Source of the DNA: an uncultured Gammaproteobacteria bacterium
GTDB taxonomy: Bacteria; Patescibacteriota; Patescibacteriia; Patescibacteriales; CAZTIC01
Length of the DNA: 45,044 nt
NCBI GenBank assembly: GCA_964613625.1
Contig: CAZTIC010000002.1
Span: forward strand, 1-45,044
Direction of reading: 5' to 3'
Part shown: in pieces, positions 1 through 45,044 of the stretch
How the letters are laid out: each line of letters starts with the position of its first letter
Position numbering within the stretch: position 1 is the stretch's first letter
Program-made: the position numbers and the translations under genes
Notes under the pieces: model-generated
The model's input: only the letters and a program-made list of their open reading frames with translations
What the model was told of the DNA's origin: nothing
Databases searched by the model: none

Positions 1-11
1 TTTAAAAAAAT

Positions 12-194
12 ATGGCATATAAACAAAAAGACAAAAATATAAGAAAATTGGCTAAAGTTGGCGGAGGAAGCACCTATAGTGTAACTTTACCAATAGACGC
101 TATTCGAGAGTTTGGTTGGCAAGAAAAGCAGAGGGTGGTAGTGGAGGTGGATTCTAAAAACAAAAGATTAATTATAAAAGATTGGGTCAAATAA
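12..194 (+). CDS. AbrB/MazE/SpoVT-type DNA-binding protein (small regulator or antitoxin-like)
   Basis: 60-aa ORF with ATG at 12. The KVGGGSTYSVTLPIDAIREFGW...RLIIKDW pattern is typical of the SpoVT-AbrB looped-hinge-helix fold. Upstream context is cut by the window edge. Confidence 0.6.
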   Translation: MAYKQKDKNIRKLAKVGGGSTYSVTLPIDAIREFGWQEKQRVVVEVDSKNKRLIIKDWVK

Positions 195-197
195 TAA

Positions 198-234
198 CCC
201 CCTCTCATTTACAAGGAGAGGGCTGGGGTGAGGT
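198..234 (+). repeat. GC-rich hairpin plus GGGGTGAGGT tail, copy 1
   Basis: CCCCCTCTC (198-206) pairs with GGAGAGGG (215-222) across an 8-nt loop, followed by CTGGGGTGAGGT (223-234). The GAGGT sits 6 nt before ATG 241. Confidence 0.85.
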
Positions 235-240
235 AAAGTT

Positions 241-1290
241 ATGAAATTATTAATTCTAACTCAAAAAGTAGACAGCAATGATGACGTGCTTGGCTTTATG
301 CATGGTTGGATTGCAGAGTTTGCAGAACAGTGCGAACAGGTGACGGTTATTTGTTTATTTAAAGGTGAATATGATTTGCCTGAGAATGTGAAAGTTCTAA
401 GTCTCGGAAAAGAAAGCAGTAAATGTAAAATAAAATATTTGTTTAGATTTTATAAATATATTTGGCAAGAGAGGAATAATTACGACAAGGTTTTTGTTCA
501 TATGAATACCGAATATGTTTTATTGGGCGGATTGTTATGGAGGATGTTGAAAAAGAAAATTAGTTTATGGTATGCGCATGGCGAGGTGTCGCTTAAATTA
601 AAATTGGCTAGCAGATTGTCTCATATTATTTTTACATCTACTAAAAGTGGATGTAGACTTGATAGCGTAAAAGTTAAAGTAGTGGGACAGGGAATTAATA
701 TTAATAGATTTAGGACTAATAATTTAGAAATTAAGAATAATAATTTTAATATATTAACTGTCGGAAGAATATCGCCTGTTAAGGATTATGAGACAATGAT
801 TAAGGCGATGGAAGAGTTGAATAAGAGAGAAGTTAAATTTGTGCTTCAGATAATTGGTGGCGCAGGATTGCCTGAACAGGAAGAGTATTTGAAAAAACTT
901 AAAAAACAAGTTAATGATAATAATTTGGATCAGGTAATTAAGTTTTTAGGTCCTATTCCAAACAAAAATATTTTAAAATATTATCAAGAGGTAGATTTAT
1001 TTGTAAATACTAGTCACACTGGAAGTCTAGATAAGGTGATGCTTGAAGCCATGGCTTGCGACTTACCGGTCGTTACTTGTAATGAATCGATGAAGGAAGT
1101 TTTGGGAGAATACAAAAAGTATTTAATGTTTAATAAAAAAGATTATAAAACATTAAGTAATAAAATATATCAAATTATTCAATTAGAAAAAGGGGAGAGA
1201 GTGGAATTGGGAAGAAAATTAAGAGATATAGTAAAAAATAATCATAGCACAAAAGGGTTAATTAAAAAGATTGTTGATATATTGAAATAA
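241..1290 (+). CDS. Glycosyltransferase family 4 (GT-B fold)
   Basis: 349 aa. C-terminal GRISPVKDY ... FVNTSHTGSLDKVMLEAMACDLPVV resembles the GT4 E-x7-E region. Confidence 0.8.
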   Translation: MKLLILTQKVDSNDDVLGFMHGWIAEFAEQCEQVTVICLFKGEYDLPENVKVLSLGKESSKCKIKYLFRFYKYIWQERNNYDKVFVHMNTEYVLLGGLLWRMLKKKISLWYAHGEVSLKLKLASRLSHIIFTSTKSGCRLDSVKVKVVGQGININRFRTNNLEIKNNNFNILTVGRISPVKDYETMIKAMEELNKREVKFVLQIIGGAGLPEQEEYLKKLKKQVNDNNLDQVIKFLGPIPNKNILKYYQEVDLFVNTSHTGSLDKVMLEAMACDLPVVTCNESMKEVLGEYKKYLMFNKKDYKTLSNKIYQIIQLEKGERVELGRKLRDIVKNNHSTKGLIKKIVDILK

Positions 1291-1309
1291 TATTAGAGTT
1301 AAAATATAT

Positions 1310-1921
1310 ATGAGTGTTCAAAAATTTGAAAATGAAAGATGGGGAAAAAATAATCAAGAAATTTGTTTTAGGCATAGAGAAGCTTTAAAAATGATTAAAT
1401 CTGGGAAAGTATTAGATGTTGGTTGTGGTGATGGTTTGTTTTTGACAATGTTAAAAGATGTTGATTCTGAAGGTGTTGATATATCAAGAGAAGGGATTGA
1501 AAAATGCAGAGAGAAGGGATTAAAAGTTTCTTTATGTGATTTTTCAAAAGATAAATTGCCATTTTTAAATGACGAATTTGACAATGTTGTAGTACTCGAT
1601 GTTTTAGAACATCTTTATTTTCCAGAAAAATTATTAAAAGAAGCCAAGAGGGTTTCTAAAAGAAATATAATAATAAGTGTGCCAAATTTTAATTCTTTAC
1701 CTGCTAGAATTCAAATGTTTTTTGGTAGAATTCCAGAAAATAATACTGCACATAAGGGTCATGTTTATTGGTTTAATTTAAAAGTTTTAATGAAAATGTT
1801 AAATGATAGTGGTTTAAAAATAATTGATACAAAGATGAATACTTTTTGGGGACTGAATTTTCTTACCAAAATATTACCATCAATTTTCGCATTATCCTTT
1901 GTAATAAAATTAAAAAAATGA
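1310..1921 (+). CDS. Class I SAM-dependent methyltransferase (MetW-like)
   Basis: VLDVGCGDGLF motif I, then FDNVVVLDVLEHLYFPEKLLKEAKRVSKRNIIISVPN. The TGA stop overlaps the next start (ATGA at 1918-1921). Confidence 0.8.
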   Translation: MSVQKFENERWGKNNQEICFRHREALKMIKSGKVLDVGCGDGLFLTMLKDVDSEGVDISREGIEKCREKGLKVSLCDFSKDKLPFLNDEFDNVVVLDVLEHLYFPEKLLKEAKRVSKRNIIISVPNFNSLPARIQMFFGRIPENNTAHKGHVYWFNLKVLMKMLNDSGLKIIDTKMNTFWGLNFLTKILPSIFALSFVIKLKK

Positions 1922-2538
1922 AAATATACTCTATTATCCGAGACGAAGAGTACAAGAAATTAAGTGGTCTATCAATTGATGGTACTATTCTTGATCTCGG
2001 AGGTAATTTGAACTCTGAATATCATAAGTTGATTAAAGGCAAGCACAAGATTACTACAGTTAATATTAATTCAGAGCATGGGTGTGATATGGTTTTTGAT
2101 ATAGAAAAAACTTTTCCGATTGAAAGTGAGAAATTTGATGCAGTCTTGAGTATGAACGTATTGGAACATATTTATAGTTTTGATAATACTATATCAGAAA
2201 CATTTCGTATTTTAAAGAGAGATGGAGTTTTTATTTTTGCTGTACCTTTTATGCATCATATTCATGGTAGTCCTGATGATTATTTTCGATATACTCGTTC
2301 AGCGATCGAAAAAATGCTTCGAAAGCATAATTTTAATAATATAAAAATAGAAGAAATAGGACTTGGTTTATTTTCCTTGTTTTATCAATCTGCTTCTGGT
2401 GCGCTCCCTGTGTTTTTGAAATATATATTTAAAAATACCTCACTATTAATTGATAAGTTTCTTTATAGGTTTTTTAAGCGTTATCGAAATGTAACTAAGA
2501 GAATACCGCTTGGGTATTTTGTGGTTGCAAAAAAATAA
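1918..2538 (+). CDS. Class I SAM-dependent methyltransferase (Methyltransf_11-like)
   Basis: The track ORF starts at 1846, but the in-frame ATG at 1918 forms an ATGA overlap with the upstream stop. ILDLGGN and FDAVLSMNVLEHIYSFDNTISETFRILKRDGVFIF motifs. Confidence 0.75.
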   Translation: MKIYSIIRDEEYKKLSGLSIDGTILDLGGNLNSEYHKLIKGKHKITTVNINSEHGCDMVFDIEKTFPIESEKFDAVLSMNVLEHIYSFDNTISETFRILKRDGVFIFAVPFMHHIHGSPDDYFRYTRSAIEKMLRKHNFNNIKIEEIGLGLFSLFYQSASGALPVFLKYIFKNTSLLIDKFLYRFFKRYRNVTKRIPLGYFVVAKK

Positions 2539-2543
2539 TTATA

Positions 2544-3692
2544 TTATTTATTAATTAATTTTTGATATAACTCTAAATATTCATTATACATTTTTTCGTT
2601 AGAAAAATTGTTTACAATTTTGCTTCTCGCGTTTTTGCTCATATTATTATAATCGTCTTTTGACAAATTGAGAATATAATCAACGCCATTTTTTAAATCG
2701 TTTACATCATTATGCTTAGAGACATAACCTGTTTTTTTGTGTTTTGTAATCTCTGGGATTGCATCTATTTCGTGTGTAACTACAGGGGTGCCACATGCCA
2801 TTGATTCAGCGTTGATAAGGCCAAACGAATCTTCAATTGTTGGATTTAGGAAAATATCGGCACAAGAAAGATATTTTGCAAATAGAGCTCGATTTTGTGT
2901 CGATGGCAATGATAGACAGTTTTTGTTTGTTGTGTTGATTACTGAATGACCTACAGCCGTAAAGAAAATATTGTTATTATTTTTATATTTTTCGATTATT
3001 TTATTCGAGTTTTCCCAACCTTTTATTCCAAAGCCAACGATTTTTTTATTTTGTGGTAGACCAAGCTCTTTTCTTATAAGTGTTTTATTTTGTGGCCTAA
3101 AAATATCAATATCTATACCATTATAAATACGAGTTACACTTTGATTACAAAGAATACTTTTTTTTATTTCTTTTTTTATCCATTCTGATACGGCGACAAT
3201 GTGTAGTTTTGATTTATTATAGATTTTTTTCTTTGATTTTAGAAGATTAGCTGTGTTATCCCACAGATATAGTAAAAATTTCTTTTTATTAGGATTTTTT
3301 AGGGTAGCGCTATTGTTCGAAAACCCGGTGATTGCCCATATATCATGCATTGTCTAAACTACTGGTTTTAATTGAGACATTTTTTTTAGAGTTTTTAGGT
3401 CAAAAAAATTACTATGAAGATTGTGGCAATGAACAATATCAGCTTCTTTAAATTCTTTTGTTTTCAAAAGATAATTTGTCCAAGCAAATTTAAGATCATT
3501 TGCAAAAAGCTTAACTAGCCAGTCTTGATAGCGTTTTCTAGGAATTTCGAAAACATCAATTTCGTCTGAATATTTATATCGCACGAATGTGTTTACAGTA
3601 TGTCCATCAGCTTTTAGTCGTTTCCGAAGTTCCCACGAAACCAGGGCAGCACCTCCTTTGTTGTCTATTGTTCCTATTACAAATATTTTCAT
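2544..3692 (-). pseudogene. GT4 glycosyltransferase interrupted by one in-frame TAG (plus-strand CTA at 3354-3356)
   Basis: ORFs 3354..3692 and 2544..3350 are in the same frame. The minus strand reads CCA GTA GTT TAG ACA ATG CAT = P V V * T M H. Together they give a normal GT4 (N-terminal IVHCHNLH...KPVV | TMHDIWAITG; C-terminal NPTIEDSFGLINAESMACGTPVV). Confidence 0.7.
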
Positions 3693-4711
3693 AAATTATC
3701 AATAAAATCTTTGGCTAATTTTTTGGAGGTAAGTTTTTCTTTATAAAGCTCATGGCCTTGTTTGGCTATTTTTTCAAGTATTTCTGGATTGTTTTTTAAA
3801 TGAAGAATTTTTTCAGCCAGTTTATTTGAATTTGCTGGCTCTACAGCTAGACAAGTTTCATTCTCTTTTAATAGTTCGAGAACTCCAGTGTTCCTAGCGG
3901 TGAGATAGGGGAGTTTGAGTGCTAGGCTTTCAAAAAGTTTGCAAGGAAGAGTTCTGGATAGCCTTGGATGATTTGCCATTTGTCCCAAGCTGATATGACA
4001 GGCTAGCATTTTTTCACGCAATTCTTTTTCTGAAAATCTTTTTGTTAATAGAGTAAAGTTTTTTGGTTTTAGCTTGTTCATTAGTTCATTATATTCTTTA
4101 TGCAGGAAACCTACGCCGATAACAAGAAAATCTATGTTCTTGTCTTCTAATAGCTTTGCTGTTTTTACTACTGTCAGGATTCCGGATTCTGGTAAGAATC
4201 TACCTCTAAAAAGAACGGTAAATTTATCCATTTTTTTTATATTATTATCTACAAAAAAAACTTTTTCGTTTACACCTGCCCAAGCGCGAATAAGTTTTTT
4301 TTTGGGCACAAAGAAAAGTTTGTGAACATAATCAATTTGAGAGTTGCTTTCTAGAAGTATTTTTGAAGATAGCCAAAACGAAATAAAATCTTTTAGCCAC
4401 CATGTAATTTTTTTGTTTATTCCTCTAGATACAACATTTGCTTCATATTGTGAATAACCACCATTATATACTATTTTTTTGAAGAAAATTAATCTAATAA
4501 TTGGCACAAAATGAGGGGATGCAAGACCTATAATGACAGTATCGTAAAAACGTCTTTGTGGCCAAAATTTTCTTATAATTTTTATATATTTTCCAATACC
4601 TTGGCCTTTTTCTTCCACTTCAAATACTTCGTGACCATTTTTTCTCAAACCGTCGATAAGATGTCTATTTTGAGGGTATGAATTATTTGTGCTTATATAA
4701 TAAAACTTCAT
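3689..4711 (-). CDS. Glycosyltransferase, GT4/GT1-like (GT-B fold)
   Basis: 340 aa. FTVLFRGRFLPESGI ... KLFESLALKLPYLTARNTGVLELL. The stop overlaps the start of the downstream split GT4 (ATGA). Confidence 0.7.
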   Translation of the reverse strand: MKFYYISTNNSYPQNRHLIDGLRKNGHEVFEVEEKGQGIGKYIKIIRKFWPQRRFYDTVIIGLASPHFVPIIRLIFFKKIVYNGGYSQYEANVVSRGINKKITWWLKDFISFWLSSKILLESNSQIDYVHKLFFVPKKKLIRAWAGVNEKVFFVDNNIKKMDKFTVLFRGRFLPESGILTVVKTAKLLEDKNIDFLVIGVGFLHKEYNELMNKLKPKNFTLLTKRFSEKELREKMLACHISLGQMANHPRLSRTLPCKLFESLALKLPYLTARNTGVLELLKENETCLAVEPANSNKLAEKILHLKNNPEILEKIAKQGHELYKEKLTSKKLAKDFIDNL

Positions 4712-4820
4712 TATGTTTAAATATTTATAATAAATTGCTTCATTTTCTAAAGTTATATATAATAATAACTAGTTATATTAGTATATATAATACCATTTTT
4801 TTTACAAAAATGCATTAAAT

Positions 4821-5969
4821 ATGAAAAAAACTAAAAAATTATTTTTAATATTTCATGGGAGATTTCCGAGTGAAAAGGCGGCGTCTATATTTGTAGCAAA
4901 AAGCTGTGAAGCCTTTGCAGAAGAGGGTCTTGAAGTTGTTTTGCTTGTACCTAGGCGTATAGGTCGTTTTTCTGAAAATGCTTATGATTTTTATAATACA
5001 AAGAAAAATTACAAAATTATTTTTTTACCAACTATAGATTTGTTTTTTTTACGTATTTTTAAAAGTTTAGCTTTTAGATTGAGTTTAATTAGTTTTTCTT
5101 TTTTTTGTTTCGTGTATCTATTTTTAAAAGCTAATAAAAAAGATATTATTTACTCAAATGAAACATTGCCATTAATGTTGGCTTCGTATTTTTTCCAAAA
5201 TACATTTTATGAAATGCATGATTTTCCAGAAAAGAAATTATTTTTTTACAAAAAGTTATTTAAAAAACAAAGGTGGATTCTTGCTACTAATAGATGGAAG
5301 AAAGAAAAGTTAGAAAAAGATTTCAAAATAAATTCTGAAAAAATTATATATGAACCTAACGCTGTTGATTTGGAAGGTTTTGAAAATATTTCTAAGCTAA
5401 GTGCAAGGAAAAAGTTTAATCTGCCGTTAGAAAGGTTCACGGTAGTTTATGGCGGTCATTTATATGGTTGGAAGGGGGCTGATATTTTGGCAGAGGCAGT
5501 AAGTTATTTACCTAAAGACATATTGATTGTATTTGCTGGAGGAACATCTGAGGATACCAAGAACTTTAAAAAGAAATATTCTCACATTAAAAATATTATG
5601 ATTACAGGTTATGTTAGTCGTTCTGATATGTCTTATTGGCAAAAATTAGCTGATGTTTTAGTTTTGCCTAACACTGCTAAAGAAAAGATTTCTAAGTATT
5701 ATACTTCTCCTATGAAATTATTCGATTATATGGCCAGTGGTAATCCAATTGTTGCTTCTAACATCCCTTCGGTTTCTGAAATTGTAGATAATACGAACGC
5801 TATAATGTTTAGTCCAGATGATCCAAAAGATTTATCTGAAAAAATTATGTGGATTTTTGATAATCAAGAAAAAGCAAACATACTATCTGAAAAAGCATTA
5901 AAAGATGTAAAGAAACATTCTTGGCAAAATAGAGCAAAGAGGATAATAGAAATGTTTGATAATTTGTAG
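4821..5969 (+). CDS. Glycosyltransferase family 4
   Basis: 382 aa. GGHLYGWKGADILAEA ... SPMKLFDYMASGNPIVASN. Ends with TAG. Confidence 0.8.
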   Translation: MKKTKKLFLIFHGRFPSEKAASIFVAKSCEAFAEEGLEVVLLVPRRIGRFSENAYDFYNTKKNYKIIFLPTIDLFFLRIFKSLAFRLSLISFSFFCFVYLFLKANKKDIIYSNETLPLMLASYFFQNTFYEMHDFPEKKLFFYKKLFKKQRWILATNRWKKEKLEKDFKINSEKIIYEPNAVDLEGFENISKLSARKKFNLPLERFTVVYGGHLYGWKGADILAEAVSYLPKDILIVFAGGTSEDTKNFKKKYSHIKNIMITGYVSRSDMSYWQKLADVLVLPNTAKEKISKYYTSPMKLFDYMASGNPIVASNIPSVSEIVDNTNAIMFSPDDPKDLSEKIMWIFDNQEKANILSEKALKDVKKHSWQNRAKRIIEMFDNL

Positions 5970-5991
5970 TTTTTAATAAATAATATTATTT

Positions 5992-7365
5992 ATGTACAAT
6001 TTTTTTAAAAAGTATAAAATAGAAATAATTATTTTTTTGGTAGCCTTGATAGCAAGGTCTATATTTTTTTACGCAAGTTTTATCTCAAATAGTGGGGACT
6101 TAATAAATACTATTCATGGTTATGATGGATATTATGAGATAAGCAGAAATCTTGTTGATAATGGAGTTTTTTCTGTTGATAAAGAAGCTCCGTTTAGTCC
6201 TCATCCTCTTCGTCCACCCCTTTATTTATACTATCTCGCTGGAATATTATTTTTATTTAATAGTTATTGGTTTCTGGCAATTATTAATTTATTAATAGGT
6301 AGTTTTCTTCCGGTTTTGGGATATTTTATTATCAAGCAACTATTGCCTGAAAAAAAAATACCTTTAGTAGTTGGCTTGATGTTGGCGCTTGAGCCTTTTT
6401 CAATACTTTTGTCTGTAATTTTATATACAGAGGTATTTTTTATATTACTGTTTTTTATCTTTTTATTATTTTTATTTAAATATTTAGATAATCCTAGTTT
6501 GCGAAGAATTATTTGGACCTCTGTATTTCTGGGTCTAGCTACGCTTGTTAAGCCCACTACTCAATTTTTGCCAATAATTATTCCTTTTGTAATACTTTGG
6601 AGTTTTCGTAAAAATTTGTCAAAGAGATATATTTCGCATATTGCAATTTTTCTTATGACATTTTTATTAATTATTTCCCCTTGGATATATCGAAATTATA
6701 CTGCGTTTGGAAAAATTGGTATGACAGCTCAACCCGCTTTTAATTTGTATATATATTTTGCACCAACTGTATTATCTCTTGAGAAGGGGACTGAATATAG
6801 TTATGAACGAGATGAGCTAAAAAAGAGGGATGGAGTGGTTGGTAAGGAGATAAATTTGTCTAATAGTGATTTTTTTATCAAACGATCTTTAGATGAGATA
6901 AAGGATTATCCGGTAGGAATAGTTAAGTCTTTATCAATATCAGTTTTTACATTCTTTACTCATGACGGTATGCTAACTGTTTTTAAGCACCTTAATATAA
7001 GTGTCTCGGGAAGATTTCCCAAGCCAGTTTTTATGATGTTTTTTGACAATCCTATTTTATTCACCAAAACATTACATTCTATTATTTCGTTTCCCATGGT
7101 AGCTATTATTATTTCTAGAATTTTATGGTGTTTTATTACTTTGATGTCATTTCTTGGAGTTTTCGTTTATTTATGGAAAGAAAAATATTCTTCAAAAATT
7201 TTATTATCTATTTTTCTAGTGGTTTATTTTGCTGGAACTACCACTATTAATGGACTTGGAGTGAACGCTAGATTTCGTCAGCCAGTCACTTTGTTTATTT
7301 TTATGTTTGCTATCTATATGTTATTATATTTAAAGAAATTATTATTTAACAAAAAAATAAAATAA
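5992..7365 (+). CDS. Polytopic membrane glycosyltransferase, GT-C fold (ArnT/PMT-like, GT39/GT83-type)
   Basis: 457 aa with roughly 10-12 hydrophobic segments and an early acidic/aromatic loop (HGYDGYYEISRNLVDNG). Sits among glycan genes. Family assignment is from pattern only. Confidence 0.6.
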   Translation: MYNFFKKYKIEIIIFLVALIARSIFFYASFISNSGDLINTIHGYDGYYEISRNLVDNGVFSVDKEAPFSPHPLRPPLYLYYLAGILFLFNSYWFLAIINLLIGSFLPVLGYFIIKQLLPEKKIPLVVGLMLALEPFSILLSVILYTEVFFILLFFIFLLFLFKYLDNPSLRRIIWTSVFLGLATLVKPTTQFLPIIIPFVILWSFRKNLSKRYISHIAIFLMTFLLIISPWIYRNYTAFGKIGMTAQPAFNLYIYFAPTVLSLEKGTEYSYERDELKKRDGVVGKEINLSNSDFFIKRSLDEIKDYPVGIVKSLSISVFTFFTHDGMLTVFKHLNISVSGRFPKPVFMMFFDNPILFTKTLHSIISFPMVAIIISRILWCFITLMSFLGVFVYLWKEKYSSKILLSIFLVVYFAGTTTINGLGVNARFRQPVTLFIFMFAIYMLLYLKKLLFNKKIK

Positions 7366-7376
7366 TTAAATAGTTT

Positions 7377-8945
7377 ATGAAGAAAATATCGATTATTATT
7401 CCTTGCTATAATGAGCAAGCCACAATCAAAGAAATTATTAGGCAAGTAGAAGAAGTCTCTTTTTTAAATTGGGAAAAGGAAATTATTATTATTGATGATT
7501 ATTCTCGTGATGATACTCGAGAAATATTAAAAGACTATGAAGAACGAATAAAAATAATTTATCAAAATAAAAATGGTGGCAAAGGTACAGCAGTAAATAG
7601 GGGGATAGCTGAGTCAAGTGGTGACTATATAATTATTCAAGATGCTGACTTGGAATATAATCCGGCTGAAATTAAAGATATGATAATGGCTCTCGAAAAC
7701 AATAAAGGAGATGTTATTTATGGTTCTCGAAATTTACATTATCACAAAAGAGAAGGTTTTATTTTTTCTCGAATAGGAGCCTGGAGTATAACTAAGCTCG
7801 TTAACGTTCTTTATGGGGTGAGGCTTACAGATGTTTGGACTTGTTATAAATTATTTCCAAAGAAAGTAAAAGATGATTTTGTAAGCGGTGGTTTTGAAGC
7901 TGAGCTTCTTTTTACAACCAAAGTGCTTCGAAGAGGTTTAAATATTTCTGAAACGCCTATTTCTCATAATCCACGAGATAAAGAAAATGGAAAAAAGATT
8001 CGATATCGAGATGGATTTAAATCTATTTATGTTCTCTTGTTTGATAAATTAATCAATATTCATTCAGAAAAACAAAACAATAATTTCAAAGCAAAAGATG
8101 TTGCGTCATTACTTTGTTGCCCTGCTTGTAATAGTGATCTTAAAAAAGTAAATAATATTTTCAGATGTTCTTGTGATAGAGAGTATAAAATAGATAATTG
8201 TTCTCGTCCATTTTTAATAGCAAATAATATTTTTAACAAAAATAGTGAAGAGCATGAAACTGGAATAAATTGGTTAAAAAGTTTTTTGAAACAATTCCCT
8301 AGACTATATTATTTTATTTGGCATCTTTTTTGTCCGGTATTAATGCTTCAAAATGGACCAAGAAAAATACTAAAATATTTAAAAAATGAGCCAGTGTTAT
8401 TAGACGTTGGTTCTGGGCCAGAAAGATTGGGAGACGAGTTTATTAATGTTGATATTTATCCTTTTCCTGAAGTTGATGTTGTTGCTGATGTGATGAATTT
8501 GCCATTCAAGAGTAATTCTTGTGAGGGGGTAGTTAGTGAATCCTTGTTAGAACATGTAGAGTTTCCACAAAAAGTTACCAGAGAGATGGTAAGAGTAATA
8601 AAATCAGGAGGTTATTTATATATCAGTGCTCCGTTTATTCATCCCTATCACGCTTCTCCAGATGATTTTGGTAGATGGTCTATGAGTGGATTGAAATCTT
8701 TTTTTCCTGATCTCGAGATTGTTGAATCAGGAGTGCGTTCCGGGCCATGGAGTGCGTTTCTTATGTTTTTGGCCTATTGGCTGGGTAATATTTTTTCATT
8801 TGGTTTCAAAAAAATTGCTCCATTTTTAACTCATATGTTTATGTTGATTTTGGGGCCACTCAAATTTTTGGATTTTATATTTGCAAATATTTCTGGAGCA
8901 GAAGCAGTTTCAGCTCATCTTTATTTGATTGGTAAAAAGAAATAA
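7377..8945 (+). CDS. Fusion protein: GT2 glycosyltransferase + CxxC zinc ribbon + class I SAM methyltransferase + C-terminal hydrophobic segments
   Basis: N-terminus ISIIIPCYNEQATI ... IIIDDYSRDDT ... IIQDADLEYNP. Middle CCPACNSDL...FRCSC. C-terminus LLDVGSGPE ... VVSESLLEHVEFPQKVTREMVRVIKSGGYLYISAPF, then WSAFLMFLAYWLGNIFSFGF. Confidence 0.75.
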   Translation: MKKISIIIPCYNEQATIKEIIRQVEEVSFLNWEKEIIIIDDYSRDDTREILKDYEERIKIIYQNKNGGKGTAVNRGIAESSGDYIIIQDADLEYNPAEIKDMIMALENNKGDVIYGSRNLHYHKREGFIFSRIGAWSITKLVNVLYGVRLTDVWTCYKLFPKKVKDDFVSGGFEAELLFTTKVLRRGLNISETPISHNPRDKENGKKIRYRDGFKSIYVLLFDKLINIHSEKQNNNFKAKDVASLLCCPACNSDLKKVNNIFRCSCDREYKIDNCSRPFLIANNIFNKNSEEHETGINWLKSFLKQFPRLYYFIWHLFCPVLMLQNGPRKILKYLKNEPVLLDVGSGPERLGDEFINVDIYPFPEVDVVADVMNLPFKSNSCEGVVSESLLEHVEFPQKVTREMVRVIKSGGYLYISAPFIHPYHASPDDFGRWSMSGLKSFFPDLEIVESGVRSGPWSAFLMFLAYWLGNIFSFGFKKIAPFLTHMFMLILGPLKFLDFIFANISGAEAVSAHLYLIGKKK

Positions 8946-8960
8946 AATTTTTTATATAAA

Positions 8961-8990
8961 AAAATAGTTCCGAGTACTCGGAACTATTTT
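8961..8990. terminator. Perfect 30-nt palindrome, bidirectional terminator between convergent genes
   Basis: AAAATAGTTCCGAGT|ACTCGGAACTATTTT, with A-runs before and T-runs after. Core is CCGAGTACTCGG. Confidence 0.7.
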
Positions 8991-9007
8991 TATTTTTATT
9001 TAAATTT

Positions 9008-9949
9008 TTAATTAGCCATAGTACAGTATTTATTTAGAAAATATTGATTTTTATTTTTATAATATGCCCAATCCATTTTTTCTTTTTGAAAAATTATGTG
9101 AGGTTTGTCGCCGTAGTAGGCTGCAAAATTACCAAAACTACTATTTGAGCCGATAATAGTATCGCAAAGAGATAGTAAGTACAAATCCTCTATTGGATTT
9201 CCTTTATTTATTGTTATATTGTATTTTTTAAATAGATTTTTATTAATTGGACCATCTGAAGTGAAAGCAAACATTGTATTTTGTGAATTTTTTCCAGTAC
9301 TTATTAAATATTCATTTAATATTTCACTTACTCTTTTTTGAGAGATTAAATAAAGGCCATTTTTGAATATTTTGTAATCATCTTGGCGAACATGAATTCC
9401 AATTACATTTTTGTATTTATTTTTTAGCTTTTCAATTTTTATTTCAGCTGTTTTAGTATATATTTTTTTCGGTTTAAAATAATTAATTATTTCTTTTCTA
9501 TATTTTATCAATCCTTCAGGATTTCTAAAAAGCCAACCAGAAAAATAAATTGGTAAAGTATCATTTTCAATTTTAATTAACAAATCATTTTCTTCAGTGG
9601 GGGATAGATAGATTTTTTTGCCATCTGAGTTTATAGACGAAGCTACTCTATTTTTAAAAAAATAAATAAAAGTTTTGGCGTATATTTTATAAAAAAATCT
9701 CCAAAATTTATTTTTTGGATTATTTCTTCTAGCGCGGTGATTTTTAAATGGTTTAAAAAATAAAAATTTAATCAGCTTGTTATTGATTGGTATATCAAAG
9801 TATTGTCCGTATTCAAAAAAAGAATAATTTTGACAATCAAAATCTTTTTCCAAGCAATAGGCGTAAACACTAGTAAATGTCCAAAGTTGATTCGCTAGTT
9901 CTCCGCCATCGTTTTGTAAAATAATTATTTTTTTTTTGCTTTTCTTCAT
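9008..9949 (-). CDS. GT11-like glycosyltransferase (distant alpha-1,2-fucosyltransferase family member)
   Basis: 313 aa. GGELANQLW, IGIHVRQDDY and IIGSNSSFGNFAAYYG parallel the GT11 motifs GLGNQMFQY / HIRRGDY / SNSSFSWW seen in ORF 19931..20797. Confidence 0.5.
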   Translation of the reverse strand: MKKSKKKIIILQNDGGELANQLWTFTSVYAYCLEKDFDCQNYSFFEYGQYFDIPINNKLIKFLFFKPFKNHRARRNNPKNKFWRFFYKIYAKTFIYFFKNRVASSINSDGKKIYLSPTEENDLLIKIENDTLPIYFSGWLFRNPEGLIKYRKEIINYFKPKKIYTKTAEIKIEKLKNKYKNVIGIHVRQDDYKIFKNGLYLISQKRVSEILNEYLISTGKNSQNTMFAFTSDGPINKNLFKKYNITINKGNPIEDLYLLSLCDTIIGSNSSFGNFAAYYGDKPHIIFQKEKMDWAYYKNKNQYFLNKYCTMAN

Positions 9950-10554
9950 AATTTTTTTAAAATAAAGTATCTAGTCCAAGAACTTTCAATTGGGACGTAG
10001 CTTTTTATTATTTTAAGATTATTTTTTTTTATTTCATTTGCTATTTTATTGTAGGGATAATCGATGTTTCCCATTTCCCAATGGTGCCCAGAGGGACCCC
10101 AGTATTTTTTATTATTGATTGCAGGGATTCTTAATTGAATATTTTTTTCTTTGATAAATGGAATTTTGAATGTTAGTCTTAAGAGTGATTTTCCGTGATC
10201 TGGTAGTGATATTACTAAATTATTTTTTGCCACTCTTCGCATTTCTTTTAATGCCTTGGAGAAAGACTTGAAAGGTAGGTGCTCTAGGATTTCAAAAGCG
10301 GCTACTATGTCAAACGAATTATCTTCAAAAGGTATTTTTAAAACACTTCCTATTATGTCTGGATTAGTTTCTGGATTATTATCAATTGTTGTAACCTTTA
10401 TGTTGTTTTCTTTTAATATGTTTGCCATAATTCCACCACCTGTTCCTATTTCTAAAACAGTAGCTGGATTAAAGTCGAAAATATTTTTATATTGGTGGTA
10501 GTAGCTACACCAACGAGCTTTGTGATTATATTCTTTTTGAAGATATTTATTCAT
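9946..10554 (-). CDS. Class I SAM-dependent methyltransferase
   Basis: VLEIGTGGGIMANIL motif I and FDIVAAFEILEHLP. 4-nt overlap with the downstream gene. Confidence 0.75.
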   Translation of the reverse strand: MNKYLQKEYNHKARWCSYYHQYKNIFDFNPATVLEIGTGGGIMANILKENNIKVTTIDNNPETNPDIIGSVLKIPFEDNSFDIVAAFEILEHLPFKSFSKALKEMRRVAKNNLVISLPDHGKSLLRLTFKIPFIKEKNIQLRIPAINNKKYWGPSGHHWEMGNIDYPYNKIANEIKKNNLKIIKSYVPIESSWTRYFILKKL

Positions 10555-10586
10555 AATAAGTTAGTTTTTAATTATTTTTTTCATCT

Positions 10587-11369
10587 TTATTTTTGTTTAA
10601 TTATTTCTATTATTGTTTTTTCTTTTTCAATAGGAAAAAAATAATAATTTTCTGATAGAGCTTCCTCTTTAAGAGTTATTGCAATAAGCTGAGAATTTTT
10701 ATTATCCCATTGATAAGGATTGTATTTTTTGCTTTTTAAAAAGTTGATTAATTGTTTTTTGTTTGAGTCTTTTACTTCTATATACAGTATTGGTCTTAAT
10801 TTCGTAAGTGTTTTTTCAGACCCTTTCATTATTGCGAGTTCGTGACCCTCGGTATCACATTTTATAAAATCTATTTTATTAATATTGTTTTCGTATACAA
10901 AATTATCAAGTATAACGGTTTTTATTTTCTCTTTTTCCAGATTTACTTCGTTGACATCTTCAAGGGATGCTGCTGGTGTGTATCTTAGTTTTCTTCGAAT
11001 GGGGATTTTTAAAGTTTTTTTCTCAGTAGAATCAGACATAGCAACATTTATTGGAATAATATTTTTTATTTTTTTTGCAACACCTGTAAGTATTCCGAAT
11101 ATTCTATTTTGTGGCTCAAAGGAAAAAACTTTTGACGAGTCGCACTTAGTGGCAAAAAAGAAACTTAACTCGCCCCGATTAGCGCCAATATCAAAAATAA
11201 TAGAATTTTTTTCAAGAATATGAGGAAGGATAGAGAGTTCCTGTTCTGCCAATTTATAATTTTTTAACCATCGAGAAACCCATCTTTTTCCTAAAATTTT
11301 TTGAAAGAATTTAAATAGCATCATCTTTTCAATCAAATGTGTCTTTAACTGATTTATGTAATTAATCAT
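10587..11369 (-). CDS. FkbM-family methyltransferase
   Basis: IFDIGANRGELSFFFA ... FSFEPQ ... IDFIKCDTEGHELAIMKGSEKTL. Confidence 0.8.
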   Translation of the reverse strand: MINYINQLKTHLIEKMMLFKFFQKILGKRWVSRWLKNYKLAEQELSILPHILEKNSIIFDIGANRGELSFFFATKCDSSKVFSFEPQNRIFGILTGVAKKIKNIIPINVAMSDSTEKKTLKIPIRRKLRYTPAASLEDVNEVNLEKEKIKTVILDNFVYENNINKIDFIKCDTEGHELAIMKGSEKTLTKLRPILYIEVKDSNKKQLINFLKSKKYNPYQWDNKNSQLIAITLKEEALSENYYFFPIEKEKTIIEIIKQK

Positions 11370-11432
11370 ATTATTAAAATAAATTACTTAGTTTAAATTT
11401 TTTTGTTTAGTTTGCCACTATTTATTATTATT

Positions 11433-12209
11433 TTATTTTTTAAACCAAAAAAGCCCAGTTCCAAATCCTTTTTCAGGTTGGTAATTATTATGAATATTTG
11501 CACCATAAATATATTTTTCTTCAATTAGTTGTAGGGGATTAAATAATTTTAGAACATAATCTCTTGTAAAAGCTCTGTGAGCATTAAAATATGTACGGTT
11601 TTTATTGTCGATGGGTAAGGAAATATATAAATTACCGTTTTTTGCTAAAACTCTCTTAATCTCTTTGATTGATTTCTCAGAACCAAGTGAATCAAGTGAA
11701 TCCCCATATCTTCCTAGCCCTATATGTTCAATTACGCAAATAGAGCTAAGTGATTTTATTTTGTTATCTTTGAATGGCAGATTCAAAATATTACCTTTAA
11801 TAAATGATAGATTTTTTTGCTCTATAGGTAGAGGTCTAATATCAATCATGGTGGTGGGTGTGAATTGAGAGATTAAGCCAATAAATTTTACACATGATCC
11901 AATATCAAAATGTTTTCCGGGTTTATTATCAAATATTTTTTTTGCACACCAGTTGTTTTGTAAAAAATAAATCGGATCTAAAGGAGTCGTAGAGGTTTTG
12001 TCGTATATGCGAGGATATAGGTCTTCTGTTTTTAAAATAAATTTACTATTTTTGTTTATTTTCTTATATTTTTTGTAATCACTAAAAAATGAAAATAAAT
12101 AACTAATTTTTTTCAAAAAAGTATATTTATTTTTTATTGCTCGATAAGAGATTACTAAAATTTTTAGTAGAGAAATTTTTTTTAATTTATTTTTTATTTT
12201 ATTATTCAT
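11433..12209 (-). CDS. DUF268-type putative SAM-dependent methyltransferase
   Basis: HFDIGS ... NLPFKDNKIKSLSSICVIEHIGLGRYGDSLDSLGSEKSIKEIKRVLAKNGNLYISLP. The GLGRYGD signature is recalled for DUF268. Confidence 0.55.
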   Translation of the reverse strand: MNNKIKNKLKKISLLKILVISYRAIKNKYTFLKKISYLFSFFSDYKKYKKINKNSKFILKTEDLYPRIYDKTSTTPLDPIYFLQNNWCAKKIFDNKPGKHFDIGSCVKFIGLISQFTPTTMIDIRPLPIEQKNLSFIKGNILNLPFKDNKIKSLSSICVIEHIGLGRYGDSLDSLGSEKSIKEIKRVLAKNGNLYISLPIDNKNRTYFNAHRAFTRDYVLKLFNPLQLIEEKYIYGANIHNNYQPEKGFGTGLFWFKK

Positions 12210-12490
12210 ATTAAACAGTATATGATTTTACATTTTTAATAGTAGGGCTTGAGTCACTTATGTCTATATAATTTTTATTATTATTCCAAAATAGAATAGG
12301 GTATAGGTATAGGAATATTTTCTCAAATTTATTAGGTATTTTTGTTTTTAACCAAAAGAATATTTTTATTCTCAAAGTAAGCCAGTTTTTTTATTTTGAT
12401 TAATTAATAATTGTTCTTTTCTATAGTCTTTCATGTTTTCATTAAGTTGTCCAATATTTTTCTAAAACGGCTAATAGGTTAATTTATCGA

Positions 12491-12856
12491 CTAGAGAGGA
12501 GAGTGTTTTGTAAATTGAGTCCATAGATAATAATCTCCAGCTAATTTTAGTGGTCCATTTATCTCTCCAATTTTTTTCCATAATTTTTTTTCTCCAAAAT
12601 ACGCTTTCCTGGTGAATAAAGTAAGAGTTTCGCTCATAGATACCTTTTTTATCCATTCTTGATTATAAATGCAGCAAGGTAATTTATTTATAGTTTTTAA
12701 ATTCTTATCCTGAGATAAAGTGGATCCTTTTATCCAGCTTATCTCAGGATATTTTTGTAGAGATTTTGTTATACCTTGGAAGGCATCTGGTAGAGATACA
12801 TCATCAGAATTTATCCAGGCATAGATATCATCTGTAGCTATGAAAAAAATAATCAA
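12491..12856 (-). pseudogene. Remnant of a GT2 glycosyltransferase (middle part only)
   Basis: The 121-aa ORF starts inside the fold (..WINSDDVSLPDAF.. ; ..FTRKAYFGEKKLWKKIG...LAGDYYLWTQF). There is no N-terminal xxIxxPxYN/DDxS region. About 280 nt of non-coding, decayed-looking sequence follow (12210-12490). Confidence 0.5.
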
Positions 12857-12990
12857 AACATTTTTTTAAAGGCGATGATTATATTTATAATTTTATTTTA
12901 TTGGTGGTATTTAATCATAGTATATGATAATATTAAATCATATTAACTTTTGTGTTTATTAGTTTTTTATTTTTAATTTAGCTTAATATA

Positions 12991-14052
12991 ATGAAAAATT
13001 CAAAAAAAGAAGTTCTTATTACCGGAGGGTGTGGATTTGTTGGAAGACATCTGGTTAAAAAATTAATTTTAAAGGATCAATCTCTCTTTATAATTGATAA
13101 CTTGTTTACTGGGCAACATCCAGATAGTTGGCTCGGAAATAGTTGGAGCCGAACTGAACTTGGGCATATTATTCTCTTTGAGAAAGATGGAATTTCCATA
13201 AAATATCTTGAACGCGATGTAATAAGTGTTTTTAACGATTTAGTTAATGGTTCGCTAGATGTTGAAATTCCTGATTTCTCTGATGTATATCACCTAGCTT
13301 CTATTGTTGGAGGAAGATCTCTTATAGAGGGAGATCCTATGTTAGTTGCAACAGATCTTTCTATTGATACAACATTTTTTTTGTGGGCCACGCGATTTCC
13401 TCACAAGTTTGATCGGATTCTTTTTACTTCTTCTTCGGCCGCGTATCCTGTAGATCTTCAGACTGATAAGAGTGTTGTGGCCTTAAAAGAAGAAATGGTT
13501 ACTTTTTCTGGAAATCTTGGTATGCCCGATATGACCTACGGATGGTCCAAGTTAACAGGGGAATATCTTGCCCATCTTGCGCATAAATATTATGGATTGC
13601 ATGTCGCTTGCGTTAGACCTTTTTCTGGTTATGGTGAGGATCAAGATCTTTCTTACCCCGTTCCTTCTATTGCTCTTCGCGTTGCGCGCCATGATAATCC
13701 GATTGATGTTTGGGGAACTGGTGAACAATCTCGTGATTTTGTTTATATTGATGATTGTATTGAAGCAATGTTTGTTATTTTAGACAAAATTAAAGATGGG
13801 CGGGGTGTGAATATAGGGTCTGGTATCCCAACTTCATTTAATGATTTAATAAATCTTTTATTAAAATTAGAAAATTATTCCGGAGAGATTAACCGTATGT
13901 TGGATAAACCAATTGGTGTTCAGTCTAGATACGCAGATACAACTATTTTAAATCAAGAAATAGGATGGAAACCTTCTATATCTCTGGAAGATGGTATGCG
14001 TAGAGTACTTAAAGGATCGCACAGACGTTTGGATAATAAATTAATAAGCTAA
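12991..14052 (+). CDS. NAD-dependent sugar epimerase/dehydratase (extended SDR)
   Basis: VLITGGCGFVGRHLVKKL Rossmann motif and YGWSKLTGE (YxxxK). Confidence 0.8.
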   Translation: MKNSKKEVLITGGCGFVGRHLVKKLILKDQSLFIIDNLFTGQHPDSWLGNSWSRTELGHIILFEKDGISIKYLERDVISVFNDLVNGSLDVEIPDFSDVYHLASIVGGRSLIEGDPMLVATDLSIDTTFFLWATRFPHKFDRILFTSSSAAYPVDLQTDKSVVALKEEMVTFSGNLGMPDMTYGWSKLTGEYLAHLAHKYYGLHVACVRPFSGYGEDQDLSYPVPSIALRVARHDNPIDVWGTGEQSRDFVYIDDCIEAMFVILDKIKDGRGVNIGSGIPTSFNDLINLLLKLENYSGEINRMLDKPIGVQSRYADTTILNQEIGWKPSISLEDGMRRVLKGSHRRLDNKLIS

Positions 14053-14061
14053 TAATAAATT

Positions 14062-15162
14062 ATGAAATATTCTATTGTTACCACAACTATAAATATACCA
14101 GTGTTACTTGAAAAATACGTTAAAGACACTCTTCTTTATAAAAGAGATTGTTTTTTTGTTGTTGTTGGTGATAAAAAAACACCTGTAGGAGCTAAGAAAT
14201 ATTGTGACAAGCTCGCAAGAGAAAATGATGTTGAAATTTTGTTTATGGATGTAGATTATCAAGAAAAATATTTGAAAGATTTTCCTGAGCTTATGAAACA
14301 TATCCCATATAATGTAATTCAAAGACGGAACATTGGATTACTTTATGCATATCAAAAAGGAGCCGATGTAATTATAACTATTGATGATGATAATTTTTTT
14401 ATGGATAATGATTTTGTTGGGCTTCATACTGTTGGAAAAACAAAAAAAATGAATGTTATATCATCTAGAACTAAATGGCTAAACGTTTGTTCTTTTTTAG
14501 AAGAAGAATTTGGGCGTGAATTTTATCATAGGGGATTTGCTCCCGAAATGTGGTTTAAAGATGAATCGCCTCAGGTTGATGTGCAAAATGTTAATGTTGT
14601 TGTAAATGCTGGTTTTTGGTTAGGTGATCCCGATGTGGATGCTTTGACGCGCTTATATTATTCTTCCAAACCAATTAATGCTACTGGATATAAAAGAAAA
14701 TCAAATTTTGCTCTTGCCAAAGATACTTGGAGCCCCTTTAATTCTCAAAATACCTCACTTCTTCGTGATGTCATCCCCGCTTATTTTTTAAGTCCGTTAG
14801 TCGGTAGATACGATGATATTTGGGGTTCTTATGTTGTAAAACGCGTTGCTGATCATCTTGGACATACAATATCTTTCGGACTACCTTTAGTTGAGCAAAA
14901 AAGAAATTTACATAATTATTGGAAAGATCTCGAAAAAGAAGTTGATGGGATGAATCTTACTATGCGTTTTGTAGAAGCTTTGTCGGCTGTAAATCTTTCA
15001 GGAAAGACATATTCTGAATGTTATTTAGAGATATATTGTTCTCTTCCAAAAATATTAAAAATTGATGCTATTGAAACAAACCACAGTTCTTATTTTAAGG
15101 ATTATATTGAAGGGATGGGTGTATGGATAAAAACTTTTGAACGTCTTAATTCTTTGGAGTAA
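14062..15162 (+). CDS. DUF288/STELLO-like putative glycosyltransferase
   Basis: IVTTTINIP ... FFVVVGDKKTP ... IQRRNIGLLYAYQKGADVIITIDDDNFF matches my recollection of the DUF288 pattern (VGDxKTP ... RKNiGYLyA ... DDDN). Confidence 0.45.
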   Translation: MKYSIVTTTINIPVLLEKYVKDTLLYKRDCFFVVVGDKKTPVGAKKYCDKLARENDVEILFMDVDYQEKYLKDFPELMKHIPYNVIQRRNIGLLYAYQKGADVIITIDDDNFFMDNDFVGLHTVGKTKKMNVISSRTKWLNVCSFLEEEFGREFYHRGFAPEMWFKDESPQVDVQNVNVVVNAGFWLGDPDVDALTRLYYSSKPINATGYKRKSNFALAKDTWSPFNSQNTSLLRDVIPAYFLSPLVGRYDDIWGSYVVKRVADHLGHTISFGLPLVEQKRNLHNYWKDLEKEVDGMNLTMRFVEALSAVNLSGKTYSECYLEIYCSLPKILKIDAIETNHSSYFKDYIEGMGVWIKTFERLNSLE

Positions 15163-16123
15163 GAAATATTTCATTAAAATTAATTTTTGGGAACCCCCAA
15201 TTTGTATTATTTGTAATGTTTGGGATTTTTGTTTTCTGCATTTCTGTTGTTTTTTTTCTAAAATATTTAAATTCTATACCGGGTCGCCCTGCTCTTCCAA
15301 TATCGTGATTTATATGGTATATCGGCTGAGAAAGAACCTGTTGTTTGTGTCCTAATGCCTCTAAGACATAGAGGATAAGCCCGTCGTGATATAAATTGTT
15401 TGGAGTTTCTTCATATCCGTGTGCGGCTTCCCATACATTTTTATAAGCCATCAAAAAATCACCCGCTGCATTCTCGTGGATTTTATTTTTACAAGGAGAG
15501 TTAAAATAATTCAACAAAGGACAAAAGTATAAATCTTTTATTTTTCTACCGTGGATAACACGATTTATCCACTCAAGATATGAAATATAATTTGTGCGTG
15601 TATTGTAGAAGATTTTAACTACATTTTTTTTGCATTTTTCTAATATTATTTCTTCTGGCATTGTCTCATCAAATTTTTTTATTGATATATCACTTCTATT
15701 AGTTCGGTAAAAACAATGCGGGTTTAATTTATTTTCTGATATAAATTTTATTAGAGATTCGCTGATTATAATATCTGGATTTGTTGCAATAATATATTTC
15801 CCATACGATCTTCTTATTCCAATATTTTTCGCAATATATTCTAAAAGCGGAATGTTGTTTTTTCGAACTTTATTATGAAATTCACTCGGAACGATAATCC
15901 CTCGTATTGATAGAAAAGGGTTTTTTGGTATAGTGAGTTCATTAATAAAATATTTTTTATTTAGCACAGGATTGTATTCAACTAAAACTATTTCTGATGG
16001 TATTTTGTATTTATTTACTAAAAAAGTTAGCACACGTATAGATGTCATCGTTCTGCTAATTAGATTTCCGCCATAATTATCATTTCTTGCTGTTATTACA
16101 AAGGATAGTTTTATTTTTTGCAT
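15146..16123 (-). CDS. Putative GT-A-fold glycosyltransferase (family unclear)
   Basis: LSFVITARNDNYGGNL ... EIVLVEYNP ... AKNIGIRRSYGKYIIATNPDIII. The 3' end overlaps the convergent gene by 17 nt. Confidence 0.4.
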   Translation of the reverse strand: MQKIKLSFVITARNDNYGGNLISRTMTSIRVLTFLVNKYKIPSEIVLVEYNPVLNKKYFINELTIPKNPFLSIRGIIVPSEFHNKVRKNNIPLLEYIAKNIGIRRSYGKYIIATNPDIIISESLIKFISENKLNPHCFYRTNRSDISIKKFDETMPEEIILEKCKKNVVKIFYNTRTNYISYLEWINRVIHGRKIKDLYFCPLLNYFNSPCKNKIHENAAGDFLMAYKNVWEAAHGYEETPNNLYHDGLILYVLEALGHKQQVLSQPIYHINHDIGRAGRPGIEFKYFRKKTTEMQKTKIPNITNNTNWGFPKINFNEIFLTPKN

Positions 16124-16139
16124 ATAGGTATTACTAGAT

Positions 16140-16970
16140 TTATAATTTTTTATTTATGTATCTTTTATTTTGGGCATCTACTCTCCACATGTAAAGAGGA
16201 ATAAAAAAAACATGACTATTTTTAAACGTTTCAGCGACCTGAAAATTAAAATCTTTATCAGCTCCTCGTCCCATAAAAGATGGCCATATTCTATCACTTA
16301 ATTTTCTAAATTGAACTTTTTCTATTACCTCTTTTTTAAAAAGAGGGGAGTTGCCTGTGCCTGGATAGTTTTCAAGTGACCCAAAAAATAATTTATTTAT
16401 CACCCTTTTTCTCTTCAAATGGAATGGGATTAATCTATTTAGCGATTTTGATATTTTTGCGACAAAGCCTTTTGATCTTTGAGACATTTTATAAAGCTCG
16501 TCTGGTTTTGACATTTCTGTATACAATGAAGGATCTAGTTTTTTATTAAGATATTTTTTATCGAACTTCATCCAATCAAGTGTAAGATGTGTTGAATTGT
16601 ATTTTTTTAATAATTCATATTGAATTTCTATTCTATTAAGCAGGGAGGCGTCATCGGCGTCTTGAAATGTAATATAATCTCCTTTCGCATATTTAAAACC
16701 AGTATTTCTTGCTAAATATCCTGCATTTATATTTCTATTAAGTTTTTTATCAAAACGATAGGGATCCAAGGGGGATTTTATAATTTTTATTCTATCATCT
16801 TTTGTCTTTAATTCTTTCGCAATACCTGATGTGTTATCCGTGCTGTTGTCGTTGACTATTATTATTTCTAGATTCTTGTAAGTTTGATTAATAACAGAAT
16901 TAACCGCTGTTTTAAGAGTTTTTTCACAGTTATATGCTGGTGTTATTACTGAAATTAAAGGATTTTTCAT
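16140..16970 (-). CDS. Glycosyltransferase family 2
   Basis: ISVITPAYNCEKTLKTAVNSVINQTYKNLEIIIVNDNSTDNT ... GDYITFQDADD. Confidence 0.8.
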   Translation of the reverse strand: MKNPLISVITPAYNCEKTLKTAVNSVINQTYKNLEIIIVNDNSTDNTSGIAKELKTKDDRIKIIKSPLDPYRFDKKLNRNINAGYLARNTGFKYAKGDYITFQDADDASLLNRIEIQYELLKKYNSTHLTLDWMKFDKKYLNKKLDPSLYTEMSKPDELYKMSQRSKGFVAKISKSLNRLIPFHLKRKRVINKLFFGSLENYPGTGNSPLFKKEVIEKVQFRKLSDRIWPSFMGRGADKDFNFQVAETFKNSHVFFIPLYMWRVDAQNKRYINKKL

Positions 16971-18139
16971 AGTTTTATAATATTATCAATAAAGTTCGCG
17001 TAGGATTCGCTAAATTTTTTTTTCGTATGATATTGGTTTACATACTTCCAAGAATCGTGAGCTGTATTATATAAGGTTGCTGGGTTTGTTTCAGATACTT
17101 TTTGTGCTAATGAAATAATTGACTCAACTGATGGATTTTCAATTATAATAGATGGGGAATTTTTAGATAAACCGGCCTCTCTTGTTATAATAGGAATAAT
17201 TCCCGCATGCATTGCCTGAATTACCGCACCAGAAGTTCCCTCGGAGGCTGATGGGTATATAATTGCTACGCATCGATTCATAATTTTAATAAAAGGTTGT
17301 CCTTCTATCGTCATTGAGCCATTTTTTGATATTTTAGGTCGTGGATAGTGGTGGATATTAGGCAGGTTGAGCTCTTTTTTATATTCTTTCGAAAATTCTT
17401 TTTCAAAAGGTGCTGGTCCGATTATATATAAGTTTAAGTTTGGCAATCTAGAAAAGGCTTCTACTACTAAATCAAGTCCTTTAAGAATTGCGCCACCACC
17501 ACCAAACCATAAAAAGTTCTTTCTAGCTAATTTAAAATTTTTATTTTTAGGAAAATCATATTTACATACAACTGAAATTGGAATAGGAAAGATGGGTTTG
17601 TTAGAAATTTTGTATGAGCAATGTATGGTTCGGTTGCCAAAACCTTCTATAAAATCAGCATAAGTTGTGTTTTCGGAGAGAGTATTTGTTCTTTGGGTTT
17701 TTAAAATAACGCCTCTTCTATTTTTTAGATCATTAAGTCGTTTCCGCTCAGCGTTATTTTGAAATTTTGAGTTAGCTGAAACAATATGTATAATTTTTAC
17801 ACATTCTTTTGGTAAGAACTTAGATAAGCGTTCAAGGTTGTTTTGTATATCTAAACAGAGTTTATATTTTTTTTTCGGTAGAAAAGTTTTATTATTCCAG
17901 TTTATTATATCTACATTATAGCCACGTTTCGAAAAAAGGTGAACAATTTCAGAGCATTCCCAATAACTTGAGTGAGGGTCTGTAAAATATTCGCTTGGAG
18001 CAAGAGTGAAGGGGCCTGTTAAATATGAAATAAGAATAGACCCCCTTTTTTTACCTCTACAAGGCGCATGAACAACCCCCCAAAGCTTGTTGGTTATTTT
18101 GTTTCTATATGCCCAATAGATTAAAGAAAATTTACGCAT
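16967..18139 (-). CDS. Glycosyltransferase, GT4-like (GT-B fold)
   Basis: FLWFGGGGAILKGLDLVVEAF ... IIYPSASEGTSGAVIQAMHAGIIPIITREAG. Overlaps both neighbours (8 nt and 4 nt). Confidence 0.65.
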   Translation of the reverse strand: MRKFSLIYWAYRNKITNKLWGVVHAPCRGKKRGSILISYLTGPFTLAPSEYFTDPHSSYWECSEIVHLFSKRGYNVDIINWNNKTFLPKKKYKLCLDIQNNLERLSKFLPKECVKIIHIVSANSKFQNNAERKRLNDLKNRRGVILKTQRTNTLSENTTYADFIEGFGNRTIHCSYKISNKPIFPIPISVVCKYDFPKNKNFKLARKNFLWFGGGGAILKGLDLVVEAFSRLPNLNLYIIGPAPFEKEFSKEYKKELNLPNIHHYPRPKISKNGSMTIEGQPFIKIMNRCVAIIYPSASEGTSGAVIQAMHAGIIPIITREAGLSKNSPSIIIENPSVESIISLAQKVSETNPATLYNTAHDSWKYVNQYHTKKKFSESYANFIDNIIKL

Positions 18140-19922
18140 GATATTTTTTGTTATTTTTTAACCAAAGTTCTAAACATAAAAGTATCCATATTTCCATACC
18201 ATACTTTTTATCACATTTTTGATAAAATTTATTAATTATTTTTTGAATGTGTTTTTTATTTAGAAAAGAAAAAATAAAAGCCTCTGAAACAATAAAGGAA
18301 TTATGTATTAGATTTTTCATTTCATTTTTTTCTAGCCAGTCATTTATTGGTGGTCCAAATCCTTGCTTGCCTCTGTGCACGAATTCTTTCGGCATTATTT
18401 CTTCTAAAATGTCTTTTAGTATAATCTTGCCTTTTTTCTTGTTTGTTTTATATTCGGTAGGTATATTATAAACATATTCAACTAATTCTTTATCAAGAAA
18501 AGGTGCTCGTGTTTCAACGGAAGTCATCATTGAAGCTCTATCTATTTTAGAAAGTAAATCTCCAGGGAGATACATATTTAAATCGTAAATATTAATTTTA
18601 TCTAGATCAGAAAGTTTTTTACTATCATCATAATCAGTGGTAATTTTTGAATCAGCAATTTTTTTGTTTTTCCAAAGCCGTTTTCGTTCTTTTTTGTTTA
18701 TATATGTAATTTTTTTTAAATAATCACGGAATTGCTTAGGAAATAAATTAAAATTTTTTATTTTATGTTTCCACCCTATATTCCAATGACTCCAATACCA
18801 TCCATAGCCTAAGAATAATTCGTCTGCTCCATCCCCGCTAAGAAGAACTTTAGTGTTTTTGTCATGAGCTAACTTTGATATTAAATAAGTCGGGATTATA
18901 GCGGCGTCGGCATTTGGTTCGTCTAAATATTCGTAAACCTTTTTTAGCTCCTCAGCAATATTTACATTCATAATTAGCTCGTTGTGGTCAGATTTAATTT
19001 TATTAGCGGCTTTTTTCGCGAACGGTAGTTCATTTATAAAGTTTTCAAATCCTACTGAAAAAGTTTTTAAAGGTTTGTTTGTATGTTTCTGTGCCAGGTA
19101 TGAAACCAAGGTTGAGTCTACACCTCCGCTCAACATTGAACCGACTTCTACATCTGATACCATTCTTTTTTGAACCGATTTTTTTATTAGACTTTTTATT
19201 TTTTCTTTTGCGTCATCGTATTTGATATTAATTTCTTTTTTTCCCAATTTCCAATAGTTATAAGTAGTAATATTATCTATATTTTTGTAATCAACAATAC
19301 AATAATGAGCTGGTTTTAATGTATGAATGTTTTTGTAAATTGTTTTATATGGAGGAATAAAATTTAATTGCATAAAATTATCTATAGCCTCAAAATCAAT
19401 CACACCCTTAATAGTTCCAAGAGAAAATAAAGCCTTTATTTCTGAAGCAAAAATAAAATTATTATTTTCGTCAATTGCATAAAAAAAAGGTTTTTTTCCA
19501 AATCTATCACGGGCTAGAAAAAGTTGTTGTTTTGTATTATTCCAAATAGCAAAAGCAAACATTCCTTCAAAATATTCTAGACATTTAACGCCGTATTCGT
19601 TGTATGCTTTTAGAATTACTTCTGTATCAGAATTTGTTGAGAATATATGACCTTTATTTTTAAGCTTTTTTTTTAATTCTCGATAATTATAAATTTCTCC
19701 ATTATAGGTAATAGCTATATTTTTTTGATTATCTTGCATTGGTTGATGTCCACTCTTTAGGTCAATAATCGAAAGTCTTGTTTGCCCCAGTATACAATTA
19801 GGAAACCCTAAAATACCTTTATCATCCGGACCCCTTTTTGATAAAGTAGATAGCATTAATTCGATTTTTTCATTAGAGTAGTTTTTAAGGTTGCTACCCA
19901 TGATACCTAAAATTCCGCACAT
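18132..19922 (-). CDS. asnB: Asparagine synthase (glutamine-hydrolysing) family amidotransferase
   Basis: 596 aa. N-terminal MCGILG nucleophile, SGGVDSTLV PP-loop, LLSGDGADELFLGYGWY. Confidence 0.85.
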   Translation of the reverse strand: MCGILGIMGSNLKNYSNEKIELMLSTLSKRGPDDKGILGFPNCILGQTRLSIIDLKSGHQPMQDNQKNIAITYNGEIYNYRELKKKLKNKGHIFSTNSDTEVILKAYNEYGVKCLEYFEGMFAFAIWNNTKQQLFLARDRFGKKPFFYAIDENNNFIFASEIKALFSLGTIKGVIDFEAIDNFMQLNFIPPYKTIYKNIHTLKPAHYCIVDYKNIDNITTYNYWKLGKKEINIKYDDAKEKIKSLIKKSVQKRMVSDVEVGSMLSGGVDSTLVSYLAQKHTNKPLKTFSVGFENFINELPFAKKAANKIKSDHNELIMNVNIAEELKKVYEYLDEPNADAAIIPTYLISKLAHDKNTKVLLSGDGADELFLGYGWYWSHWNIGWKHKIKNFNLFPKQFRDYLKKITYINKKERKRLWKNKKIADSKITTDYDDSKKLSDLDKINIYDLNMYLPGDLLSKIDRASMMTSVETRAPFLDKELVEYVYNIPTEYKTNKKKGKIILKDILEEIMPKEFVHRGKQGFGPPINDWLEKNEMKNLIHNSFIVSEAFIFSFLNKKHIQKIINKFYQKCDKKYGMEIWILLCLELWLKNNKKYHA

Positions 19923-19930
19923 ATGTTATT

Positions 19931-20797
19931 TTATATTTTTATCCATGAATCTGGAATTAAATCGATAGTGTTCATTTTTTTTACTTCAAACCATTTTTTT
20001 GGAGCAATTATTATTTTTTTCGGATTATCATTGAGCCATGCCCCCCACCAGCTAAACGAACTATTAGCTATTATATTATGTTTACATTTGCTCATAAGGA
20101 TTAATTCTTCGTAATTTTGTAGTTTTCCGCCACTTACAAAAAAATTAGTAGACTTAGTATTTAGATTTTTTTTGACCCACTCTATGTCATCTGAAAAGAT
20201 AAAGAAAGTTGGATTATCAAGTTTTTTCTTAACTATTTGGATCGCTTTATTGTAATAATCTAACGAACATATTCCATGATGCTTGAGCGTTTCTTTGTTT
20301 TTTACATAATCTCCACGACGGATATGTAGCGAGATTGAATTTTTTGATTTTATTTGCGTTACTTTATTTTTATATTTATTACTTGGGTTTTTTATTGTGA
20401 AATCTTTTTTTATAATATCTTTTATGTCGATAAAATATTTTTCACTTTGCCAAAAGCCATCAAGGTAAACATTATTTTTTGCATTAAAGATATTAGGGAT
20501 AAAGTTGAATTGATGTTCTAAGATATATTTAGATTCGTCAGCAAATAGAGCATTATAAAATTTTCTAATTATTTTTTTATTTGATTTTTTATATTTTTTA
20601 AAATAATTAATTTCTTTTTTTGTTGCAAAGTTTTCCTTTATATTAAAATTGCATAATCCATATTCATGTAATTTATAGTCTAAAAAACCAATTTTGTCTA
20701 ACTTGAATTTCGTATTATTTTTATGAGCAATGTATCGTCCCATGGCATATTGGAACATTTGATTACCAAGTCCTTCAATTAATTTTACAATAATCAT
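19931..20797 (-). CDS. GT11 alpha-1,2-fucosyltransferase-family glycosyltransferase
   Basis: GLGNQMFQYA, SLHIRRGDYV, IFSDD and IIANSSFSWWGAWLN motifs. Confidence 0.8.
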   Translation of the reverse strand: MIIVKLIEGLGNQMFQYAMGRYIAHKNNTKFKLDKIGFLDYKLHEYGLCNFNIKENFATKKEINYFKKYKKSNKKIIRKFYNALFADESKYILEHQFNFIPNIFNAKNNVYLDGFWQSEKYFIDIKDIIKKDFTIKNPSNKYKNKVTQIKSKNSISLHIRRGDYVKNKETLKHHGICSLDYYNKAIQIVKKKLDNPTFFIFSDDIEWVKKNLNTKSTNFFVSGGKLQNYEELILMSKCKHNIIANSSFSWWGAWLNDNPKKIIIAPKKWFEVKKMNTIDLIPDSWIKI

Positions 20798-20800
20798 ATT

Positions 20801-21976
20801 TTATTTTTTGTATAAACAATTAATTATAGTTTTTAAATCATTTTTAGAAAGTTCCGGATAGTTTCCGCAATAAAATCCGTTATTATGTATAAAGTTTGTT
20901 CCAGGAAGATTAAGTTTGTTTCTCACATATTTTTTATAAAAAGGTTGTTCTTGGATATTTCCAGCAATCATAGGTCTTATTTCAATATTCGCATCCAAAA
21001 ATCGAGCCATATATTTTTTTCTTAACAGAGGTGTTTTGCAAATTATGGGCATAGCAAACGGAGATATTCTAAGTAAATGATTATGATCTATTAAAATAAG
21101 ATCATCGTTTTCTTTTATAATCTTCTCTGCTATTAAAAAGTTTTCTTCTCTCTTTTTTATATTTTTATCTAATAATTTTAATTGTGATAATCCGAGAAAC
21201 CCTGTAATTTCTGTGGGGCGCATATTAAAACCTAAATCATAGAATGTATATTTTGCGTTAAATTCAGAAGATATTTTATAATTTTTTCGCCAATATTTTT
21301 GTCTGTGTTTTGGAAGGTTTCTATCCCATCCGTTTGCTCTTGTGATACGAAGCATTTCTGCAAATTTATAATCATCAGTGCAAACCATTCCTCCTTCTAT
21401 TGTTGACATATGATGAGCTACAAAAAAAGAAAAGCTTCCACCAATGCCAAAATTACCAGAATTACCACTTGGTAATTTTGTTCCTAGAGATTCACAGTTA
21501 TCTTCAATTAAAATTATATTATTTTTATGACATATTTTTTTAATTTTTTGAAGATCGCCAGTGAATCCTAAAGCATTAGTTATAAAGAAGGCGTCTATTT
21601 TTACTTTTGATAATACGTCTAATAAATTTGTAGACATTACATTTAAAGTATTAATATTACAATCTATTGCTATTGGCTTCATTCCTAATTGAATAATAGG
21701 CATTACGTTAGTCGACCATGTAAGAGAGGAAAATCCTATAGAATCACCATTTTTTATTTTTCCTAAATTTTTTAATGCTTGGAGCATTGCTAAATTTGCA
21801 CTTCCTCCACTATTAAAAAGAATTGCTTCTTTGCAATTTTGTTTTTTTGCAAAAGCATTTTCAAAATCTTCGCACTTTTTCCCCATGCTTAATTTATCAC
21901 TTTTTAAAATAAAATTTGCTAAAGCTTTTTTTGTTGCTCGTTCGTTAAGAAAAGCGTGTTTCATTAATGGAATCAT
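20801..21976 (-). CDS. colD: DegT-fold PLP/PMP enzyme of the His-for-Lys type: GDP-4-keto-6-deoxy-D-mannose 3-dehydratase (ColD-like)
   Basis: LIEDNCESLGT, GSFSFFVAHHMSTIEGGMVCTDD (His where aminotransferases carry the Schiff-base Lys), ITRANGWDRNLP, GFNMRPTEITG, IEIRPMIAGN. 391 aa. Compared with ColD from memory. Confidence 0.65.
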   Translation of the reverse strand: MIPLMKHAFLNERATKKALANFILKSDKLSMGKKCEDFENAFAKKQNCKEAILFNSGGSANLAMLQALKNLGKIKNGDSIGFSSLTWSTNVMPIIQLGMKPIAIDCNINTLNVMSTNLLDVLSKVKIDAFFITNALGFTGDLQKIKKICHKNNIILIEDNCESLGTKLPSGNSGNFGIGGSFSFFVAHHMSTIEGGMVCTDDYKFAEMLRITRANGWDRNLPKHRQKYWRKNYKISSEFNAKYTFYDLGFNMRPTEITGFLGLSQLKLLDKNIKKREENFLIAEKIIKENDDLILIDHNHLLRISPFAMPIICKTPLLRKKYMARFLDANIEIRPMIAGNIQEQPFYKKYVRNKLNLPGTNFIHNNGFYCGNYPELSKNDLKTIINCLYKK

Positions 21977-22003
21977 TTTATTTTTGTATATTATTGTATT
22001 AAT

Positions 22004-22942
22004 TTATTTTTTTAATAATTTTTTAATAAATTTTTTATAATTTCTTTCTTTTAGATAAATAAAAAATGATCTGGGCAGTCTAATTAAAAGCAAAAATATT
22101 GCTAATGGGCGATAAGGGGTTTCTTGCAAGGCCTCTATGTGTCCTTGCAAATATTGTTTAAATCGACCGAAAGGGAATATATGATTTTTTGGGTTTTTAA
22201 TTATAATTTTTTTTGCTTTATCAGGTGTATCGTTTTTATTTAATTCAGGACTTGAAAATCCACCAAGTCGTTTTTTAAATAGAATGTTTTTATCAATAAA
22301 TATTTCAAAGTGACTAACGATAGCGAGGCTAAAATGGTAATCAGATCCCCATACCATTCTTTGCGGATAAATTTCCCATACTTTTTTTATAGCTTTAGTT
22401 TTGAATACACTATACATCAAATTGCATTTTCCTAATATTTCAGGTTGGAGAATATATTTTATAATTTGTTTCATGCTTGGTTTTCCGGAAAGTTTAGCCA
22501 TCTCATTTAACTCTCTTAAATTTCTTCCGTAGGAATCTACGTCCGCTACAACAGTGGTAGCAATATCAATTTTTTTATCTTCTATATTTTTAACACATGT
22601 TTTAACGAAGTCTTTTTCCCAGAGGTCATCTTGCGAGGCCCACATGAAATAAGGCAAATTGGCCTTATTTAAAACAAATTCAAAATTTGGAAACATGCCA
22701 ATATTTTTTTCTTGTTTGTAATAAATAATTCGTGAATCTTTGTCAGCGTATTCTCTGCAAATTATAGAGGAGTTGTCAGTGGAGTTGTCATCTGAAATAT
22801 ATAATTCCCAATTTGTATATGATTGATTTATTAAAGAATTAACTGCCTCTTCAAGAAAGCGTTCTCCATTGTACACTGTCATTCCTATAAATACTTCATT
22901 TGTCATAAATTTTTGTTTTTTTAGAGAAGAATATTTTCCCAT
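22004..22942 (-). CDS. Glycosyltransferase family 2
   Basis: IGMTVYNGERFLEEAVNSLINQSYTNWELYISDDNSTDNS ... ASQDD. The start may instead be the ATG at 22906 (MTNEV...), which removes the 22-nt overlap with wzt. Confidence 0.8.
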   Translation of the reverse strand: MGKYSSLKKQKFMTNEVFIGMTVYNGERFLEEAVNSLINQSYTNWELYISDDNSTDNSSIICREYADKDSRIIYYKQEKNIGMFPNFEFVLNKANLPYFMWASQDDLWEKDFVKTCVKNIEDKKIDIATTVVADVDSYGRNLRELNEMAKLSGKPSMKQIIKYILQPEILGKCNLMYSVFKTKAIKKVWEIYPQRMVWGSDYHFSLAIVSHFEIFIDKNILFKKRLGGFSSPELNKNDTPDKAKKIIIKNPKNHIFPFGRFKQYLQGHIEALQETPYRPLAIFLLLIRLPRSFFIYLKERNYKKFIKKLLKK

Positions 22943-24192
22943 TCTAAACGAGGACGTACTACTCCTGGGATTTTTTGGTTGAAGTCGTTTTTTCTGGAGT
23001 TCATAATATTATCAATAACATTAAATACGACAGCTTCTTGTTGTGAGAAGTGAATTTTAAGCGGCTTCATAGTTGATACAACAACTTGTGCTGTATAAGT
23101 GCCTTCGTTTAATAAATTTTCTGGAATCCACATAGTAGCGCGGTGTTTTCCTTTCACTCCTAATTTTTTATTATATTCTTCATGATTCATAAAAGCACGT
23201 TCACCTGTTGACGTGAAAATATGTATGTTTGGGATAGGAGTATATTCATTTTTTAATATTTCATATGTAAAATCTATTCCTATTTTTTTGTCTGCAGTAG
23301 TGAAAGGTATCTTATTATAATTTTCATCTATAATTCTAGCAGAATGAAGGATGGCGACATCATCTCCGGGAGCTTCTTCTTTTTTCCACTTTGTTTCTGT
23401 TCCTCGAGATCCTATTTCGGCAATATAGCGGTTTATTACTTTTTCTGTTTCATCAAACATAACAACCTTACCTTTTTCAAGAAGAATTGTTTTTTTACAA
23501 AGTCTCTGAATTGCCGCCATGTTGTGGCTTACAAAAAGAATTGTTCTACCTTCGGTTTTTGAGGTAGCATCTAATTTACCAAGAGATTTTTTTTGAAATT
23601 CTGCATCTCCTACAGCCAAAACTTCATCTACGACTAGAATATCTGGTTCCATGTGAGCCGCTACAGCAAAGGCTAGTCGAACATACATCCCAGATGAATA
23701 TCTTTTTACTGGAGTGTCTAAAAATTTTTCTATTCCAGAGAATTCTACGATATCATCAAAACGTTCAACTATTTCTTTTTTTGTCATTCCTAGAATTGCG
23801 CCATTAAGAAAAATATTTTCTCGACCCGAAAGCTCTGGGTGAAAACCGGTGCCAACTTCGAGTAATGAGGCAACACGACCATTTAATTTTATTTCTCCAG
23901 TCGTTGGGGGAGTGATTCTAGAAAGAATTTTTAGAAGAGTAGATTTTCCAGCACCATTTGATCCTATAATACCAATTATTTCACCTTTTTTAATCGTTAA
24001 GTTTACGTCTTTAAGTGCCCAGAATTCTTCTTTTTCTATTCTGCCTAATGCTTTTTTTGCTTTGTGCTTAGCATGTTTGAAAGGATTTTTTAATATATTT
24101 GTTATTACATCTCTTAGCGAAACATAACCACCACGTTGATGCGTGATGTTATATTTTTTTCCTACATTTTTTATTTCAATTGCGTTTTTCAT
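22921..24192 (-). CDS. wzt: Polysaccharide ABC exporter ATP-binding protein with C-terminal extension (Wzt/TagH type)
   Basis: Walker A GSNGAGKST, signature YSSGMYVRLAF, Walker B ILVVDE, plus about 170 extra C-terminal residues (beta-rich; Wzt C-terminal carbohydrate-binding-domain position). Confidence 0.85.
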   Translation of the reverse strand: MKNAIEIKNVGKKYNITHQRGGYVSLRDVITNILKNPFKHAKHKAKKALGRIEKEEFWALKDVNLTIKKGEIIGIIGSNGAGKSTLLKILSRITPPTTGEIKLNGRVASLLEVGTGFHPELSGRENIFLNGAILGMTKKEIVERFDDIVEFSGIEKFLDTPVKRYSSGMYVRLAFAVAAHMEPDILVVDEVLAVGDAEFQKKSLGKLDATSKTEGRTILFVSHNMAAIQRLCKKTILLEKGKVVMFDETEKVINRYIAEIGSRGTETKWKKEEAPGDDVAILHSARIIDENYNKIPFTTADKKIGIDFTYEILKNEYTPIPNIHIFTSTGERAFMNHEEYNKKLGVKGKHRATMWIPENLLNEGTYTAQVVVSTMKPLKIHFSQQEAVVFNVIDNIMNSRKNDFNQKIPGVVRPRLEWENILL

Positions 24193-24204
24193 ATATAAAA
24201 TTAT

Positions 24205-25023
24205 TTAAACGATATCAGCGAAATGTCGCTCTGTTTTTTTAAAAAATACTACACCTATTACAAGTAATATTAAAACAGCTATTAGGGAAATTCCGAGTAG
24301 CTCCCAGTTTATAGGGGCATTGCCAAAAAGAGCAGCCCGAGATGCTTTTATTACTCCTGTCATCGGATTCATGGCTAGTATCCAGGAGTATTTTCCTGCA
24401 ATACTTGCCGGGTATATTACAGGGGTTACAAAAAGCATCATCTGGATAAAATAAGGAAGAATATAACGAACATCTCGGTATTTAACGTTTACAGATGCTA
24501 AAAATAATCCACCGCCAACAGCTGCAATAAATGTTATTAAAAGTAATAATGGTAAAATTAAAATAATTATTAAATTAGGAACGAAATTATAATAAAACAT
24601 TAATCCTACAAGAATCAGTGAAGCGATACCAAAATCAACAAATTTAGTAACTATTCCTGAAATTGGCAAGATAAGTCTTGGGAAATATACTTTTGTTATT
24701 ATGCCAGCATTTCCAACCAATGAATTACTTGTTTCGGTAAGTGCGGTTGAGAAAAATTGCCAAAATAAAAGACCAGAGTAAACGAAGATTGGATAGGGAA
24801 TTCCGTCGGAAGGCATTTTTGCCAAGCCTCCAAAGAAAACACTAAAAACTACCATAGCCATGAAGGGTTGAAAAATTGCCCAAGCAACACCAACAAATGT
24901 TTGTTTGTATCTAACTTTGATATCTCTCCAAGCAAAAAAATATGCTAGTTCACGATATTGCCAGACTTCTTTGAAATCATTCCAGCTGAAAGTTTTTTTA
25001 GGTTTTATTACTATTGTTTTCAT
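24205..25023 (-). CDS. wzm: ABC-2 type polysaccharide exporter permease (Wzm/TagG type)
   Basis: 272 aa, about 6 TM segments. N-terminal YRELAYFFAWRDIKVRYKQTFVGVAWAIFQP is typical of ABC-2 permeases. Confidence 0.85.
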   Translation of the reverse strand: MKTIVIKPKKTFSWNDFKEVWQYRELAYFFAWRDIKVRYKQTFVGVAWAIFQPFMAMVVFSVFFGGLAKMPSDGIPYPIFVYSGLLFWQFFSTALTETSNSLVGNAGIITKVYFPRLILPISGIVTKFVDFGIASLILVGLMFYYNFVPNLIIILILPLLLLITFIAAVGGGLFLASVNVKYRDVRYILPYFIQMMLFVTPVIYPASIAGKYSWILAMNPMTGVIKASRAALFGNAPINWELLGISLIAVLILLVIGVVFFKKTERHFADIV

Positions 25024-25036
25024 ATTGTTTGTATAG

Positions 25037-25094
25037 TCTGTAAAGTTCTTAAAGTTACTTTATGACTTTATAGACTTTTGACTTTCTGACTTTA
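25037..25094. repeat. GACTTTA-family motif cluster forming an imperfect palindrome (site A)
   Basis: Left half TCTGTAAAGTTCTTAAAGTT. Right half GACTTTA ta GACTTTT GACTTTC t GACTTTA (25064-25094). The last unit overlaps the fcl stop codon. Confidence 0.65.
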
Positions 25095-26018
25095 TAAACT
25101 ATTCTTATACCATTTATAAGTATTTTTAATTCCGGTTTCTAAATCAATTTTATATTTCCAGCCAACTGTATGTATTTTATCAACATTTAATAATTTTCTA
25201 GGTGTGCCATTTGGTTTTGATGTATCCCATTTAATTTCACCTTTAAATTTAGTTTCTTTTTTAATAATTTCAGCTAATTTTTTAATAGTTATATCAATTC
25301 CAGTGCCGATATTTATTATTTCTGATTCGTTGTAATTTTTCATCAAAAATATACAGGCGTCAGCTAGATCATTAACATGAAGGAATTCTCGCTTGGGTTT
25401 CCCAGTACCCCAACACATTACTTCGCTATCGTTATTTATCTTAGCATCATGAAATTTTCTAATTAAAGCTGGCAGGGCATGAGACGATTTTAAATCAAAA
25501 TTATCATTTGGTCCATATAGGTTAGTCGGCATTACTGAAATAAAATTTGTTCCGTATTGCTTGTTGTATGATTCGCACATTGTCAAGCCTGCAATTTTGG
25601 CGATAGCATAGGATTTGTTAGTCGGCTCCAGTGGACCAGTTAATAAGTATTCTTCTTTTATGGGTTGGGGGGCATTTTTTGGATAAATACATGAACTGCC
25701 CAGAAATAATAATTTTTTTATATTATTTAAATAAGCATTATGAATAACGTTATTTTGTATTTGTAGATTTTCGTATATGTAATTAGCTGGATAATTTACG
25801 TTATCTATAATGCCTCCGACTTTTGCAGCAGCTAAAAAAATAAATTCTGGCGATTCATTTTTAAAAAATTTTGTCACAGCATTAAAGTCTAATAAATCGA
25901 GCTCAGCTCTTGTTCTGGTTATTATATTGGTGTAGCCAAGTTGTTTTAATGATCTTAGTATGGCGGAGCCAGCCATTCCTCGATGTCCGGCTATGAAAAT
26001 TTTTGAATTTTTTTGCAT
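25092..26018 (-). CDS. fcl: GDP-L-fucose synthase family (Fcl/WcaG; could be the GDP-colitose synthase ColC paralogue)
   Basis: IFIAGHRGMAGSA Rossmann motif, YAIAKIAG (YxxxK), NLYGPNDNF, CWGTGKPKREFLHVNDLA. The track ORF extends to 26084, but the ATG at 26018 (MQKNSKIFIAGH) avoids a 47-nt overlap. Confidence 0.8.
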   Translation of the reverse strand: MQKNSKIFIAGHRGMAGSAILRSLKQLGYTNIITRTRAELDLLDFNAVTKFFKNESPEFIFLAAAKVGGIIDNVNYPANYIYENLQIQNNVIHNAYLNNIKKLLFLGSSCIYPKNAPQPIKEEYLLTGPLEPTNKSYAIAKIAGLTMCESYNKQYGTNFISVMPTNLYGPNDNFDLKSSHALPALIRKFHDAKINNDSEVMCWGTGKPKREFLHVNDLADACIFLMKNYNESEIINIGTGIDITIKKLAEIIKKETKFKGEIKWDTSKPNGTPRKLLNVDKIHTVGWKYKIDLETGIKNTYKWYKNSL

Positions 26019-26037
26019 ATTGTTTTGTGATAATAAT

Positions 26038-26853
26038 TTATTGTTTATTGTTTTTGATTTTTTTACTCCAAAAAGAATCTCCAATTTCGGCTAATATTGA
26101 AGAATATTGATTTAATCTTTTTTGTTTAAGTTCTCTGTTGTTTTCTTCATAAAGTTTTTCACTTTCATCGTAGTCAAAGGAGACGGGGACTGAGGATATT
26201 TTTTTATTGTCAGAGTAGGCGTTAATTACCGGCTTAATAATTGAATCCCATTTGTCGAGATCACTTTTGTAGTTAAGGAAATATTGTGCGCCTGCTTTAT
26301 TGAACATTTTAGGGCCAAACCATAAATCATATATTTTATCTAGCTTATCAGAGGCTTTTTTGTTGGCTCTTGATTCTATCCATGATTGAAATTTTGGCAT
26401 TGAGTTTTTGTTTTTTCTTTCTGGTACAACTATGTCTGCATTTCCTTTTCTTAGGATATTTATCATGTCAGATATATTATTCTCGCAAAGTAGACTCCAT
26501 TTTTCTGGTTCTGCCCATAGGTAATTTGTTGGAGTATTATTTTGGGAAATTTTAATAGCTTCGTTGAGTGCGTGCCTGCGGCTTTCTCCCATGCTTAAAT
26601 CAGTTTTTTGTACTAGTTTAATATTTTCATACTCTTCTAGTTTATTTAAAAAAGAAGAATTTGATCCGCCGTCTATTACTACTGTCTTTATTTCAAGTTT
26701 ATCGGCATTTTCAAAAAATTTTAATGCAAGTTTTTCTCTTATTTTTGAAGTATCATCCTCTTTGTAGAAAGTTGTTGTGAAGATAATCAAATCATCAAAT
26801 TTTTCTTTTTTTTCTTGTTGTTCAATGCGTTTTTGAATCTCGAAATTTTCCAT
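26038..26853 (-). CDS. Hypothetical protein, possibly GT-A-like nucleotide-sugar enzyme
   Basis: 271 aa between gmd and fcl. IIFTTTFYKEDD ... KTVVIDGGSNSSF ... WAEPEK ... ADIVVPER looks Rossmann-like/GT-A-like, but I recognise no family. Confidence 0.4.
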   Translation of the reverse strand: MENFEIQKRIEQQEKKEKFDDLIIFTTTFYKEDDTSKIREKLALKFFENADKLEIKTVVIDGGSNSSFLNKLEEYENIKLVQKTDLSMGESRRHALNEAIKISQNNTPTNYLWAEPEKWSLLCENNISDMINILRKGNADIVVPERKNKNSMPKFQSWIESRANKKASDKLDKIYDLWFGPKMFNKAGAQYFLNYKSDLDKWDSIIKPVINAYSDNKKISSVPVSFDYDESEKLYEENNRELKQKRLNQYSSILAEIGDSFWSKKIKNNKQ

Positions 26854-26919
26854 ATTGTTAAATTAAAATTTTTACTCATCTAAAGCTTGCTTTGTTGAGG
26901 GTGTAGTTATTTCGGTTAG

Positions 26920-27978
26920 TTAATAGCCGTTATTTTTTAAATGCATTTCTTTTTCTGCTTCTTTCATGTCGCTTTCTATCATTTCTTTAACTAGTTCTTC
27001 AAAGGATATTTTGGTTTCCCAGCCGAGCTTTTCTTTTGCTTTTTTTGGATCACCTAGCAGGGAGTCAACTTCTGTTGGGCGGAAGTATTCTGGGTTTATT
27101 TCGATTATAGTTTCTTCTGTATCTTTGTTTATTCCTTTTTCATTAACTCCTTTTCCTTGCCATTCTATTGTGACGTCAATTTCTTTGAAGGCTACTTCAC
27201 AGAATTCTCTAACAGAGTATTGTTTTCCAGATGCTATTACAAAGTCTTGTGGCCTATCTTGTTGCATCATAAGATACATTGCCTCAACGTAGTCACGAGC
27301 ATGACCCCAGTCTCGTTTTGCATCTAGATTGCCGAGTTGGATTTTATCTTGAAGTCCAAGCTTGATTCTGCAAACTGCCCTAGTTACTTTTCTAGTAACA
27401 AAGGTTTCACCGCGACGAGGTGATTCATGATTAAAAAGAATTCCACTTACCGCAAATATATTATATGCTTCACGGTAGTTAATTGTAATCCAGTGAGAGT
27501 AAAGCTTGGCTACTCCATATGGGCTTCTAGGGTAGAATGGAGTATTTTCGTTTTGTGGTGGGGTAGAGGCACCAAACATTTCACTAGTTGAAGCTTGGTA
27601 AAAGCGTGTTTTCTTTTCGAGTCCTAGTATACGAATGGCTTCTAGAATTCGCAAGGCTCCAATAGCATCTGAGTTGGCAGTATATTCTGGAGTTTCAAAG
27701 GAAACTTTTACATGACTTTGTGCACCAAGATTGTATACCTCGTCTGGTTGAATTTTTTTTAGTAAGCCAACAATATTGGTTGAATCAGTTAAGTCTCCAT
27801 AATGTAAAATAAAGTTTCTGTTATTAATTTGCGGATCTTGATAAATGTGGTCGATACGAGCGGTATTAAAAGAAGAAGATCTTCTTTTTAATCCATGAAC
27901 TTCGTAGCCTTTTTTGAGTAATAATTCAGCCAGATATGAGCCATCTTGCCCGGTGATTCCTGTTATTAAAGCTTTCAT
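26920..27978 (-). CDS. gmd: GDP-mannose 4,6-dehydratase
   Basis: [70 protein letters not shown]. Confidence 0.92.
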
Positions 27979-27982
27979 AAAT

Positions 27983-28021
27983 TAGTCTTTAAAGTTAAAA
28001 GTTCATAAAGTCTATAAAGTT
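27983..28021. repeat. GACTTTA-family motifs in inverted orientation (site B)
   Basis: The plus strand reads TAGTCTTTAAAGTTAAAAGTTCATAAAGTCTATAAAGTT. CATAAAGTCTATAAAGT is the reverse complement of units in the 28383-28501 array. Confidence 0.6.
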
Positions 28022-28026
28022 TTGAT

Positions 28027-28371
28027 TTATAGAGTTTTTATGAAACCTGATATTAGTTTTGATATTTCAATGGATAAATTATTGAAATTTTTATAATTTT
28101 CATTATTTGTGTAATTTAGGGCTTGTGCTAAATACAGCATTGATCTTACTTCTCCGCATGAGCCTTTGGCAATAAAAAGAAAATATTTAAATTCTTTATC
28201 GCTTTTTCGCTCAAATCCTTCTGCAATATTATTCATTATTGACACAGACGCCCTTTGAATTTGATCTTTGAATCCAAAATCTTTACATCTATAAAATTCT
28301 TTATAAATATCTATTGTCATTGTTTTGGCTTTTTGCCAGGCGATAATATCTTCAAATTTTTCAATTTTCAT
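28027..28371 (-). CDS. Four-helix-bundle protein (23S rRNA intervening-sequence protein / Avd family)
   Basis: 114 aa. WQKAKTMTIDIYKEF ... QIQRASVSIMNNIAEGFERKSDKEFKYFLFIAKGSCGEVRSMLYLA is the family signature. Confidence 0.8.
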   Translation of the reverse strand: MKIEKFEDIIAWQKAKTMTIDIYKEFYRCKDFGFKDQIQRASVSIMNNIAEGFERKSDKEFKYFLFIAKGSCGEVRSMLYLAQALNYTNNENYKNFNNLSIEISKLISGFIKTL

Positions 28372-28382
28372 AAAATTAAGAT

Positions 28383-28501
28383 AACTTTAGACTTTATGGA
28401 CTTTAGACTTTAAGGACTTTATAGACTTTATAGACTTTATAGACTTTAGACTTTATAGACTTTAGACTTTATAGACTTTATAGACTTTATAGACTTTAGA
28501 C
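28383..28501 (+). repeat. Tandem heptamer array: 13 perfect GACTTTA units with 0- or 2-nt spacers
   Basis: Units start at 28390, 28399, 28406, 28415, 28424, 28433, 28442, 28449, 28458, 28465, 28474, 28483 and 28492. Spacers are tg, none, ag, ta, ta, ta, none, ta, none, ta, ta, ta. A degenerate AACTTTA precedes and a partial GAC follows. A higher-order 34-nt (9+9+9+7) block occurs twice. Confidence 0.95.
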
Positions 28502-28507
28502 TAATGC

Positions 28508-28765
28508 CTACCATTTGTTTATTTTATTAATAACCTTCTTTTTTATATTAAGATATGATTTAGTGGCTTCTTTTTCTACTTTAGGTGAAACTAATCGAAG
28601 TAGTTCTTTACCGAGAATACGATATTGACCACCTACTTTATTAGCCTTAATTAAGCCTTTTTTAAGCAGGCGCTTGATGGTGCTATTAGAAATCTTTAGA
28701 ATTTCTTGTGCTTCGTGGGTAGTATATATGGCATTTTGCTTTATTTCTTCATTTGTATTTTTCAT
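28508..28765 (-). CDS. Helix-turn-helix DNA-binding protein, excisionase/MerR-like family
   Basis: 85 aa. IYTTHEAQEILKISNSTIKRLLKKGLIKANKVGGQYRILGKELLRL. Confidence 0.7.
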   Translation of the reverse strand: MKNTNEEIKQNAIYTTHEAQEILKISNSTIKRLLKKGLIKANKVGGQYRILGKELLRLVSPKVEKEATKSYLNIKKKVINKINKW

Positions 28766-28772
28766 ATTATGA

Positions 28773-28800
28773 ATTATAACAAAGTGTCAAAAAGTGTCAA
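28773..28800 (-). promoter_or_regulatory. Consensus sigma-70-type promoter abutting the HTH start codon (leaderless layout)
   Basis: The minus strand reads TTGACA-cttt-TTGACA-cttt-gt-TATAAT-tcataat-ATG. Distal -35 at 28795-28800, 16-nt spacer, -10 at 28773-28778, 7 nt to ATG (28765). The plus strand shows AAAGTGTCAA twice in tandem (28781-28800). Confidence 0.55.
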
Positions 28801-28821
28801 TAGGTTTCAATGTAATAATTT

Positions 28822-28858
28822 AAAAAAGACAAAAATTTTTATATTTTGTCCTTTTTTT
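28822..28858 (-). terminator. Hairpin with flanking T/A runs downstream of the sugar transferase gene
   Basis: The minus strand reads GGACAAAA-tataaaaa-TTTTTGTC-TTTTTT. Lies 18-50 nt after the stop at 28876. Confidence 0.55.
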
Positions 28859-28875
28859 GGAATTAATTAAAAATA

Positions 28876-30231
28876 TTAAATTCCTCCCTTAGATAAAATA
28901 GTAGCTATAGTTTTTAGTATAATAGACAGGTCAAGATAAATTGATCTGTTTTTTATATAAAAGAGATCGTATTGTATTTTTTTCATAGTGTCTTCGTAGT
29001 TTGGAGAGTGATACTCGCCAGATATTTGGTCCCAGCCGGTGATACCAGGCTTTACTAATGTCCTCTCATTAAAGAATGGTATTTGTTTTTCTAGGGTTTC
29101 GGCGAGCTCAGGTCGTTCTGGTCTTGGTCCTACAAAACTCATTTCACCTTTTAGTATATTTATCATTTGAGTAAATTCATCAATTCTAGTTTTTCTCATA
29201 AAATTACCAACCTTGGTGGTGCGAGAATCATTATGCTCTGCTGGGTCAGGATTATTCTTGATAGTTTTTTGTGTACGAAATTTAATTAATCTAAAAATTT
29301 TTCCATTCTTGCCAACTCTTTTTTGAATGAAAAATATTGATTCTTTATTTTCAATTTTTAAAGCTAGCCCAATTATAATCCAAAATGGTAGAGTTATTAT
29401 AAATATCGCCAGAGCTAAAATAAAATCGTATGTTTTTTTTAGATAATCAAAAAACTTTTTATTGCCTTCGTTAAGGTTTTCTAGAAACCACATTTTGTTT
29501 ATTACGTTCACCGGTATTTTGCCTGTGATGTCTTCGTAGAATTTTGACAAGCCAACAAAGCTTGTTCCAAGTGAAAGACAATCGAACAGAATTGAACGAA
29601 GATTATTTGATTCACTAGGATCTTGAGCTAGAACTACGGTATTGATATTTTTTTTAGATATTAAATTTTTTAGATCATTTATATTGTCATAAATTGGCAA
29701 GCTAGAAATATTTTTATTTTCTTCATTTATCACAAAAGAGACAAAGTAGCCTAAGTGGGGCTTGTCTTTTAAAAATGTTATGAGCTCTTCTACTTGTTTA
29801 TTGTGTCCAATAAATGCAATATTTATTTTTGGAGCGTGCGTTTTGATCAAGTAGTTAAATAAATTTCTCCAGATAGAAAATAAAACAGCAAAGACAACGA
29901 TGAAGATAATTAAGTTTCTTTTCGGTGCGATATTTAGACTTGGGTTTAAATAGAAGTAAGCGGCTGAGAGAAGTCCAGAGATAATTAGAGTCTTAGTGAG
30001 CTTCTGATAAAAGCGAGAATTATTAACAGCGATGTTAATATTGTATAGATTGGTAATATAAAAAATGATCAACCAAAAAATAAAAATAAAAGAAAATGGA
30101 CCAAAATGGTTACTCCACAATCCTTCAGATGGGATACCTTGATATCTAATTAAAAGGGTTAAATATAAAGAGGTGTATAAAATCAAAATATCTCCAATAA
30201 GTAAAATAAATTTTTTAATTTTTATATTCAT
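28876..30231 (-). CDS. Polyprenyl-phosphate sugar-1-phosphate transferase (WbaP/EPS initiating 'bacterial sugar transferase')
   Basis: 451 aa with N-terminal TM block. C-terminal domain has FRLIKFRT, GEMSFVGPRPERPE, KPGITGWDQ. Confidence 0.85.
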   Translation of the reverse strand: MNIKIKKFILLIGDILILYTSLYLTLLIRYQGIPSEGLWSNHFGPFSFIFIFWLIIFYITNLYNINIAVNNSRFYQKLTKTLIISGLLSAAYFYLNPSLNIAPKRNLIIFIVVFAVLFSIWRNLFNYLIKTHAPKINIAFIGHNKQVEELITFLKDKPHLGYFVSFVINEENKNISSLPIYDNINDLKNLISKKNINTVVLAQDPSESNNLRSILFDCLSLGTSFVGLSKFYEDITGKIPVNVINKMWFLENLNEGNKKFFDYLKKTYDFILALAIFIITLPFWIIIGLALKIENKESIFFIQKRVGKNGKIFRLIKFRTQKTIKNNPDPAEHNDSRTTKVGNFMRKTRIDEFTQMINILKGEMSFVGPRPERPELAETLEKQIPFFNERTLVKPGITGWDQISGEYHSPNYEDTMKKIQYDLFYIKNRSIYLDLSIILKTIATILSKGGI

Positions 30232-30256
30232 GTAAATTATTGATAAATTTGTGTTT

Positions 30257-30285
30257 AATTTACCATCTTTTGGTCAAAAAATCAA
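30257..30285 (-). promoter_or_regulatory. Candidate promoter for the sugar transferase operon
   Basis: The minus strand reads TTGATT-17 nt-TAAATT, 25 nt upstream of ATG 30231. AT-rich background makes chance matches likely. Confidence 0.3.
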
Positions 30286-30307
30286 GTTTTTAGCTATTTA
30301 TAGCATA

Positions 30308-30336
30308 TTGATTGCTAATAACTATAATGTTATAAT
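30308..30336 (+). promoter_or_regulatory. Candidate promoter placing the transcription start at the holB ATG (leaderless layout)
   Basis: TTGATT (30308-30313), 17-nt spacer, TATAAT (30331-30336), then tttaac and ATG at 30343. A second TATAAT lies at 30323-30328. Confidence 0.45.
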
Positions 30337-30342
30337 TTTAAC

Positions 30343-31410
30343 ATGAATAAAGTATCCGAAAAGATAAAAATAAATTGGCCGTTTATAGGAAACGACAATA
30401 TAATAAAATATTTTTCTAGAAGTATAGCCAATGATAACGTATCAAGCTTTTATTTGTTTTTGGGTCCAAAAGATTTGGGAAAAACTACTTTAGCTATTCA
30501 TTTAGCCAAGATATTATTATGTCAAAGTAATCAGAAGTCAAATATCGTAATGCCATGCGAGGTTTGTCATTCTTGCAAAAAATTAGATTTGTATAGAACT
30601 AAAAAAGAAGATGATGGCCTGGATATACCTCATGGTGATTTTCACATTATCAAAAAAGAAAAAGACAAGAAAAATATCTCTATTGAGCAAGTTAGAGATT
30701 TTGTTAACAAAATAAACCTTAGTTCTTTTCTTGGAGGGTATAAAATTGGAATTATAAAAAATGCTGAGAGCTTGAGTAAAGAGGCATCGAATGCTTTACT
30801 CAAAACACTAGAAGAGCCAAAAGGTAAGGTAATGATAATAATGATTACTGATAATGAAGAGTATTTGCCAAAAACAATAATATCTCGCAGTCAAGTGATC
30901 AGATTTAGACCAGTAAACAAAAATATTATATATGATCATCTAATAAATAATTTTAAGGCATCTCGAAGTCGAGCTAAGAAATTATCCAGATTATCATTGG
31001 GCAAGCCGGCAATGTCAGTGAAATATTTTGAAGATCAGGATTTTTATAATCAATATTTAGATGAGATAAGATTTTTTTTGAATATAGTGAAAAGTAATGA
31101 TATTAATGAAAGATTGGAGATAGTGGGGAATTCAATTGGTAAAAGTATCTCAGGTCAAGAATTGGTTGAAAAAATAAAATTATTGCTAAATATTTGGCAA
31201 GGAGTGATTAGGGATCTATTGCTTCTTAATTATGATTTGGCAAATTTGATACAACATAATATAATAGAAGAAGATATTTATAAATTAAAAGAGACGTTTA
31301 ATCCAAATAGAGTGCTTAGAGTCTATAATATTTTTCAGAAAGGCAAAGAGTATTTAAATGCCAACGTTAATCCTAAATTTGTTATAGAAGGTGTTGTTAT
31401 TAATATATAA
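30343..31410 (+). CDS. holB: DNA polymerase III delta-prime subunit
   Basis: FYLFLGPKDLGKTTLAIHLAKILLC, zinc module CEVCHSC, ALLKTLEEP, TIISRSQVIRF. Confidence 0.8.
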   Translation: MNKVSEKIKINWPFIGNDNIIKYFSRSIANDNVSSFYLFLGPKDLGKTTLAIHLAKILLCQSNQKSNIVMPCEVCHSCKKLDLYRTKKEDDGLDIPHGDFHIIKKEKDKKNISIEQVRDFVNKINLSSFLGGYKIGIIKNAESLSKEASNALLKTLEEPKGKVMIIMITDNEEYLPKTIISRSQVIRFRPVNKNIIYDHLINNFKASRSRAKKLSRLSLGKPAMSVKYFEDQDFYNQYLDEIRFFLNIVKSNDINERLEIVGNSIGKSISGQELVEKIKLLLNIWQGVIRDLLLLNYDLANLIQHNIIEEDIYKLKETFNPNRVLRVYNIFQKGKEYLNANVNPKFVIEGVVINI

Positions 31411-31451
31411 ATTACAAATAACATTAATACTTATTTAATATTTATAAAAAT

Positions 31452-32513
31452 ATGCAAAAATTTAAATTTTCGATTCTTTTATTAATAATCTCTGTATTTG
31501 CTCTTAGTGGTTGTTCAATAAGTTTAAAATCAGATAGCAGTGGTAGTAATGGAGGTGTTTATTTTACAAACAATAAGGGTGATAATTGGCAGAGAAAGGT
31601 TCTTATACCAACTACTAGCGGAAGTCCAAAAAGTATTGCTGGGTTAGATGTGTCTTCTATCGCCATTGATCCATCTGACCATAAAGCCATTTATTTCGGC
31701 AGTGTTAGTAATGGTCTTTTTTATTCATATGATCAAGGTGCTGGCTGGAGACACGCGAGTCCTTTGAAGCAAATTACTATTACTAATGTTGCCGTTGATC
31801 CTGATTCGAAATGTATAATATATACAGCTATTGGAAATAAATTGCTTAAATCAACTGATTGTAATAGAACATGGGAGCAAGTATATAATGATAATAGTAT
31901 AAATGTTTTAATTAATACTATTGCTATTGATGCTTATGATACAAGTATAATCTATATAGGAACAAGTCGAGGAGAGATTATAAAAAGTGTTGATAGAGGA
32001 GGTAATTGGCAGACAATTGGTCGCTTTGACGATGACGTAAAAGAGATTGTGATAAATCCAAGTGATAGTAGAATTATTTTTACAGCTACCTTGAATAAAG
32101 GAATTTTTCGAACTAAAGATGGCGGAGAAAATTGGTTAAGTCTTAAAGAAAATTTGGAAGAATTTAGGAGGGCAAATAGATTTAAAGATATTGTTATTCC
32201 AGTAACAGATTCTGGTGAAGTATTTTTGGCAAATGGTTACGGTCTTTTGAAAACAACGGATTATGGTGATACTTGGAAGAGCATTAATTTAATTACTCCA
32301 GAAACTAAAACGGTGATAAATTCTTTGGCAGTAAATCCAAATAATTCAGATGAGATTTATTATGTAACTAATTCTACTTTCTATAGATCGCTTGACGGAG
32401 GAGAGAGTTGGGCTACCAAGAAATTGCCAACCACTAGAGCTGGATGGAAATTGTTGGTAGATTATGAAGATCCAAATATTATCTATATGGGTGTTAGAAC
32501 CTTAAAAAAATAA
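31452..32513 (+). CDS. Lipoprotein with seven Asp-box (BNR) repeats, beta-propeller (Ycf48/sortilin-like)
   Basis: Signal peptide with lipobox LSGC. Repeats are NNKGDNW, YDQGAGW, STDCNRTW, VDRGGNW, KDGGENW, TDYGDTW, LDGGESW. Confidence 0.7.
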   Translation: MQKFKFSILLLIISVFALSGCSISLKSDSSGSNGGVYFTNNKGDNWQRKVLIPTTSGSPKSIAGLDVSSIAIDPSDHKAIYFGSVSNGLFYSYDQGAGWRHASPLKQITITNVAVDPDSKCIIYTAIGNKLLKSTDCNRTWEQVYNDNSINVLINTIAIDAYDTSIIYIGTSRGEIIKSVDRGGNWQTIGRFDDDVKEIVINPSDSRIIFTATLNKGIFRTKDGGENWLSLKENLEEFRRANRFKDIVIPVTDSGEVFLANGYGLLKTTDYGDTWKSINLITPETKTVINSLAVNPNNSDEIYYVTNSTFYRSLDGGESWATKKLPTTRAGWKLLVDYEDPNIIYMGVRTLKK

Positions 32514-32535
32514 TTAAAATTAATTTTTCACTATT

Positions 32536-32623
32536 TGTCATCCTGGAGCGAAGCGGTAGGATCTAATTTGTTAAATTGCTAGAGATTCTATCACTGCGCT
32601 AGTGCTTCGTTCCAGAATGACAA
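32536..32623. repeat. GC-rich imperfect inverted repeat (20-nt arms, 48-nt spacer) of the GTCATCCTG-AGCGAAGCG type
   Basis: TTGTCATCCTGGAGCGAAGC (32536-32555) versus GCTTCGTTCCAGAATGACAA (32604-32623), 18/20 complementary. Inner TAGGATCT/AGATTCTA extends the stem. Confidence 0.75.
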
Positions 32624-32654
32624 GAATTTGTTATTAAATAATTAAAATAAATAT

Positions 32655-33209
32655 ATGAATCAATATTTACAAAATAAACAAGGAGAATTTGAAAAAATAA
32701 TTAATTTTTTCAAAAAAGAAATAGTAAACATAAGAACTGGACGAGCTAATCCCGCTATTCTTGAGGGGGTGCAAGTAGAGGCTTATGGAACAAAAACTCC
32801 TTTGAATGGTATGGCTAGTATTGCTGTTAATGATGGCAGGAGTATTACTATAACTCCGTGGGACAAAAGTGTTATCAAGGATATAGAAAAAGCTATTGCG
32901 AGTGCGGATCTAGGAGTTGGCGCGGTAAACGAGGGTGATCAAATTAGAATTACTGTTCCTGAAATGACTGAAGAAAACAGAAAAGAGTTAGTAAAGAAAC
33001 TGAATGAAAAACATGAAAAATCTCGTATATCTATTAGGCAGGTTCGAGATGAAATAAAAGACGAGATTGAAAGCGCTGAAAAAGAAAAGCAAATTTCCGA
33101 AGATGAAAAGTTTAATTTTTTGAAAGAATTAGATGAGGAGGTTAGTAGTAAAAATAACGCATTAAAAGAAACTACTGACAATAAAGAAAAAGACATAATG
33201 ACAGTTTAA
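32655..33209 (+). CDS. frr: Ribosome recycling factor
   Basis: 184 aa. IRTGRANPAILEGVQVEAYG ... ITITPWDKS ... IRITVPEMTEENRKELVK. Confidence 0.92.
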   Translation: MNQYLQNKQGEFEKIINFFKKEIVNIRTGRANPAILEGVQVEAYGTKTPLNGMASIAVNDGRSITITPWDKSVIKDIEKAIASADLGVGAVNEGDQIRITVPEMTEENRKELVKKLNEKHEKSRISIRQVRDEIKDEIESAEKEKQISEDEKFNFLKELDEEVSSKNNALKETTDNKEKDIMTV

Positions 33210-33217
33210 TAAATTTA

Positions 33218-33245
33218 GAATTACGAATTAAAAATTATAAATTAT
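33218..33245 (+). repeat. Four 7-nt-periodic AATTA units
   Basis: GAATTAC GAATTAA AAATTAT AAATTAT, in the frr-rseP spacer. Confidence 0.5.
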
Positions 33246-33268
33246 TTTTTGTTCATAATATGTAAAAA

Positions 33269-34432
33269 ATGTTTTTAACTATAGTAACTTTTATAGTAGT
33301 TTTATCAATTTTGGTTTTTGTTCATGAGCTTGGACATTTTTGGACTGCTACAAAATTTGGAGTAAAGGCTGATGAATTTGGTTTTGGATTTCCACCAAGA
33401 GTTTGGGGAATGTATCGGGACGAAAAAGGTAAATGGATACAGGTGCGTGGCAATAAAGAAGTAAAAGATCCTCCTAATACAATTTATTCAATTAATTGGT
33501 TGCCCTTGGGTGGATTTGTGAAGATCAAAGGAGAAGATGGTGAGGACGAAGACGACAAAGATAGCTTACTTAGTAAGCCGATTTGGCAAAGAGCTATAGT
33601 GATGTCAGCTGGAGTTACGATGAACGTGCTATTAGCAGCGGTTTTAATTTCTATTGGTCTTATGATTGGTCTGCCTCAGTCTATTGATGACTTGAGTCCA
33701 AAAGCTCGAATCGAGAGTGAACAAGTTCAGATATTACAAGTGATAAAAGAATCACCGGCGGCTAATGCTAATTTTCAACTAGGAGATGTTATTTTAAATA
33801 TAGATGGAAACGAATTCGTTCAAGTAGAAGACATTCAAAAATATGCTCACGATAATATTGATAACGAAATTAATTATTTAGTGTTAAGAGAAGGTGGGGA
33901 GATGCAGATAAAAGTGACTCCGGAGTTCAGAGAAGATACGGGAAAAGGTGGAATAGGTGTTTCTATCACCAAAATCGGTCTTGTTAGTTATCCTTGGTAT
34001 CTGGCAATTTATGAAGGTTTTAAAACAACTTTTATTTTACTCTGGATTATTTTGGTAGCTTTTTATGAGCTTATAAAGGGATTAATAACAGGACAGGGAC
34101 TCAGTGCTGATATCGCAGGTCCTGTTGGTATAGCAACTCTTACTGGCCAAATGGCTAGGATGGGTTTTGTTTATATCTTACAGTTTACAGCTCTTCTTTC
34201 TATTAATTTAGCTATAATTAATTTTTTACCATTTCCAGCTCTTGATGGTGGTAGAATATTATTTTTGATAATAGAAAAAATAAAAGGTTCCCCAGTAAAG
34301 CGTGAAGTAGAGAACGCTATTCATAATATCGGCTTTATGTTGCTTATGCTTTTGGTGCTAGTTGTTACTTTCAAGGACGTAGCAAGGTTTGGAAATGTTT
34401 TTAAGATGTTATTTGATAAAATTATTGGATAA
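33269..34432 (+). CDS. rseP: RIP metalloprotease RseP (site-2 protease, M50) with PDZ domain
   Basis: HELGHF at the N-terminus. NLAIINFLPFPALDGGRILF near the C-terminus. Confidence 0.88.
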   Translation: MFLTIVTFIVVLSILVFVHELGHFWTATKFGVKADEFGFGFPPRVWGMYRDEKGKWIQVRGNKEVKDPPNTIYSINWLPLGGFVKIKGEDGEDEDDKDSLLSKPIWQRAIVMSAGVTMNVLLAAVLISIGLMIGLPQSIDDLSPKARIESEQVQILQVIKESPAANANFQLGDVILNIDGNEFVQVEDIQKYAHDNIDNEINYLVLREGGEMQIKVTPEFREDTGKGGIGVSITKIGLVSYPWYLAIYEGFKTTFILLWIILVAFYELIKGLITGQGLSADIAGPVGIATLTGQMARMGFVYILQFTALLSINLAIINFLPFPALDGGRILFLIIEKIKGSPVKREVENAIHNIGFMLLMLLVLVVTFKDVARFGNVFKMLFDKIIG

Positions 34433-34462
34433 AAATATAAATTAATAATTAATTAAAATATT

Positions 34463-34786
34463 ATGCAAATTAAAATAAAAGCTACAAAGATAGAATTAAC
34501 AAGTGAATTGAAGAGTTATATTCAAGAGAAGATGGATATGTTAGATAAATATCTTGGTAGTATTCAAGTGATAAATTGTGATGTTGAAGTAGGAAAGAGT
34601 GTTGGTGGACAGAATAGTGGCGAAATATTTAGATGCGAAGTAAATCTTCAAGTGCCAAATGAGATTCTTCGTGTAGAGAAAACTGAAAAAGAATTATACA
34701 AAGCCATAGACAAGGTAAAAGATCATTTAGCTAGATCTATTAGAAGATATAAGCAGAAATTAATTGATAAGAGTAGGAAGGTTTAA
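34463..34786 (+). CDS. hpf: Ribosome hibernation promoting factor / RaiA family (short form)
   Basis: 107 aa. MQIKIKATKIELTSELKSYIQEKM ... AIDKVKDHLARSIRRYKQK. Confidence 0.85.
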   Translation: MQIKIKATKIELTSELKSYIQEKMDMLDKYLGSIQVINCDVEVGKSVGGQNSGEIFRCEVNLQVPNEILRVEKTEKELYKAIDKVKDHLARSIRRYKQKLIDKSRKV

Positions 34787-34787
34787 A

Positions 34788-34835
34788 CACCTCACCCCTT
34801 CGCTTCACTCTTCCCCTCTCCTAGTCAGGAGAGGG
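34788..34835 (-). repeat. Hairpin + GGGGTGAGG-tail repeat, inverted-orientation copy (tail first, 14-nt insertion); hairpin + T-run may terminate hpf
   Basis: CACCTCACCCC (34788-34798) ... CCCCTCTCC (34813-34821) tagtca GGAGAGGG (34828-34835), followed by ATTTTT. Confidence 0.8.
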
Positions 34836-34851
34836 ATTTTTAATAGGGTTT

Positions 34852-34886
34852 AAATGTACAGAGATATCTCTGTACATTTTATTTTT
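34852..34886 (+). terminator. Rho-independent terminator-like palindrome
   Basis: AAATGTACAGAGA-ta-TCTCTGTACATTT, followed by TATTTTTG. Confidence 0.7.
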
Positions 34887-34976
34887 GTGTTTATATTTGC
34901 TTTAATATTAGTTAATATTTGGATGGTAGTATTTTAGGGTGGGTAGTAGGGTGGTTTTAGGTGTTAGGTTTTTTGT

Positions 34977-35011
34977 CCCCTCTCCTTTGCAGGAGAGGGT
35001 TGGGGTGAGGT
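34977..35011 (+). repeat. Hairpin + GGGGTGAGGT-tail repeat, forward copy
   Basis: CCCCTCTCC (34977-34985) tttgca GGAGAGGG (34992-34999) TTGGGGTGAGGT (35000-35011). Preceded by a G/T-rich tract (34931-34972) that looks like decayed tail copies. Confidence 0.85.
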
Positions 35012-35076
35012 AGTTTAGATAGAAAAAAATAGTATTATAACTTTCAAGGTTCTGAAATAAAAAATCTCTTCTTTTT

Positions 35077-35104
35077 GTCATTTCCGCGGAGGAGGGAATC
35101 CAGG
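35077..35104. repeat. Degenerate copy of a GTCATTCCCGCG...CGGGAATCC-type palindromic repeat
   Basis: GTCATTTCCGCGGAGGAGGGAATCCAGG. The arms ATTTCC/GGGAAT are only partly complementary. Confidence 0.45.
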
Positions 35105-35175
35105 ATTAGTTCGTAGGAATGTGAATTATTAATATCCGAATTAATATATTTTACTTTTTGTAAGAAAAAAATAAC

Positions 35176-35195
35176 AATCCCGAGTACTCGGGATT
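35176..35195 (-). terminator. Perfect 20-nt palindrome with T-run on the minus strand; likely terminator of the PEP-utilizer gene
   Basis: AATCCCGAGT|ACTCGGGATT. On the minus strand it is followed by GTTATTTTTTT. On the plus strand it is followed by TGGGGTGA, the same tail as the hairpin-tail repeat family. Confidence 0.6.
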
Positions 35196-35282
35196 GGGGT
35201 GAACAATTCGCTATCACGTCAATTGTAATTAATATGCGTCTAGCAGGGGCGCTCAGTGTCTCACCCCAAACCCCGGATGGTT

Positions 35283-36782
35283 TTAAATAGGTAAATTTAT
35301 TTTTTTAACTATTCCTTTATTTGCGTCTACTTCAACTAAGTCTCCATCTTTAAATATTTGAGTAGCATTTTTTGTTCCGACAATACAAGGTTTTTTCATT
35401 TCGCGAGATATGATCGCGGCATGACAAAGGAGACCTCCTTCATCGGTTATAATTGCTGAAGCTTTTGACATTAAAGGAAGAAAATCAATATTTGTCATAG
35501 ATGTTGCCAAAACATCACCTATTTTTAGTTTAGATCCATTTTTCATCGGTGAAATTATAATTTTTATTTTTCCCAATATTTTGCCAGGACTAGCTGGAAT
35601 TCCACGTAATTTTTTAGATAATATTTTTGGCGTTGTACAATTTAACAATTTTGTAATTTCGTTTTTATCATATATAAAGTGGATTTTTTTATTATCAAAA
35701 TATAATGCAGAATATTTTTTTCTTTGGTTAATAGTAATTTTTTTGATTATAATTTTGTTTTCTTTTAATGATTTTTTTATTTCTTTTCTAGATAAAAATA
35801 ATAGATCAGATAAAGATATTTTTAATCGTTTAGCAATTTCTATATATAATTTGCTTGCATAATAATAGCCCTCTCTTCTAACATCATTACGATGATCTCT
35901 GTAATAAGCTATTTCATGACAAGTATTGATTAATTTAAATAGTTTTGAATTTTTATTTATATCGTTTAAAATTTTTTTAAAATTTATTTTTGTTGTATTA
36001 AATTGGTTGTTTATTTTTTTTATTTTTTGTTCTGGAGAGATTTTTTTGTCTTTTAATATTTTAGATACTTCTTTTCGAAAATATTTTATATTCAATGGTG
36101 GTTCATCAAAGTTTAATATATTAAAATAAGCGTATTTATTTGTAAGTTTTTTAAATTCTATATTTAATATAGATTTTTTTATTTTTTTATTTTTTATTTT
36201 TTCAGCCAAATGTAAAATATCTAATTTTTGTTTAAAAATCGCTGATTTTTTTTCGGGAAATAAAATAGTGTTTAAATAATGATCAAAATTGTTTTTTTGC
36301 TTTGTTTCTTTAAAATATTTTTTTAATTCTTTTTTTAATTCATTAACAATATATTCATCGAGAATAAAAATTATCCATAAAAAATTATTAAAATTATCCT
36401 CTTTTATTACAAATTTATTTAATAACTGAGATAAACTATTATTACTCATTTTTGATAGTTTATTTTTATCAAAATTTTTACAAAATTTTAAAAAAGAACT
36501 AAATATTTTTAAAGCTTGTTTTTCATATAATTCAAAAAATGATTTGCTATATATTTTTTTTAATAAATAATTTAGTATATTATTAAGTTGATTTTTATTA
36601 ACATAACATTGAGCTATTTCGTTTTCTATTATTATTAATTGGTTAGTAAATTTTGGTCCAAAGTATTTTGAAAAATATAAAGTGCAATTCATAATATTTT
36701 CTGCCCATCGAAAAGTAACTCTTCTTGTACCCCATTTTTTCCAATTATTTTTTTTGATTTTATTAATTATTATTTTATTCAT
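35283..36782 (-). CDS. PEP-utilizing-enzyme mobile (swivelling phosphohistidine) domain protein with uncharacterised N-terminal region
   Basis: C-terminal ~100 aa: GIPASPGKILGKIKII ... VLATSMTNIDFLPLMSKASAIITDEGGLLCHAAIISREMKKPCIVG. The first ~390 aa are K/N/I-rich and I recognise no motif in them. Confidence 0.7.
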   Translation of the reverse strand: MNKIIINKIKKNNWKKWGTRRVTFRWAENIMNCTLYFSKYFGPKFTNQLIIIENEIAQCYVNKNQLNNILNYLLKKIYSKSFFELYEKQALKIFSSFLKFCKNFDKNKLSKMSNNSLSQLLNKFVIKEDNFNNFLWIIFILDEYIVNELKKELKKYFKETKQKNNFDHYLNTILFPEKKSAIFKQKLDILHLAEKIKNKKIKKSILNIEFKKLTNKYAYFNILNFDEPPLNIKYFRKEVSKILKDKKISPEQKIKKINNQFNTTKINFKKILNDINKNSKLFKLINTCHEIAYYRDHRNDVRREGYYYASKLYIEIAKRLKISLSDLLFLSRKEIKKSLKENKIIIKKITINQRKKYSALYFDNKKIHFIYDKNEITKLLNCTTPKILSKKLRGIPASPGKILGKIKIIISPMKNGSKLKIGDVLATSMTNIDFLPLMSKASAIITDEGGLLCHAAIISREMKKPCIVGTKNATQIFKDGDLVEVDANKGIVKKINLPI

Positions 36783-36833
36783 ATAAAAATTTGTAGTTTA
36801 AGATAGAAATTTAATTAATTTGTTTAATTATAT

Positions 36834-37049
36834 TTAATAAGCTAAAATTAATTTAGTATTACTTTTGATTAATTTGGCGTAAATTCCGTATTTTGAGACT
36901 ATTTCTCGGAGGATTAGGATGATTATTATAGATATTACTATAGCCAAGTTTTCGTTGATAAAACTTAGGAAATAGAATATGTTTTTTTCTTCGTAGGCTC
37001 CGCCAATTGCGAAGGTTAGTGTGCCGAGGAGATCGAGTAAATAAATCAT
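36834..37049 (-). pseudogene. Possible truncated UPF0126/TRIC-type membrane protein fragment
   Basis: Only the first ~20 aa (LLDLLGTLTFAIGGA) resemble the UPF0126 motif. 71 aa versus the ~200 aa expected. An A7 run follows the motif. Confidence 0.3.
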
Positions 37050-37151
37050 AATAAGATAATTAAGTATTTAAATATTAGCAAATTAGTTAGTTAGTTACAA
37101 CTTAGTTATATAAAAATATAAAATTGTTCGGTTTATTTTTTTTAAATCGTC

Positions 37152-37185
37152 TCCTCTCCTAGACAGGAGAGGGTTAGGGTGAGGT
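37152..37185 (+). repeat. Hairpin + tail repeat, forward copy
   Basis: TCCTCTCC (37152-37159) tagaca GGAGAGGG (37166-37173) TTAGGGTGAGGT (37174-37185). Confidence 0.85.
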
Positions 37186-37218
37186 AGAAAAAAGGTCGTC
37201 AAAGACACTATCCTTGTT

Positions 37219-37256
37219 ACCCCTCACCCCAGCCCTCTCCCGGAAGGGAGAGGGGG
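37219..37256 (-). repeat. Hairpin + tail repeat, inverted copy
   Basis: ACCCCTCACCCCAG CCCTCTCC cggaag GGAGAGGG GG. The reverse complement reads CCCCCTCTCCCTTCCGGGAGAGGGCTGGGGTGAGGGGT. Confidence 0.85.
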
Positions 37257-37268
37257 TAAGACAATAAA

Positions 37269-38738
37269 ATGAAAAAAAATATAATTAAAATAAGAATAAT
37301 ATTTTGGACTATATTAGTAATAATAGTTTTTGCTTTGTTTTGGTTTGCAGTGGTGCCTATTGGCCGTGTTTCATATTTAACTGATTTTTGCAAATCTAGT
37401 GAATTTATTGGCGTACTGACTCCAACCGAAAGATTGGATGGTGATAGTGGATGTGTGCAAAAAATAATTGGTGATCCGGTTTATTTTTCACTAAGGACTC
37501 CAAGGACTTTTGACAAAGCTACGATGGAAATAAAATATAGAACTTCAGAAAATTATCCAGGGGTGATTGAGATTGGGAATTTGGTAGATAATATTGTTTG
37601 GCGTTATGATCTTGGCCCAATTGAAAATGAAGCGATTAATAAATTATCTTTGGTGTGGGACGCGATTCAGGAGGAAGAGATCATGTTACTTCAAAGAGAT
37701 AAGAAATATAATAATATACAAGATTTTTTAGACGAAATAGAGAAAGAAGATAGTGAAATAAACATTGATGAGTTATTGTTGTATAATTATGATTTGCAAA
37801 AAGAATATATTTTGAAAGATTATGTTTCAAGTGAAGAAAATAATTCTATAGTTATACCTCTTCGTGGTTCTTATCAATTTTATACATACATAAAAGACGA
37901 AGATTTAAAATTTGATTTTAGTATTATAGATTTAAATCAAAATAGAGATAAGGATAGTATTGAAGTATTAGTTTTTTATGAAGATCAAGTAATAGAAAGT
38001 GTCGAATTGGAAGATGACGGTAATAACAAGGATGATAGCGTTATGTCTCTAGAGCGAAATTTAAACCTTAATTCAGTTAACTTGCCCGAAGGAGTTTATA
38101 AAATAGAAATTAAGGCAAATAATGATATTATTACCACTAATATTGAAACCAAGCAAAGTAAATTATCTTTTATGAATAAGCTTTGGATATATAATAATGA
38201 TGATGATATTGAAAATATAGATTTATATACTAACAGCAACCATCTTCAGTTTAATACTGCAAGTCCTGAAAGTTTACAAACAGTAACGGTCAATGATAAA
38301 GATATAGCAATAGAAGAAACATACAGTCAATACGCAGTTAATGTTTTGCGAGCAAGTTCAACAGAATTATCTAAAATATATTTAGAGCGAGACGGAATCA
38401 TAGTGTCTGGAAATGGATTGTTTAGTTTTAATGAAGAAAATTATTTTAATCCAGTTATTAAAAAGTTTGATTCTAATGTTGATATTAATAATGAAAATAT
38501 TAATTTTGTCTTGGCTGATTATAAAATCCCAGACGTTGAGGGTGAGTGGAGGATAGTTACACAAGAATTTAATTTAAAAGATTCCTATCGAGAATTTTAT
38601 AAATACGGATTTATTATTTCTGTTCCGGGTCTAGATTCTGAAGATGATATCAATGACTGGGTCGAAATAGATAAAATAATATTTAATCTCGAAGGAAGAG
38701 GTTTATTTGAGAAGTTAAAAGAGATATTAGGTTTTTAA
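37269..38738 (+). CDS. Hypothetical membrane-anchored protein (single N-terminal TM, large acidic extracytoplasmic part)
   Basis: 489 aa. IIFWTILVIIVFALFWFAVVP anchor. I recognise no family. Confidence 0.55.
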   Translation: MKKNIIKIRIIFWTILVIIVFALFWFAVVPIGRVSYLTDFCKSSEFIGVLTPTERLDGDSGCVQKIIGDPVYFSLRTPRTFDKATMEIKYRTSENYPGVIEIGNLVDNIVWRYDLGPIENEAINKLSLVWDAIQEEEIMLLQRDKKYNNIQDFLDEIEKEDSEINIDELLLYNYDLQKEYILKDYVSSEENNSIVIPLRGSYQFYTYIKDEDLKFDFSIIDLNQNRDKDSIEVLVFYEDQVIESVELEDDGNNKDDSVMSLERNLNLNSVNLPEGVYKIEIKANNDIITTNIETKQSKLSFMNKLWIYNNDDDIENIDLYTNSNHLQFNTASPESLQTVTVNDKDIAIEETYSQYAVNVLRASSTELSKIYLERDGIIVSGNGLFSFNEENYFNPVIKKFDSNVDINNENINFVLADYKIPDVEGEWRIVTQEFNLKDSYREFYKYGFIISVPGLDSEDDINDWVEIDKIIFNLEGRGLFEKLKEILGF

Positions 38739-38739
38739 T

Positions 38740-38922
38740 ATGAAGAAAATATTTTTAAAAGAATTGTTTTATGTTCTGACTGGTGCGCTGGTTATTTTTG
38801 GCTTGATGGAGTTATTTTGGGATAGAGTAGTTTTGACTTATATTAATATAAATTGGGTCTTGATTTTGTGGTTGGTTGTTGCTATATTTATATTGTTGCA
38901 GAAATATGAAATTAACGAATAA
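38740..38922 (+). CDS. Small two-TM membrane protein
   Basis: 60 aa with two hydrophobic stretches. The ATG lies 1 nt after the upstream stop and immediately upstream of the SPFH gene. Confidence 0.45.
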   Translation: MKKIFLKELFYVLTGALVIFGLMELFWDRVVLTYININWVLILWLVVAIFILLQKYEINE

Positions 38923-38941
38923 AAATACGAAATTAACGAAT
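38905..38941 (+). repeat. 16-nt direct repeat, two copies 21 nt apart
   Basis: TATGAAATTAACGAAT (38905-38920) and TACGAAATTAACGAAT (38926-38941). Spans the stop codon of the 60-aa ORF. Confidence 0.7.
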
Positions 38942-38949
38942 TTTTTACC

Positions 38950-39999
38950 ATGAACATTAATTTTGAAAAAATTAAAAAAAATCTACCACTAATAATAATT
39001 GGGTTGTTTTTTATTGCGCCATTACTTAAATCAAAAATAGTTTTGGTACTTATTATTATTGGTTTTATATATTTTGTAATTAATAAATCAAAAAAAGGGA
39101 TTTTGTCTCAATTTTTGAATAATAAAAATAATATGGATAATGTAATAGACGTAAATAGTTTAAAAAATGTAAAAAAGGCTAAAAACTTATTTGTTAGTAT
39201 AATTTTAGCCGTTTTGGTTATTTGGTTATTCTTCGCTTCAATTGTAATAGTTGATGCTGGAGAAACTGGAGTGTATTCACTTTTTGGAAAAGTGAAGGAT
39301 GATGAGCTAAGATCAGGATTTCATCTTGTAATTCCTCTCGCAAAAGTTACAAAAATGAGTATTCGGACAGAGGAGTATACTATGAGTATAGCTCAAGGAG
39401 AAGGTAAGAAGATTGGCAATGATGCTATTGCCTCACTTACTAAAGAGGGCCTAAGTGTTGATCTTGATATGACAGTTTTTTACAAGCTAGATGAAAATAA
39501 AGCCTCTGATGTTTATAGAGAACTTGGTCTAACTTATGATGAAAAAATTATCAGACCAACAATTAGAACGGCAATTAGAGATGTGATCGCTCAGTACGAT
39601 GCCAAAGATATTTATAGTGAAAAAAGAGAAGAAGCAGCCGATAAAATATTAGAGGTAGTAAAAAATAATTTAGATCCAAGAGGAATAACGGTAGAGGAGG
39701 TTTTACTTAGAAATGTAGCCTTGCCAGCGAACCTTGCTAATAGTATTCAGGAAAAATTGCAGGCTGAACAAACTGCGCAAAAATACGATTTTTTACTTGA
39801 GACAGAAAAAAAGGAAAAAGAAAGAATAATTATTGAGGCCGAAGGTCAAAGAGATGCGCAAAAGATTATTAATGAAAGTTTAACTACAAATTATTTGTAT
39901 TATCTCTATATTAATGATTTGAAGAGTAGAGAGGGAACTATTTATGTTCCTACTAGTTCAAGTACTGGAATGCCTTTATTTAGAAATGTTGGTAATTAA
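38950..39999 (+). CDS. SPFH/Band-7 (prohibitin/HflK/C-like) membrane protein
   Basis: N-terminal TM segments, then IVDAGETGVYSLFGKV ... TKEGLSVDLDMTVFYK ... IRPTIRTAIRDVIAQYDAKDIYS, and a coiled-coil tail. Confidence 0.8.
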   Translation: MNINFEKIKKNLPLIIIGLFFIAPLLKSKIVLVLIIIGFIYFVINKSKKGILSQFLNNKNNMDNVIDVNSLKNVKKAKNLFVSIILAVLVIWLFFASIVIVDAGETGVYSLFGKVKDDELRSGFHLVIPLAKVTKMSIRTEEYTMSIAQGEGKKIGNDAIASLTKEGLSVDLDMTVFYKLDENKASDVYRELGLTYDEKIIRPTIRTAIRDVIAQYDAKDIYSEKREEAADKILEVVKNNLDPRGITVEEVLLRNVALPANLANSIQEKLQAEQTAQKYDFLLETEKKEKERIIIEAEGQRDAQKIINESLTTNYLYYLYINDLKSREGTIYVPTSSSTGMPLFRNVGN

Positions 40000-40013
40000 T
40001 TCTTTGCATAATT

Positions 40014-40466
40014 ATGATAAAAGATGTAGTAGTAAAAAAATTGAATAGATACGAAGATGAGCGAGGTTGGTTAACTGAAATTTATCGTGAGGATGAATTA
40101 AATTATCAATCGGTTATGTCTTATATAAGTTCAACCAAGCCGGGTGTAGTGCGCGGACCGCATGAGCATAAGGAACAGTCGGATATGTTTGTGTTTTTGG
40201 GTCCTGGGAGTTTTGAGCTACATCTTTGGGATAGGCGAGAGGATTCAGATACCAATGGAGAGTATTTTAAAGAAATATTTGGTGAAGATAATCCGGCGGC
40301 TGTAATAGTACCACCCGGAGTTGTTCATGGCTACAAAAATATTTCTGATATTGATGCAATATCTATTAATTTACCCAACAAGCTTTATAAAGGAAAGAAT
40401 AAACAAGAAGAAATTGATGAGATAAGGTGGGAAGATGACGAGAATTCACCATATAAGATAAATTAA
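40014..40466 (+). CDS. Short cupin of the dTDP-4-dehydrorhamnose 3,5-epimerase (RmlC-like) family
   Basis: 150 aa. DERGWLTEIYRED, VRGPHEHKEQSDMFVFL, VPPGVVHGYKN. Confidence 0.6.
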   Translation: MIKDVVVKKLNRYEDERGWLTEIYREDELNYQSVMSYISSTKPGVVRGPHEHKEQSDMFVFLGPGSFELHLWDRREDSDTNGEYFKEIFGEDNPAAVIVPPGVVHGYKNISDIDAISINLPNKLYKGKNKQEEIDEIRWEDDENSPYKIN

Positions 40467-40478
40467 AATAATAATCCA

Positions 40479-40512
40479 CAATTTTCAATTCGTAATTCGT
40501 GATTGAAAATTG
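40479..40512 (+). other. 11-bp-stem hairpin built from heptamer repeats
   Basis: CAATTTTCAAT (40479-40489) pairs with ATTGAAAATTG (40502-40512). The loop contains AATTCGT AATTCGT, and the 3' side continues as TGAAAAT TGAAAAT. No T-run follows. Confidence 0.5.
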
Positions 40513-40524
40513 AAAATTGATTAT

Positions 40525-40932
40525 ATGGATTGTGTATTTTGTAAAATAGTAGTGGGAGCTATTCCTAGCTACAAAATATATGAAAACGATCATACTTTAG
40601 CTTTTTTGGATATTAATCCAGTGAGTCCCGGTCATACTTTAGTGATTTCCAAAAAACATTATTCCAATCTAGAAGATATTCCAGAAAAGGAATTGTGCGA
40701 AATGATTAAAACTGTAAAAAAAGTTGGCAAAGCCCTTAAGGATGGCTTGGGAGTAGAGGGATATAATATTCTCAAAAACAATGACCCAGTTGCTGGACAA
40801 ATTATTCCTCACAATCATTTTCATGTAGTTCCAAGGAAAAAAGATGATAATCTTTCTCAGTGGCCACAAGATAAATACAAGGAGGGTGAAGCGGATAATA
40901 TTTCTAAGAAAATAATAAAAAATATTAATTAG
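40525..40932 (+). CDS. HIT-family (histidine triad) nucleotide hydrolase/transferase
   Basis: MDCVFCKIV start and HNHFHVVPR triad. The track start at 40510 is a TTG inside the hairpin, so ATG 40525 is preferred. Confidence 0.8.
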   Translation: MDCVFCKIVVGAIPSYKIYENDHTLAFLDINPVSPGHTLVISKKHYSNLEDIPEKELCEMIKTVKKVGKALKDGLGVEGYNILKNNDPVAGQIIPHNHFHVVPRKKDDNLSQWPQDKYKEGEADNISKKIIKNIN

Positions 40933-40962
40933 TAAATTTACTTGCAAATTCATATCTTTATA

Positions 40963-40990
40963 GTTATGAGTTATGCGTTATGAGTTATGC
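40963..40990 (+). repeat. Four tandem heptamers GTTATGA/GTTATGC overlapping the rfbB start codon
   Basis: GTTATGA (40963) GTTATGC (40970) GTTATGA (40977) GTTATGC (40984). The ATG of the last unit (40987) is the rfbB start. Confidence 0.85.
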
Positions 40991-41958
40991 GATTATTAGT
41001 AACAGGTGGGGCTGGGTTTATCGGCTCCAATTTTATACATTATTGGCTAGAGAAATATTCAGATGATTATATTATAAATCTGGATATTTTGACTTATGCT
41101 GGTAATTTGGAGAATTTAAAAAACGTTGAAAATAATAAAAACTATAAATTTGTTAAAGGGGATATTTGTGATGTGAAACTAGTTAATGATTTAGTTAAAG
41201 ATGTAGATTTGATTGTTCATTTTGCGGCTGAATCTCATGTTGATCGATCAGTGGTAAATAGCGAAGACTTTATACGAACCAATGTTGAAGGTACTCGAGT
41301 GTTGCTAGATGCGGCCAAGAATAATGGTGGCATTAGATTTCATCATATTTCAACTGATGAGGTTTTTGGGAGTCTTGATTTAAATGATTCAAAATTTAAT
41401 GAACTTACTTCGTATGACCCAAGAAGTCCGTATAGTGCCTCCAAGGCTGGATCTGATCATTTGGTAAGAGCTTATTGTCACACTCATAATTTACCAATCA
41501 CAATTTCAAATTGCTCAAATAATTATGGCCCTTATCAATTTCCTGAAAAACTTATTCCATTATTTATTACAAATTTGATAGAAGGCGAGAAGGTTCCAGT
41601 CTATGGAGAGGGTAAAAATATCAGAGATTGGATTCATGTGGATGATCATAACAGAGGAGTTGATATGATAATTAAAAAAGGTAAAATTGGAGAAACTTAT
41701 TGTCTTGGCGGAGATAACGAATTAACAAATCTAGAATTAACAAAAAAGGTTTTGAAGATAATGAATAATAGTGAAGAGATGATAGCATATGTAGATGATC
41801 GCCCTGGACATGATTTGCGTTATGCAATTGATTTTTCCAAAGCAAAAAAAGAGTTAGGCTGGGAGCCAGAAATTAATATTGAAAATGGATTAGTGCAGAC
41901 TGTGGGATGGTACAAGGATAACGAAGAGTGGTGGAAAAAAATTAAATTTAAAAAATAG
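40987..41958 (+). CDS. rfbB: dTDP-glucose 4,6-dehydratase
   Basis: MRLLVTGGAGFIGSNF, HFAAESHVDRS, YSASKAGSDHLVRAY, NCSNNYGPYQFPEKLIP. Confidence 0.9.
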   Translation: MRLLVTGGAGFIGSNFIHYWLEKYSDDYIINLDILTYAGNLENLKNVENNKNYKFVKGDICDVKLVNDLVKDVDLIVHFAAESHVDRSVVNSEDFIRTNVEGTRVLLDAAKNNGGIRFHHISTDEVFGSLDLNDSKFNELTSYDPRSPYSASKAGSDHLVRAYCHTHNLPITISNCSNNYGPYQFPEKLIPLFITNLIEGEKVPVYGEGKNIRDWIHVDDHNRGVDMIIKKGKIGETYCLGGDNELTNLELTKKVLKIMNNSEEMIAYVDDRPGHDLRYAIDFSKAKKELGWEPEINIENGLVQTVGWYKDNEEWWKKIKFKK

Positions 41959-41988
41959 TAAAACATATTTTGAAATTAAATATTTATT

Positions 41989-42020
41989 AAAATACTAGTT
42001 TAAAAGCTAGTATTTTTATT
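41989..42020 (+). terminator. Rho-independent terminator after rfbB
   Basis: AAAATACTAG (41989-41998), loop tttaaaag, CTAGTATTTT (42007-42016), then TATT. Confidence 0.65.
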
Positions 42021-42088
42021 GTAATTAAAATTTTGTATTAAATATTTATTTTCTGCTATAATATAGTTATAAATAAAATATTAAATTT

Positions 42089-42484
42089 ATGAATAAAAAG
42101 ATATATATTTTAGAGGACGATGCAAATATGTTGTCTGGTTTGCAGGCTAAATTGAGTTTAGTTAATTTTAGTTGTAAAACTAGCAGTGGAAATGTAAGAA
42201 TAGAGGAAATTATTAAAGATATTCGGATGTATAATCCAGATTATTTGATAATTGATCTGGTGTTGCCAAAAATTGACGGTTTTAATATTGTTAAATTAAT
42301 TAAAGAGGATGAGATATTAAAGCACAAGATTTTGTTTGTTTTTACTAGCTTGAGTGATAATGATTCTAGAGAAAAAAGTGAACGACTTGGAGTGGATCAT
42401 TTTTTTGTAAAAGGTGAGTTGGGCATTGATGAATTTATTGAAAAATTTATAAATATTATAAAAAATAAGGAAAAAAATAAATGA
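42089..42484 (+). CDS. Stand-alone response-regulator receiver domain (CheY-like)
   Basis: 131 aa. ILEDD acidic pair, LIIDLVLPKIDGF (phospho-acceptor Asp), FVFTSL, FFVKG. No output domain. ATGA overlap with the next gene. Confidence 0.8.
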   Translation: MNKKIYILEDDANMLSGLQAKLSLVNFSCKTSSGNVRIEEIIKDIRMYNPDYLIIDLVLPKIDGFNIVKLIKEDEILKHKILFVFTSLSDNDSREKSERLGVDHFFVKGELGIDEFIEKFINIIKNKEKNK

Positions 42485-44391
42485 AATTTATACTCAAAAA
42501 AAAGATATTAATACCTTTAATTATTGTGTTGATTATTATTTTAATAATTGTTTTTAATATGAACAAAGGAGAAGATATCGAATATGTGACAGCTAATGCT
42601 GAAATGGGAGACTTGATCCAAACTGTTAGTGAAACAGGCACAGTTAAGGCTAGTAAAGAAATTGAATTAAATTTTTCACAAACTGGCAAGATTAACAAAA
42701 TAAATATAAATACTGGAGATCAGGTAAAAGAAGGACAAGTTTTAGCTGAGCTTGATTATGAATCTTTGAGTATTAGAAAGCAAGAAGCTGAAGCAAGTCT
42801 CGAGATTGCAAGATCAAATTTAACAAAATTACTTCAAGGAGCGACTAGATCAGAGATTGCGGTTAGCGAAGCTAATGTAAAAAAGTTTGAGGTTGCATAT
42901 AATTCTGCCGTAGAAGAGCTAGGTAAATCTCAAAAAATTGTAGCGGAAAATATTTCTCAATCTCAGAAAACTCTAGATGACTTGATTTCAGATGGAGAGG
43001 GAAATATAACTCCTTATGAGCAGGCTGTAATTACTGCTCGAGTTAATTTGGATAATGCTAAGTCAACTTATCAAAAATCAATTGATAATTATGAAGATAG
43101 TTTGATCGCAGTCGTAGAAAGTAAGTTGTCAGTAACTAATTCCGCACTAGATAGTATTAATACTATCATTACTGATGATACAGCCGAAAATTACTTGAGT
43201 GTGAAACATGTTGCCTATAAGAATGATATGGAATATGCCTATAAGCAAGCTCAGGGGTTTTATAATATAGCTAGAAATAACTTAGCAATTACTAGGAATA
43301 GTGCGACAGAAAGCAATATAAAAAATATGATTGAGAGTGCCTTGGAATGTATTAATGAAACATTAGAAAGTCTTAATTATGGCTACAATGCTCTTGAAAA
43401 TAGTGTTACATCAACTGAGTTTACTCAGACATCTCTAGATGCTTACAAAACAACCATAAATACACAAACAATAAATGTAAACACTGCCGTTTCATCAATT
43501 CAAACGGCTGACCAAAATTTATCAAATGCTAGGTTGTCGTATGACACAAATATTTATAGTAAAGAAGATAGTTTAAACAAAGCCAAAGTAGATTTAGATA
43601 ATGCTATTATTACAGCTCGTAATGCATTGGCGTCTGCTGAAGTGAGTGGAGATCAGCAGGTTACTAGTGCTGAGTCACAAGTAAGTGCCACCAAGGAGGG
43701 ATGGGACGTATCTATCACTCAGTTAATTGAAATAAAATCACCACCAAGAAGTGAAGATATATCTTTTTATAGAGCGCAGGTGAGGCAAGCTGAAGCTTCT
43801 TTTAATTTAATATTGAAACAAATAGACGATAGTGTAATAAGGGCTTCAATAGATGGAACGGTAACTGATATAGAGTATGAAATTGGTGAGCAAGTAAATA
43901 ATTCTAAGCCAGCTATTAGGATGTTGGGAGAAAATAATTTTGAAATAGAGGTTGATATTTCCGAGGCAGATATTGCCAAAATTAATATTGATAATCCAGT
44001 CGAAATTACTCTTGATGCTTTCGGAGATGATGTTGAATTTTTCGGAAAAGTTTATTTTATAGAACCAGCCGAAACTGTAATACAAGAGGTAATATATTAT
44101 AAATTAAAAATTATTTTTAATGAAAAAGAAAATAATTTAACAAATATAAAATCAGGCATGACAGCTAACGTGATAATAATTACCAATGAAAAAAAGAACG
44201 TTTTACTCATTCCTGGACGTGCAATTATTGAAAAAAATGGTAGCGGTAAATTTGTTAGAATACTTAAAGATAATATTTTGGAAGAAATATCTGTTAAGAT
44301 TGGTATTAAGGGAGACGAGGGTCAAACTGAAGTGTTAGGTGGTATTAAAGAGGGGGATGAAGTGGTTACTTACATTAGAGAGTCAAAATAG
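42481..44391 (+). CDS. HlyD/MacA-family periplasmic adaptor (membrane fusion protein) with greatly extended helical region
   Basis: N-terminal TM. The lipoyl-type halves GTVKASKEIELNFSQTGKINKINI.TGDQVKEGQVLAELD (to aa ~92) and IRASIDGTVTDIEYEIGEQV (aa ~453) are separated by about 360 helical-looking residues. C-terminal beta-barrel/MP region. Confidence 0.75.
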   Translation: MKFILKKKILIPLIIVLIIILIIVFNMNKGEDIEYVTANAEMGDLIQTVSETGTVKASKEIELNFSQTGKINKININTGDQVKEGQVLAELDYESLSIRKQEAEASLEIARSNLTKLLQGATRSEIAVSEANVKKFEVAYNSAVEELGKSQKIVAENISQSQKTLDDLISDGEGNITPYEQAVITARVNLDNAKSTYQKSIDNYEDSLIAVVESKLSVTNSALDSINTIITDDTAENYLSVKHVAYKNDMEYAYKQAQGFYNIARNNLAITRNSATESNIKNMIESALECINETLESLNYGYNALENSVTSTEFTQTSLDAYKTTINTQTINVNTAVSSIQTADQNLSNARLSYDTNIYSKEDSLNKAKVDLDNAIITARNALASAEVSGDQQVTSAESQVSATKEGWDVSITQLIEIKSPPRSEDISFYRAQVRQAEASFNLILKQIDDSVIRASIDGTVTDIEYEIGEQVNNSKPAIRMLGENNFEIEVDISEADIAKINIDNPVEITLDAFGDDVEFFGKVYFIEPAETVIQEVIYYKLKIIFNEKENNLTNIKSGMTANVIIITNEKKNVLLIPGRAIIEKNGSGKFVRILKDNILEEISVKIGIKGDEGQTEVLGGIKEGDEVVTYIRESK

Positions 44392-44398
44392 ATTAATG

Positions 44399-44430
44399 AA
44401 ATCCTGCCCCGAGTACTTGGGATAGGATTT
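44399..44430 (+). other. Intra-operon hairpin between adaptor and ABC ATPase genes
   Basis: AAATCCT-GCCCCGAGTACTTGGGAT-AGGATTT. Shares the CCGAGTACT(C/T)GG core with the hairpins at 8961 and 35176. Confidence 0.5.
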
Positions 44431-44436
44431 ATTTGT

Positions 44437-45044
44437 ATGTTAGTTAGTATTAAAAATTTAAAAAAAGAATTTCAAAGTGAAGAGATAGTAACCAAGGTGC
44501 TACATGGTTTGTCTTTTAATATTGACCATGGTGAATTTGTGGCCATAATGGGTCCATCCGGTTCAGGTAAATCAACTCTTATGCATATACTTGGTTTACT
44601 TGATAGATTGACGACGGGTGAATTCCATCTTGATGGAAAAGATGTGACCAAATTGGATGATGATGAGTTGGCTAGACTTCGAAATGAAAAAATTGGTTTT
44701 GTTTTTCAGGCTTTTAATTTACTCAAAAGAACGAATGTATTGGATAATGTTAAATTACCTTTAACTTATTCTAAAGATAAAACAAATATAGAAGATAGAG
44801 CCAAGAAAGTACTTGAAAGTGTGGAGCTTGGTCATAGATTGGATTATTTTACCAATCAAATATCTGGTGGAGAAAAACAAAGAGTAGCTATTGCTCGGGC
44901 CTTGGTGAATAAGCCTTCTATAATATTTGCTGATGAGCCAACTGGTAATCTGGATTCGCGTTCCGGAGTGCAGATTATGCAAATATTACAAAGATTAAAT
45001 AATGATGGTAATACTATCGTTATGGTAACACATGAAACATATAC
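44437..45044 (+). CDS. ABC transporter ATP-binding protein, MacB/LolD/FtsE type (3' end outside the window)
   Basis: Not in the ORF track because no stop is reached. My translation from ATG 44437 is [12 protein letters not shown]...[22 protein letters not shown]...[16 protein letters not shown]...[12 protein letters not shown]...TIVMVTHE. Confidence 0.85.

Follow-up and report, generated by a model that had tools for sequence, protein, structure and literature searches.

A glycan-assembly array in a Patescibacteria genome on balance probably makes and attaches the sugar colitose, by means of Gmd, a ColD-like dehydratase, an Fcl serving two roles, a GT11 transferase and export through Wzm/Wzt. 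Judged from its genes, the candidate route would be the known colitose pathway in divergent form. The array lies in a 45-kb stretch of DNA, called the window here, and the host genome appears to be of the Parcubacteria type. The named relatives of the ribosome recycling factor encoded in the window are all Patescibacteria/Parcubacteria. Every ORF named in an earlier note on this DNA was recovered on the minus strand with its coordinates unchanged (Table 1), and the gmd assignment made there is borne out.

Table 1. Features of the window, with the evidence for each assignment
Feature	Coordinates	Strand	Evidence or remark
Sigma-70-like promoter consensus TTGACA-16-TG-TATAAT	28773..28800	-	12/12; gap upstream of the IVP-gmd...GT11 array
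Priming polyprenyl-phosphate glycosyl-1-phosphate transferase (Bac_transf)	28876..30231	-	TIGR03025 343 bits (cutoff 296); PF02397 198 bits
gmd	26920..27978	-	TIGR01472 594 bits (cutoff 415); 68% nucleotide identity to E. coli gmd
Divergent GT2-like glycosyltransferase; small family, mostly CPR and Nanoarchaeota	26038..26853	-	Homologue annotation
Canonical-type Fcl (GDP-4-keto-6-deoxymannose 3,5-epimerase/4-reductase)	25092..26018	-	NF047922 483 bits (cutoff 500); 378 bits to E. coli Fcl 1bsv
Wzm, ABC-2 permease of glycan exporter	24205..25023	-	PF01061 51.5 bits
Wzt, ABC ATPase with weak C-terminal Wzt_C carbohydrate-binding domain	22921..24192	-	PF00005 87 bits; PF14524 24.9 bits (below gathering score 30.4)
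GT2 glycosyltransferase	22004..22942	-	PF00535 90.6 bits
Predicted ColD-like, His-type, Fe-S-free NDP-4-keto-6-deoxyhexose 3-dehydratase, 391 aa	20801..21976	-	PF01041 DegT_DnrJ_EryC1 196 bits
GT11 transferase, candidate alpha-1,2 colitosyl/fucosyl transferase	19931..20797	-	PF01531 134 bits
AsnB-type glutamine amidotransferase, in array	18132..19922	-	TIGR01536 523 bits
GT4 glycosyltransferase, array continues	16967..18139	-	Stop/start codons overlap with next gene
GT2 glycosyltransferase, array continues	16140..16970	-	Start overlaps stop of GT4 16967..18139
Remote GT11-like protein	9008..9949	-	PF01531 34 bits over 124 residues
RmlB	40987..41958	Opposite to array	TIGR01181 484 bits (cutoff 365)

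The array runs from the priming transferase through gmd, the GT2-like gene, fcl, wzm, wzt, a GT2 gene, the dehydratase gene, the GT11 gene and the AsnB-like amidotransferase gene to the GT4 gene and a further GT2 gene. All are co-directional, and consecutive genes overlap or lie no more than 68 bp apart. The promoter-like site is a pattern match only, the total number of such sites not being above that in shuffled sequences. The GT2-like protein has no Pfam match of its own; many of its 95 homologues carry PF00535, some are named glycosyltransferase, and in loci L006/L012 they adjoin gmd. Wzm is 69-71% identical to the Wzm of four CPR loci (L015, L041, L056 and L075). No ManB/ManC for GDP-mannose supply is encoded in the 45-kb window.

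The sequence supports ORF 20801..21976 as a predicted His-type (PMP-dependent) sugar 3-dehydratase rather than an aminotransferase. It has the motifs FSFFVAHHMSTIEGG at residues 181-195, ITRANGWDRNLP at 211-222 and LIEDNCESLG at 156-165. E. coli ColD carries FSSFYSHHIATMEGG and RAHGWTRNLP, as the earlier note stated, and these line up with the window protein column for column. H188 corresponds to His188 of ColD, which is mutated in PDB chains 2r0t (H188K) and 3b8x (H188N), and the same column holds the Lys in 11 Lys-bearing DegT paralogues. The DegT fold with His at the PLP-Lys position, as first described from the letters of the DNA, is thus confirmed. H188 and H189 are invariant in 207 of 207 family members, so that neither chance nor faulty sequencing accounts for the His. 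A sugar aminotransferase such as GDP-perosamine synthase is hardly credible here. The DegT Pfam domain is present, homologues bear the NCBI name 'DegT/DnrJ/EryC1/StrS aminotransferase family protein', and GDP-perosamine synthase shares the substrate GDP-4-keto-6-deoxymannose. However, the sequence contradicts this reading, since the Schiff-base Lys is replaced in every one of those 207 homologues. Further evidence comes from a tree of 137 sequences (60 bootstraps), in which Lys-bearing DegT paralogues from the same loci are the outgroup to the His clade in 60/60 bootstraps; the clustering with Lys-containing aminotransferases named earlier as a refutation is not seen. His for Lys is also a recognised hallmark of 3-dehydratases (PMC8987622).

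The same hallmark is found in E1 of Yersinia and Salmonella, which carries out PMP-dependent 3-deoxygenation of an NDP-4-keto-6-deoxyhexose on a DegT fold (PMC8987622). The E1/E3 (DdhC/AscC/RfbH) pathway to CDP-3,6-dideoxyhexoses thus has the same chemistry as that predicted for the window dehydratase, and E1 lies at a similar sequence distance from the latter (137 bits) and from ColD (182 bits). What sets E1 (437 aa) apart is its [2Fe-2S] cysteine loop and N-terminal extension, its need for the E3 reductase and its substrate derived from CDP-glucose. That the ORF itself encodes an E1/DdhC/RfbH-type CDP-hexose 3-dehydrase is as hard to credit as an aminotransferase. Its best NCBIfam model is RfbH and the IMG annotation is 'CDP-6-deoxy-D-xylo-4-hexulose-3-dehydrase', but its 218 bits fall far short of the model's cutoff (423), and E. 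coli ColD obtains 263 bits there. Where E1 has its cysteine loop RDCYCAPGCDNTC, the ORF reads GWDRNLPKH, which corresponds to GWTRNLPK in ColD, and the family has R, L, Q and W at the loop cysteine positions; the E1-type Fe-S motif is absent. True E1-like paralogues, which have 3-4 cysteines in the loop, separate as a clade of their own (60/60 bootstraps), and neither an E3-like reductase nor CDP-glucose genes were found in the window. An E1-type enzyme is therefore already contradicted, unless the dehydratase family's own conserved cysteines bind a cluster.

Sequence and predicted fold both support ColD as the closest characterised relative. The dehydratase scores 193 bits against ColD, 137 against E1 and at most 86 against aminotransferases. 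Its AlphaFold model (pLDDT 88) has ColD chains as its top 12 Foldseek matches in the PDB (TM 0.85), with E1 (TM 0.82) and aminotransferases ranking below. The family shows no variation at D159, E162, S183, R219, N251, R253 and R334; the comparison with ColD numbering covers all but R253, the other six being Asp159, Glu162, Ser183, Arg219, Asn248 and Arg331 of ColD, which the window enzyme retains along with H188. It differs from ColD at residue 187, which is Ala instead of the Ser187 that is important in ColD, and this Ser is not conserved among the dehydratases. The initial identification as ColD thus stands as to the closest characterised relative and fails as to orthology. A ColD orthologue is rejected because identity is 31-33%, ColD is roughly as close to E1 (182 bits) as to the dehydratase (193 bits), and the dehydratase falls among His-type 3-dehydratases that form a well-supported clade apart from both ColD and E1 (60/60 bootstraps). 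Members of this clade, 62-74% identical, are present in at least 541 species representatives of many phyla. Among cultured organisms, Flavobacterium reichenbachii DSM 21791 and Chryseobacterium balustinum DSM 16775 carry the cassette. We know of no characterised enzyme in it, so nucleotide and sugar specificity have to be read from context, and an enzyme as far from ColD as E1 is does not disclose its nucleotide by homology alone. Specificity can drift in ColD-like enzymes, as C. jejuni homologues 62-67% identical to ColD, and hence members of the ColD clade proper, act on a heptose substrate (PMC10440746).

It is consequently conceivable, if improbable, that the dehydratase takes a substrate without GDP, for instance dTDP-4-keto-6-deoxyglucose supplied by the window RmlB, and gives a dTDP-3,6-dideoxyhexose unrelated to Gmd and Fcl. 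A short RmlC-like cupin is also encoded in the window, and the distance from ColD leaves room for such a substrate. However, RmlB lies 19 kb away on the other strand with housekeeping genes between. Arg219, which contacts the phosphates of GDP in ColD, is shared by ColD and the whole family, and E1 has an Fe-S cysteine in its place. Moreover, the immediate partners of the dehydratase, the Fcl family and GT11, are known as GDP-sugar enzymes. Co-occurrence in 82 non-redundant loci related to the dehydratase points the same way: an Fcl-family gene is present somewhere in 73 and Gmd in 31, about three times as many as have RmlB (10). In 60/79 loci an Fcl-family gene immediately precedes the dehydratase gene on the same strand, and in 38/73 a GT11 gene immediately follows it. 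The first of these arrangements is that of the E. coli O55/O111 colitose pathway; in O55, colC precedes colD with a 4-bp overlap, accompanied by gmd and the GT11 gene wbgN, and the Fcl-family gene of the related loci often overlaps the dehydratase gene by 4 bp, as colC and colD do in L005. The synteny thus supports a GDP-colitose-type route. One locus, L008, is without gmd and has a GHMP kinase and a nucleotidyltransferase, which may indicate a heptose-like sugar.

The sole Fcl-family enzyme of the window had been suggested to be ColC, a paralogue of Fcl, and this part of the earlier proposal fails. The enzyme shares 55% identity with E. coli Fcl against 38% with E. coli ColC, and it groups with E. 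coli Fcl in clade A with 98% bootstrap, ColC branching outside. Its catalytic S107/C109/Y136/K140/H179 are conserved; these Ser/Cys/Tyr/Lys/His residues are identical across Fcl, ColC and the colD-linked clade B. At all positions that separate true Fcl from colD-linked paralogues (P207, T271, L275, W286 and Y300) it is canonical, P207 being Ala in 7/9 of its CPR relatives. The earlier note had paired two groupings as counting against colitose; that of the Fcl homologue with true fucose synthases is found, and that of the dehydratase with E1 is not. In the window, wzm, wzt and a GT2 gene separate fcl from the dehydratase gene, and this GT2 gene fills the slot that an Fcl-family gene holds in most related loci.

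Who, then, completes the sugar? One unlikely but not negligible answer is that the dehydratase uses GDP-4-keto-6-deoxymannose and another enzyme finishes, either a plain 4-reductase or a ColC-type/clade-B reductase outside the window. The window Fcl would then make GDP-fucose only, and the 3,6-dideoxy sugar could be either colitose or a different one. This is favoured by the fully canonical states of the Fcl and by the situation outside Patescibacteria, where a distinct Fcl paralogue almost always accompanies the dehydratase; these paralogues make up clade B (60 sequences, 85% bootstrap). Five loci keep a gmd-linked Fcl-family gene beside a separate colD-linked copy, which suggests that true Fcl does not suffice in general; the gmd-linked gene is a true clade-A Fcl in L032, L044 and L063 and branches outside clades A and B in L070 and L085. 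As the visible portion of the genome is 45 kb, a dedicated ColC could also lie beyond it. However, in none of 14 Patescibacteria loci do the flanking 10 kb on each side contain a gene of clade B or of ColC type, and in five of them (L006/L012, L013, L015 and L056) a canonical-type Fcl directly adjoins the dehydratase. All nine Patescibacteria Fcl-family genes form one subgroup within the true-Fcl clade (88% and 98% bootstrap). The only other SDR of the cluster (12991..14052) is of a generic epimerase type, with 100 bits to a UDP-GlcA 4-epimerase-like structure and <70 bits to Fcl. Since the partner in Patescibacteria is always a canonical-type Fcl, Fcl probably performs the final steps to both fucose and colitose, standing in for ColC. 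A literature search found no published test of Fcl on the 3-deoxy intermediate.

The two GT11-type transferases proposed in the earlier note fare differently. The one that begins 3 bp past the end of the dehydratase gene is firm and is 40% identical to WbgN of E. coli O55, a characterised alpha-1,2-colitosyltransferase (PMC11987014). The protein at 9008..9949 appears to be a remote relative rather than a firm GT11: it retains the HxRxxDY and NSSF motifs, matches WbgN with E=0.008 and is 33% identical to the other GT11 over 112 aa. GT11 enzymes accept both GDP-Col and GDP-Fuc (PMC11987014), in favour of a GDP-sugar route. Their ready use of GDP-Fuc (PMC11987014) lends something to a further reading, quite improbable overall, that the cluster makes L-fucose only, the ColD-like gene and GT11 having arrived as a cassette by horizontal transfer, with a dehydratase that is inactive or otherwise used in this host. 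Both enzymes of the de novo GDP-L-fucose pathway (Gmd and Fcl/WcaG) are intact in the window and with GT11, classically an alpha-1,2-fucosyltransferase family, make a complete fucosylation set; the cassette, 62-74% identical across phyla, seems mobile. However, fucose synthesis requires no 3-dehydratase, and across dozens of genomes GT11 is physically coupled to the dehydratase rather than to gmd/fcl. The dehydratase gene is itself intact and packed against GT11 within the array, keeps every family-invariant residue and has a confident predicted structure.

In the preferred colitose route, Gmd would convert GDP-mannose to GDP-4-keto-6-deoxy-D-mannose, on which the dehydratase would form a PMP ketimine at C4. 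His188 would abstract the C4' proton and the 3-OH would be expelled, giving GDP-4-keto-3,6-dideoxy-D-mannose, with PMP regenerated from glutamate and no reductase partner. C5 epimerisation and C4 reduction by Fcl would then yield a product with the stereochemistry of GDP-L-colitose, and intermediate escaping dehydration would be turned into GDP-L-fucose by the same Fcl. The adjacent GT11 may add L-colitose (or L-fucose) through an alpha-1,2 linkage to a polyprenyl-linked glycan, which Wzm/Wzt would export.

The set of enzyme families is that of E. coli O55/O111 (Gmd, ColD/WbdK, ColC/WbdJ; WbgN): Gmd, a His-type Fe-S-free DegT-fold 3-dehydratase, an Fcl-family epimerase/reductase and a GT11. 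The colitose gene set put forward at the outset therefore holds as to a His-type dehydratase co-directional with gmd and abutting a WbgN-like GT11, and not as to a ColD orthologue or a ColC. The window differs in the clade of its dehydratase, in its canonical Fcl partner, in an ABC transporter in place of Wzx/Wzy and in its Patescibacteria host. No LPS genes stood out among those identified in the window. ColD-like enzymes serve more than colitose, as shown by C. jejuni HS:5/HS:11, in which a ColD-type, glutamate-regenerated C3-dehydratase acts on a GDP-4-keto-6-deoxy sugar and its product is then epimerised and reduced at C4 (PMC10440746). The substrates there are heptoses, and the later steps fall to two enzymes, a cupin epimerase and a separate SDR reductase; the window encodes a genuine Gmd and lacks GDP-heptose genes. 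If the proposed route is correct, the rare 3,6-dideoxy sugar colitose would be part of the surface glycan of an ultra-small Patescibacteria bacterium.

The window dehydratase, which the earlier note had proposed as the GDP-4-keto-6-deoxymannose 3-dehydratase ColD, has the fold-type-I DegT/AAT architecture of ~390 aa and matches PF01041 with 196 bits. The coordinates and peptides given in the earlier note were all correct on checking the sequence, and its ColD motifs agree with the real E. coli ColD sequence. Sequence matches in the PDB were strongest for ColD (193 bits), followed by E1, the Fe-S CDP-hexose 3-dehydrase also called DdhC or RfbH (137 bits), and by aminotransferases (86 bits or less). 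An AlphaFold model computed from an input of 32 family members reached a pLDDT of 88 and a pTM of 0.87. In a Foldseek search with this model, ColD chains made up the first 12 matches (TM 0.85), then came E1 (TM 0.82), and then aminotransferases.

Is the protein an aminotransferase or an E1 enzyme? These are the names that its homologues carry in public databases. The aminotransferase reading is ruled out by the His/Lys column. H188 of the window dehydratase aligns without gaps with ColD His188, the residue mutated in PDB 2r0t and 3b8x. H188 and H189 are invariant (207/207 family members), and the His188 column holds Lys in 11 Lys-type DegT (aminotransferase) paralogues from related loci; a His does occupy the aminotransferase Lys position, as first claimed. 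The E1 reading is ruled out by the cysteine loop. The E1 loop RDCYCAPGCDNTC aligns to the cysteine-free stretch GWDRNLPKH, which resembles GWTRNLPK of ColD, and the E1 cysteine columns are occupied by R, L, Q, and W across the family. In other words, the Fe-S motif is absent, and since there is no [2Fe-2S] motif, no reductase partner would be needed. RfbH is the best NCBIfam match both for the family and for E. coli ColD, neither of which has a ColD-specific match there; the window dehydratase scores 218 bits against the E1/DdhC/RfbH model NF011936, under the cutoff of 423, and lacks the E1 pattern C-X57-C-X1-C-X7-C. Four other cysteines, C35, C149, C313, and C370, are near-invariant in the family (204-207 of 207 members) and distinct from the E1 Fe-S loop; ColD has V, I, K, and V at these positions.

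Further residues of ColD are retained. D159, E162, S183, R219, N251, and R334 are invariant; their ColD counterparts are Asp159, Glu162, Ser183, Arg219, Asn248, and Arg331, which we take to be cofactor and GDP contacts. Because the best matches are to ColD, the model is ColD-like, the loop is cysteine-free, and these residues are invariant, the mechanism class predicted from sequence and model is secure: a PMP-dependent, His-catalysed, Fe-S-free 3-dehydratase. This class has been reviewed (PMC8987622).

The identification with ColD itself holds in part. ColD is the nearest solved relative and its mechanism appears to be shared; orthology did not stand, because the two proteins are only 31-33% identical and fall into separate clades. 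In a neighbor-joining tree of 137 sequences with 60 bootstraps, the only type of tree built, all His-type sequences separated from the Lys-type outgroup (60/60). Within them, the tree resolved a ColD clade with an 'SHH' motif (46/60), a group of E1-like sequences with 3-4 loop cysteines (60/60), and a window clade of 31 representatives with a 'G/A-HH' motif (54/60), which was set apart from both ColD and E1 (60/60). ColD matches E1 with 182 bits; together with the low identity between ColD and the window protein, this score indicates that ColD, E1, and the window dehydratase represent three deep lineages. A search of 1.84 billion cluster representatives returned 652 clusters at E <=1e-30, and more than 150 clusters among these representatives were at least as near to the window dehydratase as ColD is. 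In E. coli ColD, Ser187 lies beside the catalytic His and is needed for dehydratase rather than aminotransferase behaviour. Position 187 is Ala in 205 of 207 family members. Ser187 is, however, not conserved among characterised dehydratases (bioRxiv 10.1101/2021.09.04.459008). Judged by low identity, tree separation, and Ala187, the window dehydratase is ColD-like in mechanism and lies outside the ColD orthologous group. The E. coli ColD and ColC references (ColC being GDP-L-colitose synthase) were taken from the O55:H7 CB9615 chromosome. The first two E. coli gmd matches inspected were fucose clusters, not colitose clusters, and no match to the dehydratase gene came from a distant blastn search of 5,426 E. 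coli genomes.

The dehydratase gene lies in an array in which all genes from 30231 down to 15146 are on the minus strand. From gmd to the GT2 gene at 16140, neighboring genes overlap or are separated by at most 68 bp. A perfect sigma-70-type consensus, found by pattern match only, is present upstream of the array at 28800..28773.

Genes of the minus-strand glycan array
Feature	Coordinates	Strand	Remark
Priming polyprenyl-P sugar-phosphate transferase	28876..30231	-	
23S-IVP four-helix-bundle gene	28027..28371	-	
gmd	26920..27978	-	TIGR01472 594 bits, above the equivalog cutoff of 415
Divergent GT2-like gene	26038..26853	-	
Fcl-family gene	25092..26018	-	
wzm	24205..25023	-	
wzt	22921..24192	-	
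GT2	22004..22942	-	
DegT-like ORF (window dehydratase)	20801..21976	-	
GT11	19931..20797	-	
AsnB-like amidotransferase	18132..19922	-	
GT4	16967..18139	-	
GT2	16140..16970	-	

The substrate was approached through gene context. A total of 82 non-redundant related loci, with flanks of up to 10 kb on each side, were surveyed by calling ORFs and comparing them with reference proteins by BLASTP. An Fcl-family gene was located directly upstream of the dehydratase gene and co-directional with it, often with a 4-bp overlap, in 60 of 79 loci, and somewhere in the flanks in 73 of 82. A GT11 gene followed directly downstream in 38 of 73 loci. The flanks contained Gmd in 31, Wzt in 34, and RmlB in 10 of the 82 loci. 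To our knowledge, Fcl-family enzymes and GT11 transferases act on GDP-sugars, which makes GDP-4-keto-6-deoxymannose the best-supported substrate. ColD acts on GDP-4-keto-6-deoxy-D-mannose, and its PMP is regenerated by L-glutamate. The colitose cluster of E. coli O55:H7 follows the same logic, with a 4-bp overlap between colC and colD and with gmd and a GT11 gene present. We regard a GDP-4-keto-6-deoxymannose 3-dehydratase as the probable identity of the window protein. A caveat on the substrate comes from C. jejuni, in which enzymes 62-67% identical to ColD act on a heptose analogue (PMC10440746).

One related locus differs in its surroundings. In Sediminibacterium (L008, the same locus as L026), ColD-like, Fcl-like, and GT11 genes occur within 1255..18025, and gmd is absent to a distance of 10 kb. 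The locus instead encodes a split transketolase, a GHMP kinase, a nucleotidyltransferase, and four more SDRs. By analogy with C. jejuni, this dehydratase may act on another GDP-sugar, possibly a heptose. A different source of substrate in the window could be sought at 40014..41958, outside the main array, where RmlB (dTDP-glucose 4,6-dehydratase, 484 bits) and a 150-aa RmlC-like cupin are encoded with a HinT-like gene between them; neither RmlA nor RmlD was seen in the window. For reasons of distance, strand, and co-occurrence across genomes, this pair was rejected as the source.

Which enzyme would complete the pathway? The earlier note had suggested that the Fcl homologue is ColC, and the tree argues against this. 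The window Fcl shares 55% identity with E. coli Fcl and 38% with E. coli ColC; between ColC and Fcl, identity is 39%. Against the Fcl model NF047922 (cutoff 500), E. coli Fcl scores 551 bits, the window Fcl 483 bits, just below the cutoff, a dehydratase-adjacent homologue from a Patescibacteria locus (L006) 475, the homologue from the Sediminibacterium locus 429, and E. coli ColC 304. Neighbor-joining, the only method used, with 100 bootstraps on 81 Fcl-family proteins resolved three groups. The true-Fcl group (clade A, 98%) comprises three E. coli Fcl sequences, second copies from three related loci (L032, L044, and L063), and all nine Patescibacteria sequences including that of the window, which form a subgroup with 88% support. 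The second copies are not dehydratase-adjacent, and only that in L044 is directly beside gmd. A group of dehydratase-linked paralogues (clade B, 85%) comprises 60 sequences, nearly all directly dehydratase-adjacent and all from phyla other than Patescibacteria; the Sediminibacterium homologue belongs here. E. coli ColC pairs with a Parabeggiatoa homologue (100%), and this pair (ColC plus L081) lies outside clades A and B with 93% support. The three groups indicate that at least three different lineages of the Fcl family have served as partners of the dehydratases, the Patescibacteria partner being the canonical one. It is directly dehydratase-adjacent in the related loci L006/L012, L013, L015, and L056.

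The catalytic residues are the same in all of these proteins. S107, C109, Y136, K140, and H179 (E. coli Fcl numbering) are shared by the window Fcl, Fcl, ColC, and clade B; we assume that S107, Y136, and K140 are the SDR triad and that C109 and H179 are the acid-base pair serving epimerisation at C5 and reduction at C4. The task of ColC, C5 epimerisation plus C4 reduction, would be a subset of Fcl chemistry. At discriminating positions the window Fcl is canonical, with P207, T271, L275, W286, and Y300 as in E. coli Fcl. Position 207 (P208 in the window protein) is Pro in 8 of 8 canonical Fcl proteins from outside Patescibacteria, and Ala or Ser in E. coli ColC, its Parabeggiatoa relative, and all 60 clade-B paralogues. 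It is Ala in 7 of 9 Patescibacteria Fcl proteins, and the window Fcl has kept Pro. From the distribution of residues, the change from Pro to Ala or Ser may mark convergent adaptation to a 3-deoxy substrate. The motifs GGIQANI, PCNLYG, and GM.RK, which clade B has in common with E. coli ColC and which the window Fcl lacks, were considered as a ColC signature and rejected, as clade B and ColC are separate lineages in the trees. The SDR encoded at 12991..14052 was likewise rejected as a ColC or 4-reductase, as it is of the generic epimerase kind and shares 25% identity with Fcl. No other credible reductase was found in the window. Colitose made through the window Fcl is the end product that we favor, with somewhat less assurance than the substrate.

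Two GT11-type transferases had also been proposed, and one of them is a clear member of the family. The product of the GT11 gene in the array is a full-length match to PF01531 (134 bits, residues 4-286) and is 40% identical to WbgN. The other, at 9008..9949, is a remote GT11-like protein with a partial PF01531 match of 34 bits. WbgN, a GT11 enzyme of E. coli O55:H7, is a characterised alpha-1,2-colitosyltransferase, and both WbgN and human FUT2 take GDP-Col as well as GDP-Fuc (PMC11987014). No GT11 structure was found in the PDB. In the proposed scheme, a glycan would be assembled on a polyprenyl carrier, receive the sugar from the GT11, and be exported by Wzm/Wzt. Taken as a whole, the gene set most likely supports the synthesis of GDP-L-fucose and of a GDP-3,6-dideoxy-L-hexose, most simply colitose.

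Several other features of the array and its surroundings were observed. A tandem repeat at 28384..28502, directly upstream of the 23S-IVP gene and ~400 bp upstream of gmd, consists of ~13 copies of the 9-bp unit TAGACTTTA (minus strand TAAAGTCTA) plus 7-bp variants, and slippage in it could lead to phase-variable expression. Between the promoter-like site and this repeat, at the head of the array, lies a small unlisted ORF (~28510..28766, minus strand, ~84 aa, beginning MKNTNEEIKQNAIYTTHEAQEILKISNSTIKRLLKKGLIKANKVGGQYRILGKELL) that resembles an excisionase/MerR-type helix-turn-helix protein and is a possible regulator. The ORF between gmd and the Fcl-family gene belongs to a family of 95 proteins, nearly all from Parcubacteria/Patescibacteria and Nanoarchaeota, many of which match GT2 (PF00535) weakly; homologues also adjoin gmd in Saccharibacteria loci (L006/L012). 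It was ruled out as a missing pathway enzyme, being a divergent GT2-like transferase. A divergently transcribed gene pair at 12991..15162 (plus strand) within the glycan cluster encodes a generic SDR epimerase (top PDB match 6zl6, 100 bits) and a member of the RGP/UDP-arabinopyranose-mutase Pfam family (159 bits against the PDB 'transglycosylase' 7yua/7xpr), and may constitute a furanose-forming branch. The segment 36001..37000 is extremely AT-rich (G+C 0.18) and covers the 3' part of a PEP-utilizer-domain gene (35283..36782, minus strand) and part of the following gap; beyond it, the ORF at 37269..38738 (plus strand) encodes 489 aa with no family match. The 45-kb window has a G+C content of ~30%, and tRNA and Rfam scans of it gave no match. 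All named relatives of its ribosome recycling factor belong to Patescibacteria or Parcubacteria. Its Wzm and Fcl have their nearest counterparts in Patescibacteria loci, with whose Wzt its own Wzt shares 54-72% identity.

The dehydratase family is large and widely distributed. More than 6,500 homologues were found, the top 120 of which are 66-84% identical to the window protein and ~391 aa long. At least 541 loci were confirmed among GTDB species representatives, and the best 80 of these encode proteins 62-74% identical to the window dehydratase. These 80 include Patescibacteria (Saccharibacteria, Vogel-, Nomura-, Campbell-, and Magasanikii-bacteria, and Paceibacterota) and many Bacteroidota, among them cultured Flavobacterium, Chryseobacterium, and Mucilaginibacter. 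Beta-, Gamma-, and Deltaproteobacteria, Verrucomicrobiota, Planctomycetota, Elusimicrobia, Omnitrophica, Saganbacteria, one spirochaete, one clostridial MAG, and two archaeal MAGs are also represented. Identity of this degree across phyla indicates horizontal spread of the cassette. In a Methanoregula MAG (L083) and a Ca. Argoarchaeum MAG (L068), the dehydratase is 62-67% identical to bacterial ones and is accompanied by an adjacent Fcl-family gene and Gmd, which suggests transfer between domains or contamination during binning. E1-like paralogues of ~440 aa with 3-4 Fe-S-loop cysteines lie a few kb from the ColD-like gene in four loci (L017 4688..6010, L024 5055..6371, L072 4832..6184, and L068 13113..14453). 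This proximity suggests that in some organisms a single cluster may yield 3,6-dideoxy sugars of both CDP and GDP origin.

The finding is a divergent form of a known pathway, not a new kind of system. A broader reading, which we offer tentatively and at less than even confidence, is that this deep-branching ColD-like clade forms a mobile cassette of an Fcl-family gene, a dehydratase, and a GT11, carried by at least 541 species in about a dozen phyla including Patescibacteria and archaeal MAGs. ColC function would then have been drawn at least three times from the Fcl family, as enterobacterial ColC, as clade B, and as a housekeeping Fcl of Patescibacteria serving as a dual GDP-fucose/GDP-colitose synthase. 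The sugar would reside on a Wzm/Wzt-exported glycan; no LPS genes were seen in the window. The literature found reports colitose chemistry for Proteobacteria only, and the search returned no paper that ties colitose to Patescibacteria, the sole co-mention being an unrelated rumen metabolomics study.

If the mobile-cassette reading is true, 3,6-dideoxy-L-hexoses such as colitose would be far more common than the few known proteobacterial O-antigens suggest. If the pathway prediction holds, ultra-small episymbiotic bacteria and many Bacteroidota would display colitose-type sugars as surface determinants. In these organisms, about whose envelopes hardly anything is known, this would have a bearing on attachment to hosts, phage receptors, and recognition by lectins. 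Thousands of proteins named 'DegT aminotransferase' or 'CDP-...-3-dehydrase, E1' would need renaming as GDP-sugar 3-dehydratases. The Fcl family would also provide a natural experiment in which one 3,5-epimerase/4-reductase scaffold was specialised for a 3-deoxy substrate several times independently, with Pro207 to Ala/Ser as a candidate marker. Because the same cassette occurs in cultured Flavobacterium, Chryseobacterium, and Mucilaginibacter strains, such as F. reichenbachii DSM 21791, F. aquidurense, C. balustinum DSM 16775, and M. corticis, the prediction would be cheap to test. The main interest lies in the breadth of an uncharacterised clade and in the repeated recruitment of Fcl paralogues.

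Follow-up and report, generated by a model that had tools for sequence, protein, structure and literature searches.

The window, that is, the whole 45,044-nucleotide stretch of DNA that was analysed, carries on its minus strand a gene for a 114-residue four-helix-bundle protein (28027..28371). It is preceded on the same strand by a gene for an HTH_17/excisionase-family DNA-binding protein (28508..28765) and followed by the GDP-mannose 4,6-dehydratase gene gmd (26920..27978). The small gene had been assigned to the IVS/Avd-type family from its translation, and profile searches confirm this above the curated cut-offs and over the full domain, both for PF05635, 23S_rRNA_IVP (E=7e-35, 119.9 bits against a cut-off of 33.8, residues 7-109), and for TIGR02436 (E=3e-33, 114.2 bits against a cut-off of 24). 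At the level of sequence the protein also matches the pentameric structures 2GSC (E=1e-10) and 2RLD, of five chains each. The family is very large, as 13,834 clusters at 50% identity match the 114-residue protein at E<=1e-3, and no second copy was found at E<1e-5 in the window or in the 6-kb loci. HTH_17 belongs to the host context with which the gene would be co-transcribed; it was rejected as a partner of the cassette, since it adjoins the four-helix-bundle gene only in this lineage.

On both sides the gene is flanked by arrays of short units that share an AAAGTC core. The 5' arm, upstream of the gene (28384..28505, minus strand), consists of 14 tandem sense units, which occupy 28384-28502, and an outermost ATTAGTC; the arm begins 2 nt past the HTH_17 stop codon. 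On the sense strand the units are TAAAGTC (five), TATAAAGTC (seven), CTTAAAGTC and CATAAAGTC, with the AAAGTC core throughout; GACTTTA occurs in 13 exact copies within 28384-28502, and TRF scores the array at 159 with a period of 9. The 3' arm, downstream of the gene (27981..28021, minus strand), comprises four to five reverse-complement units that read AACTTTATA GACTTTATG AACTTTT AACTTTAAA GACTAAT on the sense strand and end 2 nt before the gmd ATG. The sequence-only reading had described this downstream block as the reverse complement of the upstream units, and the sequence is as described, with CATAAAGTCTATAAAGT at 28004-28020 of the plus strand. The outermost inverted pair is ATTAGTC/GACTAAT, at 27981-27987 and 28499-28505.

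Upstream of HTH_17 a sigma-70 promoter is predicted (28773..28800, minus strand) with the consensus TTGACA-16-TATAAT, matching at 12/12 positions and with an extended -10 TG, and no terminator-like site is predicted anywhere on the minus strand of the HTH_17-to-gmd interval. Both arms should therefore share one transcript, and the promoter would drive HTH_17, the cassette and gmd as a single unit. A 10-nt direct repeat, AAAGTGTCAA in two copies (28781-28800), overlaps the perfect promoter consensus, and the similar TTGACACTTTCTGACAC is found 5' of gmd in locus L172. Pfam scans of non-overlapping ORFs of at least 80 residues detected no recombinase, transposase or reverse transcriptase in the 45-kb window. 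Searches of Rfam returned nothing relevant, either at the gathering threshold over the whole window or in E-value mode over 27800-28700.

An inverted-repeat search aligned the two arms in several registers, with perfect complementarity over 15 nt, 91% over 23 nt and 86% over 37 nt. The exact 17-mer of the earlier proposal is imperfectly matched, its perfect match covering 15-16 nt. The complementarity score of the flanks is 50, against 17.8 in shuffled sequences (z=10). The minus-strand RNA of 27970-28510 folds so that the flanks pair, at a minimum free energy of -110.2 kcal/mol (z=-4.7 relative to shuffled sequences). In a wider transcript model of 831 nt, extended by 150 nt of coding sequence at either end, 32 pairs are expected in the ensemble between the array and the downstream block. 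Shuffling that block reduces the figure to 1.0 (maximum 18), and the long-range stem is strongly favoured. The MFE helix joins 28461-28425 to 27984-28020 through 33 pairs. In silico, the complementary arrays are therefore shown to pair into a helix of some 33-37 bp, with the ORF in its loop, as the complementary termini of an IVS do. The gmd start codon lies at the foot of this predicted stem, and the HTH_17 stop and the gmd start would come within a few nucleotides of each other.

In the whole window, AAAGTC-core units form three clusters, namely the two flanks and an ORF-less hairpin near 25.05 kb (25024..25091, minus strand) made of five direct and then two to three inverted units. This hairpin fills the entire gap from the stop of an fcl-like epimerase gene, whose TAA lies inside the first unit, to the start of an ABC-2 permease gene. 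It is kept in L011 and missing from the syntenic relative L175, and its predicted fold is weak (-12 kcal/mol, z=-1.8). A further array is seen at 40958-41000, where about 4.7 tandem heptamers of the form GTTATGA/GTTATGC lie over the start codon (40987) of a dTDP-glucose-4,6-dehydratase-like gene, and no inverted partner was seen in the adjacent upstream sequence; as these units resemble the 3' arm of the L173 cassette (GTTACGC/GTTATGT), the array may be one arm that was left behind. A 271-residue ORF (26038-26853) that separates gmd from the fcl-like epimerase gene has no Pfam or NCBIfam match; as L175 and L001 lack it at the corresponding place, it looks like a lineage-specific insertion into the glycan cluster. 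At 2544-3692, two adjoining minus-strand ORFs of 112 residues (Glyco_transf_4 N-terminal domain) and 268 residues (Glycos_transf_1 C-terminal domain) resemble a single split GT4-family glycosyltransferase and could represent a frameshift or a pseudogene.

Bracketing by inverted arrays is shared by most of the sampled members of the gene family. We surveyed 80 loci, 79 of them scored, that encode relatives of 44-72% identity in GTDB genomes from at least ten phyla, covering Bacteroidota, Patescibacteria, Acidobacteriota, Verrucomicrobiota, Nitrospira, Chloroflexota, Deinococcota, Planctomycetota, Spirochaetota, Bdellovibrionota and others. By eye, most of the 80 show tandem units of about 7 nt 5' of the ATG and their reverse complement 3' of the stop; close relatives with the same synteny (99% and 88% protein identity) have AAAGTC-core arrays on both sides. 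The unit varies by locus (AAAGTTC/GAACTTT, CTAAGTG/CACTTAG, GAACAGT/ACTGTTC and CGCTAGT/ACTAGCG, among others), yet the arms are complementary despite these differences, even at orthologous sites such as sufA/sufB in Flavobacteriia. Flank complementarity exceeded the 95th percentile of the controls, which were 231 genes from the same loci as the family members, in 52 of the 79 loci (Mann-Whitney p=3e-21). Under a strict definition, with at least three units upstream and at least two reverse-complement units downstream, 30/79 loci qualified as against 2/240 control genes. As the units vary between 7 and 9 nt, a fixed-period autocorrelation detector proved too strict and was dropped for k-mer spacing, by which repeated 5-mers are most often 7 nt apart (83), followed by 8 (36) and 9 (25). 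Roughly one third of the loci have weak or no arms, or arrays in the same orientation (for example L026 and L032).

The repeats, for their part, concentrate at the gene, with arrays more than 10-fold denser within 200 nt of it (117) than in the other ~460 kb (76). An unrelated control set of 552 kb, consisting of relatives of at most 71% identity from the gmd metagenome scan and reused as an unbiased sample, holds eight arrays of at least four units, and four of these eight adjoin two of the three family genes present. More distant or independent samples (31-52% identity, together with the divergent L173 protein) placed 8 of 14 loci above the same threshold. None of the three outcomes named in the sequence-only reading as refuting it was seen: the long-range stem is favoured, related genes mostly carry the repeats, and the repeats concentrate at the gene. 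The interpretation given there is partly supported. An exact-protein look-up of P0272 found no record. No rRNA signatures were found in any of the 80 genome loci; a match of an rRNA probe in L056 was rejected as spurious, Rfam giving no confirmation.

Some loci show more intricate arrangements. In L033 (1611-3560) a duplicated 5' gene fragment is followed by an inverted arm, with extra arrays flanking a GH130 gene, and in L082 (2850-3000) a pair of arms without a gene lies directly upstream of an intact copy; from their sequences, both suggest that cassettes have been inserted in tandem or have decayed. Several types of heptamer array pile up in some CPR intergenic regions, such as L056 from Patescibacteria (2140-2440), where three (ATGCAYR, AATTACC/G and GAGTTCA-like) stand in a row by a glycosyltransferase fragment. 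In L071 (1650-2530), a 250-residue ORF with no Pfam match is preceded by AGTTAGT heptamers and followed by CTAAC units that are partly complementary to them; as this ORF is one of just 2/240 bracketed control genes, other passenger genes may exist.

Syntenic loci, obtained by exact-protein look-ups of gmd relatives (80-85% identity), reveal one site in four states at the junction of HTH_17 and gmd. The AAAGTC cassette is present in the window, in L011 and in L001-L010. L173 and L174 hold a different family member, weakly bAvd-like (under the Pfam cut-off for that model), with GCGTAAC/GTTACGC heptamer arms. An ORF-less hairpin of 9-nt units, GAGATTTTT / AAAAATCTC, whose number varies, occupies the site in L176-L178, and in L175 the site is empty, with 35 nt and a short terminator-like hairpin. 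These states show directly that the module can be gained, lost and replaced, and they support the earlier suggestion of a cassette or mobile module. They also mirror rRNA insertions, for which ORF-bearing and ORF-less forms are both known (bioRxiv 10.1101/2024.02.27.582315). Repeat number varies between close relatives, as in contingency simple-sequence repeats: the AAAGTC cassettes of L001-L011 have 5 or 7 units depending on the sample, L001 and L003 encode an identical 114-residue protein (P0002) with arrays of 70 and 95 nt, and the arrays of L176 and L177 differ by one unit. After the gmd stop, four direct AAAGTC-core units are seen in L177 (4063-4100) and in L178, and a single AAAAGTC in L176 (4063-4091); judged from these sequences, the array 3' of gmd in L177 and L178 may have grown from a single seed unit.

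Several regularities of context and sequence recur across the family. The upstream neighbour is co-directional with the cassette gene in 69 of 78 loci, the median gaps to the neighbours are 70 and 65 nt, and the upstream arm is purine-rich in 45 of 48 loci. The arms exceed mere complementarity, with a 7-nt period and a conserved AAGT core; three or more copies of AAGT are found within the 90 nt preceding the gene in 41/79 loci, compared with 2/240 controls, and the genomes concerned range from 30 to 69% GC. Divergence of the arm k-mers parallels that of the protein (Mantel r=0.31, p=0.001), and L012 and L017 (Bacteroidales, Rikenellaceae) have AAAGTC-type arms around proteins 71-72% identical to the Patescibacteria protein of the window, which implies, as far as sequence can tell, transfer of gene plus arms across phyla. 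Gene and arms have therefore apparently been inherited or transferred together. The bracket occurs in unrelated contexts such as sufA/sufB, efflux-pump operons and tRNA clusters; in L016 (2883-3470), genes for tRNA-Val and tRNA-Met, both in the same orientation, flank a cassette with AAAGTT-type arms, which places it inside a tRNA transcription unit. Some distant cassettes have a -10-like box within the loop, so their own mRNA may be without the 5' arm. Many homologues lie on very short contigs, and the arrays may explain why metagenome assemblies frequently break at such loci.

The closest known counterparts are the ORF-containing 23S rRNA IVSs of Coxiella burnetii (S23p) and Leptospira, which share the PF05635 ORF and the enclosing terminal inverted repeats. 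The Coxiella IVS has two to three variable GACAGAT heptamers before its S23p ORF and a 28-bp terminal stem, cleaved by RNase III at the first repeat (PMC4990558), so the link to rRNA IVSs drawn in the sequence-only reading is real, down to the variable tandem heptamers directly upstream of the ORF. The present locus differs in that its host transcript is a protein-coding operon, between HTH_17 and gmd, in that its 5' array is much longer (14 units) and in that its arms are asymmetric; moreover, whereas the Coxiella stem is an RNase III substrate, the stem here is known from sequence and predicted fold. The rRNA location of 23S IVSs (helix 25 or 45) finds no counterpart, as no Rfam family was detected at threshold in the window. 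IVP ORFs have also been described in insertions of CPR 16S and 23S rRNA (bioRxiv 10.1101/2024.02.27.582315). The direction implied by an IVS logic 'transplanted' into an mRNA operon is nevertheless probably backwards: with no rRNA signatures among the 80 loci, sites outside rRNA look like the norm and the rRNA copies like a special case.

Other systems share single features. The accessory protein Avd (bAvd) of diversity-generating retroelements (DGRs) has a homologous pentameric four-helix-bundle fold and binds an RNA stem-loop as a pentamer (bioRxiv 10.1101/2023.10.23.563531); however, the adjacent reverse transcriptase gene of a DGR is missing among the ORFs of at least 80 residues in the 45-kb window. 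The 5'-UTR of Haemophilus influenzae hmw1A carries an (ATCTTTC)n array, and here too a tandem heptamer array of variable copy number serves as one arm of a long hairpin, which is transcribed and then cleaved by RNase III (PMC12721329); that hairpin, in contrast, lies in a 5'-UTR and encloses no gene, and its other arm is a G-rich tract rather than an inverted array. REPIN/RAYT elements and integron attC cassettes, by analogy only, combine a single gene or cassette with folding inverted repeats, gene-less repeat copies elsewhere and cassette exchange at a fixed site, but the present locus has neither a Y1 transposase nor an integrase, its repeats are tandem 7-9-mers instead of one imperfect palindrome, and only one ORF-less copy occurs in 45 kb. 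Viewed as a possible transposon or MITE, the locus shows inverted termini but no target-site duplication at the boundaries GGTAGGC/ATTAGTC ... GACTAAT/TTATGAA; no transposase was found in the window, a single contig, and an enzyme encoded elsewhere may act in trans.

On balance, and by a modest preference, we regard the locus as an IVS-type cassette, in which a PF05635 ORF within inverted AAAGTC-core arrays of 7/9-nt units sits in the HTH_17/gmd polycistronic transcript for glycan synthesis. In read-through transcripts the helix would be a processing site for a double-strand-specific activity, most likely RNase III, by analogy with the ORF-bearing Coxiella 23S rRNA IVS and the Haemophilus hmw heptamer hairpin. 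Once cleaved, the cassette RNA would be excised or insulated, in which case the insertion would cost the host operon little, and the tandem units would let the stem withstand slippage in copy number. More speculatively, the repeat helix may be a target of the pentameric protein, whose homologue Avd binds an RNA stem-loop; the Avd pentamer contacts its stem-loop with all five protomers, which makes the encoded protein a candidate binder. Such binding would explain why an AAGT core is conserved and why the period is 7 nt, two features that suggest sequence-specific recognition. The core also speaks against RNA processing by itself, as an RNase III substrate has no need of it. Other points that count against the cassette reading are the -10-like box within the loop of some distant cassettes, the roughly one third of loci whose arms are weak, missing or in the same orientation, and the lack of a mobility enzyme in the 45-kb window.

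A rather less probable reading, though one with a substantial claim on the data, places the function of the arms in DNA, as terminal inverted repeats or as single strands that fold into recombination sites (attC-like or cruciform) for insertion, excision or exchange of the cassette; their complementarity would then be kept by template switching, gene conversion between inverted repeats and slippage instead of selection on an RNA helix. A helix under purely RNA-level selection is expected to tolerate G:U. Among the inter-arm mismatches there is no excess of G:U-compatible ones on the sense strand (58 vs 66; 11 vs 13 for isolated ones), and transversions predominate. Wobble asymmetry, considered as proof of RNA-level constraint, thus gave no signal; because the mismatches show no G:U tolerance, such constraint on the arms cannot be claimed from them, and a DNA-level role stays in contention. 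The presence, absence and replacement of the module at one site, the passage of arms with the gene across phyla (71-72% identical proteins in Bacteroidales, Rikenellaceae and Patescibacteria) and the many homologues on very short contigs, as expected of repeat-flanked multicopy elements, agree with it as well. Set against this, the 45-kb window has no recombinase, transposase or reverse transcriptase, no target-site duplication is visible at the cassette boundaries, and a symmetric mechanism needs neither the strong polarity of the arms relative to the gene nor an upstream neighbour that runs in the same direction. In Coxiella, besides, the homologous cassette in rRNA is demonstrably processed as RNA (PMC4990558).

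The remaining alternatives give the repeats a different purpose, or none. It is quite improbable in our judgement that they are mainly protein-binding iterons, AAGT-core units 7 nt apart in RNA or DNA that the pentamer or another factor would recognise, serving autoregulation or ribonucleoprotein assembly with arm complementarity as a secondary matter. The AAGT enrichment across genomes of widely differing GC content, the period of 7, the co-variation of unit and protein and the pentameric PDB relatives fit such sites, as does Avd, whose five protomers all contact the RNA stem-loop with flipped-out bases in inter-protomer crevices; but many loci lack AAGT (GGCAGAA, GCGTAAC, GTACATC, CGCTAGT) despite fairly similar proteins, and ORF-less repeat hairpins occur far from any IVP gene. 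We would be surprised if the arrays were contingency repeats, in which slippage changes the number of units and tunes the cassette gene or the gmd glycan operon by phase variation. Unit number does differ between L001 and L003, around the same P0002 protein, and between L176 and L177, Coxiella strains carry 2 vs 3 heptamers (PMC4990558), heptamer number at hmw sets expression via the RNase III hairpin (PMC12721329), and the locus heads a surface-glycan cluster; the recurrence of the bracket at sufA/sufB, in efflux-pump operons and in tRNA clusters nonetheless argues against this reading, and the matching inverted array downstream of the gene is left unexplained. Chance in the low-complexity sequence of an AT-rich genome, where TRF lists many weak repeats, is practically refuted by flank complementarity ten standard deviations above shuffles, by the confinement of the units to just three clusters in 45 kb and by the recurrence of the feature in dozens of unrelated genomes.

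The IVS-type cassette reading can be carried further, to a joint proposal that we advance tentatively and think unlikely to hold in full. PF05635 genes and inverted heptamer arrays would together make up a widespread and self-contained class of mobile hairpin cassettes residing in the loops of transcribed hairpins anywhere, that is, in rRNA helices, tRNA spacers and the intergenic terminators of operons. They would avoid harm to the host by having the stem cut out of the RNA. An Avd-like pentamer would sit on the repeat helix with about one 7-nt unit per protomer, and the resulting RNP would mediate spread or maintenance, possibly via a reverse transcriptase acting in trans. If this were true, both the classical rRNA IVSs and the heptamer hairpins that lack an ORF could be seen as special cases of the element or as its relics.

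In the literature searched, we found no description of an inverted heptamer-array bracket around non-rRNA members, which is not proof of novelty, nor of a site polymorphism of the HTH_17/gmd type. The locus in the window appears to be an ordinary member of its class, and it is the bracket pattern at the level of the class that appears under-described. To our knowledge, no function of PF05635 is known except in DGRs. Members of the family have been taken for functional partners of the host operon, for example in cas operons (PMC3936711), and the bracket, the placement and the site polymorphism warn against such guilt-by-association annotation of PF05635 genes. The conserved and covarying bracket, the tight, co-oriented placement and the four-state site combine into a unifying, testable picture, and suggest that the 30-year-old puzzle of ORF-bearing rRNA IVSs is one face of a general cassette system.

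Follow-up and report, generated by a model that had tools for sequence, protein, structure and literature searches.

A tandem GACTTTA array in a polysaccharide operon is the long arm of an inverted-repeat bracket around a PF05635 four-helix-bundle gene

The heptamer array and its inverted counterparts in the operon

The question raised by this locus is what a long run of identical heptamers is doing between two genes of an operon. In the window, that is, the whole 45,044-nt stretch of DNA that was analysed (G+C content 29.8%), a minus-strand polysaccharide operon is arranged in the order sugar transferase, HTH, four-helix-bundle (4HB), gmd, unknown, fcl, wzm, wzt and glycosyltransferase, and the spacer between its HTH and 4HB genes is occupied by GACTTTA units. 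The original prediction of thirteen perfect tandem copies, spaced 7 or 9 nt apart and including a 34-nt block present twice, was borne out by exact search: the thirteen units lie on the plus strand at spacings of 9, 7, 9, 9, 9, 9, 7, 9, 7, 9, 9 and 9 nt, and the block (GACTTTATAGACTTTATAGACTTTATAGACTTTA, made up of three GACTTTATA and one GACTTTA) occurs at 28415 and 28465. The array was also said to fill nearly the whole spacer, and it does take up 123 of the 136 nt, beginning 3 nt past the HTH stop codon and ending 11 nt short of the 4HB start codon. Its limits needed a small correction; the real span is opened by a degenerate unit, AACTTTA, and closed by a truncated terminal unit, GACTAAT (Table 1). 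Read on the minus strand, the array is ATTAGTC, then thirteen TAAAGTC with spacers of 0 or 2 nt, then TAAAGTT. Tandem Repeats Finder reported 13 copies of a period of 9 (score 159) and also 1.9 copies of a period of 59. Counting both strands of the 45 kb, GACTTTA is present 19 times against 8.4 expected.

Contig L203, which comes from another ENA sample, matches the window at 99.77% identity over 9386 nt and carries the identical array of 14 units; because this is an independent assembly, an assembly artefact was rejected. A CRISPR array was rejected as well: the units are 7 nt long with 0 or 2 nt between them, whereas CRISPR repeats measure about 23–50 nt and are separated by unique spacers of similar length. 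The array had been described as free of ORFs. Strictly, a 52-aa plus-strand ORF (28255-28413) overlaps it, but this ORF is mechanical and not credible. An Rfam search of positions 24000-30500 (E <= 1) gave only a chance match to Esr41, and no rRNA match was found by Rfam in the same interval.

ACTTT/AAAGT clusters are confined to three sites in the 45 kb, each of them a spacer of this one operon. Two of the three flank the 4HB gene and are inverted relative to each other, so that the 4HB gene is bracketed. On the transcribed strand the bracket reads ATTAGTC-(TAAAGTC)n - ORF - (RACTTT)4-GACTAAT, the GACTAAT of the downstream arm mirroring the ATTAGTC at the outer end of the upstream arm, and the whole element is 525 nt long. 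The third cluster, in the fcl-wzm spacer, has no gene. Its termini are TAGTC...GACTT, its last unit overlaps the fcl stop codon, and a hairpin is predicted for it, at z = -4.2 under DNA and z = -2.0 under RNA parameters; it is identical in L203. Both of these inverted copies of the motif, downstream of the 4HB gene and in the fcl-wzm spacer, are additions to the original prediction, from which they were missing.

Table 1. Positions of the repeat features and associated genes in the window
Feature	Position	Strand	Details
HTH gene	28508..28765	minus	
Upstream arm, sense of 4HB gene	28383..28505	minus	exact search; same in L203
Degenerate first unit	28383..28389	plus	AACTTTA
Thirteen perfect units	28390..28498	plus	GACTTTA; exact search
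Truncated terminal unit	28499..28505	plus	GACTAAT
4HB gene, PF05635, 114 aa	28027..28371	minus	Pfam E = 6.8e-35; TIGR02436 E = 3.2e-33
Downstream arm	27981..28022	minus	reads AACTTTATAGACTTTATGAACTTTTAACTTTAAAGACTAAT: four ACTTT units and terminal GACTAAT
Whole bracketed element	27981..28505		
Gene-less element of the same family, fcl-wzm spacer	25034..25094	minus	two AAAGT, then five ACTTT

Bracketed genes and gene-less hairpins in other genomes

The generality of the bracket was assessed in 80 metagenome loci chosen solely by similarity of the 4HB protein (62-75% identity), 74 of which had at least 60 nt on both sides of the gene. At 63 of these 74 loci, at least two AAAGT within 100 nt upstream were accompanied by at least two ACTTT within 100 nt downstream, and 46 of the 74 had three or more units on both sides; a count of three was reached by 0.9% and 0.5% of 868 control windows taken from these loci. 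The reverse arrangement of the arms was seen at one locus, and about 11 of the 74 have weak or atypical arms. The outermost unit is typically truncated, to nAGTY on the left in 45 of 60 loci and to RACTn on the right in 51 of 64. At the inner end of the downstream arm, the first ACTTT core lies 2-3 nt past the first base of the 4HB stop codon in 36 of the 80 loci, and the stop codon is therefore part of the first downstream unit (TAA-ACTTT or TAG-ACTTT). Considering the truncated ends together with a stop codon placed inside a repeat unit, gene and arms form one integrated unit. We conclude that the array is the long upstream arm of a bracket of the form TAGTY-(AAAGTY)n - PF05635 gene - (RACTTT)n-RACTA.

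Arms typically comprise 3-5 units, with medians of 4 upstream and 3 downstream, and the greater length of upstream arms (4.2 vs 3.1 units) is marginal only (p = 0.057). Since just 2 of 71 upstream arms reach 14 units, the arm in the window is an expanded extreme. The cassettes inhabit intergenic operon spacers of Patescibacteria, Bacteroidota and other phyla, and the operons that they occupy, among them ribosomal, cas, nrd and ABC transporter operons, are unrelated. In 32 of 38 informative loci, both neighbours of the 4HB gene run in its direction, which fits expression through read-through transcription. Upstream of the HTH gene, the window has a perfect sigma-70 promoter (28800->28773; 12/12, plus the TG of an extended -10), no terminator was predicted through the cassette, and the minus strand of the array contains no promoter-like site.

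These neighbourhoods bear on the proposal that the array is an operator for the adjacent excisionase-type HTH protein. Short tandem repeats are a common operator form, and the array directly adjoins the HTH gene in the window, in L203 and in another assembly of the locus, L001. However, it lies downstream of the HTH gene and not at its promoter, where the HTH gene has a conserved direct repeat of its own (TTGACACnTTTTGACAC, with TTGACAC repeats) that overlaps the perfect promoter. The TTGACAC repeats recur ahead of the HTH genes of L127 and L132 and are a far better operator candidate. An HTH_17 gene is found at 3 of the 80 loci with such arrays and never adjacent upstream, and arrays are present in many phyla with no HTH gene nearby. 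Tabulating neighbours across genomes, as had been suggested, gave no link to HTH genes. The operator proposal did not survive these comparisons, and we regard it as extremely unlikely.

A converse search was made for the pattern GACTTTA x3, with spacers of 0-2 nt, in contigs representing one genome per species. The matches listed include more than 120 such stretches, compared with 2-18 expected by composition, and come mostly from Bacteroidota and Patescibacteria, with a minor share from Chloroflexi, Acidobacteria, Planctomycetes, Chlamydiae and Proteobacteria. Throughout the matches listed the core heptamer is constant and the spacer is 0, 1 or 2 nt, and convergent pairs, (TAAAGTC)n followed by (GACTTTA)n, are frequent. 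Among 120 array-selected loci listed, 24 convergent pairs fall into two size classes, 19 having an inner distance of at most 60 nt and 5 a distance of 363-452 nt, with none of the 24 between 60 and 363 nt; a pair of reverse polarity occurs once in these 120 loci. Four of the five wide pairs enclose a 4HB gene, and that of L066, one of these four, contains in-frame TGA codons, which fits a code-25 lineage. All gene-less pairs tested (15/15) fold as hairpins, with z from -3.6 to -12.3. Apparently solo arrays are often accompanied by a short, degenerate partner and end in the usual TAGTC/GACTA.

The statement that every GACTTTA array adjoins a 4HB gene is false, with about nine 4HB genes among the 120 array-selected loci listed; most arrays in these loci are gene-less hairpins or apparently solo arms. 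The gene-less hairpin is thus the majority form and the 4HB-bearing cassette the minority form, and the window contains one of each. A neutral microsatellite lying beside the 4HB gene by chance was also weighed. Heptameric repeats are generally over-represented in bacteria, an excess that has been attributed to polymerase slippage (PMC4692102), and this would favour it. On the other side, the core motif, its orientation and the truncated end recur at 63 of 74 loci against less than 1% of control windows, the two arms co-vary (see below), and GACTTTA x3 exceeds expectation among the matches listed to the extent just given. A chance association can hardly be credited.

Comparisons of homologous junctions showed how the element comes and goes. 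In L001 and L002, two other assemblies of this locus, the 4HB ORF is identical to that of the window at 343 of 345 and 345 of 345 positions, and the downstream arm at 30 of 30 and 47 of 48, respectively, whereas the flanks are less conserved (HTH gene 89.7%, start of gmd 87% identical). At the wzm-wzt junction the window has an empty spacer of 12 nt, and L123 and L152 have a full cassette there, whose terminal unit takes in the host stop codon and whose last units take in the host start codon. At the fcl-wzm junction, the gene-less hairpin of the window corresponds to a complete cassette in L124 and L127. Considering this presence or absence at homologous junctions and a conservation above that of the flanks, the element, in its cassette and gene-less forms, behaves as a discrete, horizontally moving selfish element of operon spacers. 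The bases just outside its ends are T on the left in 21 of 45 loci and A on the right in 27 of 51; a TA duplication would agree with these bases, which are, however, not uniform. No target-site duplication could be established at the bracket ends across loci, and the sample included no closely related empty site.

The unit number changes faster than the rest of the element. Comparing repeat number across strains, as had been proposed, gave 14 units in the window against 4 at the orthologous site in L001 and L002 (about 10% diverged) and an identical array in L203, and single-unit differences separate the near-identical locus pairs L146/L148 and L189/L190. Such quick change is most simply explained by replication slippage. 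The array had further been suggested to be a slippage-prone contingency tract, which would switch or tune expression of the 4HB gene or the downstream polysaccharide genes by phase variation. The copy-number part of this suggestion stood, with variation between strains of 14 vs 4 and of one unit either way; the location in a surface-polysaccharide operon and the strain-variable heptamers of the Coxiella IVS (PMC4990558) are likewise in keeping with it. The contingency part did not fare as well: the array is in neither a reading frame nor the -35/-10 spacer of a promoter, arrays of this kind also flank 4HB genes in the ribosomal, cas, nrd and ABC transporter operons, and two strains that are 99.8% identical have identical arrays. 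We consider a contingency tract to be very unlikely.

Predicted pairing of the arms and likeness to rRNA intervening sequences

In the window, the two arms can form a duplex of 33 bp with small internal loops, at -37.4 kcal/mol in the sense and -41.9 kcal/mol in the antisense orientation. In the predicted fold of the minus-strand transcript 28510-27975, a long-range stem closes off the 4HB ORF, and the energy of -110.2 kcal/mol compares with -81.8 +/- 5.8 kcal/mol for shuffled sequences (z = -4.9). Because the arms are very unequal (14 vs 4 units) and their spacers do not mirror each other, the stem can take in only a minor part of the array. Across cassettes, predicted duplexes are more stable between the two arms of one cassette than between arms taken from different cassettes (means of -34.9 and -29.5 kcal/mol; n = 63, p < 1e-4 by permutation). 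Comparing sense with antisense duplex energies gave no sign of RNA-specific selection, as sense pairing is better in 31 cassettes and antisense pairing in 29 (Wilcoxon p = 0.86). Complementarity is strand-symmetric, and pairing is therefore not assignable to RNA rather than DNA; moreover, the covariation of the arms could stem from common descent or a shared binding protein instead of selection for pairing. A structured RNA partner for the array had been foreseen in general terms. In substance this was supported: the partner is the inverted array across the 4HB gene, with a predicted stem that closes off the ORF, although such strand-symmetric pairing may also take place in DNA.

The closest known relative of the cassette is the Coxiella 23S rRNA intervening sequence (IVS). 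In Coxiella burnetii, helix 45 of the 23S rRNA harbours the IVS, a selfish element of 428 nt that carries an S23p ORF; two to three strain-variable tandem heptamers (GACAGAT) lie directly upstream of the ORF, and excision by RNase III, with the 5' cut at the first heptamer, has been demonstrated (PMC4990558). As in the rRNA IVSs of Coxiella, Leptospira and others, an ORF of PF05635, a protein family that owes its name to these sequences, is here the cargo and is enclosed by stem-forming terminal inverted repeats, with heptamers of variable number just upstream of the ORF (2 vs 3 in Coxiella strains, 14 vs 4 here). The sizes are close (about 430 nt and 525 nt), and the IVS has likewise been described as selfish and horizontally acquired (PMC4990558). 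The differences concern location and arms. The IVS resides in an rRNA gene, whereas the cassette has an HTH_17 gene and gmd as its neighbours within a polysaccharide operon; the IVS arms consist of a unique 28-bp stem with 2-3 heptamers, whereas those of the cassette are almost entirely tandem heptamers, up to 14 of them. Furthermore, the Coxiella ORF is decaying and probably untranslated, while the ORF in the window is intact and conserved. The cassette is thus an IVS-type 4HB element of operon spacers whose arms are built of tandem heptamers.

These likenesses suggest how such an insertion might persist within an operon. A read-through transcript would start at the promoter upstream of the HTH gene, and the two arms would pair in it to give a stem of about 30 bp closing off the 4HB ORF. 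Such a stem would be a substrate of the double-strand-specific RNase III, and the insertion could be cut out of the polycistronic RNA; if excised in this manner, it would therefore be tolerated by the host operon. The excision step is experimental in Coxiella, and for the cassette we infer from that analogy that RNase III would remove it from the operon RNA. The heptamers might also be recognised by the protein of the cassette, which is probably a pentamer, and the unit number would drift by slippage. As a whole, the reading of a mobile, bracketed, IVS-like 4HB cassette with arms paired in RNA and excision by RNase III is the one that we favour, and we hold it to be rather probable.

The 4HB protein, its heptamers and other repeat systems

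At least about 8000 4HB homologues were scored, mostly from Patescibacteria. The only solved relatives are 2GSC and 2RLD, two uncharacterised structural-genomics entries with five chains each; the 4HB proteins are basic (median pI 9.0), and the encoded protein is probably pentameric. PF05635 is the sole Pfam match of the protein up to E <= 10, and neither PHROG nor PADLOC gave a match. A defence system or phage protein was rejected for want of a PADLOC or PHROG match, and kinship to HEPN proteins or nucleases was rejected too, only PF05635 being found in Pfam at E <= 10 and no paper proposing such kinship having been found. There was also no match to recombinase, nuclease or transposase families, and the cassette encodes no mobilising enzyme.

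Protein and repeat unit go together across phyla. The protein of the window, from Patescibacteria, is 72% identical to GACTTTA-flanked proteins of L047 (Bacteroidales) and L025 (Rikenellaceae); for those of L102 and L075 the identity is 68%, and for that of the code-25 locus L066 it is 59%. Same-contig paralogs in Bacteroidetes that are flanked by other heptamers are, by comparison, 31-46% identical to GACTTTA-flanked proteins, and the proteins of L045b and Riemerella, 55% identical to each other, have AAGGTT-type units in common. This match fits either a cassette that moves between phyla as a unit or a protein and a repeat that co-evolve.

Such a correlation raises the possibility of a protein-repeat system acting on DNA, similar to REP/RAYT, in which the heptamers are sites of the 4HB oligomer and RNA processing is incidental. 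The arms would then be terminal inverted repeats for maintenance or spread and the gene-less hairpins non-autonomous copies, an arrangement that is compatible with the RNA-excised cassette favoured above. In its favour, protein subfamily and repeat unit change together across phyla and between paralogs on one contig, related proteins have related units (the AAGGTT-type pair at 55% identity), arm complementarity is strand-symmetric and the ends are defined. Gene-less pairs outnumber gene-bearing ones by 19 to 5 in the array-selected loci listed; the proteins are basic with five chains in 2GSC and 2RLD, and typical arms have 3-5 units. In X. campestris, a genome with 186 GGGAATC-type repeats of which 70 form convergent pairs, the gene of the 2GSC protein, XCC0516, abuts such an array. 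Against it, the binding known in the family is that of DGR members, no recombinase, nuclease or transposase was matched, no target-site duplication was found, the variable spacing of 7, 8 or 9 nt argues against phased binding to duplex DNA, and a cassette moving as a unit would give the same protein-repeat correlation. A DNA-level system therefore appears to us possible but doubtful.

Like REP/REPIN-RAYT systems, the elements are dispersed intergenic palindromic repeats, mainly gene-less hairpin doublets (19 pairs in the 120 loci listed), with an associated gene flanked by inverted repeats (here at 63 of 74 loci) and a gene lineage that correlates with repeat sequence. Unlike them, the associated protein is not an IS200/IS605-type tyrosine (Y1/HUH) transposase but a 114-aa four-helix-bundle protein with no similarity to it; a REP is a single palindrome of 20-40 nt, whereas here heptamers are in tandem and variable in number, and the 4HB gene, unlike a RAYT gene, is multi-copy in many genomes. 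MITEs resemble the gene-less copies in being small and intergenic, with terminal inverted repeats, and present or absent between genomes. They differ in that no autonomous transposase-encoding partner is known for the element described here, the arms of which are internally tandem-repetitive.

A further comparison is offered by Avd of diversity-generating retroelements (DGRs), which has a homologous four-helix-bundle fold. Avd forms basic pentamers and, jointly with the reverse transcriptase, binds nucleic acid. PF05635 is the commonest Pfam found beside DGR reverse transcriptases (PMC10053308). No reverse transcriptase, template repeat or variable repeat was found beside the 4HB gene of the window, and this sets it apart from Avd, whose genes are not described as bracketed by heptamers.

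The STRR sequences of cyanobacteria are said to go back to Mazel et al. in 1990. Heptamer tandem repeats have been described as over-represented in bacteria and as functionally obscure (PMC4692102, PMC4679880, PMC2700814). They include GGGAATC of Xanthomonas and GGGGAYT of Nostoc (PMC4692102), TAACTGA of Beggiatoaceae, cyanobacteria and Bacteroidetes (PMC4679880), and paired hepta- or octanucleotide sites of Geobacter metallireducens (PMC2700814). The array of the window has the features of the STRR-like class, namely intergenic head-to-tail heptamers, variable number and frequent convergent pairs. The bacterial heptamer repeats as a whole are likewise intergenic and tandem, with a few to about 15 units in variable number, are frequently paired convergently on opposite strands, and have a patchy distribution across phyla; STRR-like heptamers also bracket cyanobacterial 4HB genes, and a Xanthomonas array abuts XCC0516. 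The difference lies in the gene, a four-helix-bundle gene being mentioned in none of the three papers (PMC4692102, PMC4679880, PMC2700814). The Geobacter sites were considered as 4HB-linked and set aside, their neighbours in the supplement being IS110/IS481 transposases and assorted genes, with no 4HB link from the text (PMC2700814).

For Xanthomonas, the supplementary table of Rehm et al. places a GGGAATC-type array of X. campestris ATCC 33913 between bccP (XCC0517) and XCC0516, overlapping the annotated start of the latter, and the same genome has the 186 repeats and 70 convergent pairs referred to above (PMC4692102). XCC0516, which is the 4HB protein of PDB entry 2GSC, was not connected to the GGGAATC repeats in that study (PMC4692102). 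The literature searched gave no link between PF05635, 'S23 ribosomal protein' or 'four helix bundle protein' and flanking heptamer arrays, nor did it contain the GACTTTA unit, the motif words matching only unrelated eukaryotic primer sequences. A family-wide link between PF05635 and heptamer arrays thus appears to be unreported.

Beyond metagenome loci, 12 plasmid-borne PF05635 members of cultured organisms were examined. Nine lie between inverted tandem arrays whose units are specific to the lineage, one (Pseudanabaena) has direct arrays and two are unclear. The brackets are GGGAAAA / TTTTCCC in Nostoc ATCC 53789, AAGGTTY / RAACCTT in Riemerella, GGTGACA / TGTCACC in Anabaena 90, AGGAGTC / GACTCCT in N. 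punctiforme, Nostoc C052 and Aulosira, GTAGGGA / TCCCTAC in N. edaphicum, GACAGAG-type in Azospirillum and GGAGATA / TATCTCC in Picosynechococcus.

We tentatively extend the bracket to the whole family, although we think this extension rather unlikely to hold in full: PF05635 proteins and inverted heptamer arrays would constitute a widespread two-component selfish system in which each subfamily recognises its own heptamer, the rRNA IVS would be a special case, and gene-less hairpins would make up much of the heptamer excess. The heptamers named in this extension are GACTTTA here, GGGAATC in Xanthomonas, STRR-like units in cyanobacteria and GACAGAT in the Coxiella IVS. Three puzzles would perhaps then be one, namely the function of the 4HB/S23 family, the rRNA intervening sequences and the over-representation of heptamers (STRR, GGGAATC, TAACTGA). 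If the bracket is general, it provides a concrete, testable protein-repeat pairing that makes the heptamer-repeat question experimentally approachable, together with an annotation rule for common intergenic insertions in Patescibacteria and Bacteroidota. It would also account for metagenome assembly breaks around 4HB genes and for the presence of these genes in unrelated operons, including cas operons, in which case 'CRISPR association' scores may be inflated. Several of the plasmid-borne 4HB cassettes do lie within cas operons, between cas6 and cas4 or between cas10 and cmr3.

Operon junctions and the promoter ahead of the HTH gene

Within the polysaccharide operon, the junction between fcl and wzm holds a gene-less copy of the cassette element in the window, that is, paired heptamer arms folding as a hairpin, the last unit of which overlaps the fcl stop codon. 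At the homologous junction, two compared loci, L124 and L127, carry a complete cassette, in which the four-helix-bundle (4HB) gene lies between inverted heptamer arms. The wzm-wzt junction is empty in the window and is occupied in loci L123 and L152. Upstream of fcl, a 271-aa ORF without a Pfam match is overlapped by the mechanically derived fcl ORF (TTG start at 26084); since the gene call in locus L203 gives an fcl of 308 aa, this overlap is a product of the ORF finder.

The excisionase-type HTH_17 gene is preceded by a perfect sigma-70 promoter (TTGACA, 16 nt, TATAAT, with TG), which overlaps the direct repeat TTGACACTTTTTGACAC, called by TRF as two copies of AAAGTGTCAA. TTGACAC repeats of a similar kind stand ahead of the HTH_17 genes of L127 and L132. 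The repeat site is probably the HTH protein's own autoregulatory operator, and the promoter is probably an internal one driving the HTH gene, the 4HB gene and gmd.

Locations of the features discussed
Feature	Location	Strand	Remark
wzm-wzt junction	window 24193-24204		
Gene-less hairpin copy	window 25034-25094		fcl-wzm spacer
271-aa ORF	window 26038-26853	minus	between gmd and fcl
Sigma-70 promoter	window 28773-28800	minus	upstream of HTH_17 gene
TRF tandem repeat	window 28781-28800		
Two repeat copies	L010:4060-4350 and 5650-5930		Pirellulaceae SH501 chromosome
Gene-less GACTTTA-type hairpin	L051:2497-2608		second hairpin in loop
4HB cassette	L066:3823-4335		ORF with four in-frame TGA codons
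Convergent AAAGT/ACTTT pair and second pair	L099:7320-7882		
4HB gene with direct arrays	L208:260-900		Pseudanabaena galeata

Cassettes in cas operons and in a putative code-25 host

4HB cassettes are inserted in the cas operons of Anabaena sp. 90 pANA02 (L206), Pseudanabaena pPg_01 (L208) and a Picosynechococcus PCC 7003 plasmid (L213), the insertion sites being cas6/cas4 and cas10/cmr3. These insertions may explain why '23S rRNA IVP' is listed among CRISPR-associated domains (PMC10910872), an association that may exist without the domain being a functional CRISPR component. L208 departs from the inverted-bracket rule: its 4HB gene has direct arrays on both sides, with (CTAAAAG)x15 on the upstream flank and (CCAAAAG)x10 on the downstream flank.

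In the L066 ORF the in-frame TGA codons occupy sites that are conserved in the family, as in AE*FER against the family's AEGFER, which indicates that this host uses genetic code 25 (TGA = Gly), so that the cassette appears to be present in code-25 lineages as well.

Contig ends in arrays, and possible composite repeats

Most metagenomic contigs with close homologues of the window's 4HB gene are very short, many below 2 kb, and the contig ends of L001 and L002 fall within the arrays. Evidently the heptamer arrays break short-read assemblies, and the cassettes are therefore probably under-represented in MAGs.

In L051, the loop of the gene-less hairpin (fold z = -12.3) contains a further hairpin, G+C-rich and perfect, ACAGGGGGTGGCC...GGCCACCCCCTGT. 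This inner hairpin is either an element lying inside another or a captured terminator. Both L010 copies contain the same conserved sequence, 130 nt or longer, which ends in (TAAAGTC)n and is followed by CTAAGGT units and then a ∼26-nt G+C-rich tandem repeat; their make-up suggests a planctomycete repeat family of a larger, composite kind. In L099, the convergent pair encloses ∼390 nt of G+C-rich cargo without similarity to 4HB, and is followed by a second pair of reverse polarity.
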